DNA of 64,000 nt, taken from assembly GCA_016748015.1 (NCBI GenBank), contig JAAOMT010000602.1, forward strand, positions 124,001-188,000, given 5' to 3'. Every line of letters starts with the position of its first letter. Position 1 is the stretch's first letter. Below, one piece after another: positions 1 through 64,000 of this stretch. A program made the position numbers and the translations under genes. The notes under the pieces are model-generated. The model was not told where the DNA came from. It searched no databases and worked only from the letters and a program-made list of their open reading frames with translations. The DNA is from Geosiphon pyriformis uo1 (Eukaryota; Fungi; Glomeromycota).

Positions 1-399
1 AATCCATTTAACCTATATTGAAAAATGTACAAATCTAATTGTGTTTATTTTGGAATTACAATTATATATTAATTCAAACTCATATTAAGCCAAGTTTTGA
101 TAAAACCATTCAAAATTTTTTTTATTATATCTTAACAAAGTGTGATCCTTCCAATATCTATTCAAGTTCCTACATAAATTTAAACTATAAGTTTGCATAA
201 TGCACTTTTTACATGTAACCCAGCCATCTAGACTTATGCTAAAACTACATTAGGTTATAGCATAAAAGGCAAAAGCCCAAATTTACTTATTTTACATATT
301 AGATAATTTAAATTCTTAACTTCCAAACAAATTGACTTACTCAAAATCTAGTTTTCTTAATATTAAAGATTTAACAACTTTCAAAAAGTAACCAAATGC

Positions 400-1397
400 T
401 TAAAATTAATATTATTTATATTAAAAAACTTTTTTATAACAAAAACTCCTTATTATCTATGTTATTACCAATAGAAAAACTCTTAAAATCTTTTGCAAAA
501 AAAGCTGAGTTTTTATTTTATTATTAAGTTTATTTCTAATAAACAGCAAAAATTTAACCAAAATTACCAAAAAGCCAATAGGCCTAATAATAGATTTAAC
601 CAAATTAAAAAAATTCTAAATTTAGGCTTTTAATAATATTAGTCTAAACTTATTATCAAATATAACTATATGAATAGCAATAAATATTAGAAAAACAATA
701 ATTTTAACATAGAATTTTAACTTAAATATAACAAAAACTTAAAAAAAGATTTTATAAAAAATTTTATAATTAAAAACAATATAATCTAAACTTTAACATT
801 TATAATAACATCAACATTTAAGAGTTTTTTACCAAATATTACTATTTTTTAAAATGCCAGTTTTAACAATAACAATAACATATTTTTATTAATAATTAAA
901 CTTAAAAGTTTAAAAGATAAAACAAATTTAATTATATATTTAAACAATTATATTACAAATCTTAAAAACAATATAACTCAATAAAAAATTAACTAATTAT
1001 CTTTTTTTAATTAATAAAAAAAGTATTTTAATATTGTTTTTCTTTATTAAAATTAACTAATAAGTAAAAATAGTTTTAAAAACTTTAAAAAGCTGAAATA
1101 ATTAATAATATATTGTTACAAATTATATAAAAACTAAAAAACAGTTTTAATATAAACTATTTTAAATTTTAGCAGTAGTATTAAATACAAAAGTAAAAAT
1201 TATTCATTCAAAAATATTTGATAATTAATAATTGCTCCAAAATACCATTAAAATAACAATATTTTTAAAAATTAAAAAAATTAAAAAAGCTTTAATTATT
1301 ATTTTATTAACTTAATTTTGGTAACTAAGTAATAAATACGTTAAAATATATTTGTTTTTAAAATTAATACTAATTCAAATTAAAAATGACAAGTATA

Positions 1398-1431
<34 letters not shown>

Positions 1432-2700
1432 AAATAAAAAAAAAGTTATTGTTTACAAAGAAAACAGAATTAAATATTATAATTAATACTAATACTATAA
1501 AATTAGTAAAAATTTTAAAAATTTTAAAAAAAGTTTATGTCTTATTTTTTACAAAAATTAAAACAGATTTTAATTTAAAAAAATTATTTTAAAAAACACT
1601 AAAAAAAATATTGAGGAACAATATTTCAAAAATATTAAGTATATTATTTTTAAAAGAGAAAAAAAGATTATTTTTAACTGTTTCTGTTTTTTTAAGCAAT
1701 TAAGTAGTAAAAAAAGATTAACAATAGAAAATAACTGCTTTTTATAAAACTTTTTACAATTATAACAATTATATTAGAATTGTTCTTAATAAATCACTTA
1801 AAATAAAACTTTAAAAAATTTATTTTTAATCAAAAACAAAAAAAGTGATAGTTGTTTTTTTGTTTTTTTCTTTAATTATAATTATAAAATACAAAAAAAT
1901 AAAAATTTTGCAATTATTTGCTATAATAAAGTATAGTTTTTCTATAGTTTAATTTAAGCATAACAAAAATAACTATAAATATAAATTATATGATTTGAAT
2001 ATTAACCAGTTATTTAAACTTATGTTAAAACAATATTAAGCTAAATTACTTAAATTTTCTATTTTATTAACAATTTATTTTTATTTTATTATAATGATTA
2101 AAAAATTTTAAATTCTTTAAAATAAGTAAATTAATATTTAATAAAAACAATTTTTTTAAATTAGTTTTATAATTATAATTTATTAAGTTTAAATTTTGAA
2201 AAATGTCTGTAAAAAAACAATTTTATTTTATAAATAAATATTAACAATAATAAAGTTAAAATATTAGTGCTTTTTATATATGTATTTGTTTTTATTAATT
2301 CAGCTTGTAGCTTTATATTAAATTTATTTAAGAAAAGTAAAATAAGTTGATAATAAACAAAAATATAGTTCATTCTACTTTTTGTAATTTATTTGTTTTT
2401 AAATACAATGACAAATTTTTGTGCATAAAAAATAACTAAAAAAAAATATATTGTTTGGTTATATAACTTACAAAACAATATTTATTATAATTTTTTATTA
2501 TAATATAGACTAATTGTTTAATATTTTTAAATTTAATAATTAAATTATATTTTTTAAAATGTTTTAAAATTAAACAGCAATTATTGTGTTTTATAGTTAA
2601 TTATAAAGTATTTATTTATAATTAAAGTAATATTTTTCTAAGCATATGCTTTATAAATACATATTTTTTCTATATGTATACTATAATATAGTTTCAAGTT
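400..2700 (-). mobile_element. Heavily mutated non-LTR (LINE-like) retrotransposon ORF1/gag relic, copy 1
   Basis: Minus strand at ~760-870 reads as a decayed zinc knuckle (K-C*-C-Y-Y-K-C-*-S-L-D-Y) and at ~545-620 as LVKSIIRPIGFLVILVKFLL. Anchors 788-860 (aaactttaacatttataataacatcaacatttaagagttttttaccaaatat) and 1840-1910 recur at 46665-46720, 47920-47995 and 63771-63850. Boundaries approximate. Confidence 0.6.
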
Positions 2701-5700
2701 TGGAACTTAAAGCTAAGTATACACTCTTCATATTCTGTGTGTACAAATAATTCTGAGTTTTTAGTATACTAATAAATACATATACATAATAATTGTATAA
2801 TAATAACCAATTAGAAATTTTTAATTGCTTGTTAAATAATCATAATATAGTATTAAATTTAATTTAAATTGATTAATTGGCTTGGTGACTAGTCATATGT
2901 AAAAAGTATATAGTTTATATTTACTATGAAATAATATTTATTTTATTATTAATTATTTTTTAAATATATATTCTTTTTAAGTAAATAAATATAGTTAGAA
3001 GTATTACTGTTATATATATAAAATTTAAAACTAATATTTTTATAATTTTTTGTATTTTTAATTATTATTAAATAAAATTTTTTTATATTAATTCAGTATT
3101 ATTACAATTAAGAAAAAAATTATTAGATAACAAATAAAATACATTTATCTAACATATTTTTTATTTACATATATGCAATATTTTTTTTATTTAACGAGTA
3201 CAGCCCAATCATTATTTAATACAATACAACATCAGAGTTTTCTAAATTAAACGCGACTTACGCACTTTCTACGCGTGACCAGCTAATAAGCAATATAAAG
3301 TTATTTATGTTTTAATATATAATGGTTTTTATAACTATATTATTTTTTGATTAACATTAAACAAGTTTTGCTTGTTTAAAATAATAAAAAATATAATAAG
3401 TAAATGGTAGTTCAAGTTTTTATATATGATTAAAATAATTAAATTATATATATTTAAATGCAAATAAATTGTAAAATTTTATTTTAAGTATAGTTTAATA
3501 TAAAATAATTTTTTTATACGGTTAATTTTTCTTTAAACTTATATTACAAAAGTTTGAATTTATTTTTCAAAATTATATATTTTTTACTTACATATTTTAT
3601 ATATTATAATTTAAAAATTGTATTAAGTAAACCTAAAATATTAGAGAAAAACATTTTTACTTGCAATTTTTAAAAAACAAAAAACAAATAGAATTTAGAA
3701 TATAGTCAATATTTTATTATAAAACTTAAAAATAATAAATTAATATTTATATTAAGTTATTTAAAAACTTAGTTAATACCAAAAAAAATCCAAAAAGCCA
3801 ACACAATAAAAAATAACTGAAAACTTATTAGAATATTATATATACCAAATAAAAACTATTACTTGATTTTAGAACTTATAAACAGTATATTTATGCAATT
3901 ATTTTAATTTTTTAACAGCTTTAATAATGATAATAATAATGATAATAATAATGATAATAAAATAAAACAGTTAATACACCAATACTTTATTTATAGAAGT
4001 TTTGAAAAGAAAATTAAAAGGAAATAAATTGCATAATTAAAACATTAAAATTAAGCAAATTAGTCAGTTATTATATTTTATAAAATAGATAATTTTTTTT
4101 GCAATAATATTGAAATTTTTTACCGCAATTATGGTTTAAAAAATTTTTAAACTTAAAACTAAAACTAATATTTAAAATATTTTTACAATTATTACCACTT
4201 TTGTGCTTGATTTTTTTTATTTTTAACATTGTATTATACAATTAAGATAGATACTTTTGTAATTTTACTTAATTTTAACATTGAATATTCCTATTTACTT
4301 GTATGCACTTTTATTTAATTAGATTGAAGTAATATATATATATAATACCTTTTTTTATTAATTATTAAGTTTATTGTAATATACTATATAGCTTTATGTA
4401 TTAAATAAATATAAAAAATATATTATTAAGAAAAGTAGATTAATATGATTATAAAAAAATTTTGTCTGCTAAAAATTACTATTAAATTAAATACAAAAAA
4501 CAGACATTTTATATTGTACAATAACAAATATTTAGAATTATATTAATATATATAAATCCGAATAATTAATATACTAATGCTAATAAAAATTCAAAATAAA
4601 AATGTATTAAATAAGTCAAATTTTATCTATTATATTTTTAAAAGATTTGTTCATAAAAATAAATATTTTAATTTAAATTTTTAATTTAAACATATTAGAA
4701 TAAAAAATTACAATTTTTTTCCTTTTTTTTTCTTTATTTGTTTTATTATTATTCTTAGTGAAAGTATTTACAAATAAATAATTATTAAATAACAACTAAT
4801 ATCTTTTATTAAATTTTCTTCGAAAAATTAACAGCTGTAATTTTTATAAAACTGATTATATCAATTAAATTGCATTTTTATTCAAATTGTTTTTTTGATT
4901 AAAAATTTTCTTGATTATTTTCATTTTATATAATATCTGTTTTTTTTGTTATTTATTAGCATATTATTCTGACCTATAATAATATATCAAATAAAATATG
5001 AATAATTAATTGTTAACAAATTTATTATATATGATAATATCAAAAAAATTTGTAATATAAATTAGTTTAAAATATTGTTAATTTAGCATATAGAGAGTCA
5101 TATGAGTGAAGATTTTAAAATCAAAATTTTGCAAATTTTAAATATTTTCATAATAAAAACTATATATTAACAACTTTTAATAAAACAGTTAAAATCATAT
5201 AAATATATATATTTAATTTAATTTCACATGTTAAAAAATCTAAATTGTTTTAAGAATGCAAAATTTAAGTAGAAATTTTATTGGCTATAATAAAGCTTTT
5301 AGGCTTTTTAACACTATATTTTGAAAAAACTTAGTGTAATCAATTAGTAATATTTATAGTGAATAAATATCGGAATAAATATCGAAATAATATAAAAGCT
5401 AATTGGCTGAAATAGAGAATTATGATCTGTTGAACAATTTAGATTCAGTTTGATAGATTTTTATGGATTTATTAAGATAAAAATTTGAAAAAATTGGTGT
5501 TTTTTTTGGACATTAATATGTCTGTTCAAATAGATCTTGTTGTATAATAATTTCTTGATGTCTGATCAAGGTTTAAATTTACTTACTGCAACATAATGTA
5601 TTATTGACTTGTTATGTGTGAAAAATGCACAGTTTATGTTTATTTTAAAAATATATGGAGATTGTAAAAGAGCTTCACTCAAGAAAATAAAAAAATAGTA

Positions 5701-6050
5701 ATTATCAAAAGAATCAATAATCGTATTGATATTTTTAAACTTATTATTATTTTTCAAATACATAATTTCCATTTTTTAAATAAATTATTATTATATTTTT
5801 AACTTAAATTATTGTACTATTCTATTTACACTATAAATTATAATATTTGACATAATTTTCGTAATATGTTATAGTTATTCAAAATTTTATCAGTTTAGTT
5901 CAATAAAATTTAAATTAAATTCATTTTTGCTTTTTACAATTATTTATTTATTCTTATTACATTTTGTTCAGTTTTAATTTTTATTTTGAAGTGTTTATGT
6001 TTGAAATTGAGAGAAGTTAACTAATATTTAAATTTAAATTTTTTTGAAAT
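2700..6050. repeat. Extremely AT-rich, C/G-depleted block of degenerate repeats (family not identified)
   Basis: Composition matches the identified TE relics. Only short, low-complexity ORFs. A small CpG-containing patch lies at ~3250-3280. Confidence 0.45.
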
Positions 6051-6299
6051 CCAAAAGCTTTTTTAGCCGAAGACTTTTCAGTTAAAAATTTAATTTTTCC
6101 CAATACATAAATTCTTACGCATTAATCTTGGTTTAAAAACCAAATCCAATTCAAGCAAGTTTTGAAATGGAGAATTTTTTCAAATTTCAATTTTTTAAAT
6201 AAATCTAAATTTTCCAATTTAATTTTCAATAGTTACGTTAAAGATCCAATAATTAAAATAAAACGAGACAAGAATCCTTTAACAAGCATGTAATTCTCA

Positions 6300-7800
6300 A
6301 GGTTTTATTGGCAAAATCTTGTTTTTGTGCTGAAGTGAAATGTTTTTTATCAGGGGAAAAATTATTTGCCAATAGCTGCTTAATCAAGCATCTCCCAATG
6401 TTTTGAAAAGCAAAAGTTATAAAGCCAAGCACTACTGTGGGTTGCTGACTTATAGACCACCATATTTTTTATATTCTTTATTGATTTTTAGGTCCAAAAT
6501 TTGATTTATATCCGAGTACTTCACATAATATAATCCAAAGAGTTGTACCTAAAAATCAATAAAGGGCATAAATCATAAATCTACGAGTCAGCAACTTACG
6601 TTAGATCATGCTTACATTTGGAGAAATGAATTTTTAGCAATTTTTTTGCGTAGAACTCACCGAATATGCTCCCAATCAATACAGTACCCCGGATACTGGG
6701 GTGAATATTGGAAATACCCGGATACATCAGTCAGCAACTTATGGTATTCTACATAGATAAACGTTTGGACCGACCCACTCCAGAAAATAAATAACTGCTT
6801 GGCAGATTGTTCACCAGCAAGCTTTTTAACTTGAGAAAAGATCATGGATTGAAAATAAATAGTTATTTCTGATCGATTTGTCAAGAATTACAAAAAAGGG
6901 TTATCCAAAGTAAAAAATTCATGATCTGAATCGCCGAATTATTACTTCTTAAAGACTCTAATTTCTTTGCATTTTTTGACAACAACTAATTTTTACCGAT
7001 ATAAGAAATCTCATCTCATCGAATATTAAAACTCACTAGTGCTTTCACATTTCTTAAAGTTTTTGAAATATCGCCGGAGGAGGAAATCATTCATTTCGTT
7101 AATCCAATTGGCTTTTAAATAGCAAACATGATATGTATATTTTCAAGATTGAATGCTCACTGATAAGGTAAACCAGACGAAAATCTAGAGCAATAATCCT
7201 CATTTTTTCTTAAAATTTAACGATCTCTAATGACCTTTTTATAAATGTCAAAAAAAGATATATCAATTTCTTCTTTATAGAACAGCTCCAGCATCATGCT
7301 GCAAGGTGATGACAAATAAATTTAAAGGGTTTGGCTCCAAAACGTTTAACGAATATTTCATTAGGTCAGCATATCTCAGGCTAAAGATCGCCCTACAGTT
7401 TGTTAGTTTCAGTCCCAGTAGGCATTATACAGGTATTTGATCCAGAGCCTTTGTAATGCTAAAGACAATTACGAAAACTCGATTAACATTCCCAATATTT
7501 AAAATTTTGTAGATACTTGCCTAGTTTGCTTTCAGGGTTAGTTTACCAAAAAAAACCGATAAAAAAAGTTTTCCTTGTAATCAAGAAAGCTTGGCCATGG
7601 CTTCTAGACTCTTTCCTTGACCTCACATTAGAGCCTAAAGTCTTCATTTCTCGTCTACGTGAAAAAGGACAAAATAATAGGAATTTTCTATTTCTCATAT
7701 TTCGATGTTTGACCCCCATTAAAAGTAGACTTCTACGAAAGGCCATTAAAAAACGAATAAAGCCATGGTCCACGTGTAGTTTTCCTGAAATTATAGAAAA
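6300..7800 (-). pseudogene. Degenerate multi-exon gene remnant, product unidentified
   Basis: Gene-like GC content with intact CpGs and minus-strand splice-like sites (e.g. GTGAGT at ~7036 and ~6660). No frame stays open. Confidence 0.3.
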
Positions 7801-9919
7801 CTCAACAGCGAATTGACTTTATTAAAATGGTTGATAGTGACGTTCTCCTACGAGTCCCTCTTCGAAAATACACGACTTGAAATACGAAATACGAAATCCG
7901 GTTGTTACTCAATGAATTCTCGGTTCGATCATCCTCAATGCTGATTTAAATTCTTTTGTCAAGAATATTCGTTCAATTCACGATGCGCCGATTTTTAAAT
8001 TTTTCTTATTCGACTCTTATCCTTTCGATCTCAAAAACAATTTTTCCTTTATAAAAAATATTTTCCATTTTTACATTTGTTTTTAGCATTTTATGAAGAT
8101 TGGTTATGAAAAAAAATTATGTTATTTAAAACTATGTTTTCCCAAAGAAATTATTTTTTGGGCGCAATTATATGCCTTTCTTGATGAAGCCAAGCAAATT
8201 TGGTTTTGCAATAAATTTTAAAAATATGAATCTTGAAATTTTTTTAAATGAAACTTATGAATCTTGTTAATGACACAAACCAAGTGGAAGCCCACTCTCT
8301 AAATTACACAAACTTTTGCAAAGAAAAGAAAATTTTTTGAGGCCACAATTGACCTCAATTTAATATTAATATTTTGTTTTTAAGTGGTGATATTTATTTT
8401 CAAACTTCTGGATGCTGGAAACTAAACCAAATTTATTGCGGTAGAGGAAAAAGCAGCAAACTCGATTATTCAAACTCTCTTTTGAGTAAGATCATTATAA
8501 CAAAAATTTGTATTTTGTAAGGTCCCAAACCAAAACCAACCTAATTCGCGAAAATCTTCAAAGCAAAATGACGGAAAGTATATTTAAAAGTAAACAATGA
8601 AGTCAAAACCTCAAAATTGGAAATAATAATTTTGAAGCAGCTGTTATAAAGAATTTAAATTGTACAACAATAACAAAATAAAAAAGCATAATTTCTTCTT
8701 ATTAGGTTTGAATTTATAAAATTCTCTTTACTAGTAAATGGTCTTGACGAAATAAAAATCATTAGTTTTAAAATTATTACTTAATGATTCGAGAATAAGA
8801 AATAATTTGTAAATATTGACTTTAAATAACACAATTAAAATAAATTGATGTTTTAGCCAGTAACTTTTAAAGTTAATTCTATAAACTTTTTATTTTAGAA
8901 ATAGATAAAAATTATTTAATTTTATGCAGTAATTAATAAATTGAAATTTTATATTAAAAATTTATATTCATAAAAAAGGATATAAAAAAATCGAAATATT
9001 TTTGTGAATATTAAGAATATAACAATATTTAAAAATTGATATAAAATTCTATTCATTTAAAAAATTTATATTTATAATTTAATTAAAAATAAACAATGAG
9101 GCATTTATTCAAAGTTTTAAAAAAATCAAATAAAAAATTAATAATTTATAAAAAATAATGATAAAATAAAATAAAATCAAAAATTCTATATTTTTTGATT
9201 ATTTGCAAATTAATTTACAATTCTTTGATTCAAATATCTAAACTAAATTTTAATAAAAACATATTTTTCAAAATTAATAACTGGGAAAATAACAAACCTT
9301 ATCGTGTACAAAGATAAAGATCGCAAGATTTTATTCTCCAATCACGTCCATCAAAATTACTGCCGGATCTCCCCTCACATTAAAAAATTACTAAAATTAA
9401 ATTGTAAAAAGTGGTATGATTATTGGCAGTCATTTACATTTAACCTTTGAGTAGAATTGAAAGAATTTATTTTTTGTAATGTTATTTCTTTCACTGTGAG
9501 ACGGATACATGTGGGTGAAAATTCAAACTTTTAGGCTCAAAGTTTGTTTAAATTTCAGCAAAAAATTAGAATATAATTATATTAGAACAAAAATATGTAA
9601 TTTTCTAAGAAATACACAAAAATTCTAAATATTATCAAGCATAACTTGAAAACCAAAAAATTTTTCTTCCTGAATTTTAATAACTAGTTTTGAATATATG
9701 AATTTTTCTAGTTTTTTATTTTATAATTTTCTTAAGAGTTTGATTAATTATATTTTTGCAAAAATTTGATTAATATTTAAATCTTGTTAGAATTTTTTAA
9801 AAAATATTTTCAAAATTTTTTTAAATAAAAAAATAAAATAAACAAAATTTAATATTTTTATTAAAAATTATTTTAATTTTTTAATTATCTTTTCAATTAC
9901 ATTATTATTTTAATTACAC

Positions 9920-9920
<1 letters not shown>

Positions 9921-9996
<76 letters not shown>
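9921..9996. repeat. (ATT)n microsatellite
   Basis: About 25 perfect ATT units. Confidence 0.95.
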
Positions 9997-9998
<2 letters not shown>

Positions 9999-11048
9999 TA
10001 TTTTATTTATTTTATTTATTTTTCAGTTAATATCTATTTAATTAATTACTCTTTTAAATAATATTTATTATATTTACTTATGTAAATTTATAAATTGTAA
10101 TGCTTAGTATTACTTTTTATATGAAATAAAAAATTTTATAAAACAAAATTCGTATTAAAAATATACTATCTGAGATCTAACTAAAAACAAGATAAAACAA
10201 AATTAAGAAATAAAAATAAAGATTAATAATTAATATTAATTAAACTTAAAATTTTGTTAATAAAAACGAAGTTATATACATAATAATTAAAAAAGTATAC
10301 GAAATTAATATAGTAATTTTATTAATATAAAATTAATATATTGTTACAGTTGAAAATTTTATAAAATTAATTCTAAAAAATGCCAACTAAAAACATAGAA
10401 TTATGGTAGTTGTAATATTTTTTATTTGAATTATATTTGTTCAAATTGGAAAAAAATAATAGTTTTATATACAACAACTTTTTTTGTTAATTGTTTAGTT
10501 TTTTGTTACACTATACTTAAATAAATGTTTAAAATGTTAATAAATATAATAATAAGAAATCAATTATTATAATTAATTAAATTTTACTAATCTCTAAATT
10601 ACACATCATATAAAGCTTTATTTTCAAAATTGCTCATTGCGACAAATATGGCAATTACCAAAAAAATAGCTCTTAAAACTGCAACTACTAAAAAAATCAA
10701 AAAGTTCCAACATGAGTACAAAAATGAAAATTAAATAGAACGTTGCAGACAAGAAATTCAGTTTTTAATTGGAAAAAAGCTTTAAAATATTACCAATACA
10801 CCAAAAATATTAAAATAACAGTAGTAAAACAACACGTGGAAATTTTGAATGAAATTATCCAAAATAGATAAAGCTATCAATAAAAAATCATAGGAAGTAA
10901 TTATTGATGATGTATTATTCTAAAAAATATAAATTTTATAATTATTTCGAATAAATTTTGGTAATTAGATATTCATGATAGTTGGAATCAATTTTTTTAG
11001 AATAAGATGATTTTAAAGAATGAATCGAACGAAAATAAATTTACATAA

Positions 11049-13307
11049 TTAATCGTCATCTAAGCTTGTTTCACTATCGTTATTACAATTTTCTTCCCTA
11101 TCACTATCATCTACATATGGGGCAACAGGGACTGCAAAAATTTTATAGTATTAGTTAAATTTAAATCCATAAGTTAAGATAAAACCATATTTGTTAATGT
11201 GTTACCATATTGACGTTTATCTAGGGGCACATAATTTTCCGGGTAAGTTGATTCATCGGAGTATGCCACAATAGAGTTTCTATCAGCTGGTACACCAGAA
11301 ATTTCATCACGAAGTTGCAAAGTTTCATGAAATAGCTGATACGCATTAAAAAGTACAAAATCACTCGGTTCTGCCCTCAATACAAGTCCAAGGTCCGGAA
11401 ATTGGATTTCACCACCTTTGAAGCGACCCAGCACCCAACAACCACACATTCCAAACTTAACATCATTGATATCCCGGTGAACATTGACACTACCAGAACG
11501 CTCTTTAGATTCTTGATTATCCTGAGCCGCCTGCTTAGAATTTGGATCACGTTTTTTCAAATTAAAATGAAAAACTTTCCATGGTGATGAGTGCCATTGG
11601 ATTTCAGGCGGAACTTGTAACATGGCGTATTTTTCATAAACATTCGGATACCAATGGTTGAAGAGGGCACCACCAATCGTATTCAACGCTTGTACTAAAG
11701 AATATATTGGGTTCGCGAGAAACTCGAGGTAACTTTTTGTCACTTTTGACCGGGTCAAACCAATGGAGAGAAACGGTAGGCGAGAAGATTTGGGCCAAAT
11801 TCCTACTGATGCTATTAATGTTCCTTTCACTCTTTTTGGCTTAAGGTGATGCATTTCAAAAGCTCTGCAAGTTATTTCAGCAGCTTGGTACGCATCAAGA
11901 TTCATAGCCTTCGTCATGTACCGTTTGAATAAGTGACCTAAAGTTACGAATTTATTATTAACAAAATGACCAAAGATGACATCTCGCTCCTGATCATCAC
12001 CAATAACACGAAATTTCTCCCTGGAGAAAGTTGGATGTGGATGACGGGAATGTTTTTCAATCTCCTCAATCAAGTTGCAAGGTGCTGCAAGTACAACTAA
12101 TTTACAAAAAAAAGGCATTAATTCACACGTGAAATCAAAAATATTTTTAAATACATAAATTCGTTTTTAAAAACTCGCTTGGTGGTTTGATCCATTCATC
12201 TTTTGCTTCATCCCCTATTTTATAATTAATAATTTCTGAAACACCCACATGTCCACTTTCAATTGTTGGCCATATCTCTTCGGGAACTTCGGATATGTGA
12301 ATTGCTCTTTCAAACTGACCCATTGCTAGTATTTCTCCTTTTGATAAATAGCGACAATTTTCACCGATAGGATGGGGTGGATCATAAATGTACACTGTTT
12401 TGCCGATATTTATTGCAGGGGCAGAGTCATCAATACTAAATCAGTAGAAAATCTTTAGCCATATTCTAATAGCGGTTGAAAGATACAAGTCTTTCAAAAA
12501 TATTTACGTAGGTAAATCACCGAACCAATCCATCCGATCTTCCTCTTTTAATATATTTACAAAGTCACGAGTGTTGGTTTTGACATTGGATTTTTTATTT
12601 GCATTGGTAGAACGTTTGGTATTTATGGCTGTAAGTTTGAGTCGTTTTGTGGGAGCTTCGGTGAGGCTACTTTCAACGGTGATTTCCTTGTTATTCATTG
12701 TAGGCTTGGAGCTTTCGTTGATAGCTATACTTTGAGTAACTTTTGGGGCAAATTCATCATTGCCTTTTATTGTCCTCTTGATGGCAGGTCTGCCTCTCTT
12801 CCCTTTATTAGACTGGAGGACAGGTTCATCATTGACCTTTGCCTTTCTATCGATGGGAGGTCTGCCTCTCTTCACTCTAGTAGACTGGAGGACAGGTTCA
12901 TCATTGCCCTTTGCCTTTCTATTGATAGGAGGTCTGCCTCTCTTCCCAGACTTATTTTTGATAGCCAGGAGGACAGATTCATGATAGTCTTTTGCCATAC
13001 TATTGGTGGGAGGTCTACTTCTCTTCGCAGGTTTACCTTCAGTAACCTGGAGGACAAATTTATCATCGCCCTTTGCCGTGCTATTGGTGGAACTCTTCGT
13101 AGTTTTACTTTTAGTAGCTTGTAGATCAAGTTCATTATTTATTTTTGTTACGTTCCTGGTGATATGTCTGTCTCTGTTGGCAGTTTCTCTTTTACTAGCT
13201 TCGGCAATAGGTTCAAGGTTGACTGTTGACAGGTTCTTTTTTGGAGGTCTGCCTCTTTTTTTTTTAACTTGAACTGTGGGCTCAGTATTAACATTTGGGA
13301 TTTTCAT
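11049..13307 (-). CDS. AT-hook-repeat protein with C-terminal TET/JBP-type 2OG-Fe(II) dioxygenase domain (~684 aa, 4 exons)
   Basis: Exons 13307-12508, 12435-12155, 12096-11206 and 11131-11049, with GT-AG introns of 72/58/74 nt. Phases match and the total is 2055 nt. N-terminus has KRGRPP/KRGRPA AT-hooks. C-terminus has HxD (VNVHRDIND), G-x-F-x-GG-x-I-x-FPDLG...PSDFVLF, distal His (LFHET) and 2OG-binding Arg (RNSIVAY), followed by an acidic tail (DDSDREENCNNDSETSLDDD). Confidence 0.85.
12740..13095 (-). repeat. Coding tandem repeat (72-81 bp units), each unit carrying an AT-hook
   Basis: aggtctgcctctcttc-like core at 12786, 12858, 12930 and 13011. Protein unit is KRGRPPI(N/D)RKAK(G/V)NDEPVLQS... 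Confidence 0.9.
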
Positions 13308-13311
13308 TATT

Positions 13312-14126
13312 ATGGATAGATCCCGTCATGTAGCTGTCAATCGGCGATGGTGCAGAGCATTAATACCCCATTTTGTGGGAAAATCCATTCACCAATGAAA
13401 ATAATTGTTTATTTTTGCCCTCGAAAAAAAACGCCAAGTCTCAAGTTTTATTTCATTAATTTTTCCCTATCCAGCTTTTATTCGATCCCTTGATGTGGCA
13501 TATTTGAAAGAAATTCTAAATTTCTGGTGCTGGGTGAGGAAGCCATTGCAACAGGTTGACATCGAAAAATTTCATGAAAAAGCCAGAATTACTCACTTCG
13601 AAATCCAGTTTCTTTCAGAAGTTTATAATTGGAAAATCTTGGTTCGAATTTAAGGAGGATATTCTTGACTGGCTACGTACTGATGTGAAAACATGTTGCT
13701 TAAATTATAGCATGTGGTATTGAGAGGAATTGGATGTTGATAAATTTGGTAGTTTTTTTTAAAAAAAGATTATCTAAAAAAATTTTTATTTTCTTTTACG
13801 TTAGGTGAGCCTGGAAATTGACTTTGGTCCCTGGAATCCTCGAAATTTGTCAATTGAGAAGGTTTAAACTAAGTTGGGTCAGACTTTACGAAAGTGAACT
13901 TCTTGAAGGATTATCATTTAGTGCTGCCACCCTATCGACTTTTGAATTTTACCAAATCGATTTCTCTCATGCCAAGCCTTTACGTCTTTTACCAAGATTG
14001 AAAAGCATAAGATTTCTAAGCTGTATCAATTTGGAAGTAAAACATTTAAATCCAATTCCTCACGATCTTACCAAAATTTCACCTGAGTGGATATTTGCGG
14101 AATGTGATAGAGCTTTTGATTTTTAA
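13312..14126 (+). pseudogene. 5'-truncated, frameshifted F-box/LRR pseudogene, paralog of 17151-18359
   Basis: AVNRRWCRALIP/ILWENPF and FPYPAFIRSLD match VLVNSRWCAAAIPHLWSHPF and FDYPHFAQDLD. Same intron position (aatttg|gt...ttag|xxxLEID). Exon 2 LLEGLSFSAATLSTFEF..LPRLKSIRFLSCINL matches ILHGLYTNASTLTEIQF..LPNLKRLTFIECQNL. Several frameshifts. Confidence 0.8.
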
Positions 14127-14810
14127 AGATTAGTACTTCGGAACATCTTGAGTTTTCAAGGATCTTCTTGCTTATCGATACACTATGCGAACAAATATAC
14201 TCTGGCTTTTCAATATATGTTAAAATTCTTCACTACTGCCATTCATTCAAAATCCAAAACTTTCATTTCAACAAATTTTGTAAATATAAAATTGACGTCT
14301 AATGTGCCACGATATGTCTTTTCAACTGTTAATTTCAAATCCAAGTCTTTCATTTTCTATTAACTTCAAGATTTGTTTCAAGATATGTAATCAGAGGCGT
14401 TATGTGGAATTTTTTAATCGATATGGCATAATCAATGGTATCCAAGGGTGGTGGGAGAGTAAAAGGATATATTTATCGGGGTTTCAGCAAAAAAAGTCTC
14501 ATTCTATTTCAATAATCCTTTCCGTTTATAATTTGAGCGCAAACTTTTTTCACCATTTTACACTATGGTGAACTTGTAAAATCTTACTTTCCAAGGACAT
14601 GTTGAAAATTGAAGCTTCTACTTAAAAGTATCCTTTCAACCTAGCAATTGTTCTTTTCCAATTTTTTAATCTTTCTGGAAGGAAAATTTGGACAGCAATT
14701 AATTACCTTATGGAGACATATAAGCCGAATATATCAACAAGTAAAATGGTTCGATCGCATTTTCATAACTATTTTAATGATAATCAGACTGGTTTTTTTC
14801 GTGAGTAATA

Positions 14811-15875
14811 CAGTCAGTAGACAAAAAGATGGGGCATGCATGATTCTATTCGGTGTAGCACAATTCCAATTAAAGTTTTAGAAGAAATTTTATCATATTC
14901 TTCTTGTAATAAAATAATTAAAGTTTTATGTTGTTTTGTAATGGTTCCGTTTAAAAATGAGTCTTTCAAGTTTATTCTATAAGTGCTCGGTAGTATTAAG
15001 ATCGGGAGATTGGGATTGCCAGTTGGAAAGGATTTTGATTTTCTTTTCATTAATTCGATTTTTGGAGCATTATCATTCTGAAATAAATAAACTTTGCCAA
15101 AAAAATTTTGCAATAGGCTTTCTTCAAGAATTTTAATATTAACACCTATTCATTTTACCCTCAATTATAACTAATAGAAATATTTTTTTTCCTGAAAGTA
15201 ATTCCATACCATTACTCCATTACCACCATATTTCTCTTTGGTAAGAAATTTGTAATATTATAACGTTCACCAGAAATCGCTAAATACACTGAGAATCATC
15301 AGGACGAAGAATAGTAAATCGAGATTCATCGCTCCACGTAACAGTTGCCATTTTTTATAAACCAATTACCCAGTTTTATGCACCATTCCAATCGTTTTGA
15401 CGTTGAGTTTCATTTAAAGAGGTTTATTTGCACCAATTCGTGAATTCAGGCCGATTTCGTGTAAATTGCTTCGAATAGTTTTTGTTGATACATAAATGAC
15501 TTTCATTTCTTCAAAATGTTGTTGAATTTCGAAAGCAGTATTACGTGGATTACATCATAAGATTTCTTCAAGTATTATGGGTCAATATAGAAGGACGTCC
15601 ACTTTGTAAAAAATTTATTGTATTGTCATTTTTAAATATCGCTGAATTGTGTCATTAACAGTAGATTGAGAATTTGACTAGTTTTTCGCAGTCAGTAAGT
15701 TCATTTTACTAATTTATGTTTAATTATATAGCATACATTCTAGCAAAAACTTTTTACACCATGAATTTTAAAAATCATTAAAAATATAAATAAAACAAAT
15801 TTTTTTTAAATTTTATTTATTTATTTTAAATAATACCATTAAAATTTTTACCCAGTCATTTTTTTCTACCGACTG
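14811..15875 (-). mobile_element. Tc1/mariner (Tc1-type) DNA transposon, decayed, with TIRs and TA target duplication
   Basis: Ends are TA|CAGTCAGTAGACAAAAAG at 14811 and, on the reverse strand, TA|CAGTCGGTAGAAAAAAATG at 15875. Minus-strand fragments: SGRPSIL, VSTKTIRSNLHEIGL, RLEWC, WSDESRF, FQNDNAP, WQSQSPDLNTTEHL. Confidence 0.9.
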
Positions 15876-17150
15876 TATGGTCACAAAACAATAATCTTGA
15901 GAAATGGGGGGGAGGGATCATGCTTTTAACACCATCCTTTATTTTTATACTATTCGAATAAGCATGTTTTGATTTCACCTAAATAGAGATGCTTTTGTTT
16001 TTATTGAGAAATCACATTTTCCGGGAATTAACTCTAATTAGAAACGTGACATACATTATTTTTAATATGATAAAATCCATTTTCTAAATCAATTATATGT
16101 ATACTTGATGATATTTTACTTCTTTTTGAAAATTTTCAAATTGCTTCAAAAATATCGATAAAATTTTTGACATTTATAGGATATCAATTTCAAAAAAAAA
16201 TGCTGCCGAGTTCATCCAATTTATGTGGTTACCACCAATTTGAATCTGTTAAAAGTACTCCACTGAATCATATTCTAGCTTTTCAAGCTTTAGATCACAG
16301 GTTTGATTAGGAATTCTTTCATCAGGCAATTTTGTGTTACTATAGCTTTAAAGTCAACAAAAATTTTTCTTTCCAAAATCTTCGTTTGAAGTTTTTACTT
16401 ACCCTCCACTATTTATAAATCTGGCTAAAATTCTAGGGGACAGTCATTCAGCTGAAAAACGATCTTTTGCTGAAATTTTCACGCCAAACAATGATTTTTG
16501 CCTTTTTACGCCCCGAGAAAACTCAATCTCATTCAACCACCTCGTGAGGAAAAAACAGAAAATATTGCAACTCTATCATTATATCGCGTAAAAGGACACT
16601 ATCCTCGTCGATCTCTAGGATGTTGATCAAGAACATCCTTTAGGACAGGATTTAAGAAGTTATAAATAGTTGTTGAATTCTGTTAACCAATTGATTAGTC
16701 ACGAAGCCCGAATTATTATTCCTTTTTATACATCCGGTATCATTCAGGATGAAGGGAACAATATTTCGTCGCCGAGGTGGGGTTTTTGGTTTCAGTATCA
16801 TTTCTATTATCCTCACTAAATTTTTTAGCATTGTCCTACAGATCTTCTCATTACATGAATGTTTTGTTTAATAAAAGACCCTTGTTAAAAACCAATCGGG
16901 GTACAAATGGCTGTCGTCCGACTTTTTACTGTTACTTTCGTTGTTGACGACTGGGTACACAGCAGATGGCATCTGAACAGAGTTACAATATAATCGATAA
17001 TTACCTTTTCTGTTATTTGCTGATCTCCTTTCCAGTTAGACCAGCATACGGCGGCAATTTATAATTGGTATCGGGACTCTTTAACTTTCATTTCACTTTG
17101 TAAATTTCTTTCTCATTATTTCAAATTTTAAACTTCTAACTTTAACTTCC

Positions 17151-18359
17151 ATGGCAGCAGCAGCATCATTACCAGCTGAAATTTACGACCAAATCTTCCA
17201 AAACTTTCTTCCAACTCACACTCATGGTCCATTCTCAACACAAAACCTCTACTCTAGCGTACTGGTAAATAGTCGCTGGTGTGCGGCAGCGATTCCACAC
17301 CTATGGAGCCACCCGTTTAGCGCTCGTCATTCCATAAAACAACGAAGCAAAATTATCGATGTATACGTTTCTTTTCTTTCCAGGTCTGAAGGTCGTGATA
17401 TTTTTTCGTTTCCTAAAAAACTTACCTTGATGGTTCGCCAAATTTGTTCGACGAAAACCAAACCACCACTTTTCGATTATCCTCATTTCGCCCAAGATTT
17501 GGATTTGGACGGGTTTTTTGAAATTATATTATGCTGGTGTTATTTGAAATGTCGTCCTGATCGTGCTTGGAAGTTGGTTATTGCAATGATGAAGTTGTTC
17601 TATACCCATAAAGCGACGTTTGAGAGGGTGACCGGGTCCTTACATTTAGATAATTCCAGAGAATTTTTAAAGATTTTTATTGATACACCTGGGCTCTCAG
17701 AATGGATTTCATCGGTTCGAGAGTGTCGATTGGTATGCGAGGAAAGGATGAACGGAGTGGAAAATCAACCATCCCTTGCTGATTTATCTTGTAATTTGGT
17801 AAGCCATTTTTCGAGAGAGAGTCGAATATTGGAACTGATTTATTTTCAATATTGCATAAAGTTTTAAAAATATTATTATTTTGCCTTATTTTAGACCTGC
17901 CTAGAAATAGACATGTCAATCACAAACACGCAAGATCCATCTGCGAATGCCGAAATCATAACACGAACTTTGAAATACACCAAAGGACTTAAAACAATCA
18001 AGATAAAAGGCCAACCAGGCAACATAAATTCTATTTTACACGGTCTTTACACAAATGCTTCAACATTGACCGAGATCCAATTTATTAAGACAAACTTTGA
18101 TTTTGATGGTCCTTTACCTCATCTCAAAGAATTACCCAATTTGAAGCGATTGACGTTTATTGAGTGTCAGAATTTGACTGTTCAGCTTGTGGAACCTTTG
18201 TTTCTGGTAAATGAGCAGGATGAAGTGGATCATGAGGCACCTCGTGTTATGTTAGTTGGGTGTCATTTCGATGGAGAAAGGGGGAAAAGTGATTCCGGTT
18301 TCGTTTCTTGGCATGACAGTCTTACCAATAGTTGGAGTGTGGAAAAGGAACAAATTTAG
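17151..18359 (+). CDS. F-box/LRR (RNI-like) protein, 2 exons, ~370 aa
   Basis: Exons 17151-17798 and 17895-18359 join in frame. F-box motif LPAEIYDQIF..LYSSVLVNSRWCAAAIPHLWSHPF, then PLFDYPHF and LRR-like LPNLKRLTFIECQNL. Confidence 0.88.
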
Positions 18360-18425
18360 TGAATCCTGTTTCGTTTCTTGGCATAAAGTCTTGCCAATAG
18401 TTGGATGTGGAAAAGTTGTAAATTT
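18290..18425 (+). repeat. ~70-bp imperfect tandem duplication spanning the F-box stop codon
   Basis: gattccggtttcgtttcttggcatgacagtcttaccaatagttgga... is repeated as gaatcctgtttcgtttcttggcataaagtcttgccaatagttgga... Confidence 0.85.
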
Positions 18426-20448
18426 TTTTAATCAAAGGAAATAAGTTTTATAGTAAGCTTTTAGATCTTTCAAAAGAAAAATTGGTTCTTGTATTATATT
18501 TGCTTAGGATGTTTTAGTAATTTCTGAACAAAAAATTATATATTAATATTTTATTTCGAATTTTCCCAGATTCAAAGCGGATAGGTTATTTGGAAAATTT
18601 AATTTGTTGCCTATTAAATTAATTACATATCTTAAAGGCTAATATATATGGTTGCGATAATAATATGTAAATGTATTTGTAAAAATGACATTTTTTTTCG
18701 AAAATTTTTTTATTTCCTTGAATTAAGATAAATGAAAATTTCAATGCAAAATAATAATTCCTCAAAATTCAAACTTTTTACCCAAATTGTTTTAATAAAG
18801 AAACATTGCTTATTTGTTAAAGACTTGATTACAATCGAATCTAATGATATTGAAAACAATCAGAAAATTATTTCATGATTTATATGTCTGAGAAGTAATT
18901 ATTTCTTAAAATTCTTTCGAATAAACTTTGCACCCGATACTTGTGATAAAATTTTAAAGGCTACTGTTCATTCATCTGCCTTGTAAAGAAATTTCAGATG
19001 TACGATTAAAACGCAAAGAATCTCATATGGTAAGAAAAAAAATTCATTCTAACCTTTGTTAATATTAAAAGTTCAAGATTTTTCTAATAATCGTTTTTGG
19101 GATCTCATTAGCCCATGAAGTTAGTTAAAATTTCTATTAAAAACTCATTTTTTGACTGAATGAAGAAAATCTTTCTCAAAAATTAGTACATGCTTACATG
19201 AATTATTATTTATTGAATTGACTCGTTATTTTGAGTTTCAAGAATACAAAATGTATGAAAAACTTATTATGCAATACTCTGAAAGTTATACAACAGTTGC
19301 TAAAGGCAAAACGATTGGCATAAAAAGTAATTCAAGTCAATTCACAATTTGAAGTAACCTTGTTTTGGAATAGTTCTTTGCAAAATAGACTGAAACCTGA
19401 TGCTGAAACCATTTATGCAATTAATGACTAGTTACATGGTTTGGATCGTTACTAATAGTTATCATGTCTCATTTTGCTAAATAAGTTGCTGATAAATTAT
19501 TCAACCACTAAAGGGCAAGGAGAATGTTAAGACTATTCGAGAGTTACAATGGTTCACCAAACTGGGAAAATCAGATACCGCATGACCGAGTAATAATATT
19601 TCTATACTTTATCTTTCACACTTAAAACTATTGGTTCTATAAATTTTAGGCTATGACTAAGTAGATGATCGTTTTAATTTTTTCAGAATTGTAAATTTCC
19701 GAAAAAATATATATGTTATTCATTCATTAATAAGCACAAAATGGGTAAAATTATGAAGTTTATAAAGAGTATTGAGTCTTGGACTGAAATACTGATTGAT
19801 TTCGTCAAATTTATTGAATTAATAGAACAATTATATATATTATAATTTTGATTTTGTAAAGCATACAAGAAAAAATTCGACAACAGAGAATTGAGGAAAA
19901 TTGTTTAAAAATAATATTTTTAGGCAAAAGCATTAAATAACCAGTAATTTAACATATGAACTAAATAAGAAATTAACAATATTTATAATTTGGAAAACAG
20001 CTATTGAATTAAAAAGGTGTTTTTTTGTGTAATAATAATGCAAGGTGATGATTATTATTCGAGAATTTTTTATTGTGTGACATGCAATAAAAATTGACAA
20101 TCTAAAAAAGTTCTTTCAAGCCTAGAATTTCAATGGCAAAGTTAATTCAAAAAAATTAAAGCATCCAATTAAATCGTAAAATTTAATCATTTAATATCTT
20201 TAAAGATATAATTCTTTCATTCATTGCTTTACCAATCTCTCAAGAAAAAATGTTGTGAAAAATGGACTATTTATGATGTACTTGTAAATTAGGGTTTGCC
20301 CTTACTATAGATGGATAAATTAAATTGGATTTTGAATGAACTTTAAAGTTGGTAATATTCATTTATGGCACAAGGATGCACAGTATGGTAATAATAGGAC
20401 TCTAAATTCTGATGTGATCCATAGTTTCAGCTTAAACTTGTATAGAAA

Positions 20449-20483
20449 GGGAGGGGGAGGGGGAGGGGAAGGGGGAGGGGGGG
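20449..20483 (+). other. G-rich tract, potential G-quadruplex
   Basis: ggagggggagggggaggggaagggggagggggg: five G-runs of 4 or more in an AT-rich background. Confidence 0.6.
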
Positions 20484-22244
20484 TTTGAAGATAAACGAAA
20501 TTTCTTTCAGTGCTTTTATTTAAGGGGTGCGAATAATATCACACCCACGGTATTATTGAAATGAGCCGCTAATATGATTCCTTGTCAACGCTTTCAATAA
20601 AAGTATTAATCAGATAAAGTTTTCGCAACTATATGAACCCAATCTTTAGGTTTTCATCTATTTGGTCAAATCAAAGTTTTTTAAGATAATCTTATTAAGT
20701 AAAAAGGGTAGTTTAATTTGATTTTCGATAAAATATGAAAATAGTTGCCTGAACAAGAGAAACTTTCTAAGATAGTTTTATTCGGATATTCTTACCAGGG
20801 AAACTTATTTCAAGGTTTTTGGTTTGGTTATTGAATTCTTTAGGCAAAAATTAATTTTGATCGATCTTTTAAAATGGAAAACCTTTTTTTTTTTAAATTT
20901 TAAATGAATAACTTTTTTCTATATTCTTATTCTCAATATCAACAAATTCTTAACTTTTAAGCTTGATTCATTTTATTTAAAGAAATTTTTTATGTATGAA
21001 ATCCAAAGAAAATAATGGATTTTCTTCTGTAATTTTTCTTATTTTATCGATCAAAAAATTTTTCTAACAAGGGACAATGAATATTTATATAAACACCATT
21101 AAAAAACGAGATAAATATTTCAAGAATTGCTGCTTAAAAAACTTTATCTTATTATTACAATTTCGAGCAAACTGAAACTTTTTTGACTGATTTAAACTAC
21201 TCTTTTTTGACATTAGATTCCTAAACAGGAAGAGAATCGATGGTCACGAGATTTTCTCTGGTATATCAGCCTCATGCCTTGATGCCTTGATGCCATGAAT
21301 TTCAATATATTTTGCAAATTTCTCCAAGATATTTTTATTCGAAAATTGTTATTGAAGTTTCCCAGACGTCTGTAGGCTAGTTTTATATCGGATTCAATGG
21401 TAGTCTGCTTTTCGAAGAAAAGACTTTTTCACTTGGTTTATGAGGCTAAACCGTTTTTTCTTAATATGCGGCGTGATTTTTCTATTGCAAAATTAATTCC
21501 CTCGTCGATTCAAAGACTTGAGTGGCAGTTGAAGATTCATATCAACCTAAAAATGATTCTGGTTTATGCTCAAAGCTTCCCATCTCTTTTTTGATTTGCG
21601 TATTTGTACCATCAAAAATTGACCAAAATTTTTTAGGGAAAACTTTCCGAATTTTATAATTTACTTTGATATGATTATGTATACGGGATCTTGGATTTGC
21701 AAATTTTTCACTATTTTGTGTTGTGCCATGATGATAGCTTCTAATATATATTATAATTGACAACATACCTTCATTAGTTCTGAAGTCTTTTTTTGAATAA
21801 ATCTATCTTTGCCCTTGCAAGATGTCAAAGTAAAAAAAAAACGAATTTAACCAAGTAATCCTTTTCTTTCATGAGTTAATATAACTCTAAATTGCAAAAT
21901 GATTCATCTTTATAGGAGATACGCGTCTTTTGCTGTAATTAAATCCCGATATTTGATCTTATGTCAACAAATGATCCTCTGAGGAGTGTATTTTTTATTA
22001 TGATGTTTTGGGAGATTTTATCATCAGAAGTTATGCTTTTGGAAAATAAAAACCTCTTAAATAGTTAAGGTACCATTCTTGCATGCAGATAATTAAATAG
22101 ATTGAATTTTTTATAAATCAGTTTTCTCTTAAAATTTTTCAAAGACAATGGTTAAAAATGGCTAGTAGATTTTAAAACCTTTGATCAAATTGTCAATATT
22201 ACCCCTTTGGATTAATTCGCTATTTTCTTGAAACTCTCTTTTCA

Positions 22245-23102
22245 ATGTTTCAAAAAGTTTTATTTTGCTTGATTTCTCTTTGCGTCTATCTTATATGTGT
22301 GGCCGTCATTTCAGGGGATCAAAACCTTCCACCAATTAGTTTCAAATTAATTCCGGTTGAAGACCAAGATCCCTTACTAACAGATAAGGATGTGGTTAAG
22401 GTCAGCCTTGAAGATTTTCTCGAAAATTCTTCCAACATCCTTGGTCTTTCAAAAGGTCAAGTATCACAAGAATATATTCGAGAGGAGGTTGAGAAGTTAT
22501 TCAAAAGTATTAAAGGTCAGGAAAAAACGCAACAAACAATTCAAACAAAACCTCAAATTCTCCTTCCACAACAATGGCATCATAAAATTGCACATTTTCC
22601 ATCTCGCAAGAAATTTAATATGACGATTGCTCGTAAGGAACCTTGCTCTCATGGAAGGGTTTATCGATTCGGTTTAACTCATTTGGATGGAGAAAATGAC
22701 CCTTTAGATGTCGACTTTATTGTTCCTTTTAGTCAATATAAAAAGTATGGAAAAGATAAGGGAGTTCTCAAAAATGAAACTCAATACGAGCTGTTGAATT
22801 TTTTATTTGATCAATTGGGAGCGAGAAGATTTGTCAGTAATGATCAATTAGGTCATAAACTATTTAACCTTTTGTACAAAGCTTCAGAGGAAATCAAATC
22901 CCTTCTTTCAAGTAAGCAATCTAGCTTAATTTACGAATTCGCCCTCTTACCTTCAAAAGATCGATATACTATCAAGATCAACCATAGAAGTGATTCGTAT
23001 AAACATTGGGGCAATGTCTATGACATTTTTTTGAAAAGAAAAACCCAAGCACAGGGATACGAATTAGAATTTATGATTGTTAACCCTTTTCCTCATGTAT
23101 AA
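22245..23102 (+). CDS. Secreted protein with internally duplicated unknown domain (285 aa); paralog of 31863-32687
   Basis: Hydrophobic N-terminal signal peptide, intronless ORF. Two copies of a (L/F)PS..(Y/F).I.I.....G(R/N)VY......F.(I)V.PF motif. Confidence 0.85.
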   Translation: MFQKVLFCLISLCVYLICVAVISGDQNLPPISFKLIPVEDQDPLLTDKDVVKVSLEDFLENSSNILGLSKGQVSQEYIREEVEKLFKSIKGQEKTQQTIQTKPQILLPQQWHHKIAHFPSRKKFNMTIARKEPCSHGRVYRFGLTHLDGENDPLDVDFIVPFSQYKKYGKDKGVLKNETQYELLNFLFDQLGARRFVSNDQLGHKLFNLLYKASEEIKSLLSSKQSSLIYEFALLPSKDRYTIKINHRSDSYKHWGNVYDIFLKRKTQAQGYELEFMIVNPFPHV

Positions 23103-24623
23103 GAAATTATGATCCTGAACTAGATTAAAAAAAAGGAAAGCATATGATGAGATGAAAAATCTTATTTTTTACATTATTTTTGTTTTCCAAAAGAAACAAC
23201 CTTATTTTTTGATTACGTTGACATGGTTGAAAATTATTATTTTACAAATGATTAAATACCTAACTCAAAATATGGTTTTCATTAAACGAAAAAATGAGAA
23301 AGAAAGTAAAAATTTGTTTTATCAGTCATATAAGACGGGAGTGTAATTTCCGATATCAAGCACTGAATCATCTTTTAGAAAATCAATTTCTAAAACCGTA
23401 TAACAAAATGTCACGATATAATAAGCGATAATAATAATGATGATGATGATGATAATGATGATGATAATAATAATGTAATTCCCGAATTTCCTCAAAACTC
23501 AAAAAGCGAGTCTTTGGTTTTCTCACTACTCCTTTTAAATTTATTAAGCACTGGTACTAAAGCAGTGTCAAAAAAAACTGGTGTTTGACTAAGTGAGTTG
23601 GAATATTACATTTTTGGTTGAGCAATTTGACTCTTTTAATTTCTAAGCAAGTTTATTATTAAAAGCATATGCTAATGAAACAATTTCTTCGTTTAAAAAA
23701 GGATCTTGGTAAAATTAAAGCCTTTTCATAAAATTGCGAACACTCAACTTAATTGGTTCGTCCATCATTATTAAATTTATATGCTTAATATACAAATCTA
23801 CTTTCTTTTGTAAATCTCGATAAGAAAAAATATAAAGCACCAAAAACCAAATATAAAATTGAAAGGAGGATCTCTCTTATCAGGAAAAGTATGCCCGTTA
23901 CTTTAAACAAAATAGGTAAGAAATTGGTCAATTCCAAAAAAAAACCTTCTTTACTAAATTTATACCATAAGTAAAATTAAAATGGTTCAATTTTTCAGCC
24001 ATTATAAAATTACTGCTTTGATTTAGCCCAAGAAGCCATTTCTAGTTAGATGAATCTCTAAATTTTGTAAAGTTAAAAATTTTTATACATGTATCAGGGC
24101 TTATAGCAGTATTACCTATTTCCTGGATTAAATTCACATGAAATTTTCTTTTTTCAGAAGAATCTTGTATCTTTAACTTGAAAATTTCCCCTTTTTCTTT
24201 ACAAAATTAAAATTCAATAAATAGAATAAAATAAAAGTTTAAAAATTTATTTAATTAGCTTTTAAATACCGTTTTTTATGACCTATTTTACTGGTGTATT
24301 TTATTTTCAGTTTTTTACATAGGTTTATGCTACTTTTTTCCTCTCAAACTTTTTCTCCCATAATTTGAAAAGTGTGCTAGAAAAGATCAAACATCTTGCT
24401 ACTAATATTTATTTTGAAGTATATATAAAGATTTATTACTAAAAGGCATATATATTATGCCCATTTTTTTATATTATCATGTCATATATGATTAAATTTT
24501 TGGAAAAATGTAATTAATGCAATAGAAATTGAAATGCAAAATGAAATGAATTCGATGCAAAATTATGAAGTTAAAAAGATAAAATATCCGAAACAATAAT
24601 ATACAAACGTTTACAATAAAAAA

Positions 24624-25274
24624 TTAACGCTTAATTGAATCATAAATTGACTTGCCAACAGCCCATCCTAGACCCATTAAAAGAGCAGAAAATAGAATCC
24701 ATTCAACCAAGTTCGCTGGCAAAATCTCATAGCATCCTGTAGGCTCTTCATCTGTGTCAACAAGCAAGTTATCTCCATCTTCCTGATCCGTAAAAGTTGA
24801 CCGAGACCCAACCGAATCATCTATGTTTATAGAAATATCATGGCTATGGTTGTTTGATTTAATTCTAGCAACAGCAGGTTTAGAAATTGAATTCTTTTCA
24901 ATATGATAATTTTCGATTGCTAAATCTAAATCTAAATAGCGTGCGTTTCTCCTTAATATCTTTCGCTTTCCATAATTTTTTTTCAAGAATTGTTCGACAA
25001 AAAATCGTAAAGGATCTAATAACTGTTTTGCCTCCTCTCTGTATGATTTCACTTCATCAGGTGTATTAGGTGAAAAACGGAATCTAACTCGATGAGAGTG
25101 TAAAAGGTTTGGTACGGTTTTTTTAAATGCTTCAAGAATTTCTTCGATACGAAATGCGTTGTTTGGTTTGATGATTATGGAGATTAGAATTGATTCAGGA
25201 GAGTCTGAATCTTTTGGTTCTAGCTCGACTTCACAGTTGAGTTGTTGGCTAAGAAAACTCGCTTCTTTTTCCAT
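24624..25274 (-). CDS. Hypothetical protein with C-terminal transmembrane helix (tail-anchored-like), 216 aa
   Basis: Intact ORF with coding-like composition. C-terminus is LVEWILFSALLMGLGWAVGKSIYDSIKR. Confidence 0.7.
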   Translation of the reverse strand: MEKEASFLSQQLNCEVELEPKDSDSPESILISIIIKPNNAFRIEEILEAFKKTVPNLLHSHRVRFRFSPNTPDEVKSYREEAKQLLDPLRFFVEQFLKKNYGKRKILRRNARYLDLDLAIENYHIEKNSISKPAVARIKSNNHSHDISINIDDSVGSRSTFTDQEDGDNLLVDTDEEPTGCYEILPANLVEWILFSALLMGLGWAVGKSIYDSIKR

Positions 25275-25626
25275 TTAGTAAGGAGTTCAACTGTTATATT
25301 GGCTTCGTAATAAATTTTTTCGAAGTTAAAACTGAAAAGACTTGAATTTTTTTTTTCGAAATCAAATGTATTCATTTAAACCTTTTATGAGATGAAGAGT
25401 ATAGAAAAATTGCTAATCTGGAAAGTCTATGTTCGAACCCTTATAAAGAAAAATAGAGTTCAAACCAAATACCAAAAATCTTTTATTGTCTCATTTGCAC
25501 TTTCCAATTTAACAACATTGGACCTATAATTGGGTAGAAGAAAAACTTTTTATACCAATTTTCTTATACACTTTGAGTACCCGTCATTGTGATCTAAAAA
25601 GGCATGAACTGCATTGCCTTGCACTA

Positions 25627-25690
25627 CCTCACTTTTTTTTTGATAATTTAATTGCCGTTCCTCACTCTTTTTTGATAATTTAATTACCGT
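25627..25690. repeat. Two-unit ~32-bp direct repeat
   Basis: cctcactttttttttgataatttaattgccgtt / cctcactcttttttgataatttaattaccgtt. Confidence 0.8.
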
Positions 25691-26689
25691 TTTAGGATAA
25701 CAGGATTGACATCAGTGAATTTAAAAAAATTGGGAGGGAAACCTGTAATCAATTAGATCATTAATATCGAGGAACTGACACGTTTTACGAAAAATCAATC
25801 AATTAAAACTAATTAATCAAAAATTCCGTAAATAATTATTCGCAATTAAATAGAGTGGTGTATGAAATTAAAGAATCTTTCGTATTCTTATTACTCATCA
25901 ATTGAGAGCTCATTATTTAAAAATCTCAATTAAAAATATAGCCGAGGATCTGTGATTTGGTATTTTAATTCTGAAAAGCTTTGCTTGGAGCATTATTTTA
26001 CAAAAAATTGTGACTACGTTTTAATAAGGTTTTCCACATTTTAAAAATCGTTGAATTTGGAAAAGTACTATTTAGCTTCAATTCTCATCCAACTGATTAT
26101 AAAAAAGAATTGAAGACTGATCAAACGAATTTTACATTGGATATTAACTTAAAATATTCTTTTTAGCTTTTAATTAATGATAAAATATTTTTACGTGAAT
26201 CTTTAAAAACGTCATTTTAAAACTATTGCAACGGACAAGATCAATTTCTCATGCCATTTAACCTTTTTTTATAAAAATTCACTTTCACTTTTTTTTTAAA
26301 GAAAAAGTGAAAACAAGCCATTTTTTAAATTCCAAATGACGTTATAACTTCTGCTTACCTCTATCTCTTGTACTAATTCCTCAGTAATTGAATGGTGAGC
26401 AGTGATTATCTGTTCATTTTTGCAAAGTATAGACTCTTTTTCACATTTACTCTAATAAAATATTAAAATTTTAACACATATGTTACATGAAGTGATCTTT
26501 AATCAAAAATGAAGTCGTATAATCTATTTGTAATAAAATGAATTTATATATTTTTACCAATAATCAAAGAAAAAATCTTTTTAAAAAGAAACAGTTTATT
26601 AATTTTCCTTGTTTTCGTAAAACCAATAAAAATTATTATTTATTTCCATGATGAAATATTTTTTTGACCATTTAAATCAGATATAAATA

Positions 26690-26694
<5 letters not shown>

Positions 26695-26752
<58 letters not shown>
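26695..26752. repeat. (AAT)n microsatellite
   Basis: Perfect AAT run. Confidence 0.95.
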
Positions 26753-26753
<1 letters not shown>

Positions 26754-28142
26754 AGAAAATAGTAACCAATATTTTTTATTGTTGACATAATTTTAAATTT
26801 TAATAAAAATATATTCAAAAATATTAAATTAATTTTCATATTATGCATATATTTTTTAATTAATCGAAATGCAATATTTTTATAAAGAATTAAAGATTAT
26901 AATAACAAAAGTTTTTCAATATATATATATAATTAAATTGATTTGGTTTAAAATAATAAAAGATTGATTGGTTGAAAATAAATAAATAAAATAAAAAAAT
27001 TTTAAAAAATAGATATATTGACTTTTCATAATATAAAATTAGTTAAATAATTTAATTTTTTTTTAAAAAAAATATTCAATTATTTTTAATATATTAAAAC
27101 ATGATTAATCATTCATTAGTTTTCTTTAAAATGAAAAAAAAAATGAAAAAATTTTAAAAAATTAAGACATGATCAGATTTGCTTGATTATTTAATTCATT
27201 AAATTTTTATGATTTTTGCGTAAACATCAAATTAATTATGTTAATTTCTTTATTATCTTTATACTCCTTTGTCATTTTTTATTAAAGTAAAGAAAAGACA
27301 TCTTTTGGTTTAATATTCGTATTTATCCTATCAAAAAATATATATTTATATACGAAAAGAACTAACAAGATTAAACTAACAAAGTATAGGTGAATTCTGC
27401 ATAAGATTATTTTTCTATTACCTATTTTTGACATTTTATACAAGAGTCAAAATATTTGTAACATTAATGTTTCATCAACAAACAGAAATAAATACGGCAA
27501 TAATTATAATTAATAAAAAATTATATTATTAAAGATACAATCAAATGAAACTAATTAATTCATTCAATAAAGATGGTCAGCCGAAATCCGAGATTGGTTT
27601 TCGATTATGACAATTGTGTTTATATGAAAATTTTATTTTTTACCATTAAGCAAACATGTTACAATTTTAGTCATAAAAAACTTATTAAAAAAATAATTTT
27701 TTCAAAGACAAATCATTAAAATCAATATCTACTGATAACTGTTTAAATTGTACATTTTCATATTGATATTTAGATAGGAAACTGAGAAACATCTTTTCTT
27801 GCTCCCACTAAAAAATCAAAAGTGCTTTTTTTTTAAGATAAAATATGATTCTTATTGATAAGAGAGCATGACTTTACTTTATGCTTAGAGAAATATAATT
27901 TTCATTTTATGATTGAAGTTTCGGATTAAGTACTTCATAAAATTTTATATTAAATAAAAATTTTGGTGCCAAATTAATTATTTTCCATTTAAATAAAAGT
28001 TTTATAGGGAAGAGGGATAACAAAAATTTTTGAAATTAATTAAAATTTCCCGGTTTAGAAAATATCTGCCTTTTTAATAACGTTCCCAAAGATTATTAAT
28101 TTTATTTGGGAAAACATTTTCCGCGTCATGTTTCATTGAACT

Positions 28143-28151
28143 AATAATAAC

Positions 28152-28199
<48 letters not shown>
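28143..28199. repeat. (AAT)n microsatellite
   Basis: Near-perfect AAT run. Confidence 0.95.
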
Positions 28200-28689
28200 T
28201 CTATCACCCCATTGACGATTGACCCATACTTGTTAAAAGAAACATGAATTTTTCTAAAATTAAAAACTATTTTCCCAGGTAAAAGCATAAGCATTTGATT
28301 TCATTGTCATTCATAATGGTTCAAATTTTTAGTAATTTAACCCTTTTTCAAGGCCTTTGCACCTATAAATAGCAAAATTATTATTATTATTATTATTGTA
28401 GACATCGGGAATACAATCACTCTTTTAAACGGTGATTAGGGTATGATTCGCTATTTTCCGACTTGTTCTGCTGTTTGAAGATCTCTTGGTAAATAGAGAT
28501 ACACAATGTATAATACGTGCGTTGCATAATCATAGAAGCGTGTGTGGTAGGCATTTAAAAAGCTCGGAGATGCAACAGCATATTTTTTTATTTAAGTCTT
28601 TCAGATTCTAAAAATATTCCAACTTTTAAATTTTGAAATAAAACCTTAAATTTTTCAAGCTCGTTATTAAAATTGTTCACAATTCAAAC

Positions 28690-30000
28690 ATGTGCCCATT
28701 CATTTGCCGACAAGATCCAATGGAAAGCCTCAAAGAAACTGACTTGACCGATAAAGTTATCATAATAACAGGAGCCAGTGATGGTATTAATCAGCTCAAA
28801 AAGGCTTCTTTACTCATTTCAAAGTACCCAAACTTCCATTCTTATATTTTCTATCTAATAAGGCATCGGAAAAACCTTAGCAAGATACATATCAACCTAC
28901 AATCCCAAACGACTCATACTTCCAGTTCGAGATCGAGCAAAGGGTGAACTCGCATTAGAATATATCACCCGAAAAACTGGAACAGAAATTGCAGAGTGCT
29001 GGGATATGGATTTAGCAGATTTAGAAAGCGTGAGAAAATTTGCAAGGAAAATTGTTGATGAGATTGGAGAGGTACATGTGTTGATAAATAATGCTGGTGA
29101 GTTTAACCTTAAAATTTTGTTAAAAATATATATAATTTGATTATGAGATTCAAAATTTATTGAAAATGAAAATTTTCTCAAACTTATCTTCCAAAGGATT
29201 TGCATCGGATGAGATTATAAAAACAAAAGATGAGTTTGAAACTCATTTCCAGGTAGAGAATCTAAATTTAAATATTTCTTGATTCTCAAAATTATCTTCA
29301 ATATTCTGATAATTTTTTTTTAAGGTCAACTATCTCAGTCACTTTCTCCTCACAAACCTCCTGCTACATACAATGAAAAAAGCCGGAACTCCACAATTTC
29401 CTTCTCGCATTATTCATATTACTTCAAGTCTACATCGATTTGGACATATTGACTTTGATAATTTACAAGCGAACACCACGAATTCAATTTTCGAAATGTA
29501 TTGTAATACAAAACTGATGGTATGGTGGTAAATTACTTTCAATAGAGACCTGCATTCGATTTGATATGATTTTGACTGATTTTCTTTTGAAATAGGTTAC
29601 ATTGTTTAGCAAAGAACTTAATTGTCGGTTAGCTGGAACAAGTATGAAAAAATTGTAATTGCCCACATTTCAAATATTTTTAACATAATACATTTTATTA
29701 AGATCTTTTTGTTTTTTTTTAGACTTAGTTTCTTTTGCAATCTGCCCAGGTTTCACCCCAACCAAAATGGGTCACTTCAAAGGTTGGAAGAAAATGATTA
29801 AAAAAATGATGTCTAAATTTGGCTATAATCGAATTGCAGCATTTCGAGTTTTGAATCCTACTTTCAATTCCCCGGATTTACGAAGAGTTGGAGGAAAGTA
29901 TTTTAGCAAGGGAAGACTGGCAAAACCAAATAAGATTTCTGATGATTTTGAATTTCGATTGGAACTTTGGGAAGTTTCTGAACGAATGTTGATTGCTTGA
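28690..30000 (+). CDS. Short-chain dehydrogenase/reductase (retinol dehydrogenase/WWOX-like), 6 exons, ~300 aa
   Basis: Exons 28690-28783, 28863-29096, 29197-29252, 29325-29519, 29596-29641 and 29723-30000 (903 nt, in frame). Motifs TGASDGIG, DLADLESVR, INNAG, FQVNYLSHFLLT, catalytic YCNTK, CPG. Confidence 0.92.
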
Positions 30001-31584
30001 AGAATCAATTTTTGGCCTGATTTGAAAACTTGTCAACTTTTGTTGAATTAGCGTTTAGAAATGATTGTCTTGAAAATAATAATGTAAATATAATTGTAGA
30101 ATAACTAAAAACATTAGATTCTATAGATTAGTTTTTTTATAGAACTTGTAACGCGATTTAAAAAGCTAAAAATTTCCAAATTCTAAGATTCTTTACAGAA
30201 CTTTTTTAATTTTGTTCTTGAGGTAGCTACATTAATTGAATTAGGAGAAAAGCTAAAGGATCCAATAATTTAGGTATACCTTTTACAGAAGTAGTAGTTA
30301 GCAAATTATTTCTGACGCTAAAGATTAACCTCATTGCTAAAGGACTAGTGATTTGGATTTTAACTTCTAGTCTCCAAGTCTATAAAGGAAAGGTTAGCAA
30401 GCATTGAAAAGCATACGTGTACAATTCTATATTCTCATGGAAAAATTATAAAACAAAAAGACCGATATTGTATGACAATCGATAATGGAATCTCTTTCCC
30501 CCCCCCCCCAAATCTAACATGTGATAATGTGGCCATTTCTGACTATTCTTAGCAAAGTGAGAAAAAGAGTTAAATCCCTTTGATTTAAAACACCCGTTCT
30601 AAAGTTTGAAGAGTCTCTATCATGATTGCTCTAACCTAAAATTTAGTGACAAGTTTTAAGCTACTGCCTCAAAAGTGATCGTTTCCTCGAAAGGGGCTAC
30701 CAGCGAGATTAAATTCTGATTTATAACGTTTATGAAAACTCCCATGCCGCATTTTTTTTTGAGATAAGTTTTTCCATGACAAAAGTTATTTCAATCAGCA
30801 TTACACAACAGTTTCATTATGTGCATGCAAACAAACCAGATAAATGACCTTTAAATAATGAGGTTTAATTTTAATTAATTAACCTTTGAAAGGATATGAG
30901 TTGCTGTGAAACCTTTTACATTTACATTAGCAAATGATTATCTCTGAGTAATTGAAAATTAACGTTTTAGGCTCGTTTGAATGGAAATATTTGAGTAAAT
31001 AACCAAATATATGAAGTAATATTTATTTAAGTATATATTACTAGTATTTACCGAATTCAAAGGGTAATTTTTGTATCTTTGTGTTTTTTAATTTTATGAT
31101 GCAATGAAATTTATAGTCTTTAAATTCCCCCAAACTTCAGAATGTAAAAGATTAAAATAAAACTGTTTGTTTATTTCTTGATCTATGACCAATCATGGAA
31201 ATATTTTTTGATTAAATTTAGCCTTAACCTAATTCAGATATACTATTGAAATTTTGTATAATATACCTTATTTAGAATATATTCAAATATTTGTCCTTTA
31301 CCTTCAAAATTTTTGGTTACGACGAAAGTAATCAATGTTATCGAGTAACAGCAATACCTTATTTTTCCTTGATAAGAGATACTCAGATGACAAATGTTCA
31401 AACCACTTTTTAGTCTCTAACCTTGTCCAAAAGTACCAATAATGATCGGAAATCTTGAAAGTTAAGCTTCCATGAATTTCTCTGCTTGCGTAACTGAGGA
31501 GATGTGCGTGGCCCGATCTTTATTCGATTATTAATCAGGTATCAATAAGAAACTAACACAATCAGCCTTATACAAGACTAACTG

Positions 31585-31616
31585 TTAATGGTAACTTGTA
31601 AACAAGTTACCATTAA
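31585..31616. promoter_or_regulatory. Perfect 15-bp-arm palindrome upstream of the secreted-protein gene
   Basis: ttaatggtaacttgt-aa-acaagttaccattaa, ~250 bp before the ATG at 31863, with a TATA-like cataaata at ~31797. The palindrome is certain; a regulatory role is inferred. Confidence 0.45.
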
Positions 31617-31862
31617 GTGACGATAATTCAAATCTCGACTGCAAAAGTACCGATTTATCTAGTGTTGGCGTGGGAATATTAAGTGAAATCTTGGCTGGCC
31701 GTAATTTACCCTTTGGGTCTCAAAATGTTTTGCTGTAAACAGTGCACAATGGAAGCGTAGTTTTTTTTTAACTTACTTCGTGGAGGAACTTGGATTCATA
31801 AATACAGCAGGTCGACAACTTAGTCAACTAGGAAAAAACCATTTCAACCTCTGTTTATCAAT

Positions 31863-32687
31863 ATGGCTCGTAGCAATATTTTTCTATTGACTCTCTTCAC
31901 CGCCATCTTGGCTGTTCTCTTCACGTCTACCCGAGCTTTGCCTCACTATACCAATCTTTCAAATTTATTTTCTGGGAAAAAGCCATCCGCCAAAGTATTT
32001 CTTGAAGCTCTCTCTGTTCACTTGGGCGATAATTCAGCTTCAATCAATGTTAATAATCACGAGAGCCTTTGGGAAAAATTTATCGACAGCTTGAATGATT
32101 CCCCAGTTGATATTCTAGTTGAAGATAAAAAGGTAAAGAGAGAATACGAAATTGAAGCGCTGCCATCCAAAAAACACTACAAAATCACTGTTGAGCGTCT
32201 AGAGGATAAAGAATATGGTCGAGCCTACCAACTCACCACTGAACACCTTAATAGTGATCATAAACCGTGGTCCTATGTAATTGTTGTCCCGTTTGAAAAA
32301 GATGGGGGCGAAGCTGCCGAATTTTTCGATCTTCTTTCCGATGAACAAAAAGAATCCAAGGAAAATGTCGACTTTGATTTTCCAGAATTGACCAAAGAAA
32401 TTGAGAATAAATTTTTTGAAGCCATTCAAGAATTGGACTTGTTTGAGATTGAAACGGTTTCCAACGAGAAACGAAGCCTCTTTGGTGGGGGCCATCACCA
32501 TAAAAAAGAATTCAGATTTGCCGTTCTGCCTGCTTACAAAATCTATAAGCTTATTGTTCAACGGCTGCCACCCAATATACATGGGCGTGTCTTCAAGCTC
32601 AATGTAATTCCCGAGGATGAAGAAGAAAAAGAGAGAGAATATACATTTATTGTTCCTTTCAACCAAAAGGATTGTGTTAGAGATTAA
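31863..32687 (+). CDS. Secreted protein with internally duplicated unknown domain (274 aa); paralog of 22245-23102
   Basis: Signal peptide MARSNIFLLTLFTAILAVLFTSTRA|LP. Repeats LPSKKHYKITVER..YGRAYQL..YVIVVPF and LPAYKIYKLIVQR..HGRVFKL..YTFIVPF. KR dibasic sites. Confidence 0.88.
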   Translation: MARSNIFLLTLFTAILAVLFTSTRALPHYTNLSNLFSGKKPSAKVFLEALSVHLGDNSASINVNNHESLWEKFIDSLNDSPVDILVEDKKVKREYEIEALPSKKHYKITVERLEDKEYGRAYQLTTEHLNSDHKPWSYVIVVPFEKDGGEAAEFFDLLSDEQKESKENVDFDFPELTKEIENKFFEAIQELDLFEIETVSNEKRSLFGGGHHHKKEFRFAVLPAYKIYKLIVQRLPPNIHGRVFKLNVIPEDEEEKEREYTFIVPFNQKDCVRD

Positions 32688-33266
32688 GTGAAATGATTAT
32701 CGGGTTCATTATAGGGTTTCAATTTGGCTAAAAATAATTAGATGACGAATGTAACTTTTATTAATATATACAAAGAAACCACGAATTTTGAAATTGTATT
32801 TTTTTATCAATAGACCGGATTAAAGAATTCCTCTGATCTTTGCTTTCATCCTATCAAATAAAGTGATGAATTTCCCATTTGGGCTGAAACTAAATCGGTC
32901 CGTGATCTCAAAAAAGGCCTTCACATATCATTAAAGGTCTTGGTTTACCTTATAGTAAATTATTCTTTCAAAAATTAAAAGAATGTTGTACTTTCGCCCA
33001 ACCCTATAAAATTTATTTCGGGTTACCTTCTTCAGCTTGCATATCAATAAGGTTCTTAAAAAATAAAAGTTCAATTGCAGAATGATAAAAAAATCAAATT
33101 TTCTTTAATTTGATATAATGTTTGCACAAAAAACCAAAGGATAATCTGATTATAAAGTGATGGCTTTAGAACTTGACCTTAATTTAAAACTCAATTTTTA
33201 AAAACAACGAATAACAGTACTTCGAATAATACATATTGCAGGAATTAGCAAGTTCGTTTTCAAAAA

Positions 33267-34712
33267 CTATAACGGTCTTCTTGTAAAATTCTTCAAACGA
33301 AATCTACCGAATTGTGTGAGCGATGCTGCCATATACACTTCAGCAGGCAATTCAGAAAAGCTTTGTAGAGCCAAGACATTATTTATTGAAAAGTGACACA
33401 CCCTGGCCTTCATATTAAGATAAAATGTAATCTCGTCACCCTTGGCGAATTCTTTATAGGTTTCGCTACTTATTTTTCCATTGTTGAATGTGGTTCTTCC
33501 TGACTCTCCTATCATCCAACAATTTTTTTGAAAATCCAATAAAGTTTCAAAATCCAAATTTTCAAGTCCACAAACACCAACGGAACCCCAAAAGCATTTT
33601 TCTTCGATTAAAACATTCCATTCATAGAGATAGTCTCCCGAAAAGAAATTAATTGTACGGATAGATTTATGGGCAGATATGCTGAGGTTTTTAGCTGTTA
33701 CAACCTTATTTGACTCTGTTATGGAAAGGCCAGCTCCACACGCTGTAGTATCCCAGATAAAATTCAAAGTTTCGTGAGGCTCACCACGTTGAAATTTGGG
33801 GTTACTCTCATCAAGCAAATGATATTGATAAACTTTCAGAAGAAAATTCACAGGAAGAACGTTCAGTGGTTGAATTATCACACCCAAAGCTTTTAAAGGT
33901 ATCATTCGAAAGTCAATCAAATAAATCAAAGGAAGAATTATTTTGGCTACTTTGGTTGCATTTTGTTGCGTCCGAGATTCATTTTGATAGTCAATTTGTT
34001 GCATTTTGGGAAGACTTTTTAAAAAATCTATGGATGAATCAAACGTAGGTAAAACCTTTGAAAATGCAGATAAAGTTTCTTCCGATATTTGATTTGCTGC
34101 CCACAAGATTATATAGCGTAGAATATCATACTCATTCGTAGCAAAGTATTGGTCGGTATTCAAAGTTGTAGTGAGAATTTTTTTTAACATCTCGAGATTC
34201 ATTTTATTGAATGGGAACGAATCAAGGGGTTTAGCGACAAGATGATTGCTAAGTAATGTATACAGCTGATTATCTTCCATTGTTCCCATTTTTGTGATTG
34301 CATTTGACAAAAAATCCCCGCTGGAGTCATTTTTCAAGCATTCCTCGACAAATGTAATAATAAGAGCTTCTAAATCTGGTAAAAGAAAATACTTGGCAGC
34401 ATGATAACCATCAATTGCAGTAGACGCTGTAATTGAACCTTTATCCAAACCACCCGTGTAAATAAATTCGAGGACAAGTTTCATACCCGCAGTAGAAATT
34501 TCAGGAAAAGTGATGGAATTGCCAAAAATCTCGTGCATTCCATTGAAAAGAAGTCTATCAAAAACTTCAGAACGAGCCGCCAAATGAATCCTAGATGCAT
34601 ACAGAAGTTCGCCCTCATTATCAACATCAGAGCATTTAATTTTAAGGTCACTATAACGAGAGTTGTTAACGAGAAATTTCAGGTCGACGACGAGCGAACT
34701 ACCACGGGTCAT
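33267..34712 (-). CDS. BTB/POZ + helical (BACK-like) + SPRY/ConA-like domain protein, 481 aa
   Basis: DLKFLVNNSRYSDLKIKC, LAARSEVFDRLLFNGM, VLEFIYTG (BTB). C-terminal FIWD..CG.GL, YEWNVLIE, GDEITFYLNM, LPAEVYMAASL (SPRY). Confidence 0.92.
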   Translation of the reverse strand: MTRGSSLVVDLKFLVNNSRYSDLKIKCSDVDNEGELLYASRIHLAARSEVFDRLLFNGMHEIFGNSITFPEISTAGMKLVLEFIYTGGLDKGSITASTAIDGYHAAKYFLLPDLEALIITFVEECLKNDSSGDFLSNAITKMGTMEDNQLYTLLSNHLVAKPLDSFPFNKMNLEMLKKILTTTLNTDQYFATNEYDILRYIILWAANQISEETLSAFSKVLPTFDSSIDFLKSLPKMQQIDYQNESRTQQNATKVAKIILPLIYLIDFRMIPLKALGVIIQPLNVLPVNFLLKVYQYHLLDESNPKFQRGEPHETLNFIWDTTACGAGLSITESNKVVTAKNLSISAHKSIRTINFFSGDYLYEWNVLIEEKCFWGSVGVCGLENLDFETLLDFQKNCWMIGESGRTTFNNGKISSETYKEFAKGDEITFYLNMKARVCHFSINNVLALQSFSELPAEVYMAASLTQFGRFRLKNFTRRPL

Positions 34713-34865
34713 ATTCGATGTGAAAAGTTTAAGGGAAACCTATTGTTAATAAAAAACCATGAGAGGGCAGATATATACCTTATCCGATCAGCCTTTTTTG
34801 GATGCGCAGGCAAATCACGCGACGAATTCTTAATTATAATATTGGGGTAACTGAACAATCTAATG

Positions 34866-35759
34866 CACTAGACGGAAAAAAGTCATGAGACACTTTACAT
34901 TTTGTTATTTTGTGTCACAAAAAAATGATAAAATTTTATTTATAAATATAATTATCTATTATAATAGATTTTCAAATGTCCAAATTTAAACGAAAAGAAT
35001 TGATTACTTTTAGGCATATAAAGATTATTACTCTCTCAAAAGATGAAAAACCTGTATGTAAATATCAACGCAACTCAATTATCCTAAACCAATATACTTT
35101 CTTATTAAAAAAAAACTAATAATATTTAATCTGAAAAGTGGTATATCTTCTTTTATAAAACCATTTTCAAAAAATAATAAAAATGATCCAAAAAGTACTT
35201 TTAAAGAATTTATTAAAACTAAACTAGCACTTTTTTACACAAGATTGGAAAAAGTTATTAAAATGATGAATTAAGATTTTTTTTTTTTTTTTTGATAAAC
35301 TTCAAAGAATATGGAACAAGATTTAATAAGAAAAATTTAGTATCTACTGTAAAACATGGGTAAAAAAAGAATTATAATATGGAAATGTTTTTGTAAAACT
35401 GTATTGAGTTCTTTAGTTTTAATAGAAGGAATATTAAATCAGTTTGGATATATTAATCTATATATTGTCATGAATTCAATACAAATTTAATCATTAACAT
35501 TATTTTTTTCAACAAGATTTCTAAACTTGAATGACTCAAAACCATTTTCTTAAATGGCCAGCACAATCATCTAATCTTAAGTCCAAGAAGAATGAAAAAT
35601 AATTATACTGGATATCTACACAAAATTAATTAGCAGTATGATTGAACGTATTAAAGAATGTATTGAAAAGAAAAAAGGGCCAACTGATTATTAAATATTA
35701 ACTAAAATAGAAAGTTATCCAAGAATTGATAAAGTGTCCTATGACTTTTCTGCCTAGTG
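34866..35759 (+). mobile_element. Tc1-like DNA transposon relic with ~30-bp TIRs
   Basis: Left end CACTAGACGGAAAAAAGTCATGAGACACTTT; right end (reverse complement) CACTAGGCAGAAAAGTCATAGGACACTTT followed by TA. Internal remnants KHG..IIIWKCF, WPAQSSNL, LISSMIERIKECI..GPTDY*. Confidence 0.88.
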
Positions 35760-37498
35760 TATATGTTTTAATGTATTTTTATACTTAATTATTTAATCTT
35801 GTTTTTTTAATCGAAAATATGATTTATATTGTAAAAATGAGACGAGAGTATTAGAATTTACATTTAGAATAAACACATTTTCCAACTATTAGATCTTGCA
35901 AATGTTGTTTAATATTGAAAACCAATTTAAAAATTATATAAATTTTAAATAAAAATTATACTTTAAAGTTTCAAATTTGAATTATTACATTTAGGAATTT
36001 AAGGTATAAAAATTCATGATTATAAAAGTAATTAATAATGCTTTTCAATTAAGAAATATTCAAAGCACCAATTTTAAGATTAATTTTTAATGCTAAGATG
36101 TATAATGGAAACGAGATATGTTTGATTTTAATGTTTACATTTTTGAGGCGGACGATTTTTAATTTAATTAGGACCCAATTTTCAATGTTACGAGTGATGG
36201 TTTTAAACATGTAATTTTCACTCTATTGCCAGTTTTAACTGTTCATAATAAGAATTTGGTGCATTTGGATTAATGTAAGTTTAAAATGGCCATCAATTGT
36301 TTGAAACGTTTTCAAAGCAAAACTCTTTTGAGAAGAATGAAACACAAGTTTTTAAAAAAGCACTTCTAGTTATTATGGATAATGAAAATATTCCACAAAT
36401 GCAAAATAAGCTAAAGCGGGATAAAGTGATGAAAAAACTAAGTTGGTTGTACGAGTAAAATTTTTTCAAAACCTCAAAACGAGCAATAATATTTTTTTAG
36501 ACGACAAAAAACTTGTCTTCCTTAAATTTTAAAATGAATCCAAAGACTGTTTTATTTTATGTAATGTTTGAAGGACTTGGACGAATTAATCCTTAATAAC
36601 TTGCAGAAAAAATTCAAATTTCTAATATTTCAAAATAACCATTTTAATCATTCACATACCACCACCAACTCTTTGAATATTTTAGTCCTGAATTTAATTG
36701 AAGGATATACTTGGAAGATTTTAATTTGAAATTAAAAAAAAAAGACTGCTTCAATTCCTTATTTATCATGGGTAATACATTAAAATTCCACTTACAGCAT
36801 TTATCGTAAGTTAGTTGGGAAAAGGAATTTAAAATGTTGAAATTTAATAAAACCATCACCATTTTTGCAATATTTAACAATAAAATTATTTTTGGCAAGA
36901 GTGGGGGTAATAAACAAGGATTTCGTGTTCTAGCAAAAAAAAAAATCACTTTTTCTTAATCTCGAGTTTTGGTCCATAAATCACTTTAGAAGTAACCCTG
37001 ACCGATTAGTTTATATTCATTTCATATATATTCATTTCATGGGAGTGTTGCCCAACATAAAATATATCGAATTTTCGGAACATCAAAGAATTCTTTTGAA
37101 GAATGTTAAGAGAAATTTCGAAGTTGTAAACCAATTTCTTATATCGCATATGTCGCTGCTCTCTTCCCAATAATGGACGAATAGTTTGAGTGCAAAGTAA
37201 TTCGCAAATGAAAATGCACACCATTTGGCATTCAGCAGGTAAAGAATATGATTGCTAGGTCACATTCGTACCGGGTAGCACTACATACTACAGATGTGTC
37301 TAAATGATCAATTTAGGCGAACCAGAACTAATAAAATGCAAATATATAGTCCCAATTTCAGATTTACTATTAAAAGTTAGGAAAATTAATTCTAAATACC
37401 ATGCCCTTTGGCCGTCTTAACAAATTTCTAGACAGTTTTTTGACTTAATTCTATATATTTCCTGAAATTATTTTCCAAAAAGCAGACCGATCAAGAGA

Positions 37499-38873
37499 AT
37501 GGGGATAGCATTAAAAAGGCCAGAAATTGTTTCCATTGGATCAATTACAGCCAATTATTGCCCTACTCTTACCCCCGAAACTAGATATCGATTTTTTAAA
37601 AATTGTGTTCGATGTAAACAGCCAAATTCTTCCTATGGTTGGTGTCAATCTTGTGAATCTGCCAATTTTCGTAAAAATTTTTCTTCATGGACCAGTGGCA
37701 ACAATGAACTCGATCAATTAATTCGAAAATCACAAAGGAAAGCTATTACACCCAATGATTGTTTAGAATGGATACCTTTCAAACATCTTGAAAAAATTGA
37801 ATTGATTGCCTTTGGTGGATTTGGTGAGGTATCAAGAGCAATATGGGTTGAAGGACCAAGATTTAAATGGGATGAAAGATTGAAGCAAAGAATCAGAATC
37901 GGGCCGATAGAAGTTGCATTAAAGGAATTTTATAACTCAGAATATGTCAATGAAGAATTTCTTGATGATGTATGTCTTTGTTATTTTTGTTAACTGATTA
38001 TTTAATGAAATATCTATATTTAAATGACACGCTCAGAGTAAAAAATTTTCCCTTTAGTGGTATCTTGAGGATTCTAAACTATTTCAGAGAAGTAATATTC
38101 GGGGACATACTTCATCATGCTATGGAATATCCCAGAACCCAAATACCAAAAATTTCATTCTTGTAATGGAGGCTGGCTTGCCGTTCCATGAAAATTGCGT
38201 GAAAATAGCTCATGAAATTAGCTGGATGAAGAAACTTGAAATTCTGTATGAAATCGTGATTGCGTTATCAGCCCTTCATAGCGCAGGATTAATTCACGGC
38301 AATCTACACGAAGGAAACATACTTTTTAATCTAAAACATCCCAGTTATTTGTATTTAAATGATATTGGCTGTTTCTATCCTGTCAATGAATCTCAAAACG
38401 CAGGGCAAAATTTATTATACGGCGTTTTGCCATATCTTGCACCAGAACTTTTAATAGGAGGAACTAGATCTGCTGCAACCGATATTTACAGTTTTGGGAT
38501 GATTATGTATAGCGTAGCAACCGGAAAAAGGCCATTTTTCAATTGTACCCACGATGAAAAATTAGCCTCGAAGATTTGTCGCGGCACACGTCCTAAAGTT
38601 TCGAAGGATATTCCCGAGAGTTACGCGATGCTAATGAAACGTTGCCTTGATGAGGATTACAGAATTCGTCAAAAGGCATCAATAATCGCCGATATTATTG
38701 AAGATTGGATGGCACAATTAAAATTTGCAGTAGATGATAGGATTTCTAAAGAATTTAAAGAAGCTGAAGAAATTCGAAAAAAAAGGTTGAAATCAGGGGT
38801 GAAAATAGAAATTAAATCACATTCTGAAGCGGTTTACATTAGTAGACTTCTCGATTTTCCTAAGTTGAGATAA
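37499..38873 (+). CDS. Tyrosine-kinase-like (TKL) protein kinase, probable pseudokinase, 2 exons, ~428 aa
   Basis: Exons 37499-37969 and 38058-38873 join in frame. CxxC/WCxxC, WTSGNNELD, EWIPF, GGFGEV, VALK, CYGISQNP, IHGNLHEGNIL, DIG, YGVLPYLAPE, DIYSFG. Confidence 0.92.
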
Positions 38874-39431
38874 AAAAAATTACAATCAATTGTGGGTTTC
38901 CTCTTGTAATTTTTTGATAAAGAATCTGTTAAATAGATACTTGATAAAAAATTTTCAAATAAAGTTTTATCTTGAATTTTTTAAAATGTGTGAGAGAATA
39001 TTGAACCATCAATTTTATTAAAGCATTTAATTGAATTAAGTAAGATTGAAATCTTAATATGCTAAAGATGTTGTTATCACAGAGGCTACTTTTTTATTGG
39101 AAATTAGCAACCTATAGCATTTTTGAAGCTTGATTTTTTTAATTTTTAAAGTCATAGTTTTTTCCAAGCACCTGACATACCAGGTTTGTTATACCTGCGA
39201 ATTAAATCCCAGCCAACCAAACAATAATAGCAGGTTTTGTTTTAACAAATTTTTTGCTTAAAAATATTCATGATTGTAAGATAGTCATGATTAAGACGTT
39301 TACAAAGATAATTAGACTTTTTGGGGGACAAAAAATGCTCATTTGATGTAATTCAATTAGAAATGCACTAATATCTTGAACATGTTATTTTACATAATTT
39401 CTCCCTTAAAAAGACTGAGAATGTTCCTTCT

Positions 39432-39466
39432 TTTCAAACAGATAATTTAAAGTTATCTGTTTGAAA
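39432..39466. other. Perfect 14-bp inverted repeat (hairpin)
   Basis: tttcaaacagataa-tttaaag-ttatctgtttgaaa. Confidence 0.6.
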
Positions 39467-40392
39467 TATTTAAAAGCATATGAATTACATCAAAATAGAA
39501 TTTCAATCTAATCTATATTGTTTTGAAAAGTGGTCAATGCTACAAGGGTCACTATGGTGTTATTTCAATATCAAATTATTTTGGCATGTATTGGTTCTTA
39601 ATTGATATTTTTCTCGGCTTCAGAACTTGAATAAAGAATTATGAGTACTTAAGTGTCAATATTTACAAGTGAAATATTGAAAAATACAAAACTATGGAGA
39701 AATACAAAGCACCAATCGGTGATCCTTAACCTTAAACAATAATGTGCTATCTTCTCTTTATCAAAATTCGCCATACTTCAGAGCATACTAAAAAAAGTAT
39801 TTTTCATAACTTATTCTAAAGCCTTAAGAGAAAGACAGTTTCTTTCAAATAACTCTCGAAAGTTTTTTATTGGATCTCAATTGTTATTTTATCGAATATG
39901 AGCACTGGGTTCTGATTGAAAAAAATCATAACTTAATTGTAAAAGACCAATTGCATTTGCCCTCATATCAGAAAAGTAAACTTTCATGCAAAAAATTTCC
40001 CACATGACGCGAAAATGGTCTGCAGACTAATAATTATTTTTGAACGGTTTTTTTTTCAAAACAAACCTTGCAAATTTTGTCAGGCAGGTTCACAACCGGA
40101 AGCTTTAGCATAATTTAGAGTGATTAACGAATTAAAGATAATGATGCGGGATATTTGATTTGAAAAAATTTTCAAGGTTCTAGAATCTGTTCAATTATCG
40201 AAATAATTTGTTAATATGAAAGAAAAAGCTCAATAAATATCAACTATTTTTCCTTTCCTGAAATTGATGATCTCTGCTGGAAAATTAATTAATACGCAAT
40301 TCATTTCTTAAGGACTGAAACCTCGTCTTGATTATCGAAATTTATAAATAATTTTCACTTAGATCATCCATAAGCATAAATATAAATTAAAA

Positions 40393-41520
40393 ATGTCCAA
40401 CGGTCCAAACAAACTCTCGCGTAAAGAATTAAAAGGAATTATCGACCTCGAAGAAGTGCCTTCTAATCGTTATGACTACCAAGTTGTCGTTTTAATCGCC
40501 CGAATCTTATATCGCGTACAATTGACTCTTTTCAATAAAAACACCCTTGAAGAGTGGGAAACAGAATCTATTATTCATCGTGAACTGAAGCAATATCATG
40601 GATCCAAAAATATAACATCTTCGAAATTGACAAATGACAGGCCAAAATGTTTGAATGAACAATTTACCGAAGAATTTTGTTTGCTCCTTGCGCATTCAAA
40701 ATATCCATTACAAAACATAGAAAGTATTTTAACTACACAGATAGCAACGTTTAAAAAATCGACAAAATATGAAAAAATTCGTCAAATATATTCCAACATG
40801 CGTACTTTAGCCAGAGATATAATTTCCACAATGAACTCACAACTTCCAAATGAAGATCTCCATTCCCTCGAGTTAAAAAATCCTAGCAACAATCGAAATA
40901 ACGATGGCTTAGGAAGTTTTGACCTCAAAAAACCATTCTCACAATTGATTACTTTTGCTGATGTTGAATGCCTTAATTTTGAAAGTAGTGGTTCAGACAT
41001 TTTACAACCCCCATTACCACTTTGCTGGCTCGGCATATTAACAAATGGTCAAATCTTTAGTAGAAGTGAAGTATCTTGCTTCAAATTGCGAAATAAGGAA
41101 GGAGATTCAAAAGGAACAATTTACAGAAGTCAATTAATTAGAATGAAACTTGTACAGACTATTTACAAAACCTCAAAAGGCATGTTGATAGAAAATAGAA
41201 AAAAAAGCAAGGGAAATGTTGCTGAAATTCCCGAAGATGAACCATCCGACCATAAAACCTCCTTTCCCGATTCAAATATTTCCTTGGAGCAGGATCTACA
41301 TGCTAACGTAAATCAATTCCCACTAAAGATTCTGATTCCTATCCCGATCTATCCTCCTAATTTTGCACGTCCCAATTTGAGGCACATTCAGGACCCTCCT
41401 CTTCCCAAATTGAGAGATCTTGGTCCTCCCGTTTATAATTTTAGCAAAGGTCAATTTTCAAATGACAATCAAACTAGTTGCTTTCGTCGTTTAAAAAGAT
41501 TTCACCCTTATGAAAATTAA
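40393..41520 (+). CDS. Hypothetical, probably nuclear, protein (375 aa)
   Basis: Long intronless ORF. Pro-rich C-terminal region ending RRLKRFHPYEN (PY-NLS-like). No recognised domain. Confidence 0.7.
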   Translation: MSNGPNKLSRKELKGIIDLEEVPSNRYDYQVVVLIARILYRVQLTLFNKNTLEEWETESIIHRELKQYHGSKNITSSKLTNDRPKCLNEQFTEEFCLLLAHSKYPLQNIESILTTQIATFKKSTKYEKIRQIYSNMRTLARDIISTMNSQLPNEDLHSLELKNPSNNRNNDGLGSFDLKKPFSQLITFADVECLNFESSGSDILQPPLPLCWLGILTNGQIFSRSEVSCFKLRNKEGDSKGTIYRSQLIRMKLVQTIYKTSKGMLIENRKKSKGNVAEIPEDEPSDHKTSFPDSNISLEQDLHANVNQFPLKILIPIPIYPPNFARPNLRHIQDPPLPKLRDLGPPVYNFSKGQFSNDNQTSCFRRLKRFHPYEN

Positions 41521-42852
41521 GATTTTAAGCATTTTATCCAATCTTCAACGTAAATAACCTCTTTGTCTTTCTTTTTAAGCATCCAATCGAATCCTAGAAA
41601 TTTTCAGTGAAAAGGTGATCATTATAGCTTCTTCGTCTTGTAACTTTTTGTGCGACTGTAATTTTGTTTTATTCGGGGTCTTATGGTCAGCAGGAAATGT
41701 CATCGCAGCGTTATTGTTTCTTGACTTCAATCTGCCTAAACATTTTTAGAGATCTGTTTCTGAATTGAAAAATATTTCGATTAATATAAAATTGCATTTT
41801 ATGACATAAGAATGGGTTTAGTAAGATTTAATAAGAGTAATTTTGTAATGCTGATCTCGTGTACCAATTTTATAGTACCAAAGCTATTGAATGAGGAAAT
41901 TGAATTAAAAAGCAATAATTTTGCTTTGCAAAGGAACAATATAAGATAAATATATGTGGATACAAGAAGTGGGCACAATTCAAATTGCTTTACACAACTG
42001 GTCTTCAATACCAAAAATTTTATGACACTGATCATAAATTCAATTTTACTTTGATATGGTGAAAAAGTCTTTGACAATCATTCACAGATCGGGTACTTCA
42101 GAACCCATCATTTAATGATTCGCTACTCATATATGATTGGCGGGATATGGGATGATCGAATACTGACGCGTGCATGATTGTTTGTTGAGGCGTTAATCCA
42201 CTGGGGAGGTGCGTGGTTAAACAATGACATACCCTGAGGCTATTCCTTTTGCGAAATTCAATTCTCAATTTTGAAACCCCTCCAATCAAAATAGTAATCT
42301 TGTAGAACCTGTTTTTAAAATCTTGAAGGTTAGCGACCCTAAAAATATATTCATTAACCAATATCCAATCCGCGAAATCAAGGGTTTGTTTTCATTTTGA
42401 ACAAAATGCGGAAAAAAACTATTGCCCGCTGAATTTAATTGGATCTATCCATATTCAATCACTGGTAACATTGTTTCAGCTTTCATTGATTTCTTTTTTT
42501 AAAGTTGTCTATTGATGTTAAGAAAAGTCATGAAAATCTCAAAGGATTAAGAGTCATGCATTTCATATTAATTAAAACTCCATTGGCGAATCAAAATGAA
42601 AGGTTGTCCTTCGCCAATTGATGGGGCTTATTAACGGTTCCAGCAAATGCCCTAGCTGATCCACCATTGTCTGTCGAATCTATTGATCTATTTATCAAAC
42701 ACAATTCACCTGTCAAATTTGCATAAAATCTCAATCATTTGTGATCGCGTCCCGATATCTGTTAGAAATTCATTTCTTCATCGTTAGAATATCGCTTAAA
42801 TACTAGTATATCAATACTTTTTGCTAACTCATAACTCTCTTCATTTTAAAAG

Positions 42853-43643
42853 ATGATTGCTGAGCGGGAACCTATCAGAAAATTCTCATCCTCCTCACAT
42901 CAAACCCAAGCAGATAAAGATAAATATACTGATGAACTACACGCTGACCATTATTTCTTGAGAGAACTTTATGGAAATAACATTTATGCCTTCCCTTTGA
43001 AGAAAGAATTGAGAGTTGGTATTGATGTCTGTAATATTGGGTAACTTCATCTTTCCAAAAAAAAATTATCTGATCGATCAAAAATACATAATTCACCAAA
43101 ATTTATGTTGTAATTCTTTGAAGTTGTGGCGCAGGAACATGGATCTGTGAAATGGCAGCAAATTTTAGTCATTCACGTTTTCAAGGCCTAGACGACGCCG
43201 AATTTTATCCCATAGCGGTAAAGCCAAAAAATGCGGTCTTTGATTATGTACGAAAGCTTCATCATATCCCTATTCTCGACCAATCTTATGACTACGTGCG
43301 ATATTGCAATTATGCATCACGACTTTCGGGATCGCAGAAAGCATTCGAGCCAATCCTACATGAAATGGAACGTCTTACACGAAAATATGGTTGGATTGAG
43401 GTTATAGTCTCGAATAAGGAAGCGCTGGATTGCATAATTGAATGTGGTAAGTTGACAAAAGTAATGCTTAAAATGGCTTGAATATTCTACGTAATTTCAC
43501 GCTTAATTGCTTGCTTTATAGACAACTTCAAAAATATCCAGCATGAAAAACGAGAAATTCCTTTGAAAGGGCGTCGAGGTAAAAAGCAGAAAATATATAG
43601 GATATGGGCACAGAAAATCGGGATGCCGTGTGCAATGCTTTAA
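42853..43643 (+). CDS. Class I SAM-dependent methyltransferase (fungal LaeA-like/Methyltransf_23-25 type), 3 exons, ~210 aa, internally shortened
   Basis: Exons 42853-43040, 43124-43446 and 43522-43643 (633 nt). Motif I CNIGCGAGTWICEMAANFSHSRFQGLD, then IPILDQSYDYV, LHEMERLTRKYGWIE and C-terminal RIWAQK. An upstream exon is possible. Confidence 0.8.
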
Positions 43644-43749
43644 TAGATATTCCTTTGCCATTAATATTTTTCTTGAATCTTCATTTGCTCAAAAATTTCT
43701 GTACATAAAAATAAAATGATAAAAGGTTGAGATCTTTGTTAATAGCAAA

Positions 43750-45775
43750 AATTCTCTGAATCATATGGGGCATGCTGCAAAAAAACCAGATAAAGTGAAC
43801 ATTTGACATCACAATGTTAAGTTTTTTTTTCAAGTATCATCGTTATCAACTACATGCGAAGATGATTAGGAAATCGAAATCTTTATTTGGGGTGCTAATA
43901 TTGTCAACTCATTTTTACGTGAGCGCAGGGTGCTTGACCTTCTTGGGTTTATGTGGCATGTCCAAAGTCTTGGAGACATATCCCATGGGCGAAGGCGGCG
44001 TTCAATTTCCCTCAAACGAAAAGTGCACCGATGACCGAAATAACTCCTCCAAGTTCCCCGCACTTTTGATTGGATAGCATTCATCTTAAGTATGCCTGTG
44101 TAAGCATAATTAGAGGATGCCGAGTCCCCACTTACAAGTTTAGATAGAGCCTATGAACATATCGAAGCTCATTTTGTAAAGGTGGAGTTGTGTGCAGAAC
44201 ACGTGCAGAAAGCCGATGAAGTTCTTGATGGATATCCTCAAGAGCCATATGGGTGAGTTACCTTAATGGTTAACACACAGAAGTTAAAAAAGTTTTTTTT
44301 TTTTTTCAAGATACTTCGTCGTCAAAAGCTACGAGCCAAGCTTCGACTTCATCGTTCATCTTGATCATTTCGATGCGCGCCGCCCTGCGTAGCTTTTTCC
44401 AGACTGTTGATGGAAATCGACTCTTGATAGAGCCACTTTCCCTCTCTTCGCTCAAATCTAGGATATCATAAAAGGCAGCTCTGTTTAAGAAAAATAGTGT
44501 AATCAGTAAAAGAAATGACATCCAGCTCAACAAACACAAAAAATTGAGTGCTAACTCATAATTATCCACTGCCTTCTGTTCTAGCAACTTCGTGACAACA
44601 TCAATCCCATCGACAATATAAGGGACGCAATCCTATACCAAGAAATCAACCTGAGTTGAAATTTATATGGAAGGTGAAGCCAAAAAAGAGATCAATCATA
44701 CCATCCCATTGATCATCTCCGGTTCCTCGCTAACTTCAACTGAAGTTTGCTCCTCACGATCCTCACCGCTATCGTCTCTTTGACGCTTCGTTGAGCTCTG
44801 GAAAACACGAAAAATGATTAAATTAAACAGAACAAGATCATAAGGTCGAATCCAGTAACATCGTGACAAGAGACAAAGTTATAAGTTGGATTGGAATATT
44901 CTTCGACCTGTTCGTCGGCTAATCTTCGCTTATGGTCCAAAGCAACGGAAGTTGATGCTACCATGACATTGCTCTCCTCATCCTCTTTGCTCAAGCTTTT
45001 ATTCTATAGATTTTATATTCTTATTCATTAATTGATTGAGATCACTTCTAAAGTCAGTATCATTCCACAAATTTCTCACCAAATTTTTCGCCGCCGCCTC
45101 ATCACTGTCATTTTGGTCCGCTGTAATAATGTTAAATCTCTTTTTGCCGATTGCATTCGCGTGACTGTTCAGCTCTTTACTTCGGTCTAGGACGTAGTTT
45201 ATCTAGCAGAAAACCGTTAGCTATAAGTTATATCACAAAATCAATTTGAGCAATGATTTAATTATATTACATTTTCTTCGTTAATCTGGGGAGCCTTTAG
45301 CTCACTCCGTAATTCGGTAAGTTTAATGCTACATTGCCGATCCAAAATTTTGTGATTGTTCCAAAATGCATCGACTTCTGAAGAGCATATCGTAGTCTAG
45401 AAGCTCATTAGGATAATGAGGTACAAATCGGGGGATGAAAAAGCAATTAAAACTAAGTTTGACGGCGAGGAAAGTGATATTAATAGTAACTGTATAACAT
45501 TGGGGACTTCGGGTACTAGTGTGTTGCAGCAATGGCTCCGGGCCTACCAAAGAACCCAATCGACTGTGGGTGGATTGTACCACCTTACAAACTCCGGGTT
45601 TTACTTCAAGGGAAGGAATCTTGGCCCATCAAAAGAACTGAAACTTGAAAATCACCTCCCAAATATCAAGCAACTCCTGCGCCTTCCGCACATGAGTATT
45701 ATCTTTGCTATTTTTGACAACGGTTTTGAGGAGTGTTTTGAATCTATTGTGTTCCTCTCTTGAATCTTGCTCCAT
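43750..45775 (-). pseudogene. Multi-exon gene of unknown function, apparently disrupted in its 3' half
   Basis: In-frame spliced exons from ATG 45775: MEQDSREE...KAQELLDIWE | TTICSSEVDAFW... | INYVLDRS... | acidic linker exons | DCVPYIVDGIDV... | AAFYDILDLS...FPSTVWKKL. The frame breaks near 44260 and downstream. Confidence 0.55.
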
Positions 45776-46099
45776 ATATAGAAAAGACGTCGCTTTGTCG
45801 ACCAAAGTGCGGTAACGAGAGTAAAAGTCAAGGATAGGACGCGTGAATGATATTTACACAGACGTTAGTGGCGTCATCATCCATTTGATATGCAAAGAAT
45901 TTTACAAAACCAAACAAGCAAATATAATATTTTTTATTAATCTGATTTTTTTTTGTACTATTTATTGTTTTAAGTGGATTATTAAAAAATTGTCTGTTTT
46001 AAATGCATTTTTGAAAATTTTAATAAACAATCACAATAATTTTTTTAATGTAAAAAAATCCTCAATAAAACCAAAATAATAATTAATATAAATATTACT

Positions 46100-48500
46100 A
46101 TTATTTTTTTATTTACAAAAAGATAAATTTAAATATAATATATTTTATAGATTGTAATAATAATATTATTAAATGTTAACAAGTATAATCCAAATTATAG
46201 CCTTTAATAAAAGCAGCTCATATATTTTTATATGTAACCAGTAATCCGAATAAAACTAAATTATATTAAATATTACAAACAAATTTTTAGTATTTATCTT
46301 ATTAATAACAGAATTTAGATTTATACTACTTTTAATAAACTTACTTAATCTTTTTTTATTATATTTTATGTTATTATTTAAACAAATATTATCCAGTTTA
46401 TCCAATATTTTTATGTAAAAAAATTTAAGATCTCAACTTAATTTTTAATTTAAATCCAACAAAAAACAATTTTATTTTTATTTTTATTATTAAAATAATT
46501 TGTTTTTGACAAAACCAAAAAGCTAAACAACCAAAATACCAAAAAATTTGATTATTTAATTTATTAATTAATTAATTTAACAACTTAACTTTTAAAATAG
46601 TCAACTTAATATTAAAGTTATCATTAATAATATATAATATAAATTTTAATATTTTGGAAAAATAGTAAAATTTAAGAGTTTTTTTACTAAATATATTATT
46701 TTGCAAAGTATTAATTTTAATAATAGCTTTATTAAAAAGCTTTTTGCTTTAATATAATAATAAATTTTTAATAATATTCAAATTAAACTATTATAAAATA
46801 AAACAAGTTTAATCATTAATCTAAAGACATTATAACCAAAAAAATTAAATTAACTTGGTTTTATATGTATTATAAAAAAGGATAATTTTTTTTTAATTAA
46901 ACAATAATATACTGTCAAAAACCAGTTTAATACTAGATATTTTAAAAAAACATTATAAAAATAAGATCAAATTGAATTAATAAGTCCAATCTTAATAATA
47001 ATATTTAAAAAAACTTAAGATATAAACTTTATACAAAAAAACCTAACTTTATTTTTAAAATCCAATTTTATATTAATAAAATTATATACAAATTAAAATA
47101 TATTTTTAATAAAAGTTATTTTAATTTTAATAATATATTTAATAAGTTATTGTATTATCAATTATTAGAAAAATAGTATTTTTATTTATATTATTATTGC
47201 TTAAAATTAACAAATTTTTATACAAATTAATCCTAATTTTATCTAGATTTTTAATTTAAATTTCGAAAAAAGTATTAACAGATTTAATTACTTATAATAT
47301 TAAATAAGTTAATTTTAATATCTAAAACTTTGAAAATTTTATTTTAATATAACGTTTTTATTACAAAGATTAAAGTAAAACTTATTATTAAAAAACAATA
47401 ATAGTAAAAGCAAAAATAAAATTCAATATTACAATAACTTTAGCAATTTTAAAAGTAATAAAAAAATTAACAAGTTTAGTAATAGTATTTAATAAAACCT
47501 AATATTATTCTTGATAAACAACTTAATACCAATACATTTTTAATATAAATTATTTTTATTTAAGCAAAAATACCAAGAATTAAAGTAAAAATCATTTATT
47601 CAGCAAATTTTTAATAATTGGTAATTATTTTCATTGGACAATACAATTAAATATTATTTAAAAACAGAGTTAACAAATATATTATTATTATTGTTTAAAA
47701 CAAAAAAGAGCAATCAAAATAAAATTAAGTATTGTAATTAATATAAATAACATAAAACTGGTAAAAATATTAAAAAAAAAAAAACAGATCACAAACCATT
47801 AAAAGTGTTTTGAAAAACTTTTTAGTTTAAAAATATTTAAGCAAAATATTTTTAAAAAATGCTGTTTAACTGTTTTTATAACTAAAATAACTTTTAAATA
47901 ATAATACTTTTATTAATTACAGAAAAAATAGTAATTGTTTTTTTACTTTTTGTTTTAATTGTAATTATAAAAATATAAAAAAAAGAGATTTTCTTATATA
48001 ATTAAAAATAAACTAATTTATAATATTAAAAAAAAACAAAAAGTACATAATTTGTAAAAAATACCAGATTTAAATTTTGATTGTTAAAGTTTATAAAGCT
48101 ATTATTACTAAATAACATTTTTTTAATTTTTACAAAATAATTATATAAGAATAAATATTTTATTAGTATTTAAAGAAAATATTGTAAAAATTAATTTTTT
48201 AGAAATTTCTGTCAAAAAGTTATTTGAAACCAATCAATTATTTTATTTTTATATGCAAATAATGTTTAAATATAAAAAATATCAAAAATATCAAAAATAT
48301 CAAAAAAAATATTAAAACAACTAAAATATTGATTAATACTATTACATAAAAAATATAATACATAAGTTATTATAATCTTAAATTCAAATTAAGATAAAGT
48401 TATTGTTAAAAAAAGTAAAGTTATAATTAAGTTATATAATAATATAAAGTCTATTTATTCAACAATATTCAAGCCATTAATTTTAAAGCTTAAACAATTA
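46100..48500 (-). mobile_element. Heavily mutated LINE-like ORF1 relic, copy 2
   Basis: 46665-46830 and 47920-47995 align by eye with 800-960 and 1840-1910. Confidence 0.6.
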
Positions 48501-49274
48501 TTGACTGTGAAAAGTTTTTTGCCAATGATAAATAATTTTTTTTTTTTAATAAAGCAAAAATTTGTTTTGTGACTGTTATTTTTACTATTAAAAGATCATG
48601 TAATTATAAATTGGCATAATATGTCTTTGTTTTTATATTGAAAAATACTCTAGATATGAAAATTTAAAAAATAGTATGAAATAAGATTTCTTTAATTTTA
48701 CCCAAGAAAAGAATAATTATTTTTAAAAATATTTCCCATTTTTTATTATTAAAAGATATCAGAAAAAAAACCTGCATTTTTAATTGCAGTCGCGTGTGAG
48801 TACAGCATGTTTGTTTATGTTGTGTCAACTTATTATTATACAGTTTTTTACATTGTCTCTATTACTCTGTCTGCCTTTCTTAAAAGAGCCCTTTCCAAAA
48901 AAAGGTTCCGAAATTCTTTGAATAAACCCGGAAATAGTTAATTTCTAGAAATTTTATGCTTAGAAATCAGTCAGTCTTTAAATGGATTAAAGAATTATTA
49001 GAGATCACACAACAATTACGATACGTTACTATATTTTTTAACATTCTCATTTCAAAAATAGCTTAGTTTCTTACTAATATGTAAATCATGAGAAGAATAC
49101 CATTTTCTCTATTGTTGCTAATAAGTCATTAATAGATTTTGTACTCTTAATTAATAAGCCTTTTGTTAATTAAATAAATTTAAAACTTTAAAAATTATAA
49201 ACAAATTATGAAAGATAGAAAAGGAAATATTTATATTGGAGTTTTATTGTTGCCGAGCTTTTATTCTTCAGATT

Positions 49275-49298
49275 AATCAATCAATCAATCAATCAATC
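49275..49298. repeat. (AATC)n microsatellite
   Basis: aatcaatcaatcaatcaatcaatc. Confidence 0.85.
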
Positions 49299-51089
49299 CA
49301 TTAAAAGATTAAGTTGCAAGATCTTTCTAATTAATGATTGCCTTACAACAAATTTCTTTTGAGCTCATCATAAATAATGTCAAAACTCAAAGGCTAAACA
49401 AATTGGATATATGTTTATAGAGGGGGTAGAATCTAACTAAAAATGTAAGCAAATTCTTGAGGAAAACTGTTGGTGAGTTGGGAAAAAATAAAAGTCTAAA
49501 TTTAATATCTTTTTCAAATTAGTGATTTTAAATTCGTTTAAATCTTCAAGTATCAAGATTAGGAAAAACATGGGACCGTAATAAAGATCAAATTTACAGT
49601 TGAAGTGATAAAAGAAAAATAAGTGAAAGTTAAAATACTCAACATAAATTTCATTAAAAATCAAGGAAAAATGCTTGGCTAAAAACTTGAAAATTCTCGC
49701 AAAAAGATTGATACCGTTCACCAACTTGATTTGGCCGAAATGAGGATCCCAAGGGCACCACATAAAATTATCTACAAAATTGATTTACTCCCAGAATCAA
49801 GAATGAACGAACAAAAGTTTATAATTTCACTTTATAAGGGAATGACTTGATATCTTCTCTTGAACTTTACGGAAATATTTTTACTTAAAGGTCATTTAAG
49901 TCATGCGGTATAACACCTCATGGTTCCCTGATTTTTTTTTGGCATAACCATCATTTTTACAAGGGAGCGTCGATCACAAGTTAGGGGAAATAACATGACA
50001 AATATGTGGTGGGTGTTTTGGTATTTCAAATTAAGAAAGTCAGACTTGAGAATTAAGTAGATCTAATTCGTTCCTTGTATTTTCCCGGACTAAGTAAAGT
50101 TCAAGAATTTCCATTTCGACAATTACTTTTTAAAGCAATACCCGTTGATTTCCCATCGCATGAAATCTGTGCATCAAGCATATCGACGAACACACACCCC
50201 CAAAGTTAAATTCGGATAAAAAAATTGCCAGACTATTAAAAGAGTACCTATTCATGCGTCGAAGTATATGTGCTAATTCGCAAATCTTACGTGCATAAAA
50301 CTTGAATGGTATCAAGGTTTTGAAATTTGTGCAGTCTTGTATTATTTTCTTAAAAGGCAATGGAGAACATAATTTTTAACATGGTCCAAATCCCATGACA
50401 AGGATTATTGATTTTTTCGTTAGTGGATGTTGCTAAATATAGATCAGGCTTCATCTCTTCGGGACATAAAACAATTTTTTTTTAAAATACACCGTTTGGT
50501 GGTTGATTGTTGATCTTAGTTTTTCCGCTTTGAAAATTCGACCTTGAACTGACAAATATAATTAAAAAAAAAAAGGAAAAAACAGAATTTTCTGAGTCAT
50601 TATAATTTTCAATTAAAAATAAAATTTTAATTGAAAATGAAGAAGAAAAAAGAAACCTTAAAACTTTAAATGAAAAAAAGGTATTGAAAATAGTTTGGAA
50701 AAAATAATTTTTACTTTTAAAAAGATTAAGATCGAATCAATCAACCCCTAAAAGTACCAATAAACGAACTCAAAATTTTTATTTCCTTCAAATAAGTTTT
50801 ATCTGTGTATAATAATAAAAAGTTCTTTGAATTTCCAAAATTATAAAAATTAAATACACAAAACTCTTGGAAAAAGAATTAAAAAGAATTTGATAATCGA
50901 AATTGCAAATTTTTTTTGAAACGCGTTGCTCGATTGCACATTTATGCTATTGAAAATCTCGAATGAACAAAAAAGGAATAGCTGGTATTGAATTTTCTTA
51001 CTTAAAAATACGCCCGTATCCCGGGTATCTAAACAAAGCTTCTGTGAAGTTTTGATTTTAGTTTTTGAAAATCCTTACCCATCTCAAAC

Positions 51090-52097
51090 ATGTCGTTTGA
51101 TTCCTTCCTTCAAGATCCTTTAATTCGTGAATATCTTAATACAATAAACTCTGAAGAGGATCCAGAAGAATTTCTTCATACCATGAAATTATTGTTAAAT
51201 CCTCCATATGCCTTAACTCTACCATTCAAACAATTAATAAAGCCATCATCAAACCCTCGACGACTGAATCCACCACCAAGGCCAGCCAATCCATTCTTGA
51301 TCTTTCGCAGGAATTTCATGGCCAAAATAAAATCTTCGATGAGCCCCACAGATATTCTACCACCCATTGGAAGGATTTCTCAACTTGCTTCAGAAAGTTG
51401 GAAACAGCAACCGCTTGACGTGATTGATTACTTTTATAGTTTGGCAAACCTAGCAAAAAAGGAACACTTGAGACTTTACCCAGATTATATATTTAATCCT
51501 AAAATACGCCGCGGTCCACCACCAATGCGAACGTATAAATACGCTATAAAGGATACTTATATCGATTCAATAGAAAATTCTCAATTAAAATCAAATAGTA
51601 CAGTTCAAAATACTGTAAATGAGAAAGTACCAGATCTCATTCTTGAATCTCAAAAAAAAACTTCCCATATGGATTCTATATTAGATGAAGAAGAAACAAA
51701 CAATCCCAATCTTCACATTCACACTCACACTCACACTCCTTACCCTCATTTCACCAATTCACCAACTCACCAAACGTGTAATGTTGAAAGGGAAATTTTT
51801 AATGAAAATTTGACAGAAAAATCGGTTTCAGAAACTTATGACTCTTTCAATACCGATGGCTTTCAAATGGCTTTCGATTCTGGTGAAATTGATCAGAGAG
51901 TAGAAAAGTCCTCGATCTTGAGTAATAATGTTGATGAAATTGATTTTAATACTCCAGAGTTTGATCATTCACTAAAAAACCCCTTTATTCCTATAAAGAA
52001 TGATCAAAATCAAAATCAGAATTTAGAAGAAAATACCCTTGGGTCCCTATACATTTTCTCCCAATTAGAATACGCTCTATATTACATTTCTCAATAA
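51090..52097 (+). CDS. MATA-type HMG-box transcription factor, 335 aa
   Basis: PPRPANPFLIFRR...ISQLASESWKQQP...YFYSLANLAKKEHLRLYPDYIFNPK, preceded by the PPY.LTL motif typical of the expanded Glomeromycotina MATA-HMG family. Confidence 0.93.
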   Translation: MSFDSFLQDPLIREYLNTINSEEDPEEFLHTMKLLLNPPYALTLPFKQLIKPSSNPRRLNPPPRPANPFLIFRRNFMAKIKSSMSPTDILPPIGRISQLASESWKQQPLDVIDYFYSLANLAKKEHLRLYPDYIFNPKIRRGPPPMRTYKYAIKDTYIDSIENSQLKSNSTVQNTVNEKVPDLILESQKKTSHMDSILDEEETNNPNLHIHTHTHTPYPHFTNSPTHQTCNVEREIFNENLTEKSVSETYDSFNTDGFQMAFDSGEIDQRVEKSSILSNNVDEIDFNTPEFDHSLKNPFIPIKNDQNQNQNLEENTLGSLYIFSQLEYALYYISQ

Positions 52098-55027
52098 GGA
52101 TTTCTAATATGTCATGTTGATCTAACTATATATATGCGTTGAATTACTTTTTTTACTCTTTTTATGTTAATTAAGCATTAAGTCAAAAATATTCTTGGTT
52201 AATTTTTATGAAATTTTTTTTTAAGCTCAAAATATTCTAAAACATGATCACTTTGTTAAGAACACTTTATTTCAAAAGAAATCTTTTCGTATCAAGTCTT
52301 TGTTTTTTTCTACCTTTTAATTATGCCTCTAGTCTTTTCATTTTTTAATATATTCTTTCTTAATTAGGCCCAGAAATAAAATATTTTTTCTCATGCATTT
52401 TTATTTGAGCTGTACAAGTTTAACGACAAATTTATTGGATAAAGTATCAAGACTGGTTCATAAGGAATGGGCAATAAAGTCATACGATTTCTTGTATTCC
52501 ATAAGCGGAAAAACTCTCGATCCATACATCAAGTGGTTTAATTTTAAAATTTTCAAGTAAAAAATCATAATATAAAGGAAGAAAAAGGTTTCTATTTTAA
52601 AACATGAAATTCGATGGTTTTATTCTTGCCAAAATTTTTAATATGCATTATTGCTTAAAAAAGCTTGAAAGAACTTTTTGAAGGAGTCTAAGCAGCCGAC
52701 AAACTTGTGGAATTTCTGAACTCACGAAACTTTTTCTAGAAAATCAAGCTATTTTACTTTCAGGATTTTTAAGGTCATCGAAATCCCAAAAAGAATTATT
52801 TAGCAATTAAGGCCATTTCTAATACGCAAACAACTTTGTTGTTCTTTTGTGTAAAATGATTTTCTTCCCATTTGGTAAAATTAGTTTCAAAAGTACTGAA
52901 ATGTTGTATAGGTCGTAAAACCTTAATCTAACATAAATTAAACAAGCATGATCGATATGCTTTTCAATAAAGATAAAAAGGATAGAATAATTTCTTAACT
53001 CATTTTGGCTCTAAATTTCATTTTCTCACCTGCTCAAGTTGCTCAGATTGTTAGAAATTATGCTCCTGAAGTTTTTTGAAATGTGAATATTAAAAAGTTA
53101 TATCACCTGAAATTATGACTGTCAAGTCAATATGATTTAAAATATTACTTTTCAAAAAGTATTTTTATGAATAATGTCATTTTTAATTTTTAAAAAAAAA
53201 ATTAACATCATTTTTGGGGGATAAAACTTTTGAATGATTGCATATCATATATTTTATATAACATTGTTTTAGTTTCAAATATCATTTAAAATATTTTGTT
53301 AAATTTTAAACATATTTAGATCAAAAATTATCTCCATCTTTGAATGGGTAAAATTTTTTATAATTGATATATCAATTACATCTTTATGGTGTGTCTAATA
53401 ATTAAACCCTCAATTATATTTGGGAATTTTTGATGGAACAAACTTTTCTCTATATGACTTTTATTTCTTTTTGTTTTTTGTTAATTAATAAATTTATCTT
53501 TATTTTTGCGAAATAAAATAAAATTATGTTTTATCCAGTTAAAAAATTAAAGTTTTACTTGAGAGAATAATGTGTAGTGTCACAATTAATTAGCCGATTT
53601 CACAGCATTTTTATTCATCCTCCCAATTGGGAAACGTTTAAATAAATTTTAAACGGTTAGATTTTTGTGAAAATTTTTCTGGTGCAGGTCAAAACTTGAA
53701 TTTATTCATTTGAAAAAGAATTGTATACACGACTTTCATAAACAATTATCATTGACTGGTTACAAACTTGAAAAACTGTTATATTGATTTCCATTCATTA
53801 TTGCTGAACCGGATATGTCAGGTTTCTAAATCAGTTGTCGTTAATCTCTTCGGCTTTGGAAAACCTTGAACGCAACCAGTATTAAATTCAGCAAAATTTC
53901 TCCACTGTTTCTCATTACCTTTTATTGTCTTTTTTTCAGATAATATTTTTGCTTTGATAATCTTATTTCTTGAAAAAATGTTCATATGTATGGGTTAAAA
54001 ATCAACCGGCTAAAACTTTAAATTTACGGAATAATAATTCATATAATATTTATTATATATTTCTATTTTTTAAAGTTAATTCCTTTCTTTCATATATAAA
54101 AAACCCATGATTAAAAAGGTTTTCTGCTAAACATTTTAAATTGATTGAAATAACTCTTTATTCTATTTGCCATATGATGATTATAAAACTAGGCTTAATA
54201 GTTATATTGGAACTTAAAAATAAATTTTTAAGAGTACAAATATTATTCCCCAAAATTGAACCAGATTTTTCGAGTTTCAACAATAAAAATTCTGGAATTA
54301 TTGGGGTTCCCTTTTGAAAATTACATAAAAGGATATTCCTCCGTGATAGCCGAACTCTCTTGATCTTAAAAGTTCAATGTTTGTACATCACCAAAAATAA
54401 TGTTCAACACACATTACACACGGATATATCAATTATAAGCCTCAGTTTATTTCTTGTTCAAACATCCCTTTTTAGAATTGGACTTGGAAAACTGGTTTAT
54501 TCCATTACAATTGTAAAAAAATCAATCATGACTTTCAGCCAATTAGACAAACTTTTCAAAATCTTTGCAAAAAACCTTTTTTTTTGGGGGGGGAGGAGGT
54601 TTATCTATAATAGAGTTTTTGCTCGAGAATTCCAAATGTCTAAGGTAAGAGATCAAAGGGAATATTCTCTTCTTGTCATATTCAGCGTGAAATAAAGAGC
54701 TCTCTTTTGAAACTTTGCCTGAAAAAACTATAACAACTAAACAACTAAATTTTCATTTGAAAATTATGCCGCTTTCAAGCATAATTGACCTACGCTTTCT
54801 TTGTTTTAATTACAAAGGGCTTTAGTGTGTAAGGAATTCTTATCGAAATAAATCTATCGTGGATTATTTGCCTCTTATCCCTTCGTTTAGGACTTTAAAT
54901 GTCTGAAATAAATAGATGTTGCTTGAAATCAAAAAATTAAACATTCCTTAGTAGTATGATGCTTTATTTAGAAAGGTTAGACAAGGATAAAGAGGAATGA
55001 TTATCAATTGCCTTCATTATTGTGGTA

Positions 55028-57001
55028 TTACAGATTTTCGACTATGTTTGGCTGATTATCATAGACCATCGATAATTCTAACTCATCTTGAGGTTTTTGA
55101 TGTTTACGCTTTTCTTTTCGATTTTGGTCGAAATCTTGTGTCGTCTCAAACTTCCATTCTTCGTAATCTTTCTTCTCTGGCAAGAGTTGTAACATTAATA
55201 TCTCGACGATTAGAGTAGCTAATGACTAAATTCAACGGATTTTGGAAAAATTTGGAGTCAATACACATGTCTTCGTTTTTTACGTTTTATTCTGTTCAAA
55301 ATACTTACAAATAACGCGAAGCCTGCCACAATATTTTGAAGAAGTGTGATAAAATCAAAAACGCCGATCGAACCATATTGTTGGAATACCAAACGAATGC
55401 TACCACAAAGATTACATAAGAAATTGTATTAAATGAAACCAGAAATGAGCAAAGGACAAACACCTACCCGTGTCTTTCTTTTAAAATATAAGATTTATCA
55501 CCACCATATATACTTTCAACCGTTTTATACTCATTGCCATCAATCATTTGGGGATAATAAGTGTAGGTAATAACATTATCCTGAATGGATTATTGGGACT
55601 CGTAAAAATCAAAACAAACCATTTATAAAATTCATAATAAACCTTTATATTTCAATAAGATTACCTTGAACGGAACGTTTATATACTCGATTACAACGAC
55701 AATAACCAGACCAGATGATCGATAAGTTTCTCTGGAATCAGCACCAGGGGCCGATGAAATAGCTAAAGTGATAAATTTCACAAAAAAATTTCAACTTTCA
55801 AGTCGGTTTCGGTTGCGGAAATTATTTTTAAGGCTCGTATTACCATCCAAATCAGCCCCAGCTGCATCTAATATCTGCCGAATAGTAAGAATATCTCCAT
55901 CTGCTTTAGGATTATCGGCTGTCTAATATCAAAGAAAACTCTTTTCTCAGTGAAATTTTTGATTTATTTAATTTTGGAATTTTGGGAATCATGGCCAACA
56001 CTAACCCGAGTCGCGTTTGTCCAAGATTTGAGAACTTTGCCTTTATGGTTTACCAGCTTACCATCCATCAAGCCGTTACGTAATCCAATAGAGGTTGCTT
56101 TTCCTCGGATTGAATGCTCAATCATAATCTAAAAATCAAGGAATAAAGTTTTAAATCAATATTTTTTGCAAACATCCGTTATATATACAGCCAAAAAATT
56201 TTAAAGTTACTGTGTAATCTTCAATATGGCCGATATAAGATTTATTGACAATTAATTCGTAAGGCGTGGACTTCGGATCAAAAAAACATGATTGATTATT
56301 CGGTTGGCTCGCTGTCAGAAAGTTACAGTCATTTGGGGGGTATTTTTTCACAACTGCTCTTGTGGTAAAAAATGCTACGCCTGGGCCATCATTCGGATAG
56401 TAAACTGTAAAAGTTATAGCATGAATACCATGATAAGTTCTCATTATTTCATAGTAAAGTCCTGGTAAGAACTAAGAGAATGGAAAAATCCCTACTCTCG
56501 TTTGCTCCCCAATAAACACAAGATATATCCGAATTACAATATTCTGGATTTGTAAAATTATCCAGAGCTTTTTCGAAATCCGGAGCTTTTAATGATAGTC
56601 TTACGGCACCTGGTACAGGAGGTTCCTAAAGAATTGAATTTGTAACCTTTTCAAGAAAATCATCGTGCGAGACACGAAGATAAAACTTTTACCTACTTTT
56701 TTTAGGTATCCTAGATTTTTGATGATTGAATAAATTATATAGGCAAATATTCCTATTTGAAACGTGCGATATATAACCCCTAGACGTTTGCTATGTAATA
56801 GGAGTAAAAAAGGTTAAATTTTTCATCATACCCCAAGGAAAAAAACAGAAACCACTCACTCTTGAACCTTGACAATTTTGAAGGTTTCGTAGCTAGAAAT
56901 ATTCAATAAGAAACGAAGCACATCAGTCACAACCCTTTGGTAATTTTTTTGACAGATGAATACCTAAAAAAACCGTCTATCAATCCTTTAATATCTGGCA
57001 T
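55028..57001 (-). CDS. P2X receptor-like (ATP-gated channel family) protein, 11 exons, ~396 aa
   Basis: Exons 57001-56964, 56892-56860, 56790-56697, 56625-56496, 56404-56211, 56128-56006, 55922-55844, 55762-55665, 55580-55468, 55399-55309 and 55225-55028 total 1191 nt, all GT-AG and in frame. Motifs: YETFK (YxTxK), TM1 RLGVIYRTFQIGIFAYIIY, GAVRLSLKAP, IEDYTIMIEH, GDILTIRQILDAAG, RHGIRLVFQQYGSIG, TM2, C-terminal YEEWK (YxxxK). Confidence 0.9.
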
Positions 57002-57299
57002 CTTTTAGAATTCTATCAATTTGGGCAATGAAGAGAATATTTATTCAATGATTAATACGTCATGTGTTTTGTTTACGTTGATGTTTGGTTTTTACTTATC
57101 ACGGTAGTGGCCGAGAAAAGTTTGAAATCAGTCCTTTAATCCCTGATAGAAAACATAGCCCCTGTTAATCATTTTAATTTACTTGGGGAAAACAGTAAAA
57201 TCAAATGGTAATCAGCTTTATTTTTTTAAAATGGGTTTGATAAAAGAAATCCTATACTAATCGATGAGCATATGAGCTTCGCAGCTTTTGAACATTGAG

Positions 57300-58150
57300 T
57301 TGTGAAATTAAAACCTGATATTTTTGCTCATACTTGCAAATTGGTGGGGTCATGTTTAGGCAAACAAAAATGAATTGAATGTTTATCGTGTATAGAATCA
57401 CATGGCTGAATTTTTGGGCGGTGAAGATTACGGCTTCCAGCTTTTGTGGCTTGGATGCAATTTTTCCAATATAATTGGCTGACTTGTCATTGTTACTTTA
57501 AGTATCCGAATTAAGTCTGCTATAACAAAGAGCTATATCACTGTGTTCTTGAATACATGTACTTTGTTGAAAAGGAATATTTGTTTTGGGTAAAAATACC
57601 ATAGCCACGCAAAATACTTAAGAATTTTTTGATGTTTTTAATCACAAAAAATCATTAAAAATAGACTCCACCTGAGATTCGGGAACCAAAGTCCAGCTAA
57701 GGAACCAGATTTCCCATAAATAATTCCTCGGCAAATCACAATTCCATTGAAATTGGAAGATGAAATGACCTTTTGTTCAATGGGGACTCTCCATGATAGA
57801 AAAGGTGGTATATTGTTTAGTGGAGTATTCTCCGTCACAATTTCTGAAATATTGTCTCCATGAATCTGTATTTTAGGGAAGCGAAGATGAAAATAAGCTT
57901 TTAGGAAAAAAGAGTTTTTGTGATAAAGAGTTAATTTCAAATATGAAATATTGAGTTATTACCCAAAGGCCGGAAGTATAAATATAAGTCAACTTTTGTT
58001 GATTATTGACTGCACGTCTTTTTGAAAAGGTTTCAATTGTAGCGATAATATGTTCGGTATCTACAGTTCCGTTTTCATAGTTCACCGTAGTGTCAATTAC
58101 TACGTCAACCTTTTCAGCGATTGCGGACCGGCGAAAACTTCGTATCCCAT
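57300..58150 (-). pseudogene. NAD-dependent epimerase/dehydratase (atypical SDR) pseudogene, 5'-truncated
   Basis: AEKVDVVID, KLTYIYTSGLWV|HGD, SWRVPIEQKVI, GIVICRGIIYGKSG. No GxxGxxG start is found and the 3' part is decayed. Confidence 0.75.
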
Positions 58151-59949
58151 GTTTGAAAAAAAAACTTTAATATATATTATTTATTTCATTGCCAAATTAT
58201 TTAGCAAAATAAATGAATAATTTGCTTCAATTAAATTATCTGCTGGATTTTTCGAAAAATTTCTTCAATTTGTATATTTTATTAACTTGTTTTATTCGAA
58301 AAAACTTTCTTATTTTTTAATATTATAGCTGAAAATTTTTGTTAATGTAATTTTTAGGTTTAATAGACTTGATTTTTTGCTTCTTTTAAAAGCCAAATTT
58401 TAAAATTAATTGACTCTTTTAATTCTTTTAAGATATGTAAAACTTTGTCTTGTTTAAATATCAATATATTATAAATTAGTTTTATATTTCTTAATAAAAT
58501 GACTATCAAAATCAAAAAATTTTTCTTAAAATTTATTGATTTAGGAAAAATAATATCAATTGATAATAGGTTTGAACGTATTAAATTATTTTTCAATACT
58601 TTTTTAAAGTTTTAAAATCTTTTGCTTAAATAGTTAATAAAAAATAAATAACAAATTAACAACTAAGTCAATTATTTAATCAATAATCATATTAATATTT
58701 AAGTTAATTCTAAAAATAAGAATAAATAAATATTTAACATTAATAATTATTATAATAATAAATTTTATTCTTTAAACATTTTATGTTGTAATAATTTTAT
58801 TAAATTATCTGTACAATTAATTTGTTTTTTATATAAAACTCTTTTTTGACACTTTTATCAAATTATTGTATTAAATTTTGTAAATGTAATCTTTTGAATT
58901 GTTTAAATAAATTATTGTTATCAAATCTTAAAAATTAAAAATTAATACTTTATTAATATTAAATTTAAATACATAAACAAATTTATTTTTATAAATAATT
59001 CTAACTATCCAAAATTTTGATCATTTCTCCTTAATTTTAGCATCACATCCTTTAAAATTTTAAAAAGCTTTAATTTTGCTGTTTAAAAAACTATATTCTA
59101 TGACAATTTATGTAATATATCTTTGCTTTTCCAGTTTTATACTTATTTTTTTTATTACTACCAATAAACCTTAAAATTCAATTATTTTTAATAGTCTACT
59201 ATTATTTTTTTAAAAGAATTAATATAAAAAAATTTGTAACAACTCCGATTAGTCATTATGATATAATATTAATTATAATATTTTTTTGGTTAAAATAATA
59301 TCACATAGATAATAATACGTTATAAATTACAATATATATTGTAATTATTCAAATTTTGTCACGTAACTTCTAATTTTTTACTTCAAAACAGTTTTCAAGA
59401 CTTTAAAAAAACGCGTGTTTTATGAAAATAAATATAGAACTATGTATACAAGGTATAAATTATATTTTTTAATATTATAATTAATAGTATGAATAATTTT
59501 TATATTAAACTGGTTCATATATTATATTAAATCAAATATTTGATATAAATTAGCACAAGAAGAAATAATTAAGTTGCCTTTAGAAGAAGATATGTATAAA
59601 AATAATACAAGTTTATATGTTAAAATTATTCTTATTCTAATTTTTAATTTAAAAAATTTGTAAAATTGCCTTATCAAGTACTTTAAACATAATATAAATG
59701 AAAATATGACCAAATCAAGTAATTAAAGTTCTATAAATTATTGTAATTTTGGTTATATTTACTTTAAGTTTCTTATTTTTCTTTTATTTAGTTATAAATA
59801 AAGATATAATTGAATTAAATAATCAAAACTTTATAAATGAAGATAAAATTATTAAAAATAACTTATTAATAATTGGATTGCTTATTAAAAAAGTAAAAAA
59901 TACCAAAATAGATTATTATATTAAAGAAGTCAGACATTAAATATTACCA

Positions 59950-62250
59950 ACTGCTACTATTTGAATTTTTGTTTATTATACAAAAAACTTAACTATTAAA
60001 ATTTTTAAATTTACTAAAACTTTTAGATTTAATAATTAAATTACAGTATTAACTTATAAACTAATAAGATATATATTTACTAATATTATTATTCTTTGTA
60101 TTGTAACATTAATAAATATTTGATTTGCTTAAACTTGTTTTTTTTATGGTATTATTAACGTAATCATTATTTGTACTAAAATATTAAATGTTTTTTTGTA
60201 TTAGTTTATAAAATTTTTTAATTATAGTATCATTTTAGTATCATTTTAGTATAATTATTATTTTTAATAGCAAGTTGAGTTGTTTGTTATATAAATATTT
60301 ATATCTTATTATATTTAAGTTTTTTTTGTGCTGTATAATAGTTATTTAATAGAAGTATTTTATTTAAATAATTTTTTATAATTTTTTAATTCATAAAATG
60401 ATAAGACTTGCTAATAATATTATTGTTTTTTTGTTTATTAATATACCATCATAAGAGTATTATTTAAATATAAAATTTTGTGACTTTTGAATATGTTATT
60501 ACTTAAAAATAGTGATAACAAATGATATATTAAACATAAATAAAATTGAATCAATTATTATTATAAAATATAAATTTTTGCTATTATCAAACCAAATATC
60601 AATAATTTTTTATACTTCTTAAATGTTTTATTTATTAATTTTAGTGATCATTAATTTTAACATAATTTGTTTAGTATTATATAAATTTTTAATAAATTTG
60701 TTTGTTATATGAAAACTAATTATTAGAAATAATTTTAAACATACTTAATTTATTTCATTATAAATATTAATAGTATTTAATTGTATTTGATTTATAATAA
60801 AGTATAAACTTATGCTATTTTAGTATATTTAACAAATAAAATATAAAATATAAAATTCTAATCATTTGTTTGTTAATATTAGGAAAAAATCATAACTAAT
60901 TAATATAATTTTTTTTTACAAAATAATAGAGTATAATACTTAAAAACAATTCTATTTTGCTTTAGCTTGAAGTTTTAAATCTAATATATTAATAAAATTA
61001 TACAAAGTATTATTTATTGTAAATATATATTTGATAATATTATTAAAACTTTTAATATAAGTAGTAATTTAAATGTCTGCAATAAATATTTTTGATATAA
61101 AAACATAAGTTCATGTTTGTTAGCGAGAATAAATAGCTTTCATAAAATAGTTTTTGATATTACTGTATTTTTCTATAAGTTTTATTCATTATTTATAAAA
61201 AAAATTTTACATAAACTGTTATAATACAAGAAAAAATCATGCACAAAACTTTTATATTAATTATAAAGCTTTAATTTAAGATTTTTTGGCAAATTTTTAC
61301 TAATGTAAAAAATACAATAAATTAGATAAGTTGTTTTATATATTTGATTAATTGTTGCATTTATTGTGAAATTTGTATTAGTAATGAAGATTAATAATTT
61401 AATTATTGTAGCTTTTTTTGTATATTTTAAGATCTATATACAAGATTTAGTTGTTTTATCTAATACAAAAGTTTGTACAACAAGATATAATTATGTATTA
61501 TTGTTTACAATAAAAAAAAGTAAAAGTGGTATTTGATAATAATTTGTTTTGATATTATTGTTATTTAAAATAATACTATAATATTTTAACCAAAGTATAA
61601 CTTTTGCTAATAATATTCAAAATAGATAAGTAAGCCAATTTTTATTATTTAGTTCAAATTTTATAGCCAATTTAAGATAATGTGCCTTTCAATTAAAAAA
61701 TATTATAAACAAACAAAATATATTTTGTATTTTATTATGATAATTTTTAAATTTTATATTGTATTTGTAAGATCACAATTGTTAATAAATGTTGTTAAAA
61801 ATTTTTATTTAAAATTATTTTTTGAATAGTAATTGATAAATTTTTTTAAGAATGTCTTTAGAAATGATTTAATATATTGAGACATATTTTTTAGTATTTT
61901 GGTATAATGAATAGTTGTGTATATCATTAAGAATTGTAAGAGTTATTTGGTAAGTATTTTTAAAGTAGTTAATATTAGCATACTATTCATATCTTTGGCA
62001 CTTTAATTTATAATTTTGATAATTGTGAATATTAACTTGTTTTTTTGGTTTATAATAATCACCAAATTCATATCTGGAACTATAATGTTTAATATTGCCA
62101 TCTGGGATGTAATTCGAGCCTTTTTCGAATAATCCAAATCCTTGTTGTCTGCTATAGATTTTTATAATTATATCAATTTCTTTCTATAATATAAAAACAT
62201 AACCAGTACAAAAACTTATAACTAAATAAAAAAAGATAAAAAATCTAATA
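59950..62250 (-). mobile_element. Mutator-like (MULE/FAR1-type) transposase relic, hypermutated
   Basis: Minus-strand reading NDIHNYSL, DLTNTI, LTYLF*ILLAKVILWLKYYSIILNNNNIKTNYYQIPLLLF..NNNT*LYLVVQ, IFITNTNFTINATI, YCIFYISKNLPKNLK. This is the decayed form of the MULE core (LFWMSP..ILNDNTAKTNRY.MPL..VDNN..FVTDADPAM..HCIFHI). Confidence 0.85.
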
Positions 62251-63349
62251 TAAATGTAAAATTACAACTATGTTTACATTTGCATTTTTATTAGATTATC
62301 TTTAATATTATAATTTTAACACTTTTTTTAATCAATTAGTTTAAACAACAAAACAAAAAAATAAATAAAAATAACTAAAATAATAATAAAAAAGTTATTA
62401 TTTTGTTAATAGTTATAATTAAAAGTTATTATTTTAATATTGTTAAATTTTTTAGATAAATACTATTAATATTAATTATTTTAACAAGCTAAGTATTAGA
62501 AGTAGATAAATTCAATAAAATAAATAATAATAACCAAAATTAAATGTGAATAATTATTGTAAGTTTTATTTTTTAAAAAAAAATTTGCTTTAAGTGCTAA
62601 ATTATTAATTTTTAAATTAAATTAATAGATTAATTAATGTTTTTTTGCTTTTAATACTATTGCTATATATACATAAATTTTTATAATACAAGATTCTTAA
62701 AAATTTTAATTTTTTTTATATTTTTTTGAGTTATTATTAGAATTTTTGGTATTTTTGCTAATATTTTTTGAATTCTTGATATTATATTATCTAATAATTT
62801 CTAATATATAATTGGCTAATTTATGCTATATTAATTATTAATTATTTTTTTCTATTATTTTATAAATAATAATAATTAAAACCAAACATTATAAATTAAC
62901 AACAGAAAAAAAAACTATATCAAAATATATTTGTAGTATATATAATTAATTAAAAAATAATAATATAAAATATTAAAATTATTAGATATAATTTTTTTTT
63001 ATATTTAATAAATAAGATCTAAACTTAATTTAATACAATATATTAAACTAAATAATTTAAACTAAGTGTAAATTATGTAGTTTTTATATGTAATTAATTA
63101 TTCAAACCAGTCAAAACAATACTATATTAAAACAGAAAAAGCTAAAAATAAATTCAGTTTACAAATTTTCCTAATAATACTATTTAAATTTCTAGAATTG
63201 AAAATAAATTCACTAAAAAATAATCTAATTGCCTTAATATTATTTCTGGTTTTAATACTTAATATGTATCATAAAACAATAATATATTTAACAATATTTT
63301 TATTCAAAAAAAAATTTTATAATCAATATTTTATTATAGTTTATTCTAT

Positions 63350-64000
63350 TAAAGTATACTTTAAACTTAAAATATATAATGTTTTTAAAAACACCAACTA
63401 AAAAATTAAAAAAATTATTACTAACATATTTCATTGTAAGCAGATTTTTTTTTATTTAAAAAGTCTTGTTATTATGTTTATTTAAAAAAGTGATAACCAA
63501 AGTAATTAAAAAACTAATAAACTTAATAACAAATTTTATTAAAATAGCCAAACTTAAGATTTAAAATTCCAAAAAATTCAACCTAGATTTGGTAATAAAA
63601 TCAATAGCAGACAATATTAAAATAACAGCAAAAAAAAAAGACAAAAAAAATTTTAGCATAAAACTTTCTACTAATAAAAAAACACAAAAAGTTTAAAGCC
63701 AACAGCAAACTTAACAAATAACTTAAAAGATAAAAATAGTAATATTTTATAATTTTTAAACAAATAATCCAAACTTTAACACTTATAACAGCAATAATAT
63801 TTAGAAGTTTTTTATCAAATATATTATTTATACAAAGTATTAATTTTAGTCACAATAAGCTTTAATATTTTACAAGATCTAAAAATAATAACAACAAAAT
63901 ATTGACAACAAAAAAAATAGCAAAATAAAAAATAAAGCAAATATAACTACCAACCTAAAAAACTATATTATTAATTTTAAAAACAGCATAATTAAAAAAA
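63350..64000 (-). mobile_element. Heavily mutated LINE-like ORF1 relic, copy 3 (runs off window end)
   Basis: 63510-63560 and 63771-63850 align by eye with 570-620 and 788-870. Confidence 0.6.

Follow-up and report, generated by a model that had tools for sequence, protein, structure and literature searches.

A single-copy TET/JBP dioxygenase gene with an AT-hook array in Geosiphon pyriformis, a candidate host 5-methylcytosine oxidase of Archaeosporales

The window analysed here, a stretch of 64,000 nt of Geosiphon pyriformis DNA whose source thus bears out the Glomeromycotina setting of the original prediction, carries on its minus strand a gene whose four exons (Table 1) join into 2055 nt, i.e. 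684 amino acids plus a stop codon, with zero in-frame stops according to scripted frame arithmetic. In this model all three introns are bounded by GT..AG, and their GC content lies below that of the exons (0.20-0.28 versus 0.36-0.41). A phmmer search with exon 3 led back to the same gene in public data, where it is annotated as a hypothetical protein of 676 aa (KAG9289913.1, G9A89_010219, Geosiphon pyriformis). This model joins the same four exons, the single difference being a GC donor at 12178, which lies 24 nt upstream of the GT donor at 12154. The original prediction of a spliced protein of ~684 residues is thereby sustained apart from one splice donor. For the latter the annotated GC donor is favoured, since both Ambispora orthologues described below possess a single phase-1 intron that aligns with Geosiphon intron 2, and position 12178 matches it better than 12154. 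Full-length comparisons were made with KAG9289913.1, whose residue numbering is used throughout, and the exons were searched separately.

Table 1. Features of the TET/JBP gene in window coordinates, and loci of the separate multicopy TET family of Geosiphon
Feature	Position	Strand	Remarks
Exon 1	12508..13307	-	aa 1-266; aligns with KAG9289913.1 1-268; basic low-complexity arm bearing the AT-hook array
AT-hook 1 core RGRP	13245..13256	-	context KKKRGRPPKK; also NLS-like
Tandem repeat carrying hooks 2-5	12746..13123	-	five 72-81-nt units, 63-78% identity to reference unit
Hook 2 RSRP	13011-13022	-	in tandem repeat
Hooks 3-5 RGRP	12930-12941, 12858-12869, 12786-12797	-	in tandem repeat
Intron 1	12436..12507	-	72 nt, GT..AG, GC 0.28; same junction in KAG9289913.1
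Exon 2	12155..12435	-	~93 aa; end at 12179 if the annotated GC donor is used; small domain or linker
Intron 2	12097..12154	-	phase 1; 58 nt (GT donor 12154) or 82 nt (GC donor 12178)
Exon 3	11206..12096	-	entire TET/JBP catalytic domain, 296 aa
HxD iron ligands His559, Asp561, and Asp564	11462..11479	-	HMM alignment
Distal iron ligand His609 (= NgTet1 H279)	11327..11329	-	HMM alignment
Last core strand: Arg625, Val629, Tyr631, Asp633	11255..11281	-	HMM alignment
Intron 3	11132..11205	-	74 nt, GT..AG, GC 0.20
Exon 4	11049..11131	-	27-aa acidic tail and stop
Multicopy TET loci	contigs C727, C692, C551, C657, C506, C332, C553, C541, C653, C666		L003-L010, L020-L034

The splicing pattern is predicted. 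Three other acceptor positions tried for intron 1 each break the frame, and leaving this intron unspliced leads to an immediate stop in the read-through from the hook exon, while exon 2 has no stop in the required frame as compared with 10 and 4 in the other two. No contig covered the gene in one Geosiphon RNA run (46 Mb of contigs), a small run from which silence of the gene does not follow. For exon 2 no homologue was detected in Pfam, the ESM Atlas, the PDB or the Geosiphon genome itself, and its predicted fold is poor (pLDDT 39). Likewise, the rest of the genome yielded neither a further homologue of exons 1-2 nor a donor of exon 1, and PDB searches with single sequences returned noise only.

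Exon 1 contains five hook cores, four RGRP and one RSRP (starting at 13256, 13022, 12941, 12869 and 12797), in agreement with the four canonical and one degenerate AT-hook originally called. The array displays the repeated core and basic flanks by which AT-hooks are recognised, and the first 245 residues carry a net charge of +34; the Pfam AT_hook profile (PF02178) stays below threshold (13.8 versus 17.4 bits; E 0.054 for hook 1). The RGRPs of exon 1 are the sole ones across all six frames of the window, and none of 100,000 shuffles of the exon reached three. This statistic treats the hooks as more independent than they are, since four of them lie in the 72-81-nt units of a tandem repeat and hook 1 is related to that unit. 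Core codons of hooks 2-5 are near-identical, and the repeat copies show pN ~ pS over few sites. The cores are kept in four of the five repeat units and in the isolated hook 1, with flanks diverged to 63-78%. Binding of the hooks to AT-rich minor grooves is predicted from these motifs. Hence, the array itself is confirmed, whereas its proposed role as the defining targeting system is weakened, as both orthologues are hookless and the hooks are tandem-repeat copies without a selection signal.

The catalytic domain matched a single Pfam family, Tet_JBP (PF12851; E 2e-6, 27.6 bits), and in the ESM Atlas exon 3 was placed at 0.97 to Tet_JBP clusters, the nearest of which are mostly from Basidiomycota. 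Neither exon 3 nor its Ambispora counterpart (29.6 bits) reaches the gathering score of 34.9 bits; this sub-threshold score marks a divergent clade, the profile and fold tests placing the enzyme in TET/JBP. A profile built from 35 exon-3 relatives recovered NgTet1 (E 1e-14) and CcTet (3.5e-11), with all else above 0.1. In Foldseek searches with an AlphaFold (AF2) model of exon 3 (pLDDT 76, pTM 0.79), the first 26 matches were all TET/JBP structures (NgTet1, CcTet, CMD1, TET2; E 1e-10 to 3e-6), with CcTet as the best (E 1.4e-10) and the first AlkB only afterwards. VIA Z-scores were 17.5 for NgTet1 and 17.2 for both TET2 and CcTet (224-232 aligned residues, rmsd 3.2-3.9), whereas AlkB reached 14.0 and the highest-scoring prolyl hydroxylase 12.8. 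Identity as an AlkB or prolyl hydroxylase is rejected on the Foldseek order and the VIA scores. Because the top structural matches are TET/JBP enzymes, the outcome named beforehand as speaking against the original prediction, a best match to a non-nucleic-acid 2OG oxygenase, did not arise, and with profile, predicted fold and motif tests in concurrence we regard membership in the TET/JBP family as practically certain.

The 2OG-Fe(II) site is complete as first described (HxD..H..R at 11479/11473/11329/11281). His559, Asp561 and His609 are intact, as is Arg625, the 2OG-binding arginine equivalent to NgTet1 R289, and all four are invariant in both Ambispora orthologues. The predicted activity is oxidation of a 5-methylpyrimidine in nucleic acid.

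The base pocket was assigned through HMM sequence alignments to NgTet1 and CcTet, without a superposed DNA complex. In these, Asp564 corresponds to NgTet1 D234, TET2 N1387 and CcTet G331, the stacking Tyr631 to NgTet1 F295, and Val629 to V293, while Asp633 atypically occupies the position of NgTet1 H297, TET2 H1904 and CcTet R393; in addition, Gly554 replaces NgTet1 Arg224 and His529 replaces Ala212. Asp633 and Gly554 are invariant in Geosiphon, both Ambispora orthologues and a relic from a soil metagenome (L048), although Asp633 is not unique, the same residue being present in 7 of the 36 aligned proteins. The signature of 5mC-oxidising enzymes of the NgTet1/TET2 type is therefore present in part: Asp564 is the putative reader of cytosine N4, as is Asp234 in NgTet1 (PMC4678852), and Tyr631 the aromatic stacker, but Asp633 stands where a His or Arg donor to N3/O2 is expected at the H297/H1904 position. 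An acceptor here would suit thymine N3-H. We rate 5mC as about twice as likely a substrate as thymine. Activity of CcTet on 6mA requires Asp337, and an Asp at the Gly331 position is reported to clash with 6mA (PMC11040006). As Asp564 and Cys570 take the places of Gly331 and Asp337, 6mA is an unlikely substrate; its inclusion among the candidate marks in the original prediction is not borne out, and we reject it as the main substrate.

DNA and protein searches both identify the gene as single-copy in the Geosiphon genome. Relatives were found by phmmer over representative proteins, a word-index protein search having missed all of them. The nearest come from Ambispora gerdemannii (a protein of 342 aa) and A. 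leptoticha (its counterpart); they show 38% identity over 261 aa and are reciprocal best to the Geosiphon protein within the set tested. Comparison of the two Ambispora genes yields dN 0.048, dS 0.40 and dN/dS 0.12; the orthologues are under purifying selection. Both end upstream of the Geosiphon intron 3 point and have a short basic N-terminus in place of the hook arm, with RGRP absent from every frame of the loci examined, which take in 10 kb of upstream sequence for A. gerdemannii but no more than 636 nt for A. leptoticha. Hooks are seen in Geosiphon only, and in light of their repeat origin a gain in Geosiphon is more likely than a loss in Ambispora. The A. leptoticha annotation CAG8452662.1 (L011:637-1705) wrongly treats the stretch with HxD as an intron and removes it; in the genomic sequence, ORF 824-1705 runs through without interruption and has the triad intact. 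The Ambispora loci are syntenic with each other and lie among housekeeping genes, an arrangement not conserved in Geosiphon, where the Ambispora neighbours are on contig C645 without a TET trace. Since this cluster (a GPN GTPase and a 654-aa gene, G000:C645:690000-697500) is kept there without TET, the gene has moved in one lineage.

In quick maximum-likelihood trees, the Geosiphon gene and the two Ambispora genes with an intact triad group together with SH-aLRT 89-90 in three of four, the fourth leaving the group unresolved. No orthologue from Rhizophagus, Gigaspora or Paraglomus was present among the 34 phmmer matches (20 identified), a survey of matches and not genome by genome. The same tree group also takes in L048 and two paralogues with intact ORFs that lack HxD..H, one from Geosiphon (KAG9286673.1, G000:C656:150399-151447, L002) and one from A. 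gerdemannii (CAG8468931.1, L013:10001-11463). These two fall together on long branches, which suggests a sister gene that has long been without catalytic activity and perhaps reads modified bases. The AT-rich L048 TET (GC 0.26) is the closest relative outside Archaeosporales. It lies tail-to-tail (L048:110-619 and 719-1117 for the pair) with a fragment ending KGRP..CxxC..H..C that by eye resembles the C-terminus of a MULE transposase, with no Pfam match, and it provides a lead towards a transposon origin of the clade.

A second TET/JBP family, apart from this group in the trees, occupies about a dozen loci in Geosiphon (Table 1), most with stops, frameshifts or gaps. Metagenome members (L049-L061) have intact ORFs of ~520 aa, score above the Pfam cut-off and carry His at the H297 position; identity between the Geosiphon and metagenome copies is 42-64%. 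This second family appears to be mobile and to belong to Glomeromycotina-like fungi; it lies outside the coverage of the survey by Kojima 2025. An origin of the hooked gene from it was considered and rejected on account of 27% identity and the separate clade.

As originally noted, no transposase accompanies the gene: none was recognised by eye among window ORFs of at least 110 aa or by Pfam in the flanking ORFs. The flanks show no inverted repeat beyond chance AT matches, so that none of the hallmarks of a transposon-borne TET (transposase, terminal inverted repeats, multiple copies) was found. Upstream, a plus-strand neighbour (13443-14000) is transcribed and spliced in the RNA run, with a 100-nt GT..AG intron near 13554-13653; the distance between its transcript start and the TET ATG is 136 nt, in a head-to-head arrangement, and the two genes probably share a promoter. 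Elsewhere in the window are an F-box/LRR gene (17151-18359, weak Pfam matches) and, by eye, a BTB-domain protein (33267-34712), a protein kinase (37499-38873), an HMG-box protein (51090-52097) and two related signal-peptide proteins (22245-23102 and 31863-32687).

On its 3' side the gene adjoins an AT block with GC ~0.15. Blocks of this kind span 1-11000, 46001-49000 and 58001-64000 of the window, and positions 4730-5090 are repetitive, at least 39 further copies having 71-78% identity to them. Three of the four stretches measured in the blocks have a CpG O/E of 0.43-0.64 and a GpC excess of ~2, stretch 8501-11000 not being CpG-depleted, as compared with 0.87-0.88 in the gene islands (GC ~0.3). 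The AT-rich repeat blocks invoked in the original prediction are thus real. The Geosiphon genome also gives 10 C5-methyltransferase matches over the cut-off, some broken, and together with the CpG depletion these fit past or present 5mC on repeats. We know of no Geosiphon methylome. In the related Rhizophagus irregularis, 32-50% of cytosines are reported as methylated, with low 6mA (PMC8298701).

Based on these observations, we tentatively favour, at somewhat less than an even chance for the statement as a whole, a host 5mC-oxidising TET/JBP of Archaeosporales that in Geosiphon is tethered by AT-hooks with an AT-rich bias. The single-copy host gene would encode a nuclear Fe(II)/2-oxoglutarate dioxygenase that hydroxylates the methyl group of a 5-methylpyrimidine after flipping the base out of duplex DNA. 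In this way 5mC would become 5hmC and might be oxidised further, the enzyme thereby erasing or modifying fungal cytosine methylation. In Geosiphon only, the added N-terminal arm, which is basic and bears five AT-hooks derived by tandem duplication, would hold the enzyme on DNA through multivalent contacts, biased to AT-rich minor grooves such as those of the CpG-depleted relics or their borders. A point against the 5mC reading is that the relics, at GC 0.15, offer few cytosines. The first rival reading is a JBP-like thymine hydroxylase, AT-hooks suiting a thymine substrate more than cytosine: the enzyme would write 5-hydroxymethyluracil, with the hooks aimed at T-rich relics, as a silencing mark comparable to dinoflagellate 5hmU on transposons. 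The Asp633 shared by the three Archaeosporales enzymes and L048 is a suitable hydrogen-bond acceptor, the H1904Q change in TET2 makes T oxidation five times higher and JBP1 also has Asp at the D234 position (PMC11804724), and oxidation of T is known for TET/JBPs of dinoflagellates and phages (PMC11572971, PMC13229309). However, in NgTet1 an Asp of the D234 type speaks for cytosine N4 (PMC4678852), the pocket is a poor guide to the substrate according to PMC11804724, the residue equivalences stem from HMM alignment, Asp633 is not a unique residue, and no hmU data for Glomeromycotina, nor any description of an oxidised base in the Geosiphon lineage, were found in the literature searched. We consider thymine hydroxylation unlikely, if far from negligible; its stricter form, a fungal JBP-like writer guided by the hooks to hypermutated AT-rich repeats and depositing 5-hydroxymethyluracil as a heterochromatin mark, appears distinctly improbable.

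The hooks might also do no more than raise DNA affinity in general or bring the protein into the nucleus, or they might be a near-neutral expansion of a repeat, on an active TET without targeting of repeat blocks. The orthologues would work with a short basic N-terminus only, the tandem copies of hooks 2-5 lack a selection signal, hook 1 reads as a classical NLS, and Geosiphon DNA is AT-rich nearly everywhere, including the gene islands. On the other hand, the cores survive where the flanks have diverged, and in HMGA-type proteins the binding of tandem hooks to AT tracts is cooperative, so that we hold this reading to be rather unlikely. A catalytically dead or non-DNA enzyme (acting on RNA m5C, or as a reader or scaffold), or a CcTet-like 6mA demethylase, would be in line with the altered base pocket, with the HxD-less paralogues produced by the clade and, for 6mA, with its occurrence at ApT in arbuscular mycorrhizal fungi (PMC8298701), which would suit AT-hooks. 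The invariance of the metal and 2OG ligands across three orthologues and the replacement of both CcTet determinants leave this group of alternatives with a small probability. Finally, the locus could hold two adjacent genes, a 267-aa AT-hook protein and a hookless TET starting at the only internal Met of exon 2 (12323) and of roughly Ambispora size: exon 1 is a closed ORF with its stop just past the donor, and no RNA links it to exon 2. Yet the 72-nt AT-rich gap has GT..AG ends and preserves the phase, the part of exon 2 that precedes the Met is open and resembles coding sequence, only ~180 nt would be left for a terminator and a promoter, and the public annotation independently joins both parts, which makes this arrangement highly improbable.

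A host 5mC-oxidising enzyme, the reading we favour, would be of interest in several respects. The TET/JBPs known from fungi are carried by transposons of Dikarya in many copies, to which a conserved single-copy host TET in Archaeosporales forms a contrast, and such a gene would be a candidate for active erasure of 5mC in mycorrhizal-type fungi, which have the highest reported fungal levels of this mark. Being small, the exon-3 domain lends itself to expression, and its unusual Asp pocket would allow a direct test of the choice between 5mC and thymine in TET/JBPs. The hooks, as a one-species addition, are of limited general importance, yet offer a natural plus/minus contrast with Ambispora. A 2026 review names no TET among early-diverging fungal demethylases (PMC13297926), and the Kojima survey covers Pucciniomycetes, Agaricomycetes and Pezizomycetes only, with Glomeromycota unmentioned (PMC12730594).

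Among characterised enzymes, NgTet1 (PDB 4LT5/5CG8) shares the minimal TET fold (Z 17.5, 224 aligned, rmsd 3.9), the HxD..H..R site, the D234-type Asp, V293 and an F295-type aromatic residue. The Geosiphon enzyme differs at ~12% identity by Asp for His297, Gly for Arg224 and His for Ala212, by an 18-aa basic insert before the HxD strand and by a 350-aa N-terminal arm with AT-hooks. With CcTet and the AG-type Kyakuja/Zisupton TETs (PMC11040006, PMC12730594) it has the fungal TET/JBP fold in common (Z 17.2), but it belongs to another fungal phylum, lacks equivalents of Gly331, Asp337 and Arg393, and is single-copy as opposed to dozens, with no transposase or terminal repeats seen. The transposon-borne PU/AG/PE-type fungal TET/JBPs (PMC12730594) are of the same enzyme family, whereas the Geosiphon gene is single-copy, intron-bearing and located among host genes; it is neither of CcTet type nor transposon-borne. 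Kinetoplastid JBP1/2 and dinoflagellate CryTJ1 (PMC11804724, PMC11572971) are members of the same superfamily, JBP1 with the shared Asp at the D234 position, but, compared by description and not by sequence, the Geosiphon enzyme is without their J-binding or SNF2 domain. No paper describing AT-hooks on a TET/JBP was found in the literature covered, which did not include the surveys of Iyer et al. 2009, 2013 and 2014. Precedents for the design, a DNA-binding module joined to a 2OG-Fe DNA dioxygenase, are nevertheless available in CXXC-TET1/3 and in the AT-hook fusions of the AlkBH3/AlkBH5 clade, chromatin-binding modules on TET/JBPs being a known trend (PMC4738411); from the latter fusions the Geosiphon enzyme is set apart by a catalytic domain that is TET/JBP and not AlkB (Z 17 versus 14).
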